Source: Macrostomum lignano (lineage: Eukaryota). Taken from it: 64,000 nucleotides of DNA. The notes below the pieces were generated by a model. It was given only the letters and a program-made list of their open reading frames with translations. It ran no database searches and was not told the DNA's origin. Positions within the stretch are counted from its first letter, which is position 1, and the number at the start of each line of letters is the position of its first letter. Both the position numbers and the translations under genes were made by a program. The stretch is from contig NIVC01000392.1 in assembly GCA_002269645.1 (NCBI GenBank), positions 496,001 through 560,000 on the forward strand, written 5' to 3'. Positions 1-64,000 of this stretch are shown one piece after another.

Positions 1-1
1 C

Positions 2-742
2 AGATTCGGCATCCCACAGGTACTGGTCACCGATAACGGCCCGCCATTCTCCTCGGCCCAGTTCAAAGGCTTTCTGGACAGCTACGGAATCCGGCAGCGT
101 CTCATCACACCGCTGCATCCGCAGGCCAACGGCATCACTGAGCGCCTGAACCGCTCCATCAATAAGGTTGTACGAGCTGCCATTGCCCAGAAGCGCGACT
201 GGAGGGCGGCCCTTGACGAGTGGCTGCTGGCCTACCGTTGCACGCCGCAGCGAACCACCAACCGGGCACCAGCCGAGCTGCTCTTGGGTCGCGTCCCAAA
301 CGACGCCATCCCGTCAATCAGGCCGTCGAGACCGGTGGCCATCGCAGAAAGGAGGCTCCGACAGCAGGACGCCAGCAGCAAGGCAAAGGGCAAGCGCTAC
401 ACGGACAAGCGACGGCAGGCGAGACCGCATGGGCTCAAAGTCGGCGACACGGTGCTCCGGCGCCGACTAAATCCGCTCAAGGGCGAGACTCCGTTCGAGT
501 GGACACCCTGGCTGGTCGAGAGTGTCAAGGGCGACTCGATGACCATTCGGCAGGGCGCCAGAGTTTGCAGGCGGCATTGCACTGACCTGAAGCGGGTAGC
601 GCCAGATGCAGAGCCCGATTTTCCTGTCGGGGAGACCGCACCGCCGATCCTGCAAGCTGCGGGGAGCGAACCCGCGACCCCTCCAATTGCGCTACGACCA
701 CACCCCCGAGAGGCCAAGGTGAAAGTGAACTATAGGGTTTAA
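2..742 (+). CDS. Ty3/Gypsy pol C-terminus (integrase core and C-terminal domain); 5' part lies outside the window
   Basis: Frame from base 2 is open to the stop at 742 and reads RFGIPQVLVTDNGPPFSS...HPQANGITERLNRSI, the second D and the E of an rve integrase. It is followed by LLAYRCTP and a GPY/F-like segment (PFEWTPWLVE). Confidence 0.92.
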   Translation, partial: RFGIPQVLVTDNGPPFSSAQFKGFLDSYGIRQRLITPLHPQANGITERLNRSINKVVRAAIAQKRDWRAALDEWLLAYRCTPQRTTNRAPAELLLGRVPNDAIPSIRPSRPVAIAERRLRQQDASSKAKGKRYTDKRRQARPHGLKVGDTVLRRRLNPLKGETPFEWTPWLVESVKGDSMTIRQGARVCRRHCTDLKRVAPDAEPDFPVGETAPPILQAAGSEPATPPIALRPHPREAKVKVNYRV

Positions 743-972
743 CTATAACTCGCGCTTGGCAGACTGACGCTAATATCTTGTTTGATTTTGCTTTTGCGTC
801 TTGAGATTGCGGATAGAAAATTGTTCATTCTCCAGCTAAGGCATTACATGTACAATCAGTAACATTTTCTCTATTAATGTTTCTTCTTTGCAAGATTTTA
901 CTCGCATTTGTGGTAATTTTCATTTTTTAAAAACCTTTTGCAGTAAAACTTTTAATCCAAAATGAGGAGAGA

Positions 973-1147
973 TGTAGTGTACGCTCTGCGCGGTAATAAT
1001 GTACTTGGCTTGGTCGATGAACTAACTCGTAGCAATACTCTTATTACGCAATGCTCTCGGGCCTATAAATATATTGAATTGAGCAGTCGGCTCATTTAAG
1101 TGCATCGTTTCTCTCGCCAAACTAAATAGCTAGTCTGAGTCATTACA
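973..1147 (+). mobile_element. 3' LTR of the Gypsy element (about 175 bp)
   Basis: Polypurine tract AAAATGAGGAGAGA (959-972) directly precedes TGTAG. The segment ends in TTACA at 1147 (TGTA...TACA termini) and contains a TATAAAT. Confidence 0.75.
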
Positions 1148-1340
1148 ATGTTTAAATAGTGTTCAAGCCACGAATTAGTAATGTTCATTGTCGACATCAT
1201 GCTCAAGTCATGTGACAATCATGTTTATACAATGTTTAAATAATTTTCAAGCCACGACTTAGTATGTTCATTGTCAACATCATGTTTAAGTCATGTGACA
1301 TTGATGTTTAAATAATGTTCAAGTCACGAATTAGTAATGT
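1148..1340. repeat. Short tandem repeat, about 80-bp unit, 2-3 copies
   Basis: ATGTTTAAATA..TTCAAGCCACGA.TTAGTA.TGTTCATTGTC.ACATCATG recurs. Confidence 0.7.
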
Positions 1341-1441
1341 ACAGATAATGTTAAAGCCATGCTTGCGTATAAGGTAAAAAATGTTCTAGTATGCGCTATT
1401 GCAAACAGTGCAAAGCCAATTAGCTTCTCAAATGCATTCAG

Positions 1442-3604
1442 CAGGACTGTCAGGCGCTGCGCTCCGAGCTAGCGAAACTGCGCTGTCGCCAAGAAGAGTG
1501 GCAGCAGACCATTGACGACTACGCTAAGCTGAAGAGCCAGTACAGCCTGTTAATCAACACTAGGGAGAGGCTGGAAGAGGAGCGGGACGAACTGCTCCGG
1601 CAGATTCAGCAACAGAAACAGGACAAAAATAAACAGACTGAGTCAGTAGTACGCTACAAGAAAAAGCCGAAGCTCAGCGAATGCGGCATATCTCTGGAAA
1701 CGACTGTCTTCAATGACTCCATTCGAGTAAGCCAGAGTGTGGACAACATGGGCTTCTGTGAGATGTTGGAGACATCGGACACGACAATGCGCTACAAGGA
1801 AGAGCCAGAATTGAGAGACTGCGCATCGTTCCTCGAAACATCCGTCATGATGGGATCTGTTCGAGTGAAACAAGAAATAGACGACATGGGCATCTGTGAG
1901 ATGCTGCTCACATCAGACGGGTCTGTACGCTACAAGGAGGAGCCGAAACTCGACGAGTGCTTCACATTCTCTGAGACCACACTCCTGGACGGCGCTATCC
2001 GAGTAGAGACACGTGTATTGGAGGCTGGAGTTCAAGTGAAACAGCCAGTCGTCGACATGGGCTTCTGTGAAATGCGGCTCACATCAGACGGGTCTGTACG
2101 CTACAAGGAGGAGCCGAAACTCGACGAGTGCTTCACATTCTCTGAGACCACACTCCTGGACGGCGCTATCCGAGTAGAGACACGTGTATTGGAGGCTGGA
2201 GTTCAAGTGAAACAGCCAGTCGTCGACATGGGCTTCTGTGAGATGCTGCTCACATCAGACGGGTCTGTACGCTACAAGGAGGAGCCGAAACTCGACGAGT
2301 GCTTCACATTCTCTGAGACCACACTCCTGGACGGCGCTATCCGAGTAGAGACACGTGTGTTGGAGGCTGGAGTTCAAGTGAAACAGCCAGTCGTCGACAT
2401 GGGCTTCTGTGAGATGCTGCTCACATCAGACGGGTCTGTACGCTACAAGGAGGAGCCGAAACTCGACGAGTGCTTCACATTCTCTGAGACCACACTCCTG
2501 GACGGCGCTATCCGAGTAGAGACACGTGTGTTGGAGGCTGGAGTTCAAGTGAAACAGCCAGTCGTCGACATGGGCTTCTGTGAGATGCTGCTCACATCAG
2601 ACGGGTCTGTACGCTACAAGGAGGAGCCGAAACTCGACGAGTGCTTCACATTCTCTGAGACCACACTCCTGGACGGCGCTATCCGAGTAGAGACACGTGT
2701 ATTGGAGGCTGGAGTTCAAGTGAAACAGCCAGTCGTCGAAATGGGCTCCTGTGAAATGCTGCTCACATCAGACGGGTCTGTACGCTACAAGGAGGAGCCG
2801 AAACTCGACGAGTGCTTCACATTCTCTGAGACCACACTCCTGGACGGCGCTATCCGAGTAGAGACACGTGTATTGGAGGCTGGAGTTCAAGTGAAACAGC
2901 CAGTCGTCGACATGGGCTTCTGTGAGATGCTGCTCACATCAGACGGGTCTGTACGCTACAAGGAGGAGCCGAAACTCGACGAGTGCTTCACATTCTCTGA
3001 GACCACACTCCTGGACGGCGCTATCCGAGTAGAGACACGTGTGTTGGAGGCTGGAGTTCAAGTGAAACAGCCAGTCGTCGACATGGGCTTCTGTGAAATG
3101 CGGCTCACATCAGACGGGTCTGTACGCTACAAGGAGGAGCCGAAACTCGACGAGTGCTTCACATTCTCTGAGACCACACTCCTGGACGGCGCTATCCGAG
3201 TAGAGACACGTGTATTGGAGGCTGGAGTTCAAGTGAAACAGCCAGTCGTCGAAATGGGCTCCTGTGAAATGCTGCTCACATCAGACGGGTCTGTACGCTA
3301 CAAGGAGGAGCCGAAACTCGACGAGTGCTTCACATTCTCTGAGACCACACTCCTGGACGGCGCTATCCGAGTAGAGACACGTGTATTGGAGGCTGGAGTT
3401 CAAGTGAAACAGCCAGTCGTCGAAATGGGCTCCTGTGAGATGCTGCTCACATCAGACGGGTCTGTACGCTACAAGGAGGAGCCGAAACTCGACGAATGCG
3501 CCTCATTTCTGGAAACGACTGTCTTCAATGACTCCATTCGAGTAAGCCAGAGTGTGAACAACATGGGCTGTTGGAGACGTTCACATGGGCTGTTGGAGAC
3601 TTAA
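1442..3604 (+). CDS. Probable terminal exon: coiled coil followed by 47-aa and 57-aa tandem repeats; unknown protein
   Basis: The ORF frame extends upstream to a CAG acceptor at about 1441 (in-frame stop at 1421-1423). It encodes QDCQALRSELAKLRCRQEEWQQTIDDYAKL...RERLEEERDELLRQIQQQKQ, then 171-bp units starting at 1880, 2051, 2222 ... 3419 (9 full plus 1 partial). Confidence 0.7.
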   Translation, partial: QDCQALRSELAKLRCRQEEWQQTIDDYAKLKSQYSLLINTRERLEEERDELLRQIQQQKQDKNKQTESVVRYKKKPKLSECGISLETTVFNDSIRVSQSVDNMGFCEMLETSDTTMRYKEEPELRDCASFLETSVMMGSVRVKQEIDDMGICEMLLTSDGSVRYKEEPKLDECFTFSETTLLDGAIRVETRVLEAGVQVKQPVVDMGFCEMRLTSDGSVRYKEEPKLDECFTFSETTLLDGAIRVETRVLEAGVQVKQPVVDMGFCEMLLTSDGSVRYKEEPKLDECFTFSETTLLDGAIRVETRVLEAGVQVKQPVVDMGFCEMLLTSDGSVRYKEEPKLDECFTFSETTLLDGAIRVETRVLEAGVQVKQPVVDMGFCEMLLTSDGSVRYKEEPKLDECFTFSETTLLDGAIRVETRVLEAGVQVKQPVVEMGSCEMLLTSDGSVRYKEEPKLDECFTFSETTLLDGAIRVETRVLEAGVQVKQPVVDMGFCEMLLTSDGSVRYKEEPKLDECFTFSETTLLDGAIRVETRVLEAGVQVKQPVVDMGFCEMRLTSDGSVRYKEEPKLDECFTFSETTLLDGAIRVETRVLEAGVQVKQPVVEMGSCEMLLTSDGSVRYKEEPKLDECFTFSETTLLDGAIRVETRVLEAGVQVKQPVVEMGSCEMLLTSDGSVRYKEEPKLDECASFLETTVFNDSIRVSQSVNNMGCWRRSHGLLET
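1880..3500 (+). repeat. Coding tandem repeat, 171-bp (57-aa) unit
   Basis: GTCGAC/GTCGAA anchors are spaced exactly 171 bp apart and the units are nearly identical. Confidence 0.95.
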
Positions 3605-3724
3605 TTCATGTTGACTGATTGACTGGGAAAATGCATTGCAAATGCATTGATTTAAAACTGACACCTCGCGGCAACCATAAATCATATTAGAAAGTGCACA
3701 TGGGCAGTTGAATTTAAAGTGTCA

Positions 3725-3860
3725 AACATGAATATGACATAAATATAATATATTTAATATAATATATAATAATAATATTATATTAATATTATATTTAATA
3801 ATAATAATAATAATATAAATATATATAAATATAATATAATGTGACATAAATATAATAGTA
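3725..3860. repeat. AT-rich low-complexity (TAA/ATAT) tract
   Basis: Almost pure A/T, with AAT and ATAT runs. Confidence 0.85.
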
Positions 3861-4030
3861 TTCTATCGACGGAGACTTCTGTCGGAATTGCATTACATAA
3901 TGCAAAGTTGTCGTTTTAAGCAATGACGCACAAGCTATGTCATAGCATACTATAGCTACTATATTTAATTAATACATGGATACTACCAAACAGTATACAT
4001 GTATATTTGCATGCATACCAGGGGTATACT

Positions 4031-4275
4031 TCAGTCACCTGGTGTGACTCGCGATAGCTACTTTCCGAGTCTTAAAAAACTCCTTTTCCAATTTAAAAAG
4101 GCTATATTCTATTTAATATTGTTGTGTAGACTGGTTGTTAATCGTGATGTGATAATTGTTACAATTAAATAAATTATTCCAGAAACTAGGCACCGCACCT
4201 TTTAGCCGCTTATCATACATAATGCAACACAAGCACTTGGACTTGATTTGATATGCCTGTGGACTTTATCATTAT
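4031..4275 (+). repeat. Dispersed repeat; second copy at about 20102-20325
   Basis: TCAGTCACCTGGTGTGACTCGCGATAG.TACTTTCC.AGTCTTAAAAAACTC...TTTTAGCCGCTTAT...GCCTGTGGACTT occurs in both places. Confidence 0.8.
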
Positions 4276-7200
4276 TTAAAAAGATATAAACTTCGGTAAA
4301 ATAACAATTTGCCTATATAAGCGTACCAACTGGAATAAGTTTTAGATGCTGCTTTTAAATGTCATTGTGTCCTATATGTTAGCTGAGCTCAAAATATTTT
4401 ACTGATTGATTCAGCTTATTTAATTTTGTATAGCTATACCGCGCTGTGTATACGGTAGTATGTATAGCTATCACAATATACGCTCGTAAAACAATTAAAA
4501 AATGAACAGAATCAAAACTGGGACACATTTTGATAATTACTACGAGATTACTACGAGATTACTACGAGATTACGTATTAGACTCGTAGATCAAAGCATTT
4601 CAAATAACTAGCTAATCCGATCTTATTAACATAGCCTGTTCAACCGGGCCTGCCGTATGTTGGACTTCGCTGATATCGAGACTCACCCGAGCTGGGCCAA
4701 GTTCGTCAAGGTGTACTGAGATGTCTGAGATTATACAGTTGTGTTACTTAGTTACTACTTAATTAGGTATTTCCAGTTTGAAATCTACCAACTTATTCAT
4801 GACTAACCTTAAAATAATCCACAGCTTCAGATGTCTGGAGCTAAGATGTCCAGGTTGTTCAGAGGGTCCTAACAAATTTCTGGTGTCCGTCACCCGTGCA
4901 ACATTTGGATCCTTGGAAATGGGTATTTTTACATTAGCACTGATGAAAACACGTCATATATTATACCAAGGACAACTAAAGCAACGTATTTTATATATAC
5001 ACAGGACGCGCCACTCGAAATCTATTGAAGATTTTTAAGGCCACTTTTCGCCAAAAAATACACTACGGAGATAGGAAGTTTTCATTTTTTTCAGCACAGA
5101 AATTATTATTGATTTCGATAGGAGGCAGACCCAATATTCATCTTTTAATATGTTGCGCCTTTTTTTTTATTTGTAATGATAATCATAAAGCTTTTCGGAA
5201 GAAAATTAGGATTCTTTATTTTTTATTTTACGTACAACTGATGCATAGCTCGTATGTCCTGTACCACATGTAAAAACCATAAAAATGGCACGGCTCAGCT
5301 CATTGGTTTAATGAGTATATTTTATCATTCTTAGCTGACTGTGTAACAGATATAATAAAAATTGATTCATAAAACCTAAGATTCGAACACTGCTATGCAT
5401 TTTAATGATTTTTAGAAGCGGAAAATTTGCGTAGAATAAAAAATTAACATAGTGTGACGATTTTATTAAGCCTACTTTTCTTTTGCTAATGTTGGTGAGT
5501 TGTGTAGCGGTCTATCAGGATTTACAATTGTACATTTGTACATGTATGAAGAAGTAGTAGTAGTAAACTTGGCGAATTATAGGGAGCTGTCGAAATACTG
5601 TCGAACATCTGCGAACTAATCAATATATTTATCTATTAAGTATTAGAGCCAGCACAAAGCCAAGAGCGGCGAGCGACGAGCGAGGAACCAGACAACCAGA
5701 CAACCAGCTTGGAGGCGAAATTCAAAATTTTTATAGTAATTTGAAATTGGAGTATAAAAATTTAAACAAAAGAGTGCAAACTTAATCTACTTAACGTGTC
5801 AAACAATACGTGCAGATGTACAATTAAATATAATAATTAAATACAAATAATTACATGTAAATACTTTCACAACGACGGCACACAGAACGATCTACTAAAA
5901 GCTAACACCGTCACAATAGAATCCTAATTTTTTGAACCAAAGCTTTATGAATATCAAAAAAGATTTTAAAGGGGCACAACATATCATAAGATGAGCATTG
6001 GGTTTGCCTCCTATCAAAAGCAATAACAATTTCTGTGCTTAAAAAATGAAAACGTCCTATCTCCGTAGTGTATTTTTTGGCGAAAAGGGGCATTCAAAAC
6101 ATTTTCCAATTTCCATAAATTTCCCGGTGTTGCGTCCTTCTACTTTAGTAGTGTTTGAATTATACTTCAGTATAATGAAAAGCTACCCATTTTCCACCGC
6201 GACGTCAATAGATAGTTTTCGGAACCGTCTGCACTGCTGAAGCTGCGACGCTTTTGGGTTTGAAATGATATATCTGTCAATAAAGAGTACGCTGGCAAAG
6301 ATTACGCTTTAATGCATGTACCATTATATAATACATGTAAATGTATGTATGCTGAGACAGTTATCAACGTTTCGTAGGTTTTTTCTTGTTAAACATTCCA
6401 TGACAGGTAATTTCGTTCAGTTTAATGATGGCCTGAATTAGGAACGCTAATATCTAAGCCTAGATTTACGTGTAGTTGCTGATGTTCAGATAAGTACACA
6501 GCCAAGCATGCTTATGTAGCTACTAGAAGCCAAAAAAGGAAACATTCGTGTAAATAGTCAAGTGATTCCTCGATGGAGTAGCTACAGTAGGTGTTGAAAT
6601 GTAAAAGAAACAGGAAAGTAAAGTTCCTCGCATAAAGTATTAACAGTTTCTACATGATATGTATTCACAATATTACGGTTTCCATCACGTTATAAATAAA
6701 ATGAAGTTAGGCTATAGGATATAATATCACATAATATAATATGTTCTTAGAATATCCGGAATTCTTTCATCCTTTAAACCTTGAACGAAAGCTCATTGTT
6801 AGAACAAAAGAGGTCGAAATTGAAGTGAAAAAATAACTAGACTCACTTCTTGTCACCTTATTCAAACAACCTTAACCCCCCTAGCTCGTATAGTCTTGTT
6901 GGACTTGACTCGCAGTTCAAATTTTTCTTCGAATCCTCAAATACCTCCGTATTCAACGGCAAATAGCTCTCGAAGTCTAGCTTCTGCCTTTAATTCATCG
7001 AGAGCTTCCAAAAGGCGTCTTTTACAACAGCCAACAGAAAGTTGTAAAATGCTCGACCATATGGAATGTCACGAAATTTCCTAATCACAGCAGAGTACTT
7101 CTTTTCTGTGAATAATTTTCAAACCTACAATAGATTTTCTTAGGCCGAGAGAGTCGCGATCATTTGCCAAAGTGACTCCGCAATCTATTGCTGAAAGGAG

Positions 7201-8171
7201 TACGACTGTACTACTAAAGGTAGGAAGGAAGAGCTGAAATGCAGTAGTTAATAAAAAACTTAATAAATTATTTGTTGTTTTCTTCTAAAAGAAGTTTTGA
7301 TTTGCAAAAATGAGTACTATATCCGTCTTTAACCAAGCCACTGTCTCATTTTTATGTTAAGAAAAAGTACCTCTGTCACGACCTGGTCTCTACTGTCTAT
7401 CGTTCTGTGAAAGCAGTCCTCCCCCAGTCAAAAAGCGTTGGTCCAGGCGGTGGTCGAGACCGTCCTGTTTTAAAACGTTCAAGTCCATAGCTAACTGACT
7501 GTGAAAGCTCATTTCTTGAACAGAAGAGGTCAAAATGTCTGCAAATAAAGAATTATCTCTTTATTGGACGCTATATTGAACTGATCAAGGTCACCGTAGC
7601 GCAAACCGGAAGCATGCGGCCTTCAAATAGGCGATGATGCCATCTGCATCGCTGAGGCAGGAGTCTTCAAAACTTTTTCCACGAAAAGACGTCGGGTCCC
7701 TGTGTCTGTCTGTGTCTATGTGATCGATTAGAGAAAAAATGGCTGGACCGATTTTCTTCAAACTTGCACCATTCGATCAGAAATTTTCCTGGGACGGTAC
7801 ATGCAATGTAGCTAAGAAATTGCTCAATGCTAAAGGGATTAGATATTTGAAAAACATGCTTTTTTTGCAAAGGTCAAGCATTGAAATGCATTGTAAGAAT
7901 GCTAGCAGAAAAACTGACTGGTTGAATTCTGATTCTAAAATAGATTGCATCACAATTCACTTTTTATTTATCATTCTGTGTACTGGCTGAATTAGACACT
8001 CAATTGAATTGCGTCACAGCATTGAGTGTGAAAGCATAGCACAGTACTCAATTTATATTACGTAACATGTTAACTTTTATAGACACTAGCACTGACTTGC
8101 CTGAGAAATTGATTATGTCATAACTGCTTCGTGTTGAATTATATAAGTGCTACAAATTTACTTAAAACTTC

Positions 8172-8236
8172 GATGAGAGCTAGCCTAGAGCTGAACAGAC
8201 CAGACTGCTAATGCAGCGACGTTGGTTCGAATCTAA
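8172..8236 (+). other. tRNA(Ser-GCT)-like segment (SINE-head-like); second copy at 55116-55170 on the minus strand
   Basis: A-box-like TAGCCTAGAG, an anticodon arm GACTGCTAAT and B-box GGTTCGAATC. There is no proper acceptor stem, so it is not a functional tRNA. Confidence 0.55.
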
Positions 8237-8299
8237 GTAGTTTAAAAGAAGTTGTGTACAATTTTTTATTGAAAGCTTTTATTAAAAAACTAGTTAAAA

Positions 8300-8820
8300 A
8301 CACTTAGATTACTGCACTTGATAAACCAAGGATTATTGCACTTGATAAGCCAAGGATTATTGCTCTTAATAAACCAAGGATTACTGCACTCAATAAACTA
8401 AGGATTACTGCACTCGATCAGCGAAGGATCAATGCTCTTAACAAACCAAGGATTACTGCACTCGGTAAACCAAGGATTATTGCTCTTAATAAACAAAATA
8501 TTATTGCACTCGATAAACCAAGGATTATTGCACTTGGCAAACCAATGATTACTGCACTCGATAAACCAAGGATTATTGCTCTTAATAAACCAAGGATTAC
8601 TGCACTTGATAAGCCAAGGATCATTGCACTTGGCAAACCAAGGATTACTGCACTTGATAAGCCAAGGCTTATTGCACTTGGCAAACCAAGGATTTACTGC
8701 ATTTGATAAACCAAGGATTAATACATTTGATAAACCAAGGATTGCTGCATTCGGCAAACCAAGGATTATTGCACTTGGCAAACAAAGGATTACTGCGCTT
8801 AATAAGCTTGGCTATATGTA
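8300..8820. repeat. 24-bp minisatellite (ATAAACCAAGGATTAYTGCACTYG)
   Basis: About 20 tandem copies, giving 8-aa periodic spurious ORFs. Confidence 0.92.
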
Positions 8821-9634
8821 TAAGATTATTTCTCGATCCAGGGATGCTTGCTATTTACTGATTCTTGCTATGTGCAGGATGCTTGCTATCTGGGTGGATG
8901 CTTGCTAGGAGTATTAGGGGATGCTTGCCTTCTGCGATTGCTTACTTTTGGAAGGGATGCTTGCTACTGGGGGGATGCTTGCTGTCTTGGAAATATTTTC
9001 TATTTAGGGGTAATGTTTGTGATCTTTGTGAAAGCTATATATTTTTGTCTGTTTGTTGATTATAGAAAAAAAGAGATTTATAGCAAATATCATTGTCCGT
9101 GACAATTTTAGATGAAAAAGATGATTTTTAAAAGTGATGAAAGACTTGGTTTTTAAGAAAATGTGCTTTTTTAATTGTTTTCCATAAACTATTTTTGCTT
9201 CGTGCTTATTGGGTGCCCCGAAAGGGGGCCGCACTAGATTGCTAGTACTTTACTAATGACGATGACATGTACTTGTAAGATATTTTAGTTTTTTAAAATT
9301 CCTAAATTCTTAAAATTTTTAAAATCTAAAAATATTATTTATGGTCAGTTTCAGGGTAATCGCAAAATTGTTTGCAGAATTTTTCCCATAATCAACCATC
9401 ATGAAGAAGGAATTAAAATAGTTTCACGCATTTTCGATTAGCACTTTCAATCCGGAATCATATATTTCACTTTCTGCCTAGCCTGTGCACTTGATTCACG
9501 CATGGACATCTGTAGTTAACACAGCGCCAAATAAAAAATTACCACAGACAGTCTCAGGACTACTAAATGACTTATTAAGGAGCGATTTTGGAGGTGAGGT
9601 GGGTGTCAACCCTCCTCGCCTCTCATTGGCTGGC

Positions 9635-9935
9635 GCCCCGATCACTAGGTGATCGATACGCGTATCGATATCGGCGCTCGGCGCGCACCCGCCGCAGGCG
9701 CATCCCCCGATATGTACGCCGCAGGTGACCCTTCTGAGCCGCAGGCGCCCCTCCCGAGCAGTAGGGGACCCTCCCGACATGTTGTACCCCGACATGTACA
9801 CCGCAGGCACTCCTCCCGACATGTACGCCGCAGGCGCCCCAAACCGAAGGTACACTTTCCCAATATGTGTGTACACTCGCCCAATTTATGTGTACACTCT
9901 CCCGATATGTGTGTACACCGATATATAGTCAGAGA
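9635..9935. repeat. Nested palindromes plus CCCGACATGTACRCCGCAGG / ATATGTGTGTACAC repeats beside the Polinton-like module
   Basis: Perfect 18-bp palindrome ATCGATACGCGTATCGAT at 9652-9669 and GATCACTAGGTGATC at 9640-9654, followed by short imperfect direct repeats at 9705-9925. Confidence 0.7.
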
Positions 9936-9948
9936 TAATAACACAAGA

Positions 9949-10907
9949 TTAGGCACTACTTATAGTTGATGAAATGAAGGCCGCAGAGGCAGCAGAGACG
10001 GGCGCAGCAGTGGTCAACTCCTCAACGGAGACCTCAAAGAGGGCAGCAGAGGCAGCGGTCAAATCAGAGGCGGCAGCAGCAGGGGCACCGTTCACAACCT
10101 CTCCGATAGCCAGTAGAGGGAGGTTGAATACTTCGGACTCAGTGTCGCTATCAAAGGCAGTGGCCCATGCCAAGTACTGATCCGCTTCCCAATTATCAGG
10201 TCCGTTGTTTTCAGTGCCTAGGGGGATTATATGTTCGGGGATTTCCCCCTCGAGCGAGGTCAACCCTTCAGAGGGGCGATTATTATCCCAGAGGGTGGGT
10301 TAGTTAGGATTAGTTATTTGGGGAGCCCCACGGAGGGGGGGTGGCGCGAGCCAATAGGAAACTACCAGCGCCGACTCTCGTCAAACAGATTTTTCCAGGG
10401 CGAGGATTGGTAGGGTTTGAGACCCACAACCCGGAGAACGTCCTGGAGATTTTCCTCCTCAGTCCTGGCTACCGGAGAGGTCTCAGTCTTGGCTCGTTTG
10501 GCAGGTGGCGGGGCCTCGGCTGCCGGCTTGAAGAGCTTGTCCAAAAGGGCGGCAAACATAACGCGCCACAGTTCCGGCGTGAATTCAATCGTGTAGCGCC
10601 AATTAAACTTTGGATCCACGTTGAGCCAATCGTGCCGCAAACGAATCCTCCCTTGCGAAGCCTCGACCGCCTTGAAATTGCCTAGCCCGACCCTCTTGTC
10701 CACGTGAAGACGGGCAGCAGCTTCCAGGTCAGGGCGCGCAGACTCGAGCTTCTTCCACTCTGGCTCGCTTAAGTAGATTGCAGGGAAGCCGTCCTTTCAC
10801 ACTCCAGCCTCGTTGGTGTAGAGCCGCTAAATTTCAATTAAGTTGTGTTCGGTTTCCAATTTGGGCTTCCGCGCCAAAAAGTTTTCGTGTAGAGAGATAG
10901 AAGACGT
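9949..10907 (-). pseudogene. Disrupted gene with two PC4-like (p15, ssDNA-binding) domains and an acidic/Ala-rich tail
   Basis: One frame reads LIEI*RLYTNEAGV*KDGFPAIYLSEPEWKKLESARPDL...RIRLRHDWLNVDPKFNWRYTIEFTPELWRVM, resembling the PC4 pattern IR.Y....G....GISL...QW..L twice. Stops at 10829-10827, 10799-10797 and 10302-10300, a probable 2-nt slip at about 10372, and ACG at 10907 where an ATG would be expected. Confidence 0.5.
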
Positions 10908-10956
10908 GATTTAGCAGCAGCAGCAGCAGAGAGCTCTCTGACAGCCGTGCAGCACC

Positions 10957-11081
10957 TTATATACCCCTCCCGGATGGAGGGTGGGGTGAGGGTGAATTTG
11001 GGGGTGATTTTTGATTATTTTGGTTGGTTTTTGACGATTTGACCAATAACAGGCGAGCTGAGCTGGTTTTGAGTATATATA
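10957..11081. promoter_or_regulatory. Putative bidirectional promoter between the PC4-like gene and pPolB
   Basis: TATATAA on the minus strand (10963-10957), TATATATA on the plus strand (11074-11081) and CCAAT at 11043-11047, lying between divergent ORFs. ATG at 11142 and a GTAAGT donor at 11204. Confidence 0.45.
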
Positions 11082-11758
11082 CAGACCCCCAGAACAGGGA
11101 TAGAGAGATAATCCTTCTCTCTCTCTCAAGCTCTATGCAAAATGGCTAAACGCACACGCAGCATCAACTGCTTTCCTGGCTGATAAGAGGCAGCGTCTTT
11201 ATGGTAAGTTTTAATTAAATTCTGGCCAGTTGTTTATCAGTCTAAACGGGTTTCGAGTTGCAGGGGTGCTGCAGCAGGGTACCGTTTAGAATCGGTCTGT
11301 GGCAAGAGGGGCTAGCTAGGGGAGCTGTCTAGACAAGTTTCAGCAGGGTGGCTGCAGAGAGTTTCCAGGTCGGATAATAGATACGACAGTTGTGCGGGGG
11401 CCAACAAAGACTTTACTGGGGCTGTTGCGGTTAGGGTGCGGTGCAGGCCGGACTAGACAAGTTTCAGCAGGGTGCTGCGACAGAGAGTTGCCAAGGCAGG
11501 CCAGACAGGTGGGGCTGTTGTTATTTTTTGCAGGTGGGGTGCTGATAGGAACTTGCGGGGACTGGGGCTCCTGCGATAGAGTTGGGAGGGGTGCCGCAGA
11601 CTAGACTGTGCGCGAGATGTGGTTGCTGGGGTGCGCGTGGGGTTAAAAAATAGCTAGCTTGTTTCAGCAGGAAGGTTGACGCAAACAAAGAGCAGGCTGC
11701 GAGCCCGGGGTGCTAGAAAGTGAATGATTTTTCTTTTTTTTCTACTTGTTTTTTTCAG

Positions 11759-14700
11759 ATGCGTTTGTCCCGCCTGCCCAACCTGAATCTGTTACCGGAC
11801 CGGGTGAGTTATCTAGCCCCCCCATTCCCCAGACAGACCCTAGCTGACTCACACTCCCCTTCATTCCACACAGGTTTTACGGCCTGCCTGGACAGCTAGC
11901 GCGAGCTGCCAAAGTTTAGGACAAAGGGTGTGGAAAATGTGGTGAAGTTAGACGACACTAGTGATTTACGCGAGACATTCGCTAGTATGCTCAAGGTGTT
12001 TAAGCAGGATTTGGCTGGGGATGATTTTATGGCTGCAAAGTTTGAGAACGACAACATGCTCAAAGCGGCGCATACTCCTCCGGTGCGTGCATCCCGCATG
12101 ACAGCCGAATTGTTGTTTAAGCACATTGACAAGATTGTGCAGTCTGATGCCACTGTCCTGACGAGCAACATTTCCATCCGTTTGCTAAAGGCCTGGGTGC
12201 CTCGGCGTGGCTGCTCCCTTGAGAACAAGCATCTGGAGGAGCGCCATGCTTTCTCGCGCCACTATGACCGCATCACCAACATGAACAAGAGGTGCCTGCT
12301 GCGGGCTTTGGTCGTGGCCTGCGCCTATCTACAATTTGTGGCCAAGACAATCACCAAGCGGTTGTGGCAGACAATCAAGGCGAATTCACCAACCCAGACT
12401 AAGCTGGTGGCTGAGCTAAAAATCGATGCCGGGCTCTACACTGTAGGTTGTGCACTGATTTGCATGGTATTTTTACGATAAGGATTGCTAAAAAAAGAAA
12501 TATTTTACCCCCTACACAGACTCTTCAAACTGTCTCGCAGGCTGGCCCTTTTGGAGTGAATGTACTGCCCGAGGCGATCCGGGCCCTGAACCGCTTGCAT
12601 CCCGGCCACGACTTTGGTGTACGGGTGTACAGGGCAAAGAAGGCAAACAGGTGCATCTATGAGCTGCCGGGCACCGAGATTCTGCACCTGCACCTGGTTG
12701 AGCAGCACTATAATGTGATCACCAAGTTGCCAGCGTTTTTCGGCTCTATGCACTACTGCTCTAAGTGCGAGATGACCTACGACTTCACCAACGCCAAGTA
12801 CAAGTGCGTCGACGCCTGCAGCACATGCAAGACCCCTGGCTCCAACTGCAAGGCCAACCGCGCATATGTGAGATGCCATGATTGCGGGCTAAATTGTCAT
12901 AATGCTCAGTGTCTAGAGAATCACAAGCGCAAGAATAAGGCGGGTAGATCTCGCTGTGATTCAGTCTAAGTTTGCGGCACGTGTGGCTATCTAGAAGAGC
13001 TAAAAGTAGGCCATTCCCCCGAGCATCAGTGTGGTCACGCCAAGTGTCCAGTCTGCGAGCAGTACGACGAAACTGCCACCCACTAGTGCTTTGTCACCCC
13101 ACCCAAAGCCAAAGAGTCTAGCGCCCCGTACCTTTACTACGATTTCGAGACGTACGTTGACTCGAAAAAGCAGCACCGGGTTCACTTGGTCACAGCAGCC
13201 ACATCGTGTGAGGCGTGTCCCAAACTCTTCTCCAGCCCCCGCTGCAGCGCGTGTGGGGGTTGCACAGCTCGGCCAATTGCATTGCGGGGCGCGATCTGGC
13301 ACTCAATTTTACTGGCTGTCTCCCACAATGACTGTGCTTGCGGGATGCGAGAGTTTGTTTCGGTTGGGCCGCACTCTATTGATGCCTTTTACTGCTGGCT
13401 GACTAGTGTGTTCAAGCAGGGGGCTATTGCTTTTGCGCACAATGGCTCTGCGTATGACGCATTCCTCCTGCTCGGAGACCTACTCAACGGACTGGCCAAG
13501 AAGAAGCCTTAAGTGATCTTCCAGAATAGCCGCCTAATGTACATGAAGAGCGATAAGATCGTATTCAAGGACAGCCTCAGCTTCATCCCTATTGGTCTGG
13601 CGCAATTCCCAAAGGCGCTTGATTTGGGCACCCAACTGACCAAAGGAGATTTCCCGCACGTGTTTAACCAACCGCAAAACTGGGGCTACGTGGGGCCTTA
13701 CTGCTCAATTGAAATGTATGGCGGGAAGAAGAATAAACAGCACGACTCCATCGCTGACTGGCTGGCCAAGCAGGAGGGCCGAGTGTTTAATTTTAACGGG
13801 GAGTACTTGGACTTCTGTCTGCAGGGCACTCTAATTTTGCGGGAAGGCTGTCTAAAGTACACCCGCCTGATTAAGGACATTTGCGGACTGGACGCATTTG
13901 TCCAATCCAACACCATTGCGGGCTTGGCCATGGCAGTATTCACCACCAAGTTTATGGAGCCCAACACTCTTGGGGTGATTTCCCGCCGGTCAGATGTGCA
14001 GTCGTACAAGGCGCGGTGCTGGCTTGCACATTTGAATGCAACCGAATTTGGCGGCCGGTTGCAGACAGCCGACTCTGGCGGCGAGGCTTTCGCCATGGGC
14101 CGAAAGGTGGACGGCTTTGACCCGGAGACTAGGACAGTGCTCCAGTTTCATGGCTGCTTCTACCATGGCTGTCCCAATTGCTTCCCCAACGGCGACGTGC
14201 TGCACCCGCTCAAGAACCAGCCAATGCGGGCAATTGATGAGGAAACTGAGCGCTTCACTCGGCTGCTCTCCACCGCCTACAATATGCGTGTCCTGTGGGA
14301 GCACGACTACCAGGATGAGGGAGCGCCAGTCTAGCCTCCTATTCGCCTGGAGGAAGCCCTGTTTGGCGGCCGCACCGAGGCTTTTGTCCCGCACGCCGAG
14401 GCCACCGAGACTGTGGAGCTGCGCTATCGGGATGTGGTAAGTTTTTTTCAAAATTTTTCATGTACACTTTTCAGATTATTACTTTTCCTCTCTCTAGGTG
14501 TCGCTCTACCTGACTGTCAACAAGTTTGACAAGTACCCTGTCGGGCACCCGGTTCACCACCCCGAGCCTCATCTACTGGATGAGCAGCAGCTGGTCCGGT
14601 ATTTTGGTATTGCTGAGGTCTCAATTCTGCCGCCAACCAATCTCCACATTCCGCTGCTGCCCGCCAAGATTAGCAAGAAGCTGGTTTTCGGCCTCTGCCG

Positions 14701-14812
14701 CGTCTGCATGGAGACCCAGTGCAGCAGCGAGTGTACACGCAACGACGCTAAGAGAATGCTCCGCGGCACGTGGTCGACCCCAGAGCTCCACAAAGCCCTG
14801 CAGTTGGGCTAC
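11759..14812 (+). pseudogene. polB: Protein-primed family B DNA polymerase of Polinton/Maverick/adintovirus type; intron-containing, nonsense-disrupted and 3'-truncated
   Basis: vOTU-like Cys (NKRCLLRALVV) and His (EQHYNVI), Cys clusters, ExoI YDFET, ExoII AHNGSAYDAF, KDSLSFIP, KGDFPHVFN, a VSR-like insert (KVDGFD...FHGCFYHGCPNC), LFGGRTEAF, motif A YRDV|VSLY and YPVGHP. Introns at 11804-11873, 12443-12519 and 14437-14497. Motifs B and C are absent. Confidence 0.9.
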
Positions 14813-14899
14813 CTGGTATCTCACCCAGGTTTCTAGCTAGCCAGGTGTATTCCACCTAGGATTTTACTAGGGATGGTTCGGTCGTTTACATAGGTGTTC

Positions 14900-15085
14900 T
14901 TTGGCGATATATCATCAAGTATCAACTATTATCTCAACCTGATATCTCAACTTGGTATCTCAACTTGGTATCTCAAACTGACATCTCAACCTTGTGTCTC
15001 AACCTGGTGTCTTAATCTGGTATCTCCATCTGGTATCTCAACCTGGTATCTCAATCTGCTAATTCAATCTGGTATCTCAACAGAT
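14900..15085. repeat. Degenerate 13-bp tandem repeat (TGGTATCTCAACY)
   Basis: About 10 copies. The same motif (CTGGTATCTCA) appears at the polB breakpoint, about 14813. Confidence 0.75.
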
Positions 15086-15149
15086 ATAACGAACTATTTA
15101 AAACTCGTAAATTTCCTGCCATGTTGCATACTTGTTATTACCCGATATT

Positions 15150-18100
15150 CACCTGGAAATGCCCATGCACGCATGCTGAGGTCACAGCCATCGGCGCCAA
15201 GGGCCGGTCTGGTCTGGTCACCCAGCCGGGCGTGGACCTGCCGCCAGGCCGTCTGGCCGAATTCGCCACCGATTTCGGCCAGGGCACCACCAATCGGGTC
15301 CAGCAGCTCCTTATCGAACTGGGCCGCTCATCGTCGCTGGACGCCACCCTCAGCGGAGTCTGCATCCGGGAGGCTGGGAACTGGCTGGCTAGCGCCATCA
15401 GCACCAATTCTGATGGCGGCTGACGGCTATTCGACGCTGGACAGCCTTGGAGTTCGGCGCCGCGTCCGAGGCTGGCGCTGTCTGTCACGACGTGCCGTTG
15501 GATCGCGACCTCCGGGTGGTTGATTACGTAATCGGAGTGAGGGAGTTTCTAATCGGAGGGCTTGGAGCCTCGACCGCCTAAAATTTTCACCGTGGAAATA
15601 CAGGTGGGAGTTAGTGATGATTAGAAATTTTAGACACAGAGGCCTCAGACCTGTTAGACACTGAAGCTTCACACCTGTCAGACACTAAAGCCTCACACCT
15701 GTCAGACACTGAAGCCTCACACCTGTCAGACACTGAAGCTTCACACCTGTTAGACACTGAAGTCTCACACCTGTTAGACACTGAAGCTTCACACCTGTTA
15801 GACACTGAAGCTTCACACCTGTTAGACACTGAAACCGTTCACGTGTCCACCTGTCAGGGCCGTCACGGCAACACCGGTCCTCGCTCACTCAGTCCCCGGG
15901 CCCTCCTACGTGACGATTTCGGTCACCGACCCGGCGGCATGGACACCTTCCTGGTGACCGCGGTGTACGTCGGCCCACCGCTTCGCTTGACCATCGCGCT
16001 GGACGTCAGCGACTCGTCCAACGCCACCACCGACGACGCCGCCGCTGAAGTGCCCGACGCCGTCTCCTGGCCAATCGACGCGGTTCTCCTTCGCGAAGGC
16101 CAGTTCAATCCATACGAATTCCGATTCGAAGTCGGTGGCGGCGTCGCCAAGCTGACACCGAATTCGGCCAGCCTGCAGCTGCGGGATGCTCAACGGGTGC
16201 CAGCGACTGGCGACCTCTCCGGCCTTGCCGAATTCCCTCGAACCACCGGCAGGTTCAACGTCGTTCTCCACGTTGGTAGCGTTGGCTGGTCGGGCCAGTC
16301 GAAAGATTGCCGGCTGCGATTGTCGGCTAGCGGGACCGCCGTGCAGACCGGCACGCATCCGCAGGAGCTGCTCCTGGCCGCTGAGCGAGGCCTAGCCAGT
16401 TATTCTGTCCACCGATTTCTGCTGGACTTGGACGAGATTGGCGAACTGACGCGACTCCGCCTAGACCTGAGTGGAAGTCCGGAGGCTCGTCTGGAGGTGA
16501 CCAAACTTCGGCTGTCCGATGCAGGTGAGGCTGACGATTTTCTCTACCGTTTGATCTGACAGCAAATTCATAGCGAAAAATCCAGAATAGAGCAATCTTA
16601 CAGTGTGGAAGCCTAAAAAAGACAATTCTAAAAAGGGGAATCCTAGACGGAATTGTCAAAGAGGAAATCCCAAAGGGGAATCCCAAATCGGAAAACCCTA
16701 CATAAAGGAATCCTGAGGAGGGGAATTCCAGATAAACTAATCCCAGATTGAGGAATCCCAAAGATGGGAATCCAGATTGAGGAATCCCAAAGAGAAGAAT
16801 CCAGATTGAGAAATCCCAAAGAGGGGAATCCAGATTGAGGAATCCCAAAGAGGAGTATCCTAGATAGAGGAATCCCAGATTGGGGAATCTCGAAAATGAG
16901 TATCCTAGATACAGGAATCCCAGATTGAGGAATCCCAAAGAGGGGAATGCCAGATTGAGGAATCCCAAAGAGGGAATCCCAGATTGAGGAATCCCAAAGT
17001 GGGGAATCCCAGATTAAGGAATCCCAAAGTGGGGAATCCTAGATTAAGGAATCTCAAAGAGGGGTATACTAGATAGAGGAACCCCAAAGTAGGAAATCCC
17101 AGAGATGGAATCCCGAAAAGGGGAATCCCAAAGAAGGAAATCCCAGATGGAAGAATCCCAAAGAGGGTAATCTAAAAGAGTGGAATCCAACGAGCGATAG
17201 TTTAAATCAGTGGAGTGGGATCCTATACCTGTTTCATTCAATCCTAAGCATTCCGCAAACGAACGATTTATTGCAGGCTCAAGCGCCGAGTTCTTTCTGC
17301 CCGTGAATCGAGTTCTCGCCAGCGGCGAATCCGTAGAACTGGCCGCCAATCGGCCGGGCGTGCCGCAGCCTCGAACCCTGGCCTACCAGGTCAGCCTCCG
17401 CCTAGGCAAAGCGAGAAACTCGGCCGGTTCGGGCGATTTAACCGCCAACTCGCTCGCCCTGACTTTGCACGGCGATTTGGGCGAATCCGGCTCGATGCCA
17501 CTGCCGCCGAGTCACCAGCCGTTGACGCCCGGCCAGACCATTCACGCTCGGCTGAACTGCCTCTCCGTTGGCCAGCTGTCCGGATTGACTATCGGACACG
17601 ACTGTCCCGGCCGGGGTCAGGGTGTCTATATCGATCACGCGACTGTGTCCTACTCGGATCCGACAGTCGTCACAGTGTACTTCCCGGCGAGGCGGTGGCT
17701 GGACGCCGGCTGGGGCGACGGGTTCACGCAGGCAACCCTCAGTCAGCCGTCTGACGATGCGGCAGCTTGCTCCGAGTCCGATTGGCTGCTCGAGATTCAA
17801 ACAGGTAAAAATAATAAGAGCTCTGGAATTTATTATCAAGTTGAATCTCCTTCAGAAAAGATTTTCCAGAGATCCAATTAAATTTCCTTTCCACTTCTTC
17901 GCCACTCAGACACGACCGCCGAAGACTCGGAAGCTGCCTCCGCCGCCCTGGAGTCAGCCGCTTCTGCTGGTCGACTTCAGGTTCGACTGCACCCAAAAGT
18001 CGGCGCCGATGGTCGCGCCTTCGTAACAGAGATTGGCAAAGCGACAAAGGATGGCGAAGAAGACGAACCCGCCGATGAATCATCGGATCACGATGAGGCA

Positions 18101-19425
18101 GACGAGTCAAATCCACCGATGCTGCTGACGCCGCTGGCTGCAGACTTGACAGCTGAGCACACAGCGGACCAAAAACAGCAATCCACTCGACGTTGCCTGT
18201 TAACCTTCAAAAGGCGAGTCGATGCGGACAGTGATGACGACGTCGGTTCGCTGACGTTGATCCTGCAGCCGCCACTCGACCGGTCGATTCGCGTTGCTGC
18301 AGTCAGTCTTGCGGAGAGTCGCTACAGTCGCTGGTGCGTGAAATTCCGACCGACTCCTGAGGGTCAGTCGTCGCCATTGTCGTCGGCCGAGCTGACGGAG
18401 CAGCTGCGCCTGGCAGCATCAAGTCCGACGGAGACGGCCGTGGAGAAGTTTCAACCTGTTGCAGAATCATCGGAACGAAGCGCCGTCACATTCGGTCAAT
18501 GGCGCTTGGAAACTTGGTCGTCGGCAGCCGCGGACGATGCCGATGCAAAGCTGCCACCAGGCTGGATCGAGTTTTTCAGCAGCGGCGACGTGTCGAGCGG
18601 CCGGCTGCCGTTGACTGGACTGCCTGGTAATGGTCGAGAAGAATTCCTTGTTAGTTTTGATCCCGTCACGGTCCACGAAGTGTTCAAGGTTCGCCTGGGA
18701 CTGGAAGAAGCGACCGAGACGAGCGGTGGAGGCGTTTGGAAATTCGACAGGGTAAGTTCTGGTGAAGGATTCTAGAGGGTAGCTAATGATTTTAAAATTG
18801 TGCCTAACAGCCAGCCAAATCAGCCAAAATTGTCAGCGGCACTAAACAACCAATCAACTTCCTTGATATTTGACAGATCCGACTTCAAGACCGGGACACT
18901 ATGGACACGTTCGCTTCAGCTCAGCAGCATCAGCAGTCGCTAACGCCCGGCGACTGCATCGAAGTTCAAGCCGACTGGCCGGGCTCTCGCCTACTCGACA
19001 CTGTCGAATACGAAGTGGCGCTGAAAGTTGGCGCCGGCGCCAATTCCGGCACAGCCGGCGGCGTCTTCGTAAATTTGCGCGGCACCGTAGCTGGCGAAGA
19101 GAATACTTCGAACGGCCCCGGTTACGGCGGCTCAACTGGTGAGCGGCTGCTGGCAAGGGGTCTCGCCACGGGCCAGGAGGTTGTTCGTCGATTCCGGTCG
19201 CTTCGCCTGCTGCCAAGCGTTGGCCGAGTGAGCCTTCGCTGCAACGCCACCGGGCCCGGCAATGGAATCTTTGTTGAGCGTCTGACAGTTCGACTTGTTT
19301 CAGGCGACGATAATAAAAAGCTGACGTTCCCTGTGCACCGCGGTCTAGACGAGGGCGACGAAGACAATCGGCTGACCATCGAGTTGTTTCCAGCAACCGC
19401 GGCTTCGACTGCAGGAGCAAAATAA
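15150..19425 (+). CDS. Multi-PLAT/LH2 domain protein (LOXHD1-like); 5' part missing or damaged
   Basis: In-frame spliced exons 15858-16524, 17277-17804, 17910-18751 and 18877-19425 with canonical GT-AG sites. PLAT motifs include YQVSLRLG...LTLHGDLGESG...GQLSGLTIGHD...YFPARRWLD and YEVALKVG...VFVNLRG...IFVERLTV. The upstream PLAT-like fragment 15150-15530 has an in-frame TGA at 15421-15423. Confidence 0.8.
15640..15835. repeat. Intronic 24-bp minisatellite (CACACCTGTYAGACACTGAAGCTT)
   Basis: About 8 copies immediately upstream of the acceptor CACCTGTCAG at 15857, which has the same core. Confidence 0.9.
16640..17170. repeat. Intronic minisatellite of about 30 bp (GAGGAATCCCAGATT / GAGGAATCCCAAAGAGGG)
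   Basis: Repeated AATCCCAGATTGAGGAATCCCAAAG blocks. Confidence 0.85.
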
Positions 19426-20396
19426 CCCCCAGATATGATAACTGATTGAATATTAGCACTTAACAGATATCGTAAATTTGCTGCGTGTACTATGGCGATG
19501 AATGTACATGGTTTTGGGGCTCTCTACGAAAAACGTAGTCTATAAATAGCTACGTGACAAATTTCCTTGACTAGATGCAGTTTGTTCAAATTTGTTCTGC
19601 TGAGGAAAGTTCTTTTAAAAATCTTATTGATGGCGAGAATTTTTATTTTATACTGTGGGATAACTATTTTTTGTTTTGTATAAGTAATTTCTGATTAACT
19701 GATTTTATGCAAAATGAAAATATAAGACTCAGATTGATCTTTGTTAAGTGAAAAGTACTTTTATCCACTCACAGAGCTACGATTTCTGATATTTCCTACG
19801 TTTGATACTCTTCATATCGTACTTTATACCAAATATGATATTTTATATTCCTTCGCAATTTTGTTTAAAGTAACGATTTGTTTAAATAAGTCTATTAAAA
19901 TAATTCTGAAATCAACCGATGCACCACGACAAGATACTCGTATATTTATTATTAGTTTTAGCAAAAAATGTGTTATTTTAGAAAGAAATATTTATTTATT
20001 TTTACTTTTAAGACCAGGTATCTACGAACTAGTACTTGACTGTTGTAAATGTGCGTGTACCTCTGCTCATATTAAATTTTACACCAAAGTTGTAAGTCAT
20101 TTCAGTCACCTGGTGTGACTCGCGATAGTTACTTTCCAAGTCTTAAAAAACTCACTCCGATTCTAAAAGGGTGTATCTTATTTAATCTTGTAGTGTAGAA
20201 TGATTTTGATGTAATAATTGTGACAGTTAAATAAAATAGTTGAAAACTGCACGCCTTTTAGCCGCTTATTATACATGCAACGCAAGCACTTGAACTTAAC
20301 TTGATACGCCTGTGGACTTAATCATTATTCATTAAATAGTCATCTGTGTCATTCATGAAGCAGTTTCTTTATAAATAAATTTTCTTTAGAATAATA

Positions 20397-21085
20397 GTAC
20401 ATTAATACCCATGCTTTAAGGGCGTTAATGGGAAAATCAGAGGGCAATGGTACAAGAGGATTTCTCATTGTACCATGACCTTTGTGCCCGCTGGGCACTT
20501 ATTCTTGCCTTTTAATGCCATAGACTACATTTAAGCCCGCTTGCAGAAGTCAAACTTACTTACTTTACTTACTTTAAAGAGTAAAAAGCTCTTTAGTTAA
20601 ACTAGAGCAATAGAAAACTCAGTAACTCACGCTCAGTACTCATCAGTACTCACTGATCACCGAATTTGAAGTTGCAATTGCTGATACTAGACTAGAGCAA
20701 TACTAGAGCACTGACTACTAGACAAAGAGCCCGTTAAAAATGTTCAACTATTTGCTGCGTTTACTTTTCGTAAAATAGAAAGTTGTGTTGTTGCATTATT
20801 GCACGCTGAAAGCCGCCAGCGTGCATTTTTGGCGCATTATTGCACCCTGATTGTCAATTGTCTATGGTAAAATCTCCATTATTTTGACTCACTTGTTGGC
20901 TAGACTATATGATAATGCAAATTAATGTCATTAACTGCCCGCTAATTTTGTCCCACTTTGTCAAGGACAATGGCACAATATTAGTAATATCCATGCTTTG
21001 CGGGCGTTAATGAGAAATCCTCGGGCGCCTAACGGCGCCCTTTGATTTTCCCATTAACTCCCTTAAAGCATAGGTATTAATGTAC
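20397..21085. mobile_element. MITE with about 50-bp TIRs flanked by TA (Tc1/mariner-type)
   Basis: The left end GTACATTAATACCCATGCTTTAAGGGCGTTAATGGGAAAATC matches the reverse complement of the right end. TA at 20395-96 and 21086-87. Confidence 0.8.
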
Positions 21086-21114
21086 TATTAATACATGTAA
21101 ATATCTAAATATGT

Positions 21115-22525
21115 CTATATGCTTGCTGTCTTAGGGATATTTGCCATCTGGGAAATGCTTGCTGTCAGGAGGATGCTTGCTGTCTAGATCTGGGGGATGC
21201 TTGCTGTCTGGGGGATTGCTTGCTGTCTGGGGGATTGCTTGCTGTCTGGGGGATTGCTTGCTGTCTGGGGGATTGCTTGCTGTCTGGGGGATTGCTTGCT
21301 GTCTGTGGAATGCTTGCTGTCTGGGGGATGCCTGCTGTCTGGTGGATGCTTGCTGTCTAGATCTGAGGGGATGCTTGCTATCTGGTGGATGCTTGCTGTC
21401 TGGGGAATGCTTGCTGTCTAGGGGATGCCTGCTGTCTGTGGAATGCTTGCTATCTGAGGGATTGCTTGCTGCCTAGAACTCTGTCTATAGAGTTCTGTGG
21501 GATTGCTTGCTGTCTAGATCTGGGAAATTGCTTGCTGCCTAGATCTGGGGATTGCTTGCTGCCTAGATCTGGGGGATTGCTTGCTGTCTGGAGGATTGCT
21601 TGCTGTATGGGGATTGCTTGCTATCTGGGGGATGCTTGCTGTCTGGGGGGCTCTTTAATGTTTGACCTGGTGGCACCTTAATGTAATGATTTGACTGTCT
21701 AGATCTGGGGATTCTTGCTGTCTGGGGAATGCTTGCTTGCCGTCTAGGGGATTCTTGCTATCTGGGGGATACTTGCTGTCTGGGGATACTTGCTATCTGG
21801 GGGATGCTTGCTGTCTGGGGAATGCTTGCCGTCTAGGGGATGCTTGCTATCTGGTGGATGCTTGCTATCTGGTGGATGCTTGCTGTCTGGGGAATGCTTG
21901 CTGTCTGGGGGATGCTTGCTGTCTAGGGAATGCTTGCTGTCTGGGGGATGTTTGCCGTCTAGGGGATGCTTGCTATCTGGTGGATGCTTGCTGTCTGGGA
22001 ATGCTTGCCTTCTAGGGGATGCTTGCTATCTGGTGGATGCTTGCTATCTGGTGGATGCTTGCTATCTGGTGGATGCTTGCTGTCTGCGGGATGCTTGCTG
22101 TCTGCGGGATGCTTGCTGTCTGCGGGATGCTTGCTGTCTTTCTTTGCTTCCCAACAGGGGGCTTAAATTGCTATCTGAGGGATAGCTTGCTGCCTAGAAC
22201 TCTGTCTATAGAGTTCTGTGGGATTGCTTGCTGTCTAGATCTGGGGGATTGCTTGCTGCCTAGATCTGTCGAGATCTGGGGGATTGCTTGCTGCCTAGAA
22301 CTCTGTCTAGATCTGTAGGATTGCTTGCTGCCTAGATCTGCGAGATTGCTTGCTGCCTAGATCTGAGGGATTGCTTGCTGCCTAGATCTAGGAGATTGCT
22401 TGCTTGATCGATTGAGAAGGAAACTTTGGCTGGTGAAGGAATAAGTAAGGTTATTACTCATAGGCCAAAATAAAAACCACTTGGCGTTATTCTTGCGCCC
22501 CACAACGGGGGACTTAAATTGCTAG
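21115..22525 (+). mobile_element. Helitron-like element 3' part: 18-bp minisatellite array (GATGCTTGCTRTCTGGGG), then a hairpin and CTAG
   Basis: About 65 degenerate 18-bp units at 21115-22400, a GC-rich hairpin-like GCCCCACAACGGGGG at about 22497-22511, and CTAG at 22522-22525 followed by TC. Confidence 0.75.
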
Positions 22526-23400
22526 TCACAATATACTAAATCTCTAAGATCTGTCCGGTATTCCAGTCCACAGCCTGAATGCCTGAACCGATTTTTTTCA
22601 AACTTGCTTTATTCAATTGCAAATTCTTGTGAGATTGTGTGGGTGTAATTGCATTTAAAAATTCGAATGGGAAGTTGGTTATATATTCGAAAAACGAGTT
22701 TTCCCAATGCTTTCAATGAAAAGCTAGAATCACAATATACTAAATCTCTAAGATCTGTCCGGTATTCCAGTCCACAGCCTGAATGCCTGAACCGATTTTT
22801 TTCAAACTTGCTTTATTCAATTGCAAATTCTTGTGAGATTGTGTGGGTGTAATTGCATTTAAAAATTCGAATGGGAAGTTGGTTATATATTCGAAAAACG
22901 AGTTTTCCCAATGCTTTCAATGAAAAGCTAGAAAAGGTCAAAATCTCACTAACTGAATTTCAATTCCAATTAAGATTGCGCCACAACTTTTCTCTGTTCA
23001 CTGTGTACGCCTCAATACTGGCTGCAATAAGGGAGAGGAAAATAATGCTCAGTGCTGCGTGTGTACATTCTGACCCTGGCTGACTGGCGGACTGCATAGA
23101 GAATTGCTATTATAGATTTCACTCAACTGTGCATTGGCTCTGCCTGCATACAACCTGTGCACACTGAGCAGCCTATCACTGCGATGTATTTGACTGCAGT
23201 GTCGAAGCATATATGGCTGATTTTTGCGCCCTCCGATCAGTAGGCGGAATAGCCGCAGTGTAGGCACTAGGACTAGGTTTAGGTTTAGGCTAGGCATAAG
23301 GTCCAAGGTTCGAGTCCGCCTCGCCGGCCGATAATTAAAATTAAATAAATAGTTCATTTATAGCTTGCGCCTCAACTAATTAAATCATTTTTGATTAATT
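22526..23400 (+). mobile_element. Helitron-like family C 5' end with an internal 204-bp tandem duplication
   Basis: Begins TCACAATATACTAAATCTC (also seen on the minus strand at 30882 and 35758). 22528-22731 is repeated at 22732-22935. 23050-23110 is homologous to the family A interior. Confidence 0.65.
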
Positions 23401-24139
23401 AGTAAGCTACACTCAATGAATTATTGTTGCTATTCAGCACAAGTTGCTAAACAAACTTGATTTTGTCAATTTGAATTTGATTTGATTTCAGCCAGTGCAT
23501 TTTAAAATTTGATTCGTAAAAACTGCTTCGTGTATTATTGCTCCCAAATTTCAGACGATGCTGCTAAATAGCTAAACAGCTGAAGGTACTGCTAAATGCT
23601 GATCTGCGCAAAAGACTGCCGATATGTATCGAAAATTGATTAGTGAGCTGTACTAAATACTGAGAAAATTATTATATTACTGAAAGAATCATTGCTGAGA
23701 AGACTCATTCATGCAGACTGCGAAGGGAAAAATTGAAAAAAAACTGCTGAGGTATTCCTCCAGACTTATGAGTGTATAGCAGAGCAAGTTGTTGAAGGGA
23801 TACGAGTAACTGCGGACTGCTGAGTGAATTATTGTAGTTTGCCGATGTTAATGAAAGTTGTAGACAGCAAGGTGGATACTCGTACCTGAAGGCTGCTAAG
23901 AGTATGACTGCAGTCTGTTTGCGGGATTAGAAGTGATAGCTAATTTCAGGTTGTTGTGGGGATAACTGCCGATTTCTGGGGGGGGGGGTTAACTAATCTA
24001 ATCTAATGCTAATCTGACGCATATAATAAAATAATAAATATGTGTAAGAGGATTAAATTTAACCTGCAAGTTGCAGAAACATTTTAAATGGTTTCGATTA
24101 TCCAGAAGCAATATAGCCATAAGCAAAGATTAGTGCAAT

Positions 24140-24825
24140 GTGCAAAACAGTGCTGGTGAACGATTACTAAACTGCTGGTGAAGCATTTCTAAACTGCATT
24201 GCTAAACTGCTGGTGAAGCTTTGCTAAACTGCTGGTGAACCATTGCTAAACTGCATTGTGAAACTGCTGGTGAAGCTTTGCTAAACTGCTGGTGAACCAT
24301 TGCTAAACTGCATTGTGAAACTGCTGGTGAAGTATTGCTAAACTGCATTGCTAAACTGCTGGTGAAGCATTGCTAAACTGCATTGCTAAACTGCTGGTGA
24401 AGCATTGCTAAACTGCATTGCTAAACTGCTGGTGAAGCATTGCTAAACTGCATTGCTAAACTGCTGGTGAAGCATTGCTAAACTGCATTGCTAAACTGCT
24501 GGTGAAGCATTGCTAAACTGCTGGTGAAGCATTGCTAAGCTGCATTTTGAAACTGCTGGTGAAGCATTGCTAAACTGCTGGTGAAGCATTGCTAAACTGC
24601 ATTGTGAAACTGCTGGTGAAGTATTGCTAAACTGCATTGCTAAACTGCTGGTGAAGCATTGCTAAACTGCTGGTGAAGCATTGCTAAGCTGCATTTTGAA
24701 ACTGCTGGTGAAGCATTGCTAAACTGCTGGTGAAGCATTGCTAAGCTGCATTTTGAAACTGCTGGTGAAGCATTGCTAAACTGCATTGCTAAACTGCTGG
24801 TGAAGCATTGCTAAACTGCAGAAAG
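24140..24825. repeat. Composite minisatellite of 22-bp (GCTAAACTGCTGGTGAAGCATT) and 13-bp (GCTAAACTGCATT) units
   Basis: The two units alternate directly over about 690 bp. Confidence 0.92.
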
Positions 24826-26315
24826 CTATAGTGAAATATTGTATTTTTTAATAAAAACTTCTTTTAACGAGAAGAAAACGCAAAGTCAAAAAAACGAACA
24901 AGAATCATCATGTCAATCATAAAAGAAGCGCCCTGTCGAAAGTAAGAGTCTCATTGGGAATTGCTGACTGTTAAGACTGCTAAGACTATTGCTACGAGCA
25001 TAATGCTGGTATGGAAAATTGCTGTGATCTATCAATACTCATGTGAGGATCTCAAGGCACAAGGGGAATTGCTATAATTGTCATTCTGGGGAGAACTGCT
25101 TTGATTTCAAGGTTCATTTGTGAAATTGCAGAAATAAATTGTTGAAATGCAAGTGCCAAGATATCAAAAGGTTAGTTGCTCAATTTTCAGGCTCATGGGG
25201 AAATTGCTAACATTTCCAAAGCTCATTGGGGAATTGCTGAAATTAGGCTGCAGGTTAAGGATTAGGCTTAGGGTTCAATTATAGAGCGATAGTCGTGTCA
25301 ATCTTTAATGATCCATCGAGGAATTGCTAAGATTGAATGCTCTTGGGGCGAATTACTTAAATGCTTTGGCTCTACGGGGAATTGCTGACAGGTCAAGACT
25401 TTCGGTGAAATTTAGATTTAAAAGCTTATGAGGAAGTTACTTTAATGCTGAGGCTCAAAACTCATGGTCGAAATTGCTAACATGGCAAGATTCACTTATG
25501 GGTTACGGTTAGAGGCTTAGGGTCAGTTTTGGTTCAATCATAGATTAACCGCTGTCAACCATCAATTAAAGACTTGCTAAGATATCTAAGCTCATGGGGG
25601 AATAGCTGAGTTATTAAGGCTTATAAGGGGATTGCTGAATTCTAAGGAGAGGGGAGTTGGGTTGTTGGGATGTCAAGGCTAATTACTGCGCTGGGAGAAT
25701 TGCATAGATGTCGAGGCTCGAGTTTAATTGCTGCGATGTCGAGGCTTACTGAGGGAATTGCTGAGATGTCAAGGCTTACTGGGGGAATTGCTGAGATATC
25801 AAGGCTCATGGACGATGGCTGAATTGTTGGGGGTGTTAGATTGTTGGGCGATTGTCAGATAGTCAGGTAGTACGGCTCAAGTAGCTCATGTAATTCAGAT
25901 AATGAAATAGTGCACAAAAGTGATGCTGATTTCTGCTAATAGGAAATACCAGCGCATTCATTAAAGGTTTGATTCTTTGATTTAGGCTAATATAGAGAGA
26001 GGGTCTAAGAGCGTCAGGGATTTGCATATTGAGCTCCTGCTGTGGATCAGAATATGCCCCGGCCAGTGACGATATGCATCAAGAGTTTGTGCTTGAAAGG
26101 ATAAGCACTATTTGCTGATTTAGAAAGGGTTTCGAGCTGATGAAGGAAACTTTTTTGGCTAATGAAAGTTCGGATTAATGGCAATTTATTTCTGCCAAAA
26201 TAAGAAAAAGTAATTTTTGATTAATAGAAATCAATATTTTGGACGATAATAGTAAGGTAAGGTAAGTTACCAATTACTCATGAATCCAACTATATAAATT
26301 TGCACTCTAAAACAG

Positions 26316-26646
26316 GGTCACGCGAATATGCGATCTCGAGGCGGCAGGGCACAGCATGGGCGATATAATGAGCATTACTGGACAGCTGAGCGAGCGAACG
26401 ACTAGGAGGTACCTAGCCAAGCGTCGCGACCGGTCGCTTCAAAAGACGAGTGAGTCTGTTCAGGTGGCGTTGAATCGTCATGATCTAGAGCAAGAAGCTG
26501 GGCCACCCGAACATGCTGATGCTGTTGAGATCGTCGGTGAGACTGCAGTATCGACGGAGGTTAGTGTTAGCACTGAAGCTGCCTATTCTGTTGGTACGAA
26601 GTTTGCCTTCAACAATTGCACCTTTCATGGATGTTCCTTTAATTAG
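26316..26646 (+). pseudogene. Crypton-like / DUF3504-type tyrosine recombinase C-terminal exon
   Basis: After an ACAG acceptor it reads (R)VTRICDLEAAGHSMGDIMSITGQLSERTTRRY...FNNCTF, matching the R.T....L..AG....IM..TGH.S....Y pattern with H replaced by Q. No upstream exons were recognised. Confidence 0.6.
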
Positions 26647-27009
26647 GCATGCAATCTTTACTTCTACAGGAATCAGCAAATTGTACTCGTAGAATTACTG
26701 AAAGAATAAGAACGACAGTCTAGTTTAATATTTTTTATTTAATGACTTTAACGACCAGTATGATGTTCATCACCGACAAAAGTTTACATGATATACTGAC
26801 ACTGTGCTTTTTGTACTGTCGATTTTGCAATTCCTGTGCCAGTTTAATTATTTACATCTTAAAATAAACGTTTTGAATTGACTGATGCAAAATATGCTTT
26901 GCAAGATGCTGGATAAAAACTGGCTTGAATTAATTGGTTGCATTGGAATTGGAATTCTAGGCAATGGCCGGCCATTGCCATGGGTCATTGCCATGAGGAG
27001 AAATTTTGG

Positions 27010-27970
27010 GCAATGTCAAACATAGAAGAGCCAACATATCGAACAAAAAAGAGTTACCATGTCAAACATAAAAGAACCACCATGCCAAACATTTAAGAGC
27101 CACCATGTCAAACATTAAAAGCTACTTTGTCGAATATTAGAGAGCCACCATGTCAAACATTAAAGAGCCACTTTGTCGAACATTAAAAAGCCACCGTATC
27201 AAACATAAAAGAGTTACCATGTAGAACAAAAAAGAGCCACCATGTCAAACATTTAAGAGCCACCATGTCAAACATTTAAGAGCCACCATGTCAAACATTT
27301 AAGAGCCACCATGTCAAACATTTAAGAGCCACCATGTCAAACATTTAAGAGCCACCATGTCAAACATTTAAGAGCCACCATGTCAAACATTTAAGAGCCA
27401 CCATGTCAAACATAAAAGAGCCACCATTTCGAACATTAAAGAGCCACCATTTCGAACATTAAAGAGCCACTATGTCTAACATAAAAGAGCCACCATGTCA
27501 AACATATAAGTGACTTTATGTCAAACATACATGTATAAGTGACTTTATGTCAAACATTAAAGAGCCACCATGTCAAACATTAAAGAGCCACCATGTCAAA
27601 CAATTAAGAGCTACCATGTCAAACATAAAAGAGCCACCATTTCGAACATTAAAGAGCCATCATGTCAGACATTTAAGAGCCTCTTTGTCTAACATTAAAG
27701 AGCCACCATGTCAAACATAGAAGAGCCATATGTCAAACATAAAAGAGCCACCATGTAAACATAAAAGAGCCACCATGTCAAACATTAAAAAGCCACTTTG
27801 TCAAACATAGGAGAGTCACCATGTCAAACATAGAAGAGCCTCCATGTCAGACATTGAAAAGCCACCGTATCAAAAATAAAAGAGTTACCATGTAGAACAT
27901 AAAAGAGCCACCATGTCAACATAAAAGAGCCACCATGTCAACATAAAAGAGCCACCATGTCAAACATATA
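27010..27970. repeat. 23-bp satellite (ATGTCAAACATTAAAGAGCCACC)
   Basis: About 40 copies. The same array occurs inverted at 52270-53360, with remnants at 24905-24960 and 54985-55050. Confidence 0.95.
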
Positions 27971-28450
27971 CTCAGCAACAGCTAAACCTCCCCCCCCCCA
28001 ACTCACGCTGTCACACGGGCACAAAAGTTAAGCAATGTCTTTTAATTCTAGTCTCAGTATCGTGTGTAGGAACCACGAGCATGCAAAAGTGCCGTGACTC
28101 GTCGTGGCATCCTGATCACCAGCCGGTTGATGAACTCTTGGGGCAGCTGCTGCCAGGCATTCAGCACCGCCAGTCGCAACTGTTCAGCATTCTGTGGGGC
28201 ATCCTGCTGAACTCTTCGCTTTACAAAGTCCCAGACATGCTGGATGGGGTTCATGTCTGGAAACTTTGACGGCCAGTTCAATGTGGGTTGAGTTGCGCCA
28301 CCCCTCCCCAAATCCCCCATGCCGCACTTTGCGCTCGCGTCTGGCGGCGGCAGCCTTCACACATTTCTAAGTCACCGATGGCATACAAAACTTTTAACTT
28401 TTGGGCCGTGTGACAGCGTGTGTTGGGGGGGGGGTTTAGCTGTTGCTGAG
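27971..28450 (-). mobile_element. Tc1/mariner internal-deletion derivative (480 bp)
   Basis: TIRs of about 60 bp (CTCAGCAACAGCTAAAC...), TA at 27969-70 and 28451-52. It retains the transposase C-terminus WPSKFPDMNPIQHVWDFVK...MPRRVTALLHARGSYTRY (28054-28290). Confidence 0.92.
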
Positions 28451-28539
28451 TATAAAAGATATACAATTTCAAACGTAAAAGTAAGCGAATTTTAAAGGAG
28501 CCACTATAATGCTAAGGAAATTGTCGCACTAGCTACTTA

Positions 28540-28790
28540 TTGTCTGGTGGATTTTTTTTTGCTATCTGGTGGATGCTTGCTATCTGGGGGATGCTTGCTA
28601 TCTGGGAGATGCTTGCTATCTGGGAGATGCTTGCTATCTGGGGGATGCTTGCTATCTGGGGGATGCTTGCTATCTGGGAGATGCTTGCTATCTGGGGGAT
28701 GCTTGCTATCTGGGAGATGCTTGCTATCTGGGAGATGCTTGCTATCTGGGGGATGCTTGCTATCCGGGGGATGTTTTCCATCTGGGGGTA
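28540..28790. repeat. 18-bp minisatellite (GATGCTTGCTATCTGGGR)
   Basis: About 12 near-perfect copies, preceded by the same spacer as the 52200-52270 copy. Confidence 0.92.
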
Positions 28791-29278
28791 GGGATGCTAA
28801 TACCGGGATCCCGGTTTCGAAATATACCGGTTTTGGTCCATTTTTTCGGTAAAAACCAATACTGGTATTAGGGTCCGGTATTGGTCTAAAATTATGTCTG
28901 TATTTTTACAAATACAGGAAGGCAGCACGCCTGTTTTGCTAGGGAAAAGGGATGGGCAGTTTGCCTAGGGGGGAGGGAGGAGCTGTACGCTCTTTGTAGA
29001 GGAAAAAGAAGAGAGGGAAGAGACTGCACGTCTCTAAATGACCAAGGCTGGCTCAGCTGGCTGACTCAGTTGCTATTTTTTCTGTGATTGGCGCTAAGGC
29101 CTAATAGCAATTGCCTAATAGAACAAGGCAGTCAAGCACAAGCTGTTTTTCCTCATTATATATTTGCCAGTGGCGTAGCCATGGGAAGGGGGCAGGCTGG
29201 GGGGGGGCCCAATCGCCTGGGGGGTGGGGTTGGGTGCGACGGGTACCAAAAACCATGAGGCAATTGAGTGCAGCTGCG

Positions 29279-29392
29279 GTGTCAAAATGAGTGTTTGCGG
29301 CGCCAAAATGAGTGTTTGCGGCGCCAAAATGAGTGTCTGCGGCGCCAAAATGAGTGTCTGCGGCGCCAAAATGAGTGCCTGCGGCGCCAAAA
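29279..29392. repeat. 21-bp tandem repeat (GCGGCGCCAAAATGAGTGTYT), about 5 copies
   Basis: Direct tandem copies. Confidence 0.9.
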
Positions 29393-30414
29393 GTGGCAAT
29401 GGCATGAGGCATGGCCAGCCAGGCCAACCCGCCCCCCCCCCAATTGAAACTCCTGGCTACCTGGCTTCGACGATTCTGCCAGAAGGTCGGATTTTTCCCA
29501 TAAGCGCCAGTGTATTCAGTACACTGAATCGAATCGTCGAATATCTCGACGGTCCGGAGGGCTGGCGACTTGATTCTTGTTTGAGAAGGTGCGCAACAAA
29601 AAGTTAGCCCGTGTTCTTGAATTTCATGTGCCTGCGTTGCTCCGTTCCGGCGCAGCAAAAAAATTGTCAGGGGGGGGGGGATTTTTCCTCCCCTCTTGGT
29701 AGTTCTACTGTTAATAGCCTTCTCCGTACCCCGCGCGTGGAGAGGCTACGTTTAGCCATGGCAGTTTAGCGAGAGATTCAAACCAACCACTGTTGGTCCT
29801 CTCTGTATAGACAAGTCTGCAGCAGTTTAACAGTGGATGGCAAATCAAGGCGATGTGGGATGGTTTGTAAAAATAGCGAAAAATAATGGACAAATATGAG
29901 AGATTTAGTAATTCAGATTAATGAATAACGCATGTACAATACAATGCAATCCTACTAAATCAGTTATATCATGAAAGTTTTAACAATAAGTTAAGATTCG
30001 CACAAGGTACTTTAAAATTTAAATGGCTCCTTAGAAATACGTAATTCCTTGGTTGTTAGACTGCTGCAGACTGTGGTGGTGGAGCTGGGCTGGAGATACA
30101 CAAATTCCTCTCAGTCTCAGGGCTGCTAATTGGCCAGAAATATGACGTGATTAAAGCATGAGAAATGATAACAACCATTATAGTACTACGTCCCACAAAC
30201 GCTTTCGAAGCGGGGATTGGTAGACTTTAATCTCAAAGGCCAGCGCCAGATAAAGAATCCAGCTCATGGCTGCGGGCCAGATGAGAGTGGAAAGGAGAAG
30301 GAATATATAAATCCTTCAGGCTTTCTAGGGCAGAGAAGAAATTCTGCCCTATTCTGCCCTAGCAACCTGCTGGATTTGTATTCCTTCTTGATTTTGCGGG
30401 CGGGCCGAGAAGTA

Positions 30415-30535
30415 TACATTCTCCTCCTTTTCCCAGTGTGGCTATGGAAAAGTAAGTCCCGCCTCGCCTCGGCCTGAGAAATGCATCCTCGGACTTACTT
30501 TTCCATAGCCACACTGGGAAAAGGAGGAGAATGTA
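30415..30535. mobile_element. 121-bp foldback MITE flanked by TA
   Basis: Perfect 48-bp inverted repeat (30412-30459 / 30491-30538, including the TA flanks) around a 31-bp spacer. Confidence 0.75.
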
Positions 30536-30882
30536 TACATACACACATAGTAACTGAGCATCTCCCTTTCATATACTGAAGCTGTCGAATATTTAATTAT
30601 TTATAGCTCGGAGCAGCAGCTCAAGAAGTTGAAGTTTAGTCTATGGCCATAGACATATTGAGCTCTCACTGCGAGAAAAATACACTGAAAGCATAGGCGA
30701 AAACAGGTTTTCTCAACTTTAAAGGGCCATCTTCGTAAATATCAACAAACAAATTAGCCATGCACAATCTCACAAGAATTTCCAATTGAATGAGGCAAGT
30801 TTGAAAAAAATCGGTTCAGGCATACAGGCTGTGGAATGGAATACCGGTCGGATCTAAGAGATTTAGTATATTGTGATGATGA

Positions 30883-32534
30883 CTAGCCATTTAGCCCCCC
30901 CTCCGGGTGGCTTCTTAGAAGTTTAGAGCTTGTCTATAAGCAGTTTTGCACAGTCGCTGAGCAAATCTGACTAATCTCCGAGCAGTTCTGCAGTAGCAAA
31001 TCTCTAAGCAGTTGTACACCAATTTTACTGAGGCTAAAAAGTTCTAAAAAGTTACATTTCTTAATGTTTGAAACTTTGCAATGTCAATTCATTTGTAGTT
31101 ATTTTATGATTATTCGTTATTTTCAATTCCACACCAGATTAGCACTATTCTCCCACATTAGCCCTACACCCCCAGATTAGCCCCACTTCTTCCAGATTAG
31201 CACTACTCCCCCCATATTAGCCGCACACCCCCATATTAGCCGCACACCCCCATATTAGCCGCACACTCCCAGATTAGCCGCAAACTCCCAGATTAGCCCC
31301 ACTTCCCCCAGATTAGCACTGCGCCCAGATTAGCACTCAGCCCAGATTAGCACACAGCCCAGATTAGCGCTCAGTCCAGATTAGCACTCAGCACAGATTA
31401 GCCCTCAGCCCAGATTAGCACTCAGCCCAGATTAGCACCGCTCCACAGATTACCGCCGCTTCCCAGATTATTTCCACCTCCCCAGATTAGCACTACTTCC
31501 CCAGATTAGCACCAATCCGCAAAAAATTCGCACCGCTACTTCCTCCAGATTAGCCCCAATCCCCCAGATTAGCCCCCCCACTCCCTTATATTAGCCCCAC
31601 TCCCTTAGATTAGCACCGCTCCCCTGATTAGCACCACTCCCAAACTGCTAAAAGGCGACTACTATTATCGCCTCAGAAGTTTAAAGTTAAACCCTCCCCA
31701 GAAATCGGCAGTTATCCCCACAACAACCTTAAGTTATCCCTTCTAATTCCGCAAAACAGACTGCAGTCATACAACTCATTTGCACTCTACAACTTTTATT
31801 ATTATTATTCATTTATCCCTCAGGGACCCTGAATTGTCCCCTCAGCAAGCTACAGTTATTCACAGTTAGATATCCTCCTCAGAAGTCTGCCACTATTATC
31901 CTAGCAGTCTGCAGCTATCCCCTAGTCAAACAAACAAAAGAAAAAGCAGACAAACTTCACATGCTTACAGTTTCTGTCCTGATTGAGATACAGAGCTGAG
32001 ACTTTACATGTAGGCAGAGAATGAGTCAATAAAGAATTGTGTCGAATTTGAAGTCAATCGCTTCTCGTGGGGCAAAACTAGGGCAGCCGAAAGTTAGGCA
32101 TTTTAAAACCTATTCACACCCTTTGCCCAGATCGGGAAAGAGAGGCAGGCGGGCGGAGGTTGGGGTGGCTGCCTCGCTGGAAAAAACAGCCTAACTTTAA
32201 AAGTGCACCGCGGCTTTCAGGATTAACTTTGAGATTTGAAATTTTACACGATTGTGTCAAAATAGTTGAAATTTGCCTGTGTCAAAGAGAATCGGTAGAA
32301 GTGGAGCGGCGCTATGGAGGATTAAGTGAAAAAATCGCGCATTTTGAGCAGTTTTTTGTACTTTTAGGTAGGAAGACTTGAGTCTAGGAAATTTTAAGGT
32401 AGCCTAAGACATACTCCGTAGTAAGTTTAGGGTGGGTGTAAAGTTTGGTTTAATTTAGTTGAGCGGTTTGGGAGTCCATAGCGAAGTAATTTGTCCACAG
32501 ACAGACAGACAGAGTTTTGATTTTTATAGGTAGA
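30883..32534 (-). mobile_element. Non-autonomous Helitron-like family B with an internal 17-20-bp CCCAGATTAGC minisatellite (31120-31640)
   Basis: Minus-strand 5' end TCTACCTATAAAAATCAAAACTCTGTCTGTCTGT. The 3' end is an imperfect hairpin GCCACCCGGAGGGGGC, then TAAATGG and CTAG|T. Confidence 0.75.
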
Positions 32535-35500
32535 CGAGTGGAACTCCTCCTCTGGAGGAGAAAGGGGAAGAACTCTCATTACCGGAATTCTGAAGGGGAA
32601 GAACTCCCATCAGCTGAAATTCCATGACTTGAATCCCATCTTTCAAATCATCTCCAAATCCTCTACAATGCATTTCAATTACCGGATATCTTGTTTTCCC
32701 TTTTTGCAAAAACTCACTGGAATTGTCCAGACTCGGACTCTCATGTCTCTGCTCTCATATCTCATATCTCTCATATCACCCTCTCCTTTCTTATCTCCCA
32801 TCTTTTTGCCCTCCTTACTACCGTCTCATGTCTCCTCTCTTTTCTCTCCTCTCCATTCTCTCTTCTTTTTGGTCTTTCGTCTCTACTCTCTCCTGTATCT
32901 TTTCTCCCCTCTTTCTCATATCTTCTCTCTCCTCTCTCCTACTCTCTCATCTCTCATCCCTCATTTCACTCTTCTTTCTTCTCTACTCTCTCCTCTCTTC
33001 TATTTCCTCTGTATACTCTTATCCCTCGTCTCCTATCTCTCCTCTCATCTCTACTCCCTTATTTATCTCTTTTACCTGATCTTTCGTCTCTACTCTCTCC
33101 TGTATCTTTTCTCCCCTCTTTTCTCATGTCTTCTCTCTTTCCTCTCTCCTCTACTCTCTCATCTCTCATCCCTCATCTCACTCTTCTTTCTCCTCTCTTC
33201 TATTTCCTCTGTACGCCCTTATCCCTCATCTCTTTTCTCCTCCCATCTCTCCTGTCTCTCTCTGCTACCTCATCTCCCCTCTCCTCTTCTCTTTTCGCTC
33301 CTTCTTCATTCTCGCCCTACTCTCCTATTCTCTCCCATATGCCATCTCTAATCTCTCCTCTCTCATATCTACTCTCTTTTCTATCATCTCTTTTCTCTCT
33401 TCTCTGATTGACTGAAGGTGCCAAATCCATCGAAATCCTCTCCGTCAAACATAAACCCATTAAAATTCTCCCCGTGAAACAGAAATCTATCAAAATCCTC
33501 TTTGGGAAACTGAAAGCCATCGAAATCGTCTCCGTGAAACAAAACTTCATCTAATTCTTTTCATGAAACTGAATTCCATCAAAATCCTCTCCTTTCAACG
33601 ACAATCTATCAGATTCAATAGCTATCATCTCCGTCAAGCTGCGATTATCAATTTTTAATCATAATACCCGATATCTCCATGAAATTGCAGTCCATTAAAA
33701 CTGCTAAATAGAGATCCAAAAGATGCTTTTCACACTTAAAATATTCAATTTAGAATTGTCAGTGGTTAGGGTTAGAGTTAGGTTTAGGGTTAACGTTCCC
33801 CGTCGTTTCATCGTTTTTTCATTTCATTGCTATCTGTAGCCTCTACTGGGCAATTCACTGTGTACACTGAGCCCTATCGCCGCCAACCCCACCACGGGGG
33901 GTTAATTGAATTGTATGCAGAACACGTGACAGAAAGTTTAAAGAATATTTTTTTCTTGAATGCTGTGCTTTTTGTTTTCATATTTAAAGCAAGAAACTTA
34001 TATCCCCGAACTCAGCGTTGCAAGCTCTTTCCAGCAATATAAGTCTCTCCTCAAAGTTTAAAACTCGAGAACAGTTAGCGTTTGAAATTTCCCAATTTCC
34101 TGACTGCTTGCCTGAGAGGCTCGCAAGTTTGTTCATTGAATTTCACTGCCAAGCAAGGCAGACACAGGGCTGCCTAATAAAACTAATTGAATCTCGACAC
34201 ATTCCTATCTATCTGTTTACACTGTACAACTGCTATGTACACTCAGCCCAAGCCCAACCCCCGTTCTGGGGGAATCATTAAATTTAACTCAACCCCCCAA
34301 CACGCGGGGGGGTTTATTTGCATTGAACCCAGAACACGCGCACCCACCACCCCTCAATATACAGCGATTCGCGGGCGGAGGTTGGGGTGGCTATTTTTAC
34401 AAACTGGCTGCAGCCCCAGTCAGAGTGGCAAAAGAAGGTTATTGGGGGTTAAAAAAGCAGTTTTCTGCTCATATAAGTTTCAACGCTGAGTTGCCACTAT
34501 TCAAGGAGGAGTTGTCGAAATGACAGACACACAGACAGACAAACAACACGTTTACAACTTTAACTAACTAACTTACTAACAACTTTAGTATATAATGTAC
34601 AGAGAGAAGAGACGAGTGGAACTCCTCCTTCGGAGGAGAAAAAGGGAAGAACTCCCATCACCAGAATTCCATTCCCTGAAATATCCATCAACTGAAATTC
34701 CATGTCTTGAAGCCTATCTTCCAAATCGTCTCCTAATTCTTTACAAAACCTTTCAAAGACCATAGCTCAAAGACTCTCACGTCTCTCATTTCTCCTCTCT
34801 CCTCTCTTAGCTATTATCGTGACTCTCTTCTCTCTCCTCTCTCTTATCTCATCTCTACCCCTACTTCCTTATTTATCTTTTCTCCCTCGTCTTTTGTCTG
34901 TACCTTCTATTGTCTCTTGTCTCCTCTCTTCTCTCATATCTCTCTTCTTCACTTCTATATCTCCTGTCTCCTCTCTACTCTCTTATCTCTCCCTCTTCTC
35001 TCCTCTCTCATATGTCATCTCTACTCACTTATCTATTGTCTCTCTTAACCCTCTCTCTCTTCTCTTTTCTCTCCTATCTGCTCTCATTTCTCATATCTCA
35101 TATACGCTCTCACACTCTACTTTCTTGTCTCCCATCCTTCTTTCCTCCTTTACACTATCCCCTGTCTCTTCTCTTCTCTCTTTTCTATCCTCTCCATTCT
35201 CTCTTTTCTCCTCTCCTTGCTCCTTTCATCTTCTCCCATTTCTTCTCTAATATCTAATCTCTTCTCTCTTATGTTCTCTCTCCCTAATCATTCTCGCCTT
35301 ACTCTCCTATTCTCTCCCATATGTCATCTATAATCTCTCCCCTCTCATATCTATATGTCATCTCTAATCTTCTCATATCTATATGTCATCTCTAATCTCT
35401 CCCCTGTCATATGTACTCTCTTTTCTATCATCTCTTTTCTCTGACTGACTGAAGGTACCAAATCGATCGAAATCCTCCGTCAAACAGATATCCATCAAAA

Positions 35501-35580
35501 TTCTCTCCCTGAAACAGGAATCTATCAAAATTTTCTTTTGGAAACTTAAGGCCATTAAAATCGTCTCTGTGAAACAGTTA
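32535..35580 (-). mobile_element. Two family A Helitron-like copies in tandem (32535-34612 complete; 34613-35580 5'-truncated)
   Basis: Each 3' end has the hairpin CTCCTCC-NNN-GGAGGAG followed by TTCCACTCG. Both contain the CT-rich tract and GAAATCCTCTCCGTGAAAC repeats; the complete copy also has a degenerate TTAGGG array at 33765-33792. Confidence 0.7.
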
Positions 35581-37429
35581 TTAATTGAAATTTATTAGAA
35601 AAAGGCCTCAACGCGTGTAAATTTCAAGATTTCCTGCCCTTCTGTGCCTCGCTTCACGAAGCCACATGTGTTATGACTTAAAACGCGTTTTGACGTTGTG
35701 TAGAAGCAGGTATTAAAGTTTAGCAATTGATTTGAGATTTAGTATATAGTGATGATGAAATAAGCTGTAATAATCATACATTGAAGGAAATTTGTGAAGA
35801 GGCTTTTTTCATAATTACTATTTGTATTTACATTGAAAAATTAAAAATTGAACATTATTATACTTTAGTGACGCAGAAAAGTTAAAAAGCATAATAAAAA
35901 TAGCAGAAGAAGTATCGAGCTGGGATTTTTATATAGGAAGTGAAAAATATGAAAGTGCTTAATTGTAGCAACTAAATTTTAATAACAATTTTCCATCGCT
36001 TAGATTATCTGATAGAAATTTTTGGCAAATATTTACAACCTGGGGAATGTATTTGTACGCATGATAATGGAGGGCATCCTGAAAAAAATAATTTGTAGAG
36101 AAAGGATAAAGTGAATTTGATAAATTCCTCGACAATTCTATGTGGCTGATAGAATCCCCATATGGAACAGTTAATTGACAGTCTTGAATAGCTAGCAGCG
36201 AATTTTTCTAGCTTAGCGGGAATTTTCACAAAGGAGCCAAAATTGCCGAGTTGCTATGAATTTCGACACGGCGTATGTAATATTTGATGCCCTGAATTAT
36301 CAAAGGGAATATTTGAATGGGTGAAATACAAATGTATGAGTAATATACAATAAATGAAAGATGGCATACAAAATTCATGAGGCACCCGATCAGGGCAAGC
36401 ACGATAAAACACTTGATCAGATTGAAGTAATTGCACGGAGCTGCAGCTGGGCGCAAATTGGTCACAGCTTGGGCTTCAGCGACTCCGAAGGCTGTCCAGG
36501 GGACTCCGGCCGCGTCCTCAGCTACCGGCGTGTAGACCCTCAGATCCCTGAGCAGCAACGGGCCATTGGGACAGCAGCAACGGGCGGGCTGATGGCACAT
36601 TCAGCTCGGGTCGATGTTGAGAGGCCAGTCGTGGAAGTCAAGTTTGAGCAGCTCCGGCGGGAAGGAAAATGAGGGGAGACTTTAAAGCACAAATCAAGTG
36701 TTCTAGGGCTAAAAAAATGTTTTAATGTTTTAATATTAAAAAGCAATAAAAATTTGAGGCTTGATCGGGTGCAAATAAATTAATAGAAAGTGCGAAATAT
36801 CAGTCTAGCCTGCAGCAGGGCGTTTCAGATGTTAATCTTAATTTCAAAATTTCATTATTTACATTGCACGTGAAGCATTATTTGCTGTTAAATTTTTTGT
36901 TTGAGCTTGCAAATCATAGCTTAAATAGAAATTAAATTATAGATATTTTACTTTTGGCTGAGCTGCAGCCCAGACTTATTATTTACAATGAAAAATCCGG
37001 CAAAAGAAGGACACGAACCCGGTCACCTCGGCGCGCTGCTTTGCCTGCGAGGGAGCTGTCGCAGGTCAGTGTTGCGCGCCGCGGGATGAAGGCCACCGCC
37101 TTTGAAACTGGGCCGCAGCGACCACGGCGACCAGTTCATTGTCCCGCAGATCTCGATGAAGTAACCGGGCTCTACGTCAGCGGCGAGGTCAGAAGTTGCG
37201 TGCTAGGGTGAGAAAATAAAAATTTAGCAGTCAAATTGAGTTTGAAAATTAGAGTTAATTTCCATTACAGACTACCTAAGCATCTATGTCGGCTACCTTT
37301 AGACCTAAATTTTGACTTCTAATTTCCATATTGCCGGTATTGTCATATTTATATTTAGGGTCACCCTAAAAAGTACAGGCTGAAATACACTTAATTCAGC
37401 TGACGACGCTAAAATATGTATTTAGGGAT

Positions 37430-40400
37430 TTAACAATTGAACTTACCAATGAGCTGCCGCAGTACGATGTTCTGCGTCCGACCGCCTGGGGCGCGCACCT
37501 TGACGCCCGATGCACTCCGCGCACGACTCAGAGCCACGTAGAGCTGGCCGTGCTGAAAGCAGCCCGTCGTCAGGTCGACGGCGTAGGTGCTCAGCGATTG
37601 GCCCTGGCTCTTGTGGATGGTCATGGCGAAGCATGGCCGGATTGGAAACTGCAGGCGGCGGAACGTGAAGGGCAGCTCAGCAGGACTCGGCTCCTGTGGG
37701 ATTCGCGGGATGAACACCTGCCGCCCACGGTAGATGCCAGTGGCGACCTCCGCGAGCAGCACGTTGTCCCGCAGCTCACGCAGCAGCAGCCGGGTTCCGT
37801 TGCACAGCAGCGGTGGGTCGAGGTTCCGCATCATCATGACCGGCATGCCGACCTTGAGCTCCAGCCGGTGATGCGGCAGGCCGTTGGGATCAAGTCGGTT
37901 CAGCAGCTCCGGTGTAAAATTGGTAGCTGCCACATCGTCGTTTGGAATTGAATCGACTGATAGATAAACCCGACTGTCTCCAGGAAAGAGCGCCAGGCAG
38001 GCGGCGTTGGTCTCGTCTACCGTCCTGTTGAGCGGCGACAGAATGCTCCGCTCCGCGAACATCTGGTCACGGTGCGGGCTTGGCTCGAACGACGGGTAGA
38101 CGCGCCGGATGAGCTGCTCAGTGGTTGTGTCATCAGGCATGAGAATCTCGCTAGGCAGGGAAACCATGCCCTCTTCGTCCTCTGGTAGCTCTCCGTTGCC
38201 AACCTAATGGAATTGAGGAATAAAAGAGACATTTCACGTCATAGAGTTAGTTATTTAGTCTCTGTAAGCATGCAGAAATCGATTTAGAAGAATATTGTAC
38301 ATATTTTGAAATTTGTTTTGGAACGTAGATTATGAATGAAAAGCATTAATTTGAAACTTCGTGCAAAATAGTGAAGGAATTATTTTCTCACCTGCATAAG
38401 AAAATCTGCGTAGCTTTTGGCATCAGAGTCGCTCTCGAGCCGCAGATTTCTGGTCAAGTGGTGCTGCTGGAAATGCGGCCACAAAGCCGACTGAGTCAGG
38501 CAGGCGTCGATCGTGTTCGCCTGCGTTCCTCCGGGCACCACAGCCAGCAGCTGGCGGAAGTCGCCGGCTAGCACCAGCAGCGCTCCTCCGAACGGCTGCT
38601 CGACCCGCAGCAGATCTCGCAGAGACCGGTCCACGATCTCCAGGTCCTTGCGGTGCGTCATCGGTGCCTCATCCCACACGATGATTCGCGCATTCCGCAG
38701 AATCTCTGCGAGCTTGCTCCGCCTGCCGATGGAGCAGAAGGCATTGTCTTGCCGAACTGAGCAGACGGGTATCTTGAACCTGGGCGGAGAGGATGAAAAT
38801 TCGGGTTGAACAGCAAAGCTCGATATGAATTGATTAGGAAACGGAAGCCGCTAAAATATGCAAGCAAAAGTCACAAAAAGTGCCAGCAAAGCAGAAATAA
38901 AATAAAAAAAGGCGGCTCACATTGAATGTGCCGTCCTTCCATCGGGAAGAATGGTCGCCGCAATTCCAGACGATGCCACCGCTACAGCAATCTGACGCTT
39001 CGCTCGAGCAGAATTAAGCAGAAGCGTCAGCAAGAATGTCTTGCCCGTGCCGCCGGGAGCATCGATAAAGTACAGACCGCCACCGCCGGCCTGCATGCTG
39101 GACTGAATGGCGTCGAAAATGGCCCGCTGCTCGCCAGTCAGGGTGCCGATTTGCACCATGACTTTTGCCTGGAGCTCAACTGCTTCTTCGTTTGTCGGCA
39201 GGCACTCAGTAAGTCGGTGGGTCTGGGAAAGAGAAAAGAAATTGCTTATAGAAGATTTTGTTTATCAGTTCTGCATTAAAGCTGCACTCTATAGCCTTCC
39301 TCAATAGTAAAATTTTCATATTACGTGATTATTTTTTCCGCATAAATGAGTACTCGTAAGAAATGAAATTACAGAAATAATGCTTTCATAAGAATAAGTG
39401 CACTTACCTGATCCGGCTCTACCCGTGGCTTAGGCAGGCCGTAGGCAGGCAGCTCAGATCCTCCCATGGTCTCCAGAAAGTTCTCCAGTTGCCGCAGCAC
39501 TTCGACTCGGCAGCTTCGGTGCTGTAGCCCTGGTGCAGCAGGTCGCCAGCCATGTCACTGGAGAACTCGCGCCACAGCTTCGGTGGATCGCTGGGGTCAC
39601 CATGGGTGAGAATTGCCGCGAAAAGCCGGCGCAGAGCTGCTGGCAGCCGCGTCTCCACAGCCTCGCGCATGCACAGCTGCCAGTGCTTGTCGTCTTCCAG
39701 CAGCCCTCTCGCCTGGCAAGCGGCCTTGAAGGTCGGCAGCAGGACGCCGTCAACAGTGCGCAGCGCCTCGAATGACGTCGGGCCGCGCACGTTCACCAAG
39801 AGCAAGCGCAAGTAGAAGCAGTCGCCCATCCGAGGACTGACTGTGTAGATGCGGCCGATATTGCCGGTCGTCAGAACGCCAGCTGGCTGACCGGCAGTCT
39901 CTCGGCCGCGACCTGCGCGATGCCAGGTGTGCGCCCTGATGTCCCAAGTGAAGTGCCGGGGCACCTCTTGGTAGAGCAGGCCTCGGGCGACTTCATCTTG
40001 GCGACAGAGCTGGCAAGGTGTATGAATGTGTCATGATATGAATTCTCGTATTATAGTAAAAAAGCGGAGTAATGTTGACTGCTTTAATTAACTTGAAGCA
40101 TTCTAGTATAAGCATTGCCTATAGTACACTATAGTACATTACTATAGTAATGCTGGAGATATAAGCAAAAGCAATGGTTGGCTGAAAGACTTACATCAAA
40201 GAAGGCGGTCAGAGTCGTGTCTTTAGGCCGAGCAGCAACAGCCTGGGCCGTCTCGCGAGTGAAGAAGACCCGCTGCTCGTCCTTCAGATGGACGGCGAGT
40301 CTGATCACAGGGGGTATCGGCTGTGCACTTCAAAGCCCAGGATCGTATTGACCGCTTCCATTGGACCGATGTACCTGCCCAGAAGGTAGTCCTTGATCTC

Positions 40401-43400
40401 GTCAACCATCTTGCCGTGCGCCGACTGACCGACAGTAGGGGCAGTAGTGCTGGCTGACGCAGATGCAGCCTCTTGTCGGACTTGATAGGCAGCCATATCG
40501 CTACCCTTGGTGATGTACTTTACGACATACTTGATCGCCTTGACTGTCGCGCAGATCTCGACATTAAGGTGACAGCGAAACTCGCGCAGCAGCGCTGGGC
40601 AGTACGGAACCACCCAGCGATTGTCGAAGGTGAAATTCGCCTTCTGACCGCCGCGCAGCTTGGCCATCTTTGTCACCGAAAAGCCGCCCACATCGACAGA
40701 TCTGCGGCAGTAGTGCGGGTAGCCGCCTTCTTCAACCCTAGTGGCTGCTAGGAATGCCCTCGGGTAGCGTTTGCTGCAGACCCCGTTCTCCATGCACGGC
40801 GCTCCCGGGTTGAGCTGCTGGCCACACGGACCATGCAGCAGATTCTCGGCGACCAGCTTGTGCAAGTCCGCGTCGGAAACTGGGTCCGGGATCTCGGCGC
40901 TGATGATTGAGTCGTACTGGTCCGGCTTTAGCTTGTCGGCCAGCCACAGCAGAGCGTGCACGTGGGGAAGACCTGGATGTGGATAAAATTTAATTTTATT
41001 GAAATTAACGAAATTTTGGAGGCGACAGATAATGCTACAGTTTAAAGCTTAAAAGTACACTTGCCTCGCTTCTGGTACTCCAGCGAGCAGACTCGAGCCA
41101 GAGTATCTCCAAACAGACTCTTTAGCCTGTTTAGGAAGGCCTTCTTCTTCAGCTCGAACACCCGGGCGGTGATGTCCGGCCGATCGACGGCAGTCTGGCC
41201 CGGAAGCAGCTTAGCCAGAATCTCGGGCCACTTGGGGTTACACGTCATCGTCAGGAACAGGTCTGGGCGGCCATAGGCGTGAACGTATGCCATGGCATCC
41301 TGCTGACGCTCAAGACGGTAACGTGGGCCTCCGACGTAGCTGGAGGTCAGGACGATATGCTTCCCGACTTCTTCCGAGTTGCCGTCGTCCTCGTGCAGCG
41401 CGTCTCGGAGACCACGAAGACTCTCGGACTGCAGGTCTTTCTGGTGCTGCCGAATGTACGTAAGTCGCTCGGACTCGATCTTGGCAGCCTGGTCCACCAG
41501 GTACTGCTGGAAGAGCCGGCGACCGTACAGCATGCTGTTGAACTGGCCTGGCCGAACCTGAATCATGAAGACGTAGAACTTCATGTTGGTGATGCCGCGA
41601 TCCTGCTTGAGCCCAATGTGCCAGCCGTCCTCACCGAAGGGGAATAGGAGCACATACTCCAACGGATCATAGGAGCGGTGGGTCTCGCAGATATCTTGCA
41701 GGCCTGCGAATGAGTAAAAATAGAATTAGGAAGTAATGGAGGAGATAATCAAGAATCTTTAAAGATTAGCTCTAGGGGAGAATAAAATTTTACCGCTCCT
41801 ATAAAGTAATTGGAGGTACTTCATAGATGCCATAATTGCTGTAAATTAATAATGTGCCTGTCGATGCCATAGAACTCACCACCATCTCTCAGACGCAAGA
41901 TCACATCCCGTCGCTGCGCCTGAATTACGCCTTCATCATCGCCAAGGTCCGTTAGGATGCCAACTTCACTGCACTCGGGCAAGTTGAAGCGCCGGACATG
42001 CTCCCCAGATGGGCGGGCATCTGAGTTAATCACGACCTTGGCGTTCTGCAGCTGCGGATCGCTGCGCAGCAAGTCGACTGCGGACTGGAAGCTGCGCACG
42101 TAGCTGTTGCAGTCGTGCAGAGTTGCCTGCAGTTCCGCCAGCAGACGGCTGTTCAGCCCGGTGGCCCACTGTAGTCGAGCTTGCTGCTCCTCGTCTACAA
42201 AGAAGACCTGGCAGAACCGAGCCGGGTCCCCCGGGTTCGGCAACAGGCTGCCGATCCGATGGTGCATCTGACCATGGAGGATGAAGCTCAGGTTCCAGCC
42301 GGGCTGCTCTCGCTGTGCGGCACCGAGAGATGTCATGTGGAGGGCGCCGTTGTACTTCCGAATGTCCTTGAGGAACTGCGAGCTGTCCGGATGCTCGCCA
42401 GTCAGCAGTCGCTTCAGGACATCAAGCGGATCACGGCGCGGCTCCAGGTGGGTCTGCCGGTGGGGTTTAGAAAATTCCTCATCTTAAACAGGTTATAAAA
42501 ATTACGGCATGGCAATCAGTAAAAAACTAAAAAATGTACCATTTGCATGCTCTTGCTAAAGTATTCATTAAGTTGTCACGTTATTTGATGTTGGCCGTGA
42601 CCCTTAAAAGGGCCGTTTTAGTCCCAAAATAAGTTGAAGTCAACTCAGGCGAAGTGGATGGTGTAGCGGAGCACTTGGCGATAAAGGCAGGAAACTGCCG
42701 TAGTCGTTTTTATTATCAATATAAATAGTAAGTTTGGTTGTCACTGGCAAATAACAAACTATTGCTTTCTGGGCACTGGCGGCTGCAACAATGGTTGAAT
42801 AGAATTTGGATACGAAGTCAAGTGGCAGGCGAATGACACAATGGCGATGTGACGTGAGCAGAGGCTATGAGCACAGTGAAGGCAGTGAAACGTAGTGGCG
42901 AGTTTGGCGTCGGTCGTGGCGTGAGACAGTCAAGTAAGTGTGTGAGCAGGCTGGCCCAGGCAGAGGGGCCGTGGCGAGAAATAAGGAGGCTCGAGGCAGC
43001 CAGGCAGGAACGCAAAAACACACACACGGCCAAGGACAGACAGGGAGAAGCGAGAGAGAGAGGAGAGGAGAGAGGAGTGCCCGCCGCCAGGCGGGGGGGG
43101 GGTTTAATAAAGGAGCGCAGAGGGGGGTAGCGCGAAGCACGAGTGGTTTCATTGGCTGGCGAGAGAACTTAAAATTATCGATCGTGCCAGTTTTATACGG
43201 TCGCGAGAGAGGATAGCAAAATATACAGTGAATTAGAAATTGCCACAAAATCGTTGGGCACTACTACAAGTAAACGTCGCAATAAACGAATGGAAAAGTT
43301 TAGTTGAAACGGTGAAACTGAAGGGTTGAATGACTATGGAGAACAGCAGTCCAACGGCCCTTTTCGGGACCACCTTAAACTGACAACGTCACAAAGTGTC

Positions 43401-44466
43401 TAAAGCTTCATGCCATTGATAAAGTAATCAATAAAATGATCAATAAAACTGATTATTAAAACTGGACTCACCTTGCCAGAGTGGCAGCAGATGCTGGCTG
43501 GCTCGTCATTCCAGCGTAGCGCGCCGCAGTGCGGACACTGACGGTCCATGCGGCCGAGGACATGTGGCTAGTGTGCCAATTCCAGTAGTCTGAGATGCAA
43601 AAAAACGCTAAATGTAATTATGAGGATCATTTAAGTAAAGATGCTGAATGTGGATATAAAGTCCCATTACGCTAGGAGCCTTCTACGTAAAGGTTGTAAT
43701 GTATGGGCTACAAAAATATACATTATAAAGGCTTATAATCTATCTTATATATACTAATTTTGACGTGTTGTTTGTCCGATAAGAAGTAATAATAAACTAA
43801 TTTTAATAATAATAATAAGAACTAATAAAAAAGAACTAATAATAATTATCATAGAATATTAAACACAGTAAAAGCATTGATGTACATTGTAAAATAAAAA
43901 AATGAGTGAAACGCCTACCTGTCTCGGCGCCGGTCTGCTTACGCATGCAGACGCAGGTCGTGCTCATCAGCGGCCTCAGCCGTGCGAAGCTGACTCTGTC
44001 GCTGCCGCTGCACGTCAAGGCGATGCATGTGGACCGTCTCCGATTCACTCGCGCGGCATTCCGCTGTGTGCTGCCGGTCCTGCTCGAGGCGATGCTTGCG
44101 CTCGGCCTCGCCCTCAGCTGCGCGGTCTTCAGCTGTTCGCAGCCGGTTCTGCTCGAGGCGATGCTGGCGCTCGGCCTCGCCCTCAGCTGCGCGGTCTTCA
44201 GCTGTTCGCAGCCGGTTCTGCTCGAGGCGATGCTGGCGCTCGGCCTCGCCCTCAGCTGCGCGGTCTTCAGCTGTTCGCAGCCGGTTCTGCTCGAGGCGAT
44301 GCTGGCGCTCGGCCTCGCCCTCAGCTGCGCGTCTTTCCGCCTGGCAAAGCCGATTCTGCTCCAGGCGTGCTGCATGCTCCTCTGGTGTCTCGGAGTCCCT
44401 CCGCTTCTTGGCACCAGCTGCAGCGCGTGTAGAGCGGGACAAATTGCCTCGACCGCGTTTAGGCAT
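37430..44466 (-). pseudogene. Helitron RepHel (STPR-like repeats, Zn finger, HUH Rep, Pif1 helicase); 9 exons, disrupted
   Basis: Exons 44466-(43942 or 43919), 43589-43472, 42453-41880, 41703-41065, 40972-40195, 40009-39408, 39222-38921, 38779-38392 and 38203-37430. Motifs PDLFLTMTCNPKW, EYQKRG|LPHVH, YVVKYITKG, DAPGGTGKTF, WDEAPM, GDFRQ, FAMTIHKSQGQS and HGQLYVALSR. TAG at 43570-43568 and frameshifts at about 40310 and 39503. Confidence 0.95.
44075..44350 (-). repeat. Coding 69-bp (23-aa) STPR-like repeats in the RepHel N-terminus
   Basis: AEGEAERQHRLEQNRLRTAEDRA three to four times, preceded by ETPEEHAARLEQ. Confidence 0.85.
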
Positions 44467-44789
44467 TACAAAAAAAGGAATATATTTGAAGAAAATATTT
44501 TAAAAAATATTGAGAGGCGATTGAAACAATCCGGCCAAGTGTGGATCGGTGGTATCGAAACAAAACGTGACTTTAAATAAAGCAATTAGCTGTCCTGTGC
44601 CTGCAGCTTTGCGTCACTAAATCTCCACTTCTCTACACCAAGTGTACAAACATCGCTTTGATGAGTAAAACTGCTGCCTAACCAACCAATCAGCGGACAG
44701 TTTTCTGTGGACTAAATTTTATCTTATCTTAAATGTACATACAGACAATCGATTTAGTTTATTAATTTAGGATTCACCAATGACTATGC

Positions 44790-45899
44790 ACGAAAAGGTG
44801 TGAATTCTTCATGGGGGGTTGGGGTTAGGGTTACCATCATTTCATCGTTCTTTCATTTCATTGCTATCTGTAGCCTACTGGGAATTCACTGTGTACACTG
44901 AACCCTATCACTTCACCGCGGCCCGCCACCCCTGGCCCCAAGACGGGTTATTTGAATTGAATAGTGTCAGAAAATTTAAAGAAAGATTTTTTCTTGAATG
45001 CTGTGCCCTTTTGTTTTCATGATTAAAGCAAGAAAATTATTTCCCTGAACTCAGCGTTGCAAGCTCTTTCTAGCAATATAAGCCTCTCCTCTCAAAGTTT
45101 AAAACTCGAGGAACAGTTAGCGTTTGTAATTTCCCAATTTCCCGACTGCTTGCCTGAGAGGCTCGCAATTTTGTACATTGAATTTCGCTGCCAAGCTAAT
45201 ACACAGGGCCGATAATAAAAATGTGAACCAATTGAATAAATTGATTGCACAATATATTTCTGTGTTAGTCAGTATCAATTAAAGTTAAAGTTAATAAAAC
45301 GTTTGCGCAATCTAATCAACTCTCCAATACAAAGCGATTGACCCCCCTTCCTATACACAGCGCCAGTTAGAAGTCGAAACCCCCAACTTTATCTCTCACC
45401 TCTCGCCAAAATGAGTACAATCTTTGCAGAAAGTTAAAAGTATGGACATAGTTTTTGCAATGCGGAGCTTTTAGTTTTCATATTTAAAGCAAACAACTTA
45501 TATCCCTGAAATCAGCTTTGCAAGTTCTTTCCAGCAATATAAATCTTTTCTCTCAAAGTTAAAAACTCAGCAACTAGTTTGCGTTTGAAACTTTCTGATT
45601 TAAAGCATTGAAATATCGATTGTACGTTCACTGCCTGCTAAAGAGGCCCGCAAGTTTATGCATTGTTTTTCAAGGTTCAACAAAATCAGAGGGCTGCCTA
45701 TTGAAAATTAGAACACAAATCTTTGCGCAATTGTCTATAAAGTCAGCCGGTGAGCCAGTGTCCAATTGTACGCATGCAGCCATTTAGAACGCCCCATCCC
45801 CCCACTGGAGAGTAAATACACTGCAGAGATAGGGAAAAGTTGTGGCGCAATCACTAAAAATTTATGCATTTTTTCATCTCCCAGCAGAAAGAGGGGACA
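44790..45899 (-). mobile_element. Partial family A copy interrupted by the Gypsy LTR
   Basis: Shares ATATCCCTGAACTCAGCGTTGCAAG and GCAGAAAGAGGGGACA with other A copies. The LTR starts right after GAGGGGACA, where intact copies continue ATTAAG. Confidence 0.7.
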
Positions 45900-46295
45900 T
45901 GTAGCGGTTGTGAAATGAAAAAGGTGGAGCTAGGCGGTGGTTCGCCCTTGTTTGCTTCTTTGTTTGGCACTTGAGTTTCTCAAATATCCAAAGAGGCTTG
46001 GAGCAGATGCTGGTTTAGCTACTGTATATTTATACTATAATTTGTCCGTCCGGAAATTTCTAGAATCATTTTAGTGCGGTAAAACAAACTGTATAGTAAG
46101 TATCGTACGTACGGTATTCATATTTTGTATGATGATGAATTACAGTAAATAAATAATTATTGAGTAGAAATATTTACTACGAGATTACAAATAGCTAGAT
46201 AAAGAATTTACTAGAATTTAACTCGTACTGTATTGCAGAAATTTCTGGAAGTAAACATCATACGGTATAGAACTTTCGCGAAGGTCACTACAACA
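45900..46295 (-). mobile_element. 3' LTR of a minus-strand Gypsy element (about 393-396 bp)
   Basis: TGTAG (45900) ... CTACA (46292) termini, with a minus-strand PPT GCGGGGGGAC adjacent at about 46296-46305. Confidence 0.8.
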
Positions 46296-46434
46296 GTCCC
46301 CCCGCGGAAGATGGAGTCCCTATGAGTCAGTTGATCGCGGATGAGTATGTACAAGATGAAACGCACTGCATGTAGGTCTGCGGATGAAAATTGTACAATG
46401 AGAAAGCGTCAGCTGTTAGTGGGTAAAGAGTTAG

Positions 46435-49310
46435 TCAAAAGTAGAAATAGTCATTTTTAGGTTTAAATTGCACTCTACGGCCGCTCCTGGTACGTACTGG
46501 TGATGGTGGTGGTTGCTGCTGATGGATCGCGGTTCGCGTCCTGGTTCGCTCCGGCTCTGACTGCTGCGAACCTGCCTCCGTCGGTGCTGTCGTGCTAAGG
46601 TCGCTAATGTCGTCTTCCCTGGTGCCCGACTGAGATGTTGATTCCTGTGGCACCGTCGACTCGCTGTTGGGAGGGTCGGCTGTCGGAGATGCTCTTCGTC
46701 TGTCAGGTGCAGACTGCGGTGTTGATCGACAAGGCTTCAGGCGGTCGATGGAGACTGACTCCTGACGTCCTGCGGCTGTTTCGATGATGAAAAACTTCGG
46801 CAGTCGCTTCACTACCGGGTAGGGACCTTGGTACGGTGCTTCCAAAGGCTTCCTTGTTCGGTCGACTCGGACCCAAACCTTCTCGGCTGTCTCGAGGTCG
46901 CTCGGGATGTGCGTAGGCTGATCTGGTGGAAGTCTCGTGTCGTCAAGCAGGTTATCCAGGCGCATTCGAATCATCTCGGGTGTTGGATCCTCGGCTGTCG
47001 TCAGGACGCGCGGCATCATCGGGTGTTCTCCGGTCAGACGAGTGAATGGGCTTATGCCGTCGTCGTTTGGTGAGATGCGCATCGCAAGTAGCGCCAGAGG
47101 AAGATTCTCCAGCCAGGAGTTCCCGCGAGCCTTCAGAATGGCTTTCAGGGTGCGGTGGGCCCGCTCCACTTTCCCGTTCGTCTGCGGGTGATATGCTGTT
47201 GTGCGCAGTCGGTGAAATCCGATGTCCTTAGCGACTCGGTTGAAAAACTCGGCTTCGAACTGCGGTCCTCGGTCGGTGACGATGTACAGCGGAACTCCAA
47301 AACGCGAAATCCAGGTAGATATGAATGCTGAGGCTACACTCTCTGCGGTGACGGATTCCAGCGGCGTGGCCTCGATCCAGCTGGTGCTACGGTCGACCAT
47401 CGTGAGTAGGTAACGAGGAGTGAGACCGCAGGAGATGTCGTACTTCCGGTCGGGTACAGGCAGCGGACCGACGATGTCGATGTGCACAACTTCGAGTCGT
47501 TTCGATGGTAGGTCGAACGCAGAACTGCCGGCCGTCGTGTGGCGCCCAATCTTAGTTCGTTGGCAGGTTGCGCATGCTCGACAGAACTGTTTGATGGCAT
47601 CTCGCATGTTCGGCCAGAAGTATCGGGTTGTCAGCAGGCTGGCGGTCTTGCGGACGCCGTAGTGGCCAAGCTGGTGGAACTGCCGAATGAGCGGCTGTTG
47701 TAGCGAATCTGGGACGACTGGACGAGGATAGTGACTGGAGGTATCGCACAACAGTGCCTGCTTTCCGTCGAACTCATAGAATCGGCAGTTGTTGCTTGGT
47801 TGCATCCCGATTCGTTTCTGCTCTGCGGCGATGGCTGGCAAGTCGACGGGTTCCTCTAGGGATGTCTCCTCTGCGGCTGCAACCGTTTGCGTCGGCGAAC
47901 CTCCGGACTCGGATAACCTTGATAGGGCGTCAGCGACTATATTGTCAGAGCCGCGGATGTAGACCACATCGGTGACGTATTCGGATATGATGCTCAGATA
48001 ACGCTGGTTCCTGTCGGAGGTACCCTGGCTGCCGCTGTGGAAGGCCTGAACAAGGGGCTTGTGATCCGTAAAGATCGTGACCTGACGGCCCTCGATAAGG
48101 CTCCGGAAGTGAAGAACTGCCAGGTAGACTGCTAGGAGTTCTCGATCGAAAGCAGAGTAGGCTCGCTGCGTCGGCGAAAGGGTCTTGCTGAACAGCCCGA
48201 GCGGGACTGGCGACTGACCGTCGGCTTGGTGTAGAGCGGCTCCCACGCAGGTTGCCGAGGCATCGGTGACCAGGCTGTAGGACGAACACTGCGGGTTGGG
48301 ATGGTGAAGCAAGATACGATAGGCTAGCTTACCCTTCAGCTGATTGAACGCGTCCTCGTGCTGCGATGTCCACTCGTACGTGCGCGGCGCCTTGAGTGAC
48401 TTGGTGACCAGGTCTTGCAGCGGTGCAGCGGTGTGGCTGAAATGCGGGATGAAGCGGCGGTAGAAACCGATTGTGCCGAGGAACCTGCGCAGGGCCTGTG
48501 CGTTGCGAGGTGCCGGCCACTCGCGGATGGCGTCAACCTTGGATTCGAGCGGCCGGATCCCGTCTGCTGTTACCTGGTGTCCAAGAAACGTGATTTCCTT
48601 CTGCATGAAAGCACACTTGGTGAGCTGGACCTTCAAACCGTGTTGTTCAAGGCGTCGGAGTACGCTTTCGAGCACTCGGAGGTGGTCTTCCTCGTCCTTG
48701 GAGTAGACTAGCAAGTCGTCCACGTAGGCCAGCACGCCGTCGATGCCACGGAGCACAGTGTCAATGAATCGCTGAAACGTTTGACCTGCATTACGAAGAC
48801 CAAATGGCATGCGGATCCACTCGTAAAGACCGAACGGTGTGATGATTGCTGTCTTCGGTATGTCCTCTTCGGCGATTGGAATATGATGATAGGCTCGCAC
48901 CAGATCCAGCTTGGAGAAAACCTTGGCACCGTGGAGATACCGTGTGAAACACTGGATATGAGGCACGGGATAATGATCCGGCTGGGTGATCTTGTTTAGC
49001 TGTCGATAGTCTCCGCAGGGTCGCCACTTACCATTGGGTTTGCCATCGTCCTTCTTAGGAGCCATGTGCAGCGGTGATGCCCAAGAGCTCGACGACGGCC
49101 GGAGGTACCCGGCTTCCAAGAGTTGCCGAAACTCTTCTCGGGCGATGGCGAGCTTCTCCGGATGCAGCTGTCGGGCTTTGGCGTGCGTCGGTGGTCTATC
49201 GCTCGTGATGATGTGGTGCTTCGTGTCATGTTTAACTTCGGTGGCCGGAGGTAGCCTCCCTCCTTCGACGTACGTGAAGGTGCTGCGGTAACGATCGATC
49301 AGTGCAAACT
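46435..49310 (-). CDS. Ty3/Gypsy pol (RT, RNase H, integrase); open frame but 5'-truncated (no gag, protease or 5' LTR)
   Basis: [58 protein letters not shown] (HQLGHYG...CRACATC), [26 protein letters not shown] and PYQGPY. The frame stays open upstream to a junction with family A sequence at about 49310. Confidence 0.95.
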
Positions 49311-51916
49311 GAGTACAATCTTTGCGGAAAGTTCAAAGTATGGAAATAGTTTTTCAAATGCTGTGCTTTTTCTTTTCATATTTAAAGCAAACAACTTATA
49401 TCCCCGAACTCAGCGTTGCAAGATCTTTCCAGCAATATAAGTATCTCCTCTCAAAGTTTAAAACTCGAGGAACAGTTAGCGTTTGAAATTTCCCAATTTC
49501 CTGACTGCTTGACTGAGAGGCTCGCAAGTTTGTTCATTGAATTTCATTGCCAAGCTAATACCAGGGCCGATAATAAAACCAATTGAATCTCGACACAGTC
49601 TATCTATTTACACTGTACAACTGCTATGTACACTAAGCCCAAGCCCTACCCCCGTTCTGGGGAAACCATTAAATTTAACTCAACCCCCAACACGCGGTGG
49701 GTTTTATTTGCATTGAACGCAGAACACGCGCACCCACCACCCCTCAATACACAGCGGCCCGCGGGCGGAGGTTGGGGTGGCTATTTTTACAAACTGGCTG
49801 CAGCCCCAGTCAGAGTGACAAAAGAAGGTTATTGGGGGTCAAAAAATCAGTTTTCTGCTTTTTTGAGGATCACTAAAATTGATGCAAATTTTCAGCTCCA
49901 AGCAGAAAGAGGGGACAATTAAGATTATCAAAGGTCAAAACCGCCGTTTTCTGCTTTTTTAGGGATCTTAAAAATTGAAAATGAAAGATTAAAATAGCCT
50001 AAAGCCATCCTCGGAAAATTTGCCGTTTTCCCATATAAGTTTCAAAGCTGACTTGCAAGTATTCTAGGAGGAGTTATGCAACAAACACACACACACACAG
50101 ACAAACAACGCACCAACTTTAGTATTAAGAGAAGACGAGACGATAGGGATCTTAAAAATTGAAAATGAAAGATTAAAATAGCCTAAAGCCATCCTCGGAA
50201 AATTTGCCGTTTTCCCATATAAGTTTCAAAGCTGACTTGCAAGTATTCTAGGAGGAGTTATGCAACAAACGGACAAACAGACAAACAGACAAACATCGCA
50301 GCAGTTTTAGTATTAAGATATGCAACAAAGGGACAAACAGACAAACAGACAAACATCGCAGCAGTTTTAGTATTAAGATAGAGACGAGGCCAACTCCTCC
50401 TTCGGAGGAGAAAGGGGAAGAACTCCCATCACCGGAATTCCATTCTCTGAAATTCATCAGCTGAATCCCATGACCCGAATCCCAACATCCAACTGTTATC
50501 CAAATCCATCAAAATCCTCTCCGTGAAACTGAACACCATCGAAATCCTCTCCGCAAAACAGAAATCCTCTCCGTGAAACTGAAGAACATCGAAATCCTCT
50601 CCGCGAAACAGAAATCCTCTCCGTGAAACTGGACTCAATCGAAATTTTCTCCGTCAAAAAGAATAAAATATCAGGATTCATTGGTTAGGGTTAGGGTTGG
50701 GGTTAGGGTTTGAGCTGCACAGAGCTGCGACTACAGAGCCCGATAAAAAATTGAGCTAATTGAATGTATAGATTGCGCAATTTATTTCTCAGTCAGTATC
50801 AGTTTCAGTGTAAGTTAACAAAAATACTGCGCAATCTAAATCAACCCTCCAATACACAGCGACCGACCCCCCTTTTCAATACGCAGTGGCAGATAGAAAT
50901 TGAAGCCTCCCCCGCCTAACTGCTCGGGGGTCGGTTGAACGCCATTGAACCCGAAAATGAGTACAATCTTTGAAAATTGTTTGTTGGATGCTGTGCTTTT
51001 AGTTTTCATATTTAAAGTAAACAACTTATATCCCCGAACTCAGCGTTGAAAGATTTTTCCAGCAATATAAGTCTTCTCTCTCAAAGTTTAAAACTCAAAG
51101 AGAATTTAACGTTTGAATGATCCCGTTTTAAAGCATTGAAAAATCGAGTGTACGTGCACTGCGTACTAAAGAGGCTCGCAAGATTATTCATTCATTTCAC
51201 AGGCTGGCTATAACACAGGGCTGCCTATTGAAAGGCAGAGATAATAAAACAAATTAATGGCGCAATCAATTTCTCAGTCAGTCAGTAGCAGTCTCATTTA
51301 AAATGATTACGCAATGCAAATCAACTCTCCAATACACAGCGACCGCACCCCCCACCACCACTAAAGCACACTGAGTGGTATAGTCCGTTTGTTAGAGATT
51401 GAAGCCCCTAACTTTATCTATTACGTCTGCAAAAATGAGCGCAATCTTTGCAGAAAGTAAAAGTATAGAAATCGTTTTTCGAATGCTGGGCTTTTTCTTT
51501 ACACATTTAAAGCAAACAACTTATATCCCCGAACTCAGCGTTGCAAGATCTTTCCAGCAATATAAGTTTAAATGATTTAAAATATTTATTTAAAATGATC
51601 GCGCAATATAAATCAACCCTCCAATACACAGCGACCGCACCCCTCCCCCCCCACTAAAGCACACTGAGCAATTAGAAATTCAACCCTCGAACTTTATCTA
51701 TTATGTCTCGCAAAAATAAGCACAGTCTTTAAAAAAAGTTAAAAGTATGAAAATAGTTTTTCGAATGCTGTGCTTTTTCTTTTCACATTTAAAGCAAACA
51801 AATTATATCCCCGAACTCAGCGTTGCAAGACCTTTCCAGCAATATAAGTCTCTCCCTTCAAAGTTTAAAACTCGAGGAACAGTTAACGATTAAATTTTTC
51901 TGATTTAGAGCATTGA
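49305..51916 (-). mobile_element. Family A Helitron-like copies with internal duplications
   Basis: Junctions at 50135/50136 and 50384/50385, duplications of about 180 bp and 60 bp, and a TTAGGG array at 50685-50710. Confidence 0.7.
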
Positions 51917-52269
51917 CTAGCAATTTTCGCCCCCCGTTGGGGGGCATCTGTTTAGAATCTCTGTTCTCTACAAGTAACAAAAAGACAGCCAAATAAAGCC
52001 TTGACAAAGACAACAGACAAACTGCTCAAATAAAGTGTAATGCAAAAAGAAATCATCCCAAGACAGCAAGCATCCCCCAGATAGCAAGCATCCCCCAGAT
52101 AGCAAGCATCCCCCAAATAGCAAGCATCCCCCAGATAGCAAGCATCCCACAGATAGCAAGCATCCCCCAGATAGCAAGCATCCCCAAATAGTAAGCATCC
52201 ACCAGACAATAAGTAGCTAGTGCAACAATTTCCTTAGCTCTATAGTGGCTCCTTTAAAATTGGCATGAC

Positions 52270-53360
52270 GCTTACTTTTATGTTTGACATGGTGGCTCTT
52301 TAATGTTCGACATGGTGGCTCTTTAATGTTTGACATGGTGGCTCTTTTAGGTTTGACATAATGGCTCTTTAATGTTCGACATGGTGGCTCTTCAATGTTT
52401 GACATGGTGGCTCTTTAATGTTCGACATGGTGGCTCTTTAATGTTAGACATGGTGGCTCTTTAATTTTTGACATGGTGGCTCTTTAATGTTTGACATGGA
52501 GTCACATATATGTTGGACATGGTGGCTCTTTTATGTTTGACATGGTGGCTCTTTAATGTTTGACCTGGTGGCACCTCAATGTGATGATGGCTCTTTAATG
52601 ATTGAAATGGTGGCTCTTTAATGTTCGACATGGTGGCTCTATAATCTTCGACATGGTGGCTCTTTAATGTTTGACATGGGGGCTCTTTAATGTTAGACAT
52701 GGTGGCTCTTTAATGCTCGACATGGTGGTCCTTTTATGCTTGACATGGTGGCTCTTTAATGTTCGACATGGTGGCTCTTTAATGTTAGACATGGTGGCTC
52801 TTTAATTTTTGACATGGTGGCTCTTTAATGTTTGACATGGAGTCACATATATGTTGGACATGGTGGCTCTTTTATGTTTGACATGGTGGCTCTTTAATGT
52901 TTGACCTGGTGGCACCTCAATGTGATGATGGCTCTTTAATGATTGAAAGGGTGGCTCTTTAATGTTCGACATGGTGGCTCTATAATCTTCGACATGGTGG
53001 CTCTTTAATGTTCGACATGGTGGCTCTTTAATGTTTGACATGGTGGCTCTTTTAGGTTTGACATAATGGCTCTTTAATGTTCTACATGGTGGCTTTTTTA
53101 TTTTTGACATGGTGGCTCTTTTTTAATGTTTGGCATGGTAGCTCTTTAATGTTCGACATGGTGGCTCTTTAATTTTTGACATGGTGGCTCTTTAATGTTC
53201 GACATGGTGGTCCTTTTATGCTTGACATTGTGGCTCTTTAATGTTTTACATGTTGGTCCTTTTATGTTTGACATGGTGGCTCTTTAATGTTTGGCATGGT
53301 GGCTCTTTGATGTTTAGCATGGTGGCTCTTTAATGTTAGACATGGTGGCTCTTTAATTTT
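52270..53360. repeat. 23-bp satellite (minus orientation) with a 341-bp higher-order repeat
   Basis: The variant block GAGTCACATATATGTTGGAC recurs at about 52499 and 52840. Confidence 0.92.
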
Positions 53361-54521
53361 TAACGTTTGTTAAACGTTTTTGACGTTTGTAACGCAAGAA
53401 TTTTTTGTATTTTTTTGCGAATAAACTTGAAAAGTACAAAGTGAAACTTATGAACATGGCATTAAAAGTACAACCGATATGTCACGTATACATAGCGTGT
53501 GCAATGGCTGCATGTGACCAGATGAGTTCCTTTAATACTCTACGTTAGTCTATAGTCGCAGCCCTCGGATTCGCTCATTCCTGCCCTCAAATCCATAGTC
53601 AGAACAATCAGTTCGGCTCTATTTCCTTAGCGTTTGCGCTTTGCCACAGACTATTCATATTTGTTTCGCCAAAGATTAAGAAATGAAGTAAGACAAAAGC
53701 TTCATTCAGGGCCTTCGCCTTAGTTAAAATTGACATCTTGTGAGTTTCGTATATTATTCAACTTTCAATATATGGAAGACGAAGGCCCCGTCGCAAGTTG
53801 ATGCAAATCGTTTTTTATGAGCTTCCAGTCCACAGTTGTTACAGGTGACTTGAGATATTTTTGATTTTTGAAAAAAAGACTGTCACTCGTAGTTTGCGTA
53901 AAAATCCATATACTAAAATTCACTCTAATGTTAAGTTTTTGCGAACCTTGGAAAACTAAAAACAAAATTGTTTCGTCTTTTGCATAGATTTGCGATATAA
54001 AATAAGTAAAGTTTTTACACAAATTATAATGAAATTTCAGGGGAAAAATAAAAGACAAAATTAACTGCTCATCAAAGATTGAATTCATTAAAAGCAGTGC
54101 AAAAGAAGGTTTGTTTCAAAAGTTACTTTCGGCTAATATGAAATTGCCTTAAAATACAAATTAACTGTAAAGTGCAAATTGACTGTAAAAATTTATACAA
54201 TGAATAAAATAAGCCTAATTGAGCTTCAACATAAAGTTCATCAGCTATTAGCTCGTACTCACTGCCATGCAATATCTACGCTTCGTTAGAAATGAGGTTG
54301 GGGCAATAAATTTCCTGCTATTCTTTTAGGAATGAGAGCTATTGACAGCTATTGCTTTAGAGAATGAGAGCTATTACTTAAGAGATATGGGAAATAATTA
54401 TTCTTAATTAGGAAGACCTGGAGCGTCAAAAAAAGTATTAAAAAATATCACAAAACCTTTGTAAATCTAAATTTCAATAAATCTTAAAACTTTGATTCTT
54501 GCAAGTCAGAATTTTTACTCA

Positions 54522-54962
54522 CCACGCTTCTGGTACTCCAGTGAGCAAACGTGAGCGGCCTCTTTCCCATAGCGCTTGGTCAACTGGGCCAGCAGAGCTT
54601 TCTTCTTCATTTCAAAGACTCGGCTAACAATGTCGGGCCGGTCTTCTGCCCGCTGTCCAGGCAGAAGCTGAGCGCTGATCTCCGGCCATTTTGGATTGCA
54701 CGTTGCGGTGACAAACAGGTCCGGCTTACCGAACTTGTGAACATAGGTCATAGCGTCCTGTAGCCTCTCCATCAGGTACCTTGGCCCGCCAACGAAGCTC
54801 GAAGACAGAAGCACATGCGCGGGCTTGCCTATGTCACTCGGATCTCTGTCGGTAGACCTGCCATCAGCTGCAAACAGAGCGTCCCGCAGACCGCTGTACG
54901 TCTCGCTGCGCAGGTCCTGCTGATGGGTCCGCAAATACAGCAGCCTCTCTGCCTCAATCTTG
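54522..54962 (-). pseudogene. Second Helitron Rep exon fragment (paralogue of 41703-41065)
   Basis: KIEAERLLYLRTHQQDLRSE...GGPRYLMERLQDAMTYVHKFGKPDLFVTATCNPKW...EYQKRG followed by a GTGAGT donor. Confidence 0.9.
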
Positions 54963-55661
54963 GCACACTTGGCACACTTGGCACCATTATGTTCGATATG
55001 GTGGCTCTTTTATTTTTGACATGGTGGCTCTTTTATGTTTGACATTGCGCTTCTTTTATGTTTAGCAGTTTTTTGTTTTTAAGTTGTTTTAATAAAAAAA
55101 TCATTTTGCGCTACTAAGATTCGAACCCAGATTGCTACATTAGCAGTCCAGTCTGTTCGCATCTAGGCTATCTTTTTTCAATTGGAGCACATGAATTGTG
55201 GCCCTTATAATTCAATTCTTACAGCAAGTCAATTGGAGTAAAAAGTTATGACATAATCAATTTCTCAGTCAGCCAGAATCAGTCTCAATTTAAGTTAGCA
55301 ATATGGTTACGCAATTTAAATCAAGTCGTGTGTGCATTTCTTCGACACTGTTTTCAATTTGTTGCGATGCAATCTTTATCAGAATTGAAATTCAGCCAGT
55401 CAGTTTTTTCTCTAGCATTCTTACAATGCATTTCAAGTCGAAATTTTGCTTGACCTTTGCAAGAAAGCATGTTTTTCGAACATTTAATCCCTTTCACATT
55501 TAGCAATTTCTTAGCTAAGATGCATGTACCGTCCCAGAAAAATTTCTGATCGAATGGTGCAAGTTTGAAGAAAATCGGTTGAGCCGTTTTTTCTGAAATC
55601 AATCGCATACCCATATACATACATACATACATACATACAGACAACTCATTTTTAGGATATA

Positions 55662-58600
55662 CGAGGCCAACTCCTCCGATGGAGGAGAAAGGGGAAGAAC
55701 TCCCATCACCGGAATTCCATTCCCTGAAACCCCTTAGCTGAATCCCATGACCCGAATCCCATCATCAAAACATCTCCAAATCCATCAAACTCCTCTCCGT
55801 GAAACTGAAAACCATGGAAATCCTCTCCGTAAAACTGGACTCAATCGATTTTTTTCCGTCCAACAACTCAACTCTCCGGATTCATTGGTTAGGGTTAGGG
55901 TCAGGGTTAGGGCTAGGGTTAGGGTTAGAACTACGCTCAGCTGCGGGTTAAAAGGCACCGATAAAAATATTGAATAAATTGAATCAATTCATTGCGCAAC
56001 CGATTTCACAGTCAGTCAGTATCAGCCTCAGGTAAAGTTAACAAAAACATTGCGCAATCTAAATCAACCCTCCAATACACAGCAGCAGTGAGAAGTTGAA
56101 CCCTCCCCCCAACAATCTTTGCAGATTAAAGTACAATCTTTGCAGAAAGTTAAAAGTATGGAAATAGTTTTTCAAATGCTGTGCTTTTTCTTTTCATATT
56201 TAAAGCAAACAACTTATATCCCTAAACTCAGCGTTGCAAGATCTTTCCAGCAATATAAGTCTCTTCTCTTAAAGTTTAAAACTCGAGGAACAGTTAGCGT
56301 TTGAAACTGTCTGATTTATAGCATTGAAGTATCGAGTGTACGTTCACTGCCTGCTTGCAAGTTGATGCATTGAATTTCAATGTCCAAAAAATACACAGGA
56401 CTGCCCTTTGAAAGGCAGGAAAACTTATCAGTAGCCATATCATTGCGCAATTATCTATAAAGTCAGCCAGTGAGCCAGGGTCCAAGTGTACACACGCAGC
56501 CACTGAGAACGCTCCCACCCCCCACTGGAAAGAAAATACACTACAGAGATAGGGAAAAGTTGTGGCGCAATCACTAAAAATTCATGCATTTTTCAGCTCC
56601 AAGCAGAAAGAGGGGACAATTAAGATTATCAAAGGTCAAGATTCAAGTTTTCTGCTTTTTTGAGGATCTTAGAAATGAAAATTTTAGAATTAAAATAGCC
56701 TATAGCCGACCTCGGATAATTTCCAATCTTCCCATATAAGTTTCAACGCTGAGTTGCCACTATTCAAGGAGGAGTTGTCGAAATGACAGACAGACAGACA
56801 AACAACGCGTCAACTTTAGTATAGACGAGGCCAACTCCTCCTTCGGAGAAGAAAGGGGAAGAACTCCAATCAGCGGAATTCCATTCCCTGAACTCCATAA
56901 GCGGAATCCCATTTTCCAACACCTCTCCGCGCAACAGAAATCGTCTCCGTGAAACTGAACACTATCGAAATCCTCTCCGTGAAACTGAACACCATCGAAA
57001 TATTCTCCGCGAAATAGAAATCCTCTCCGTGAAACTGGACTAAATCGAAATTTCTACGTCAAATAGCCCAGCTCTCAGAATTCATTGGTTAGGGTTAGGG
57101 TTAGGGTTGACAGCTGCGTGTTGAAAGGCGCCGTAAAAACATTGAACCAATTAAATTGCGCAACTTATTTCTCAGGCAGTCAGTATCAGCCTCAGTTAAA
57201 GTTAACAAAAAGATTGCGCAATCTAAATCAACCCTCAAATACACAGCAACCGACCCCCCTTCCAATACGCAGTGCAGCTAGAAATTGAACTCCCCCCCAC
57301 CAACTATTGGGGGTCGGTCGAACCCCCATTGAACTCCAAAATGAGCACAATCTTTGCAGAAAGCTAAAAGTATGAAAATCTTTTCTTGAATGCTGTGAAT
57401 TTAATTTTCATATTTAAAGCAAAAAACTTATATCCCCGAACTCATTGCAGCAAGATCTTTCCAGCAATATAAGTCTCTCCTCTCTAAGTTCAAAACTCGA
57501 GCAACAGTTAGTGTTTGAAACTTTCTGATTTTAAGCATTGAAATATCGAGTGTACGTTCACTGCCTGCTAAAGATGCTCGCAAGTTTATGCATTAAAATG
57601 CACTGAATTTCACTGTGCAAAAAATACACAGGGCTTCCTGTTAAAAAACAGAACACAAATAGTTGCGCAATTGTCTATAAAGTCAGTCAGTGAGCCAGGG
57701 TTCAAGTGTACACACGCAGCCACTGAGAACGCGACCATCCCCCACTTGAGAGAAAATACACTGCCAAGATAGAAAAATTTTATGGCGCAATCACTAAAAT
57801 TGATGCAAATTTTCAGCTCCAAGCAGAAAGAGGGGACAATTAAGATTATCAAAGGTCAAGACCGCCATTTTCTGCTTTTTTAGGGATCTTAAAATGTAAA
57901 AATAAAAGATTAAAATAGCCTAAAGCCATCCTCGGAAAATTTGCAGTTTTCCCACATAAGTTTCAACGCTGACTTGCAAGTATTCTAGGAGGAGTTATCC
58001 AACAAACACACACACACACAGACAAACAACGCACCAACTTTAGTATTAAGAGAGACGAGTGGAACTCCTCCTTCGGAGGAGAAAGGGGAAGAACTCCCAT
58101 CACCGGAATTCCATTCCCTGAAATATCCATCAACTGAAATTGCATTACTTGAAACCTATTTTCCCAATCGTCTCCAAATTCTTTACAAAACCTTTCAAAG
58201 ACCATGGCTCAAAGAGTCTCACGTCTCTGATATCTCCTCTCTCCTCTCTTTGTTATTATCGTGACTCTCTTCTCTCTCCTCTCTCTCATCTCATCTCTAC
58301 CCCTACTCCTTATTTATCTCTTCTCTCTTGTCTTTCGTCTGTACCTTCTCCTGTCTCTTGTCTCCTCTCTTCTCTCATATCTCTCCTCTTCACTTCTGTC
58401 TCCTGTATCCTCTCTTCGCTCTTATCTCTTCCTCTTCTCTTCTCTCTCATGTCATCTCTACTCACTTGTCTATCGTCTCTCTTAACCCTCTCTCTCTTCT
58501 CTTTTCTCTCCTCTCTGCTCTCATTTTTCATATCTCATATACGCTCTCACACTCTACTTTCTTGTCTCCCATCTTTCTTCCTCCTTTCCACTATCCCCTG

Positions 58601-61600
58601 TCTCTTCTCTTCTCTCTTTTTTATCCTCTCCGTTCTCTCTTCTCTCCTCTCCTTTCTCCTTTCATCTTCTCCCCTCTCTTCTCTCCTCTCCTTGCTCCTT
58701 TCATCTTCTCCCCTCTCTTCTCTCCTCTCCTTGCTCCTTTCATCTTCTCCCCTCTCTTCTCTAATCTCTAATCTCTTCTCTGTTATGTCCTCACTCATCT
58801 CTTCTCATCGCATCTCTCATCCCTCCTCTCCTCCCTACTTTCCTCTCTTAACTCTCTCACCTCTGATCTTTCATCTCTCTCCTCTCTCCTCTCTCTCTTC
58901 TCCTCTCGCTTCTCTCTCCTCTCTCTCCTCTCATCTCTACTACCTTATTTATATCTTCTCCCTGATCTTTCGTCTCTACTCTCTCCTGTCTCCTTCCTCT
59001 CCTCTTTTCTCCTCTCTTCTCTCTCCCCTCCTCTCTCATCTCTCATCCTTCATCTCACTCTTTCTTTCTCCTCTACTTTCCCCTCTCTTCTATTTCCTCT
59101 GTACGCTCTTATCCCTCATCTATTCTCTATCCTATCATCTCTCTTGTCTCCCTCTGTTATCTCATATCTCCCCTCTCATCTCCTATCTCCTTCTCTCTTC
59201 TCCCTCCTTTGTTCCGGCCTTACTCCCCTCTTCTCTCCCATCTGTTTAGCGGAATGGGCGTTCGCGCCTTCCCGCTGTGTCCCCCGGGACAGCCCTGCAG
59301 CTAAGTCTCCCATCTGTCATGTCTAATCTCTCCACTCATTTCTACTCTGTTTTCTATCATCTCATCTCTCTTCTCTTTTCATTCTTCTCTTTACTCTCTT
59401 CTCTGACTGATTGAAGATGCCAAATTCATCAAGATCCTCTCCGCAAAGCAGTCCGTGCAACTGAAAACCATCGAAATCCTCTCCTTGAAACTTAAATCCA
59501 TTAAAATCGTCTCCATAAAACAGAAATCAATCATAAATTATCTCCGCGAAACAGAAATACTCTCCGTGAAACTGAACACCATCGAAATCCTCTCCACGAA
59601 ACAGAAATCCTCTCCGTCAAAATTAAAACATTGAAATCGTCTCCGCTAACTGGACTCAATAAATTTTTTTTTCCGTCAAACAACTTAACTCTCCGGATTC
59701 ATTGGTTAGGGTTAGGGTTAGGGTTAGGGTTAGGGTTAGAACTACACACAGCTTCGTGTTAAAAGGCACTGATAAAAATATTGAACTATTGCAATAATTG
59801 AATCAATTCATTGCGCAACCGATTTCACAGTCAGTCAGTATCAGTCTCAGTTAAAGTTATTAAAAACATTGCGCAATCTAAATCAACCCTCCAATACACA
59901 GCAGCAGTGAGAAGTTGAACCCTCCCCCCAACTTGGTCTATTACGTCTCGCAAAACTGAGTACAATTTTTGCAGAAAGTTAAAAGTATGGAAATACTTTT
60001 TCAAATGCTGTGCTTTTTCTTTTCATATTTAAAGCAAACAACTTATATCCCCGAACTCAGCGTTGCAAGATCTTTCCAGCAATATCAGTTTCTCCTATCA
60101 AAGTTTAAAACTCGAGGAACAGTTAGCGTTTAAAACTGTCTGATTTATAGCATTGAAGTATCGAGTGTACGTTGACTGCCTGCTAGCAAGTTGATGCATT
60201 GAATTTCAATGTCCAACAAATACACAGGACTGCCCATTGAAAGGCAGGAAAACTTATCAGTAGCCATATCATTGCGCAATTATCTATAAAGTCAGCCAGT
60301 GAGCCAGGGTCCAAGTGTACACACGCAGCCACTGAGAACGCTCCCACCCCCCACTGGAAAGAAAATACACTACAGAGATAGGGAAAAGTTGTGGCGCAAT
60401 CACTAAAAATTCATGCATTTTTCAGCTCCAAGCAGAAAGAGGGGACAATTAAGATTATCAAAGGTCAAGACCGCCGTTTTCTGCTTTTTTGAGGATCTTA
60501 GAAATTAAAATTTCAGAATTAAAATAGCCTATAGCCGACCTCGGATAATTTCCAATCTTCCCATATAAGTTTCAACGCTGAGTTGCCACTATTCAAGGAG
60601 GAGTTGTCGAAATGACAGACACACAGACAGACATACAGACAAACAACACGTCAACTTTAATCTAGTTGACTCATCTCTACCCCTGCTCCCTTATTTATCT
60701 CTTCTCCCTCGTCTTTCGTCTGTACCTTCTCCTGTCTTCTGTCTCCTCTCTTCACTCTTATCTCTCCCTCTTCTCTCCTCTCTCATATGTCATCTCTACT
60801 CACTTATCTATCGTCTCTCTTAACCCTCTCTCTCTCTCTTCTCTTTTCTCTTCTCTCTGCTCTCATTTCTCATATTTCATATACGCTCTGACACTACTTT
60901 CTTGTCTCCCATCTTTCTTCCTCCTTTTCACTATCCCCTGTCTCTTCTCCTCTCTCTTTTCTATTCTCTCCATTCTCTCTTTTTTCCTTTCCTTGCTCCT
61001 TTCATCTCTCTCCTCTCTCCTCACTCTCTTCTCCTTTCGCTTCTCTCTCCTCTCTCTCCTCTCATCTTTACTACCTTATTTATATCTTCTCCCTAGTCTT
61101 TCGTCTGTACTCTCTCCTGTCTCCTCTCTCCCCTCCTCTCTCATCCCTCATCTCCTCATCTCACTCTTTTTTCTCCTCTACTCTCCCCTCTCTTCTATTG
61201 CCTCTGTACGCTCTTATCCCTCATCTATTCTCTCTCCGATCATCTCCAATCTGTCATGTCTAATCTCTCCACTCAATTATACTCTGTTTTCTATCATCTC
61301 TTCTCTCTTCTCTTTTCAGTCTTCTCTTTACTCTCTTCTCTGACTGATTGAAGATGCCAAATCCATCAAGATCCTCTCCGCGAAGCAAAAATCCTGTCTG
61401 TGCAACTAAAAACCATCGAAATCCTCTCAGTGAAACTGGACTCCTTCGAAATCCTCTCCTTGAAACTTAAATCCATCAAAATTGTTTCCATAAAACAGAA
61501 ATCAATCATAAATTATCTCCGCGAAACAGAAAGCCTCTCCGTGAAGCTGAACATGATCGAAATCCTCTCCGTGAAACTGAACACCATGGAAATCCTTTCG

Positions 61601-64000
61601 TGAAACTGAACACCATCGAAATCCTCTCCACGAAACAGAAATCTTCTCCGTCAGAATTTAAACATTGAAATCGTCTCCGCTAAACTTGACTTAATCGAAT
61701 TTTTTCCGTCAAACAACTCAACTCGCCAGATTCATTAGGGCTAGGGTTAGGGTTAGGGTTAGGGTTAGGGTTAGGGTTAGAACTACGCACAGCTTCGTGT
61801 TAAAAGGCACAGATAAAAATATTGAACTAATTGAATCAATTCATTGCGCAACCGATTTCACAGTCAGTCAGTATCAGCCTCAGGTAAAGTTAACAAAAAC
61901 ATTGCGCAATCTAAATCAACCCTCCAATACACAGCAGCAGTGAGAAGTTGAACCCTCCCCCCAACAATCTTTGCAGATTAAAGTACAATCTTTGCAGAAA
62001 GTTAAAAGTATGGAAATAGTTTTTCAAATGCTGTGCTTTTTCTTTTCATATTTAAAGCAAACAACTTATATCCCCGAACTCAGCGTTGCAAGATCTTTCC
62101 AGCAATATAAGTTTCTCCTCTCAAAGTTTAAAACTCGAGGAACAGTTAGCGTTTGAAACTTTCTGATTTAAAGCATTGAAGTATCGAGTGTACGTTCACT
62201 GCCTGCTTGCAAGTTGATGCATTGAATTTCAATGTCCAACAAATACACAGGACTGCCCATTGAAAGGCAGGAAAACTTATCAGTAGCCATATCATTGCGC
62301 AATTATCTATAAAGTCAGCCAGTGAGCCAGGGTCCAAGTGTACACACGCAGCCACTGAGAACGCTCCCACCCCCCACTGGAAAGAAAATACACTACAGAG
62401 ATAGGGAAAAGTTGTGGCGCAATCACTAAAAATTCATGCATTTTTCAGCTCCAAGCAGAAAGAGGGGACAATTAAGATTATCAAAGGTCAAGACCGCCGT
62501 TTTCTGCTTTTTTGAGGATCTTAGAAATTAAAATTTCAGAATTAAAATAGCCTATAGCCGACCTCGGATAATTTCCAATCTTCCCATATAAGTTTCAACG
62601 CTGAGTTGCCACTATTCAAGGAGGAGTTGTCGAAATGACAGACACACAGACAGACATACAGACAAACAACACGTCAACTTTAGTATATACGAGTGGAACT
62701 CCTCCTTCGGAGGAGAAAGGGGAAGAACTCCCATCACCGGAATTCTATTCCCTGAAATATCCATCAACTGAAATTCCATGTCTTTAACCCTATCTTCCAA
62801 ATCGTCTCCAAATTCTTTACAAAATCTTTCAAAGACCATAGCTCAAAGACTCTCAAGTCTCTCATATCTCCTCTCTCCTCTCTTTCATCTCATCTCTACC
62901 CCTGTTCCCTTATTTATCTCTTCTCCCTCGTCTTTCGTCTGTACCTTCTCCTGTCTTCTGTCTCCTCTCTTCACTCTTATCTCTCCCTCTTCTCTCCTCT
63001 CTCATATGTCATCTCTACTCACTTATCTATCGTCTCTCTTAACCCTCTCTCTCTCTTCTCTTTTCTCTTCTTTCTTGTCTCCCATCTTTCTTCCTCCTTT
63101 TCACTATCCCCTGTCTCTTCTCTTCTCTCTTTTCTATTCTCTCCATTCTCTCTTTTCTCCTTTCCTTGCTCCTTTCATCTCTCTCCTCTCTCCTCACTCT
63201 CTTCTCCTTTCGCTTCTCTCTCCTCTCTCTCCTCTCATCTTTACTACCTTATTTATATCTTCTCCCTAGTCTTTCGTCTGTACTCTCTCCTGTCTCCTCT
63301 CTCCCCTCCTCTCTCATCCCTCATCTCCTCATCTCCTCATCTCACTCTTTCTTTCTCCTCTACTCTCCCCTCTCTTCTATTGCCTCTGTACGCTCTTATC
63401 CCTCATCTATTCTCTCTCCTATCATCTCCAATCTGTCATGTCTAATCTCTCCACTCAATTTTACTCTGTTTTCTATCATCTCTTCTCTCTTCTCTTTTCA
63501 GTCTTCTCTTTACTCTCTTCTCTGACTGATTGAAGATGCCAAATCCATCAAATCCTCTCCGCGAAGCAAAAATCCTGTCTGTGCAACTAAAAACCATCGA
63601 AATCCTCTCAGTGAAACTGGACTCCTTCGAAATCCTCTCCTTGAAACCTGAATCCATCAAAATTGTTTCCATAAAACAGAAATCAATCATAAATTATCTC
63701 AGCGAAACAGAAAGCCTCTCCGTGAAGCTGAACATGATCGAAATCCTCTCCGTGAAACTGAACACCATGGAAATCCTTTCGTGAAACTGAACATCATCGA
63801 AATCCTCTCCACGAAACAGAAATCTTCTCCGTCAGAATTTAAACATTGAAATCGTCTCCGCTAAACTTGACTTAATCGAATTTTTTCCGTCAAACAACTC
63901 AACTCGCCAGATTCATTAGGGTTAGGGTTAGGGTTAGGGTTAGAACTACGCACAGCTTCGTGTTAAAAGGCACAGATAAAAATATTGAACTAATTGAATC
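55662..64000 (-). mobile_element. Head-to-tail array of five family A Helitron-like units (55662-56825, 56826-58055, 58056-60660, 60661-62689, 62690 to the window end)
   Basis: Repeated hairpin-CTCG|T(C/A)-TATACTAAAGTTG...GTTTGTCTG junctions and shared interior modules. TTAGGG arrays at 55889, 57089, 59706, 61735 and 63916; CT-rich tracts in the last three units. Confidence 0.75.

Follow-up and report, generated by a model that had tools for sequence, protein, structure and literature searches.

The locus described here raises the question of whether a protein-primed DNA polymerase gene of Polinton type can carry introns that depend on the spliceosome of the host, and whether such introns are passed on within a mobile family. 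The locus lies in a stretch of 64,000 nucleotides of Macrostomum lignano DNA (contig NIVC01000392.1, positions 496,001 to 560,000), which is called the window below; coordinates are those of the window. In our reading, which taken as a whole we consider very probable, positions 9975-14812 (4.8 kb) are what is left of a dead Polinton/Maverick-type element that has lost both ends and belongs to a multi-copy family, and this family encodes a spliceosome-dependent protein-primed polymerase (pPolB).

The pPolB is of the alpha (group-2 Polinton) type. Pfam, the tree and a fold match all identify a protein-primed family B polymerase of PF03175 type, and the domain scan, tree and fold agree with the first-pass annotation, which had described a group-2 Polinton polymerase with vOTU and VSR-like domains. 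The domain order is terminal-protein region, vOTU, exonuclease, VSR and palm; the names of the first two domains follow the accessible part of PMC11161782, and these two have no separate fold match. The N-terminal region aligns with that of relatives (hhalign, 97.9%). The cysteine and histidine motifs of vOTU were found by a motif scan in the window and in both subfamilies of sibling copies (see below), and exonuclease motifs I-III and a VSR-like motif are present in the window. The best matches of the fold of a sibling gene model (P0004, pLDDT 75) were adintovirus PolB (1e-20) and phi29 polymerase; a single-sequence fold of exon 3 (pLDDT 39) was uninformative. In a FastTree tree of 62 sequences, a clade that unites the Macrostomum sequences with P0058 has support 1.0 and a stem of 0.99 and nests inside the alpha-type pPolBs, the class defined as alpha adintoviruses in PMC8502044. 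The sister group of this clade differs in a shorter alignment, and is thus unstable between trees. P0058 is a 185-aa Logan protein with 57% identity to the window; it groups with subfamily B and probably comes from another species or subfamily. Like alpha adintoviruses and group-2 Polintons (PMC8502044; PMC8097293, in the part accessible), the M. lignano family has OTU together with a PF03175 polymerase and is multi-copy in an animal genome. Furthermore, the VSR-like insert lies between exonuclease and palm, as in the pPolB2 of marine nematode and mollusc Polintons according to the accessible text of Jeong et al. (PMC10748475). The idea that this insert is an alternatively spliced cassette, prompted by 12 gene models that skip from NTLG, was rejected: no such joint was among those listed and contig X16-23 reads through. 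The window copy does not possess intact motifs A, B and C, and its core reading frame is not intronless.

Three GT-AG introns interrupt pPolB on the + strand, at the same junctions and with the same lengths as had been annotated at first pass. Intron 1 is at 11804-11873 (70 nt, phase 1). Intron 2 (12443-12519, 77 nt, phase 0) lies within vOTU. Intron 3 (14437-14497, 61 nt, phase 0) divides palm motif A between YRDV and VSLY, again as annotated, and Pfam PF03175 matches flank it on either side. The GT-AG ends and the pyrimidine-rich acceptors are features of U2-type introns. By chance alone, a given pair of positions would carry GT and AG with a probability of 0.0032 per junction, or 0.022 if 3 nt of slack is allowed. 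Two of the three introns are AT-rich (GC, 0.35 and 0.26, versus 0.52-0.58 in exons), two have a length that shifts the frame, and stops in some frame are present in each of the three. No repeat similarity was found among the three introns or between them and the rest of the window; because they are not repeats of one another, a mobile intron family (introner) was rejected in the window. Group I or group II self-splicing introns and inteins were also rejected, since the segments are 61-77 nt in length, possess GT-AG ends and break the frame.

Splicing was checked by comparing contigs from four of the 24 listed sequencing runs (X2, X11, X13 and X16) with the window at 80% likeness. X11, X13 and X16 were taken as RNA by guess, and X2, which is unlabelled, was used as the DNA control; the material is contigs only, with no levels. 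The 77-nt intron is skipped by contigs of X13 and X16, which come from two studies, and the 61-nt intron is skipped from GT to AG by contigs of X11 and X13, which come from one study. At the 70-nt intron, one X13 contig leaves at 11805 and resumes in exon-3-like sequence. Among the joints listed (15 of 18), none of these skips occurs in X2, whose contigs cross introns 1 and 2 as well as the putative intron 0 described below. It should be mentioned that the skipping contigs stem from sibling copies, not from the window copy. Read-through contigs at intron 3 were found in X11, which has both forms, and in X16, which has read-through only among the rows listed. Intron 1 is read across in 8 of the 16 gene models of subfamily A; the other models do not contain the scan pattern. 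We conclude that the three introns are genuine and very probably spliceosomal.

A fourth, larger intron (intron 0, 11204-11758, +, 555 nt) probably precedes them. Both its donor (GTAAGT) at 11204 and its T-rich CAG acceptor at 11758 had been pointed out previously, and both are present. This GT-AG segment has stops in all three frames, and sibling contigs match both flanks but match the interior poorly. None of the joints listed (15 of 18) is its spliced joint. The donor, which is in phase 1 and fits the acceptor at 11758, would belong to a probable first exon at 11111-11203 (+), whose in-frame stretch is without ATG in the window copy; siblings vary by indels at 11120-11133. As a separate observation, two in-frame acceptors lie 21 nt apart at 12520-12540. 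The contigs use the first, at 12520, which adds 7 residues absent from subfamily B models, and a shift of the acceptor is possible.

The remaining exons, all on the + strand, show how far the window copy has decayed. Exon 2 (11759-11803, 45 nt) has 93% identity to sibling gene models. Exon 3 (11874-12442) encodes the terminal-protein region and the vOTU cysteine motif. Exon 4 (12520-14436, 639 codons) encodes the vOTU histidine, a Cys-rich region, exonuclease I-III, the VSR-like insert and the first half of motif A. Exon 5 (14498-14812) matches PF03175 and is cut off at 14812 before motifs B and C. Removal of the introns restores the frame at the junctions, as had been noted, but does not restore an intact protein: five premature stops remain after splicing, at 11897 in exon 3 and at 12967, 13084, 13510 and 14332 in exon 4. 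Near 13260 and 13316, two small indels leave a stretch of about 19 codons in a different frame from that of siblings, and conserved positions in exonuclease III and motif A differ from those of siblings. Motifs B and C are missing; siblings have A, B and C. At 14812, sibling contigs of all four runs carry on in other sequence, and in the window a 13-nt minisatellite region (14813-15081) stands in place of the 3′ end of pPolB. The position 14812 was rejected as a further donor because the sibling sequence continues directly there. Judged from its sequence, the window copy is a dead, truncated pseudogene, which cannot supply an active polymerase. The earlier proposal that activity depends on splicing is thus not supported for this copy; the stops, the truncation at both ends and the partner gene had been missed. 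Directly downstream of the truncation is a host-type multi-exon gene with PLAT-like domains (15150-19425, +). A search of the window for the upstream exon belonging to the neighbouring host transcript found no match.

The nearest proteins are all M. lignano gene models, which account for 13 of the 35 matches in one protein search and for 15 among the 120 matches listed in another, with more in further searches; one representative M. lignano protein is 100% identical to the window. In the exonuclease block, these models fall into two subfamilies, with identities of 93-100% within A, 98-100% within B and 66-68% between A and B; the identity of the window to A is 84-88%. The models fuse pPolB to host exons of ADAM, synapsin and GH18. 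Therefore, the copies sit at different places. The siblings are numerous and young, and mobility of the spliced pPolB family is deduced from its copy number.

Relatives outside the M. lignano models suggest that the introns are inherited. In P0225 (JGI) and P0227 (Logan), the sequence sets in exactly with the second half of motif A and breaks off exactly with the first half of motif B. No other protein among the 105 non-Macrostomum matches listed has these ends; motif A is read through by 63 and motif B by 74 of the others. P0225 and P0227 nest in the Macrostomum clade (support 1.0) at 58-69% identity. Because the boundary is shared at this identity, the introns seem to be an inherited trait of the lineage. 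A subfamily B model, P0219, likewise begins at the acceptor of the motif A intron. In 43 proteins, breaks were counted at motif A (12 on the left, 3 on the right), at motif B (3 and 2) and just after motif C (4, with one point difference left out of the count, and 9), and those at motif A occur in both subfamilies; at four control words there was no break, one point difference aside. Intron sharing by subfamily B and the introns at motifs B and C are read from protein ends and gene-model breakpoints, and breaks in the models also fall at places without an intron (12 at NTLG, where contigs read through). Further introns are probably present at motifs B and C, in which case the full gene would have about six introns. 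The first-pass annotation had offered an intron-rich virus-like lineage as one option, and the boundaries common to the nearest relatives support it. It had added that the novelty would vanish if close relatives routinely had the same introns. The closest relatives do appear to share them, whereas distant relatives and published Mavericks do not.

Outside the clade, most relatives are single ORFs. We fetched 97 loci, dropped 5 duplicates and examined 92. Motifs A, B and C are contiguous in 77, 68 and 68 loci, respectively, although these counts are biased, as many of the loci are incomplete and the scan itself used motifs A and B as patterns. L044 is a complete single-ORF element with genes for ATPase, integrase, a capsid-like protein, protease and PC4. 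A long gap or a stop-containing insert was present in 14 loci, of which 10 were inspected, and 3 of the 92 have one intron of their own each. L079 (2410-2472, 63 nt) and L092 (982-1047, 66 nt) possess GT-AG introns in motif B of pPolB, a few codons from the Macrostomum breakpoint. They belong to a different clade with 42-47% identity to the Macrostomum group, and their introns apparently represent an independent gain. L094, a Polinton that also has genes for PC4, ATPase and integrase, shows an AT-rich intron-like stretch (GTGAGT...TTTCAG, about 2690-2790) at the start of the pPolB ORF. Given L079, L092 and L094, introns have apparently been gained in pPolB more than once. A metagenome scan with the Macrostomum alignment and viral-contig scans with P0041, P0014, P0042 and P0227 found no relative; a scan with P0225 confirmed 4 stretches and returned no locus.

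Upstream of pPolB and divergent from it is a PC4-like gene of the single-stranded-DNA-binding type (9975-10868, -), with 80% identity to model P0195. It has two stops near its start, lacks about 170 last codons and probably contains an intron (about 10299-10363); joints near 10298-10346 were found in X13 and X16. The assignment is based on a subfamily B homologue that matches PF02229 below the cut-off (E, 2e-4) and on an Atlas structure match to a PC4 cluster (TM, 0.76). BLAST against the PC4 protein of L094 gave no match, and an Atlas feature search gave no usable match. The complete relative L044 has a counterpart of this gene. The intergenic stretch (10940-11110) contains two outward-facing TATA-like boxes, at about 10957-10963 (-) and 11074-11081 (+), which may act as promoters. 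At the left break lies a repeat with 20-27-nt subrepeats (9536-9975), either a terminal repeat of the element or an unrelated repeat. The contig with the unique flank stops at 9565, and the summed depth climbs sharply. There is no second copy of this repeat in the window, where both ends of the element are lost, and no significant match to it in the tails of gene models, where it would be mirrored after pPolB. In the models P0011, P0040 and P0192, exons of the PC4-like gene and of pPolB are joined on one strand; this implies that neighbouring copies are nested or inverted, or else that the assembly contains artefacts.

No Polinton-type integrase, ATPase, protease or capsid gene matched in the window, where the fragment is broken at both ends. 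This is in line with the first-pass annotation, with the addition that two retroelement-type rve integrases, the only ones in the window, lie far from the fragment. Profiles of ATPase, major and minor capsid, integrase and protease also matched none of 33 M. lignano models, several of which are fused to neighbouring sequence on both sides. Terminal repeats and target-site duplications were not found for the spliced pPolB family. Thus, it is conceivable, but in our view rather unlikely, that the spliced family is a capsid-less replicon of two genes (pPolB and PC4-like), copied in the nucleus, with the integrase borrowed from intact intronless Polintons. Besides the profiles, this idea draws on the flanks of 21 model segments, which have only the PC4-like gene in common (the exceptions being ADAM exons of the host, a piece that resembles a LINE, and a match of 51 residues that is unexplained), and on P0005, which runs from ADAM exons through pPolB exons to ADAM exons. 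It also draws on Jeong et al. (PMC10748475, accessible part), whose lists for flatworm assemblies contain many pPolBs that are long single ORFs and lie close to integrases. However, gene predictors skip genes, genes on the opposite strand would stay hidden, the window copy is truncated, and canonical relatives such as L044 combine PC4 with all core genes. Two of the flatworm assemblies in that survey are presumably from M. lignano. A more specific proposal, which we consider unlikely, is that of a Polinton lineage which lost its virus module and became an element of two genes (spliced pPolB and spliced PC4-like) that copies itself wholly in the nucleus; each of the three catalytic motifs would hold an intron, and the one in motif A would serve as a switch under host control.

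If the family works as we propose, a divergent promoter would drive pPolB and the PC4-like DNA-binding helper, and host polymerase II would transcribe the pair. The spliceosome would then remove the introns, so that the family would make its polymerase only via host nuclear transcription and splicing, and the spliced mRNA would be translated into a terminal protein-vOTU-exonuclease-VSR-palm protein. Protein-primed replication with a terminal protein and vOTU cleavage is the established model for Polintons in the accessible part of PMC11161782. Accordingly to that model, vOTU protease would free the terminal protein, and the polymerase would copy the excised element from its ends. The introns would be inherited because copies re-enter the genome as DNA, and may have been gained once, on the long stem of the clade, before the subfamilies of about 60-70% identity diverged. 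In this scheme, splicing of siblings is directly supported; promoter, processing, replication and integration are deduced.

Three other readings bear on the same evidence. The motif A intron might be a regulated switch that stays in the RNA of most cells and is excised only in stem cells or the germ line, by analogy with the P element. Skipped and read-through contigs at intron 3 in the probable RNA runs fit this, and a precedent comes from the Drosophila P element, in its third intron (PMC7776569, accessible part). However, read-through could reflect DNA carry-over, pre-mRNA or dead copies in host introns, and the contigs carry neither levels nor tissue-specific evidence; we regard such a switch as quite improbable. 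We give still less weight to a long-endogenised or domesticated polymerase that gained its introns after movement ceased. The several introns, the long branch, a host-like GC3 (0.66-0.75, versus 0.61-0.63 in nearby host exons) and the window without partner genes would suit it. Nevertheless, two subfamilies have amplified separately, the PC4-like gene travels along, and the window copy is decayed; the many near-identical copies in unrelated host genes also disfavour the long-resident endogenised element suggested at first pass. A last reading, that the segments arose as chance insertions into a pseudogene and are never spliced, is hardly credible. The window copy is indeed a pseudogene, and predictors are described in the accessible part of PMC8097293 as calling large insertions in decayed Mavericks introns. 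Against this stand canonical ends at three places, the boundary common to relatives at 58-69% identity and, above all, the exact skips in sibling contigs, which largely refute it. The spliceosome-dependent family is therefore the reading that we retain.

The spliced pPolB is a variant of an otherwise known Polinton polymerase, and there is good evidence for its splicing and inheritance. In the accessible parts of PMC8097293 and Widen et al. (10.1101/2022.07.12.499685), the core genes of group-2 Polintons are intronless, and the former describes intact vertebrate Mavericks without introns; here, pPolB has at least three introns and probably about six. Group-2 Polintons also carry integrase and capsid genes, whereas none is linked to the spliced M. 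lignano family, as read from the fragment and gene models. Introns within a mobile Maverick do occur in nematodes, but, in the part of 10.1101/2022.07.12.499685 at hand, only in captured host cargo genes (wasp, krma), the core genes being intronless. Dinoflagellate eupolintoviral proviruses contain introners, spliceosomal-type introns within Polinton-like elements, which according to the accessible part of PMC12166617 are mobile, mostly post-integration and mostly outside coding regions. In contrast, the M. lignano introns have no mutual repeats, lie in the polymerase gene and are common to sub-lineages. Group I introns are reported in cryptophyte elements (PMC12220804, accessible part). The Drosophila P element is comparable in that host splicing is needed to make the key enzyme of a DNA element. 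That enzyme is, however, a cut-and-paste transposase with proven regulated retention (PMC7776569, same part), whereas retention here is hypothetical. The accessible parts of PMC5718144, PMC11296320, PMC5730564 and 10.64898/2026.10.13.758929 held nothing further on introns in a Polinton polymerase. Within a search that did not extend to Repbase, subscription papers and bioRxiv supplements, we found no literature on this family or on spliceosomal introns in an animal Polinton polymerase. Public gene models, which are unreviewed, already contain the splice junctions implicitly.

Jeong et al. (PMC10748475, accessible part) list 748 flatworm pPolB ORFs and set a minimum ORF length of 900 aa, a filter that the longest exon in the present gene (639 codons) would not pass. 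Because surveys demand such long single ORFs, spliced lineages escape them. Inherited introns in a replication gene would bind the element to the nucleus, a point of relevance to the question of whether animal Polintons are transposons or viruses in their way of life. They would also supply cases in which the gain of introns by mobile DNA can be dated. The recurrence in L079, L092 and L094 makes the single case less surprising and a general survey more valuable. Since M. lignano is a laboratory model with RNAi and transgenesis, splicing and its control are directly testable.

The rest of the window contains several other repeats and mobile elements. A Helitron Rep/PIF1 helicase gene is spread in several pieces over 37430-44499 (-), together with STPR repeats, and a second Helitron fragment lies at 54515-55009. 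An uninterrupted LTR-retrotransposon pol ORF of 965 codons (RT, RNase H and integrase) is found at 46435-49332 (-), and a further integrase fragment at about 2-300. A 726-codon ORF (1424-3604, +) consists of 9.5 near-identical 171-bp coding repeats. Short interstitial TTAGGG arrays occur at 55887, 59704, 61735 and 63916, in a repeated unit of about 2 kb.
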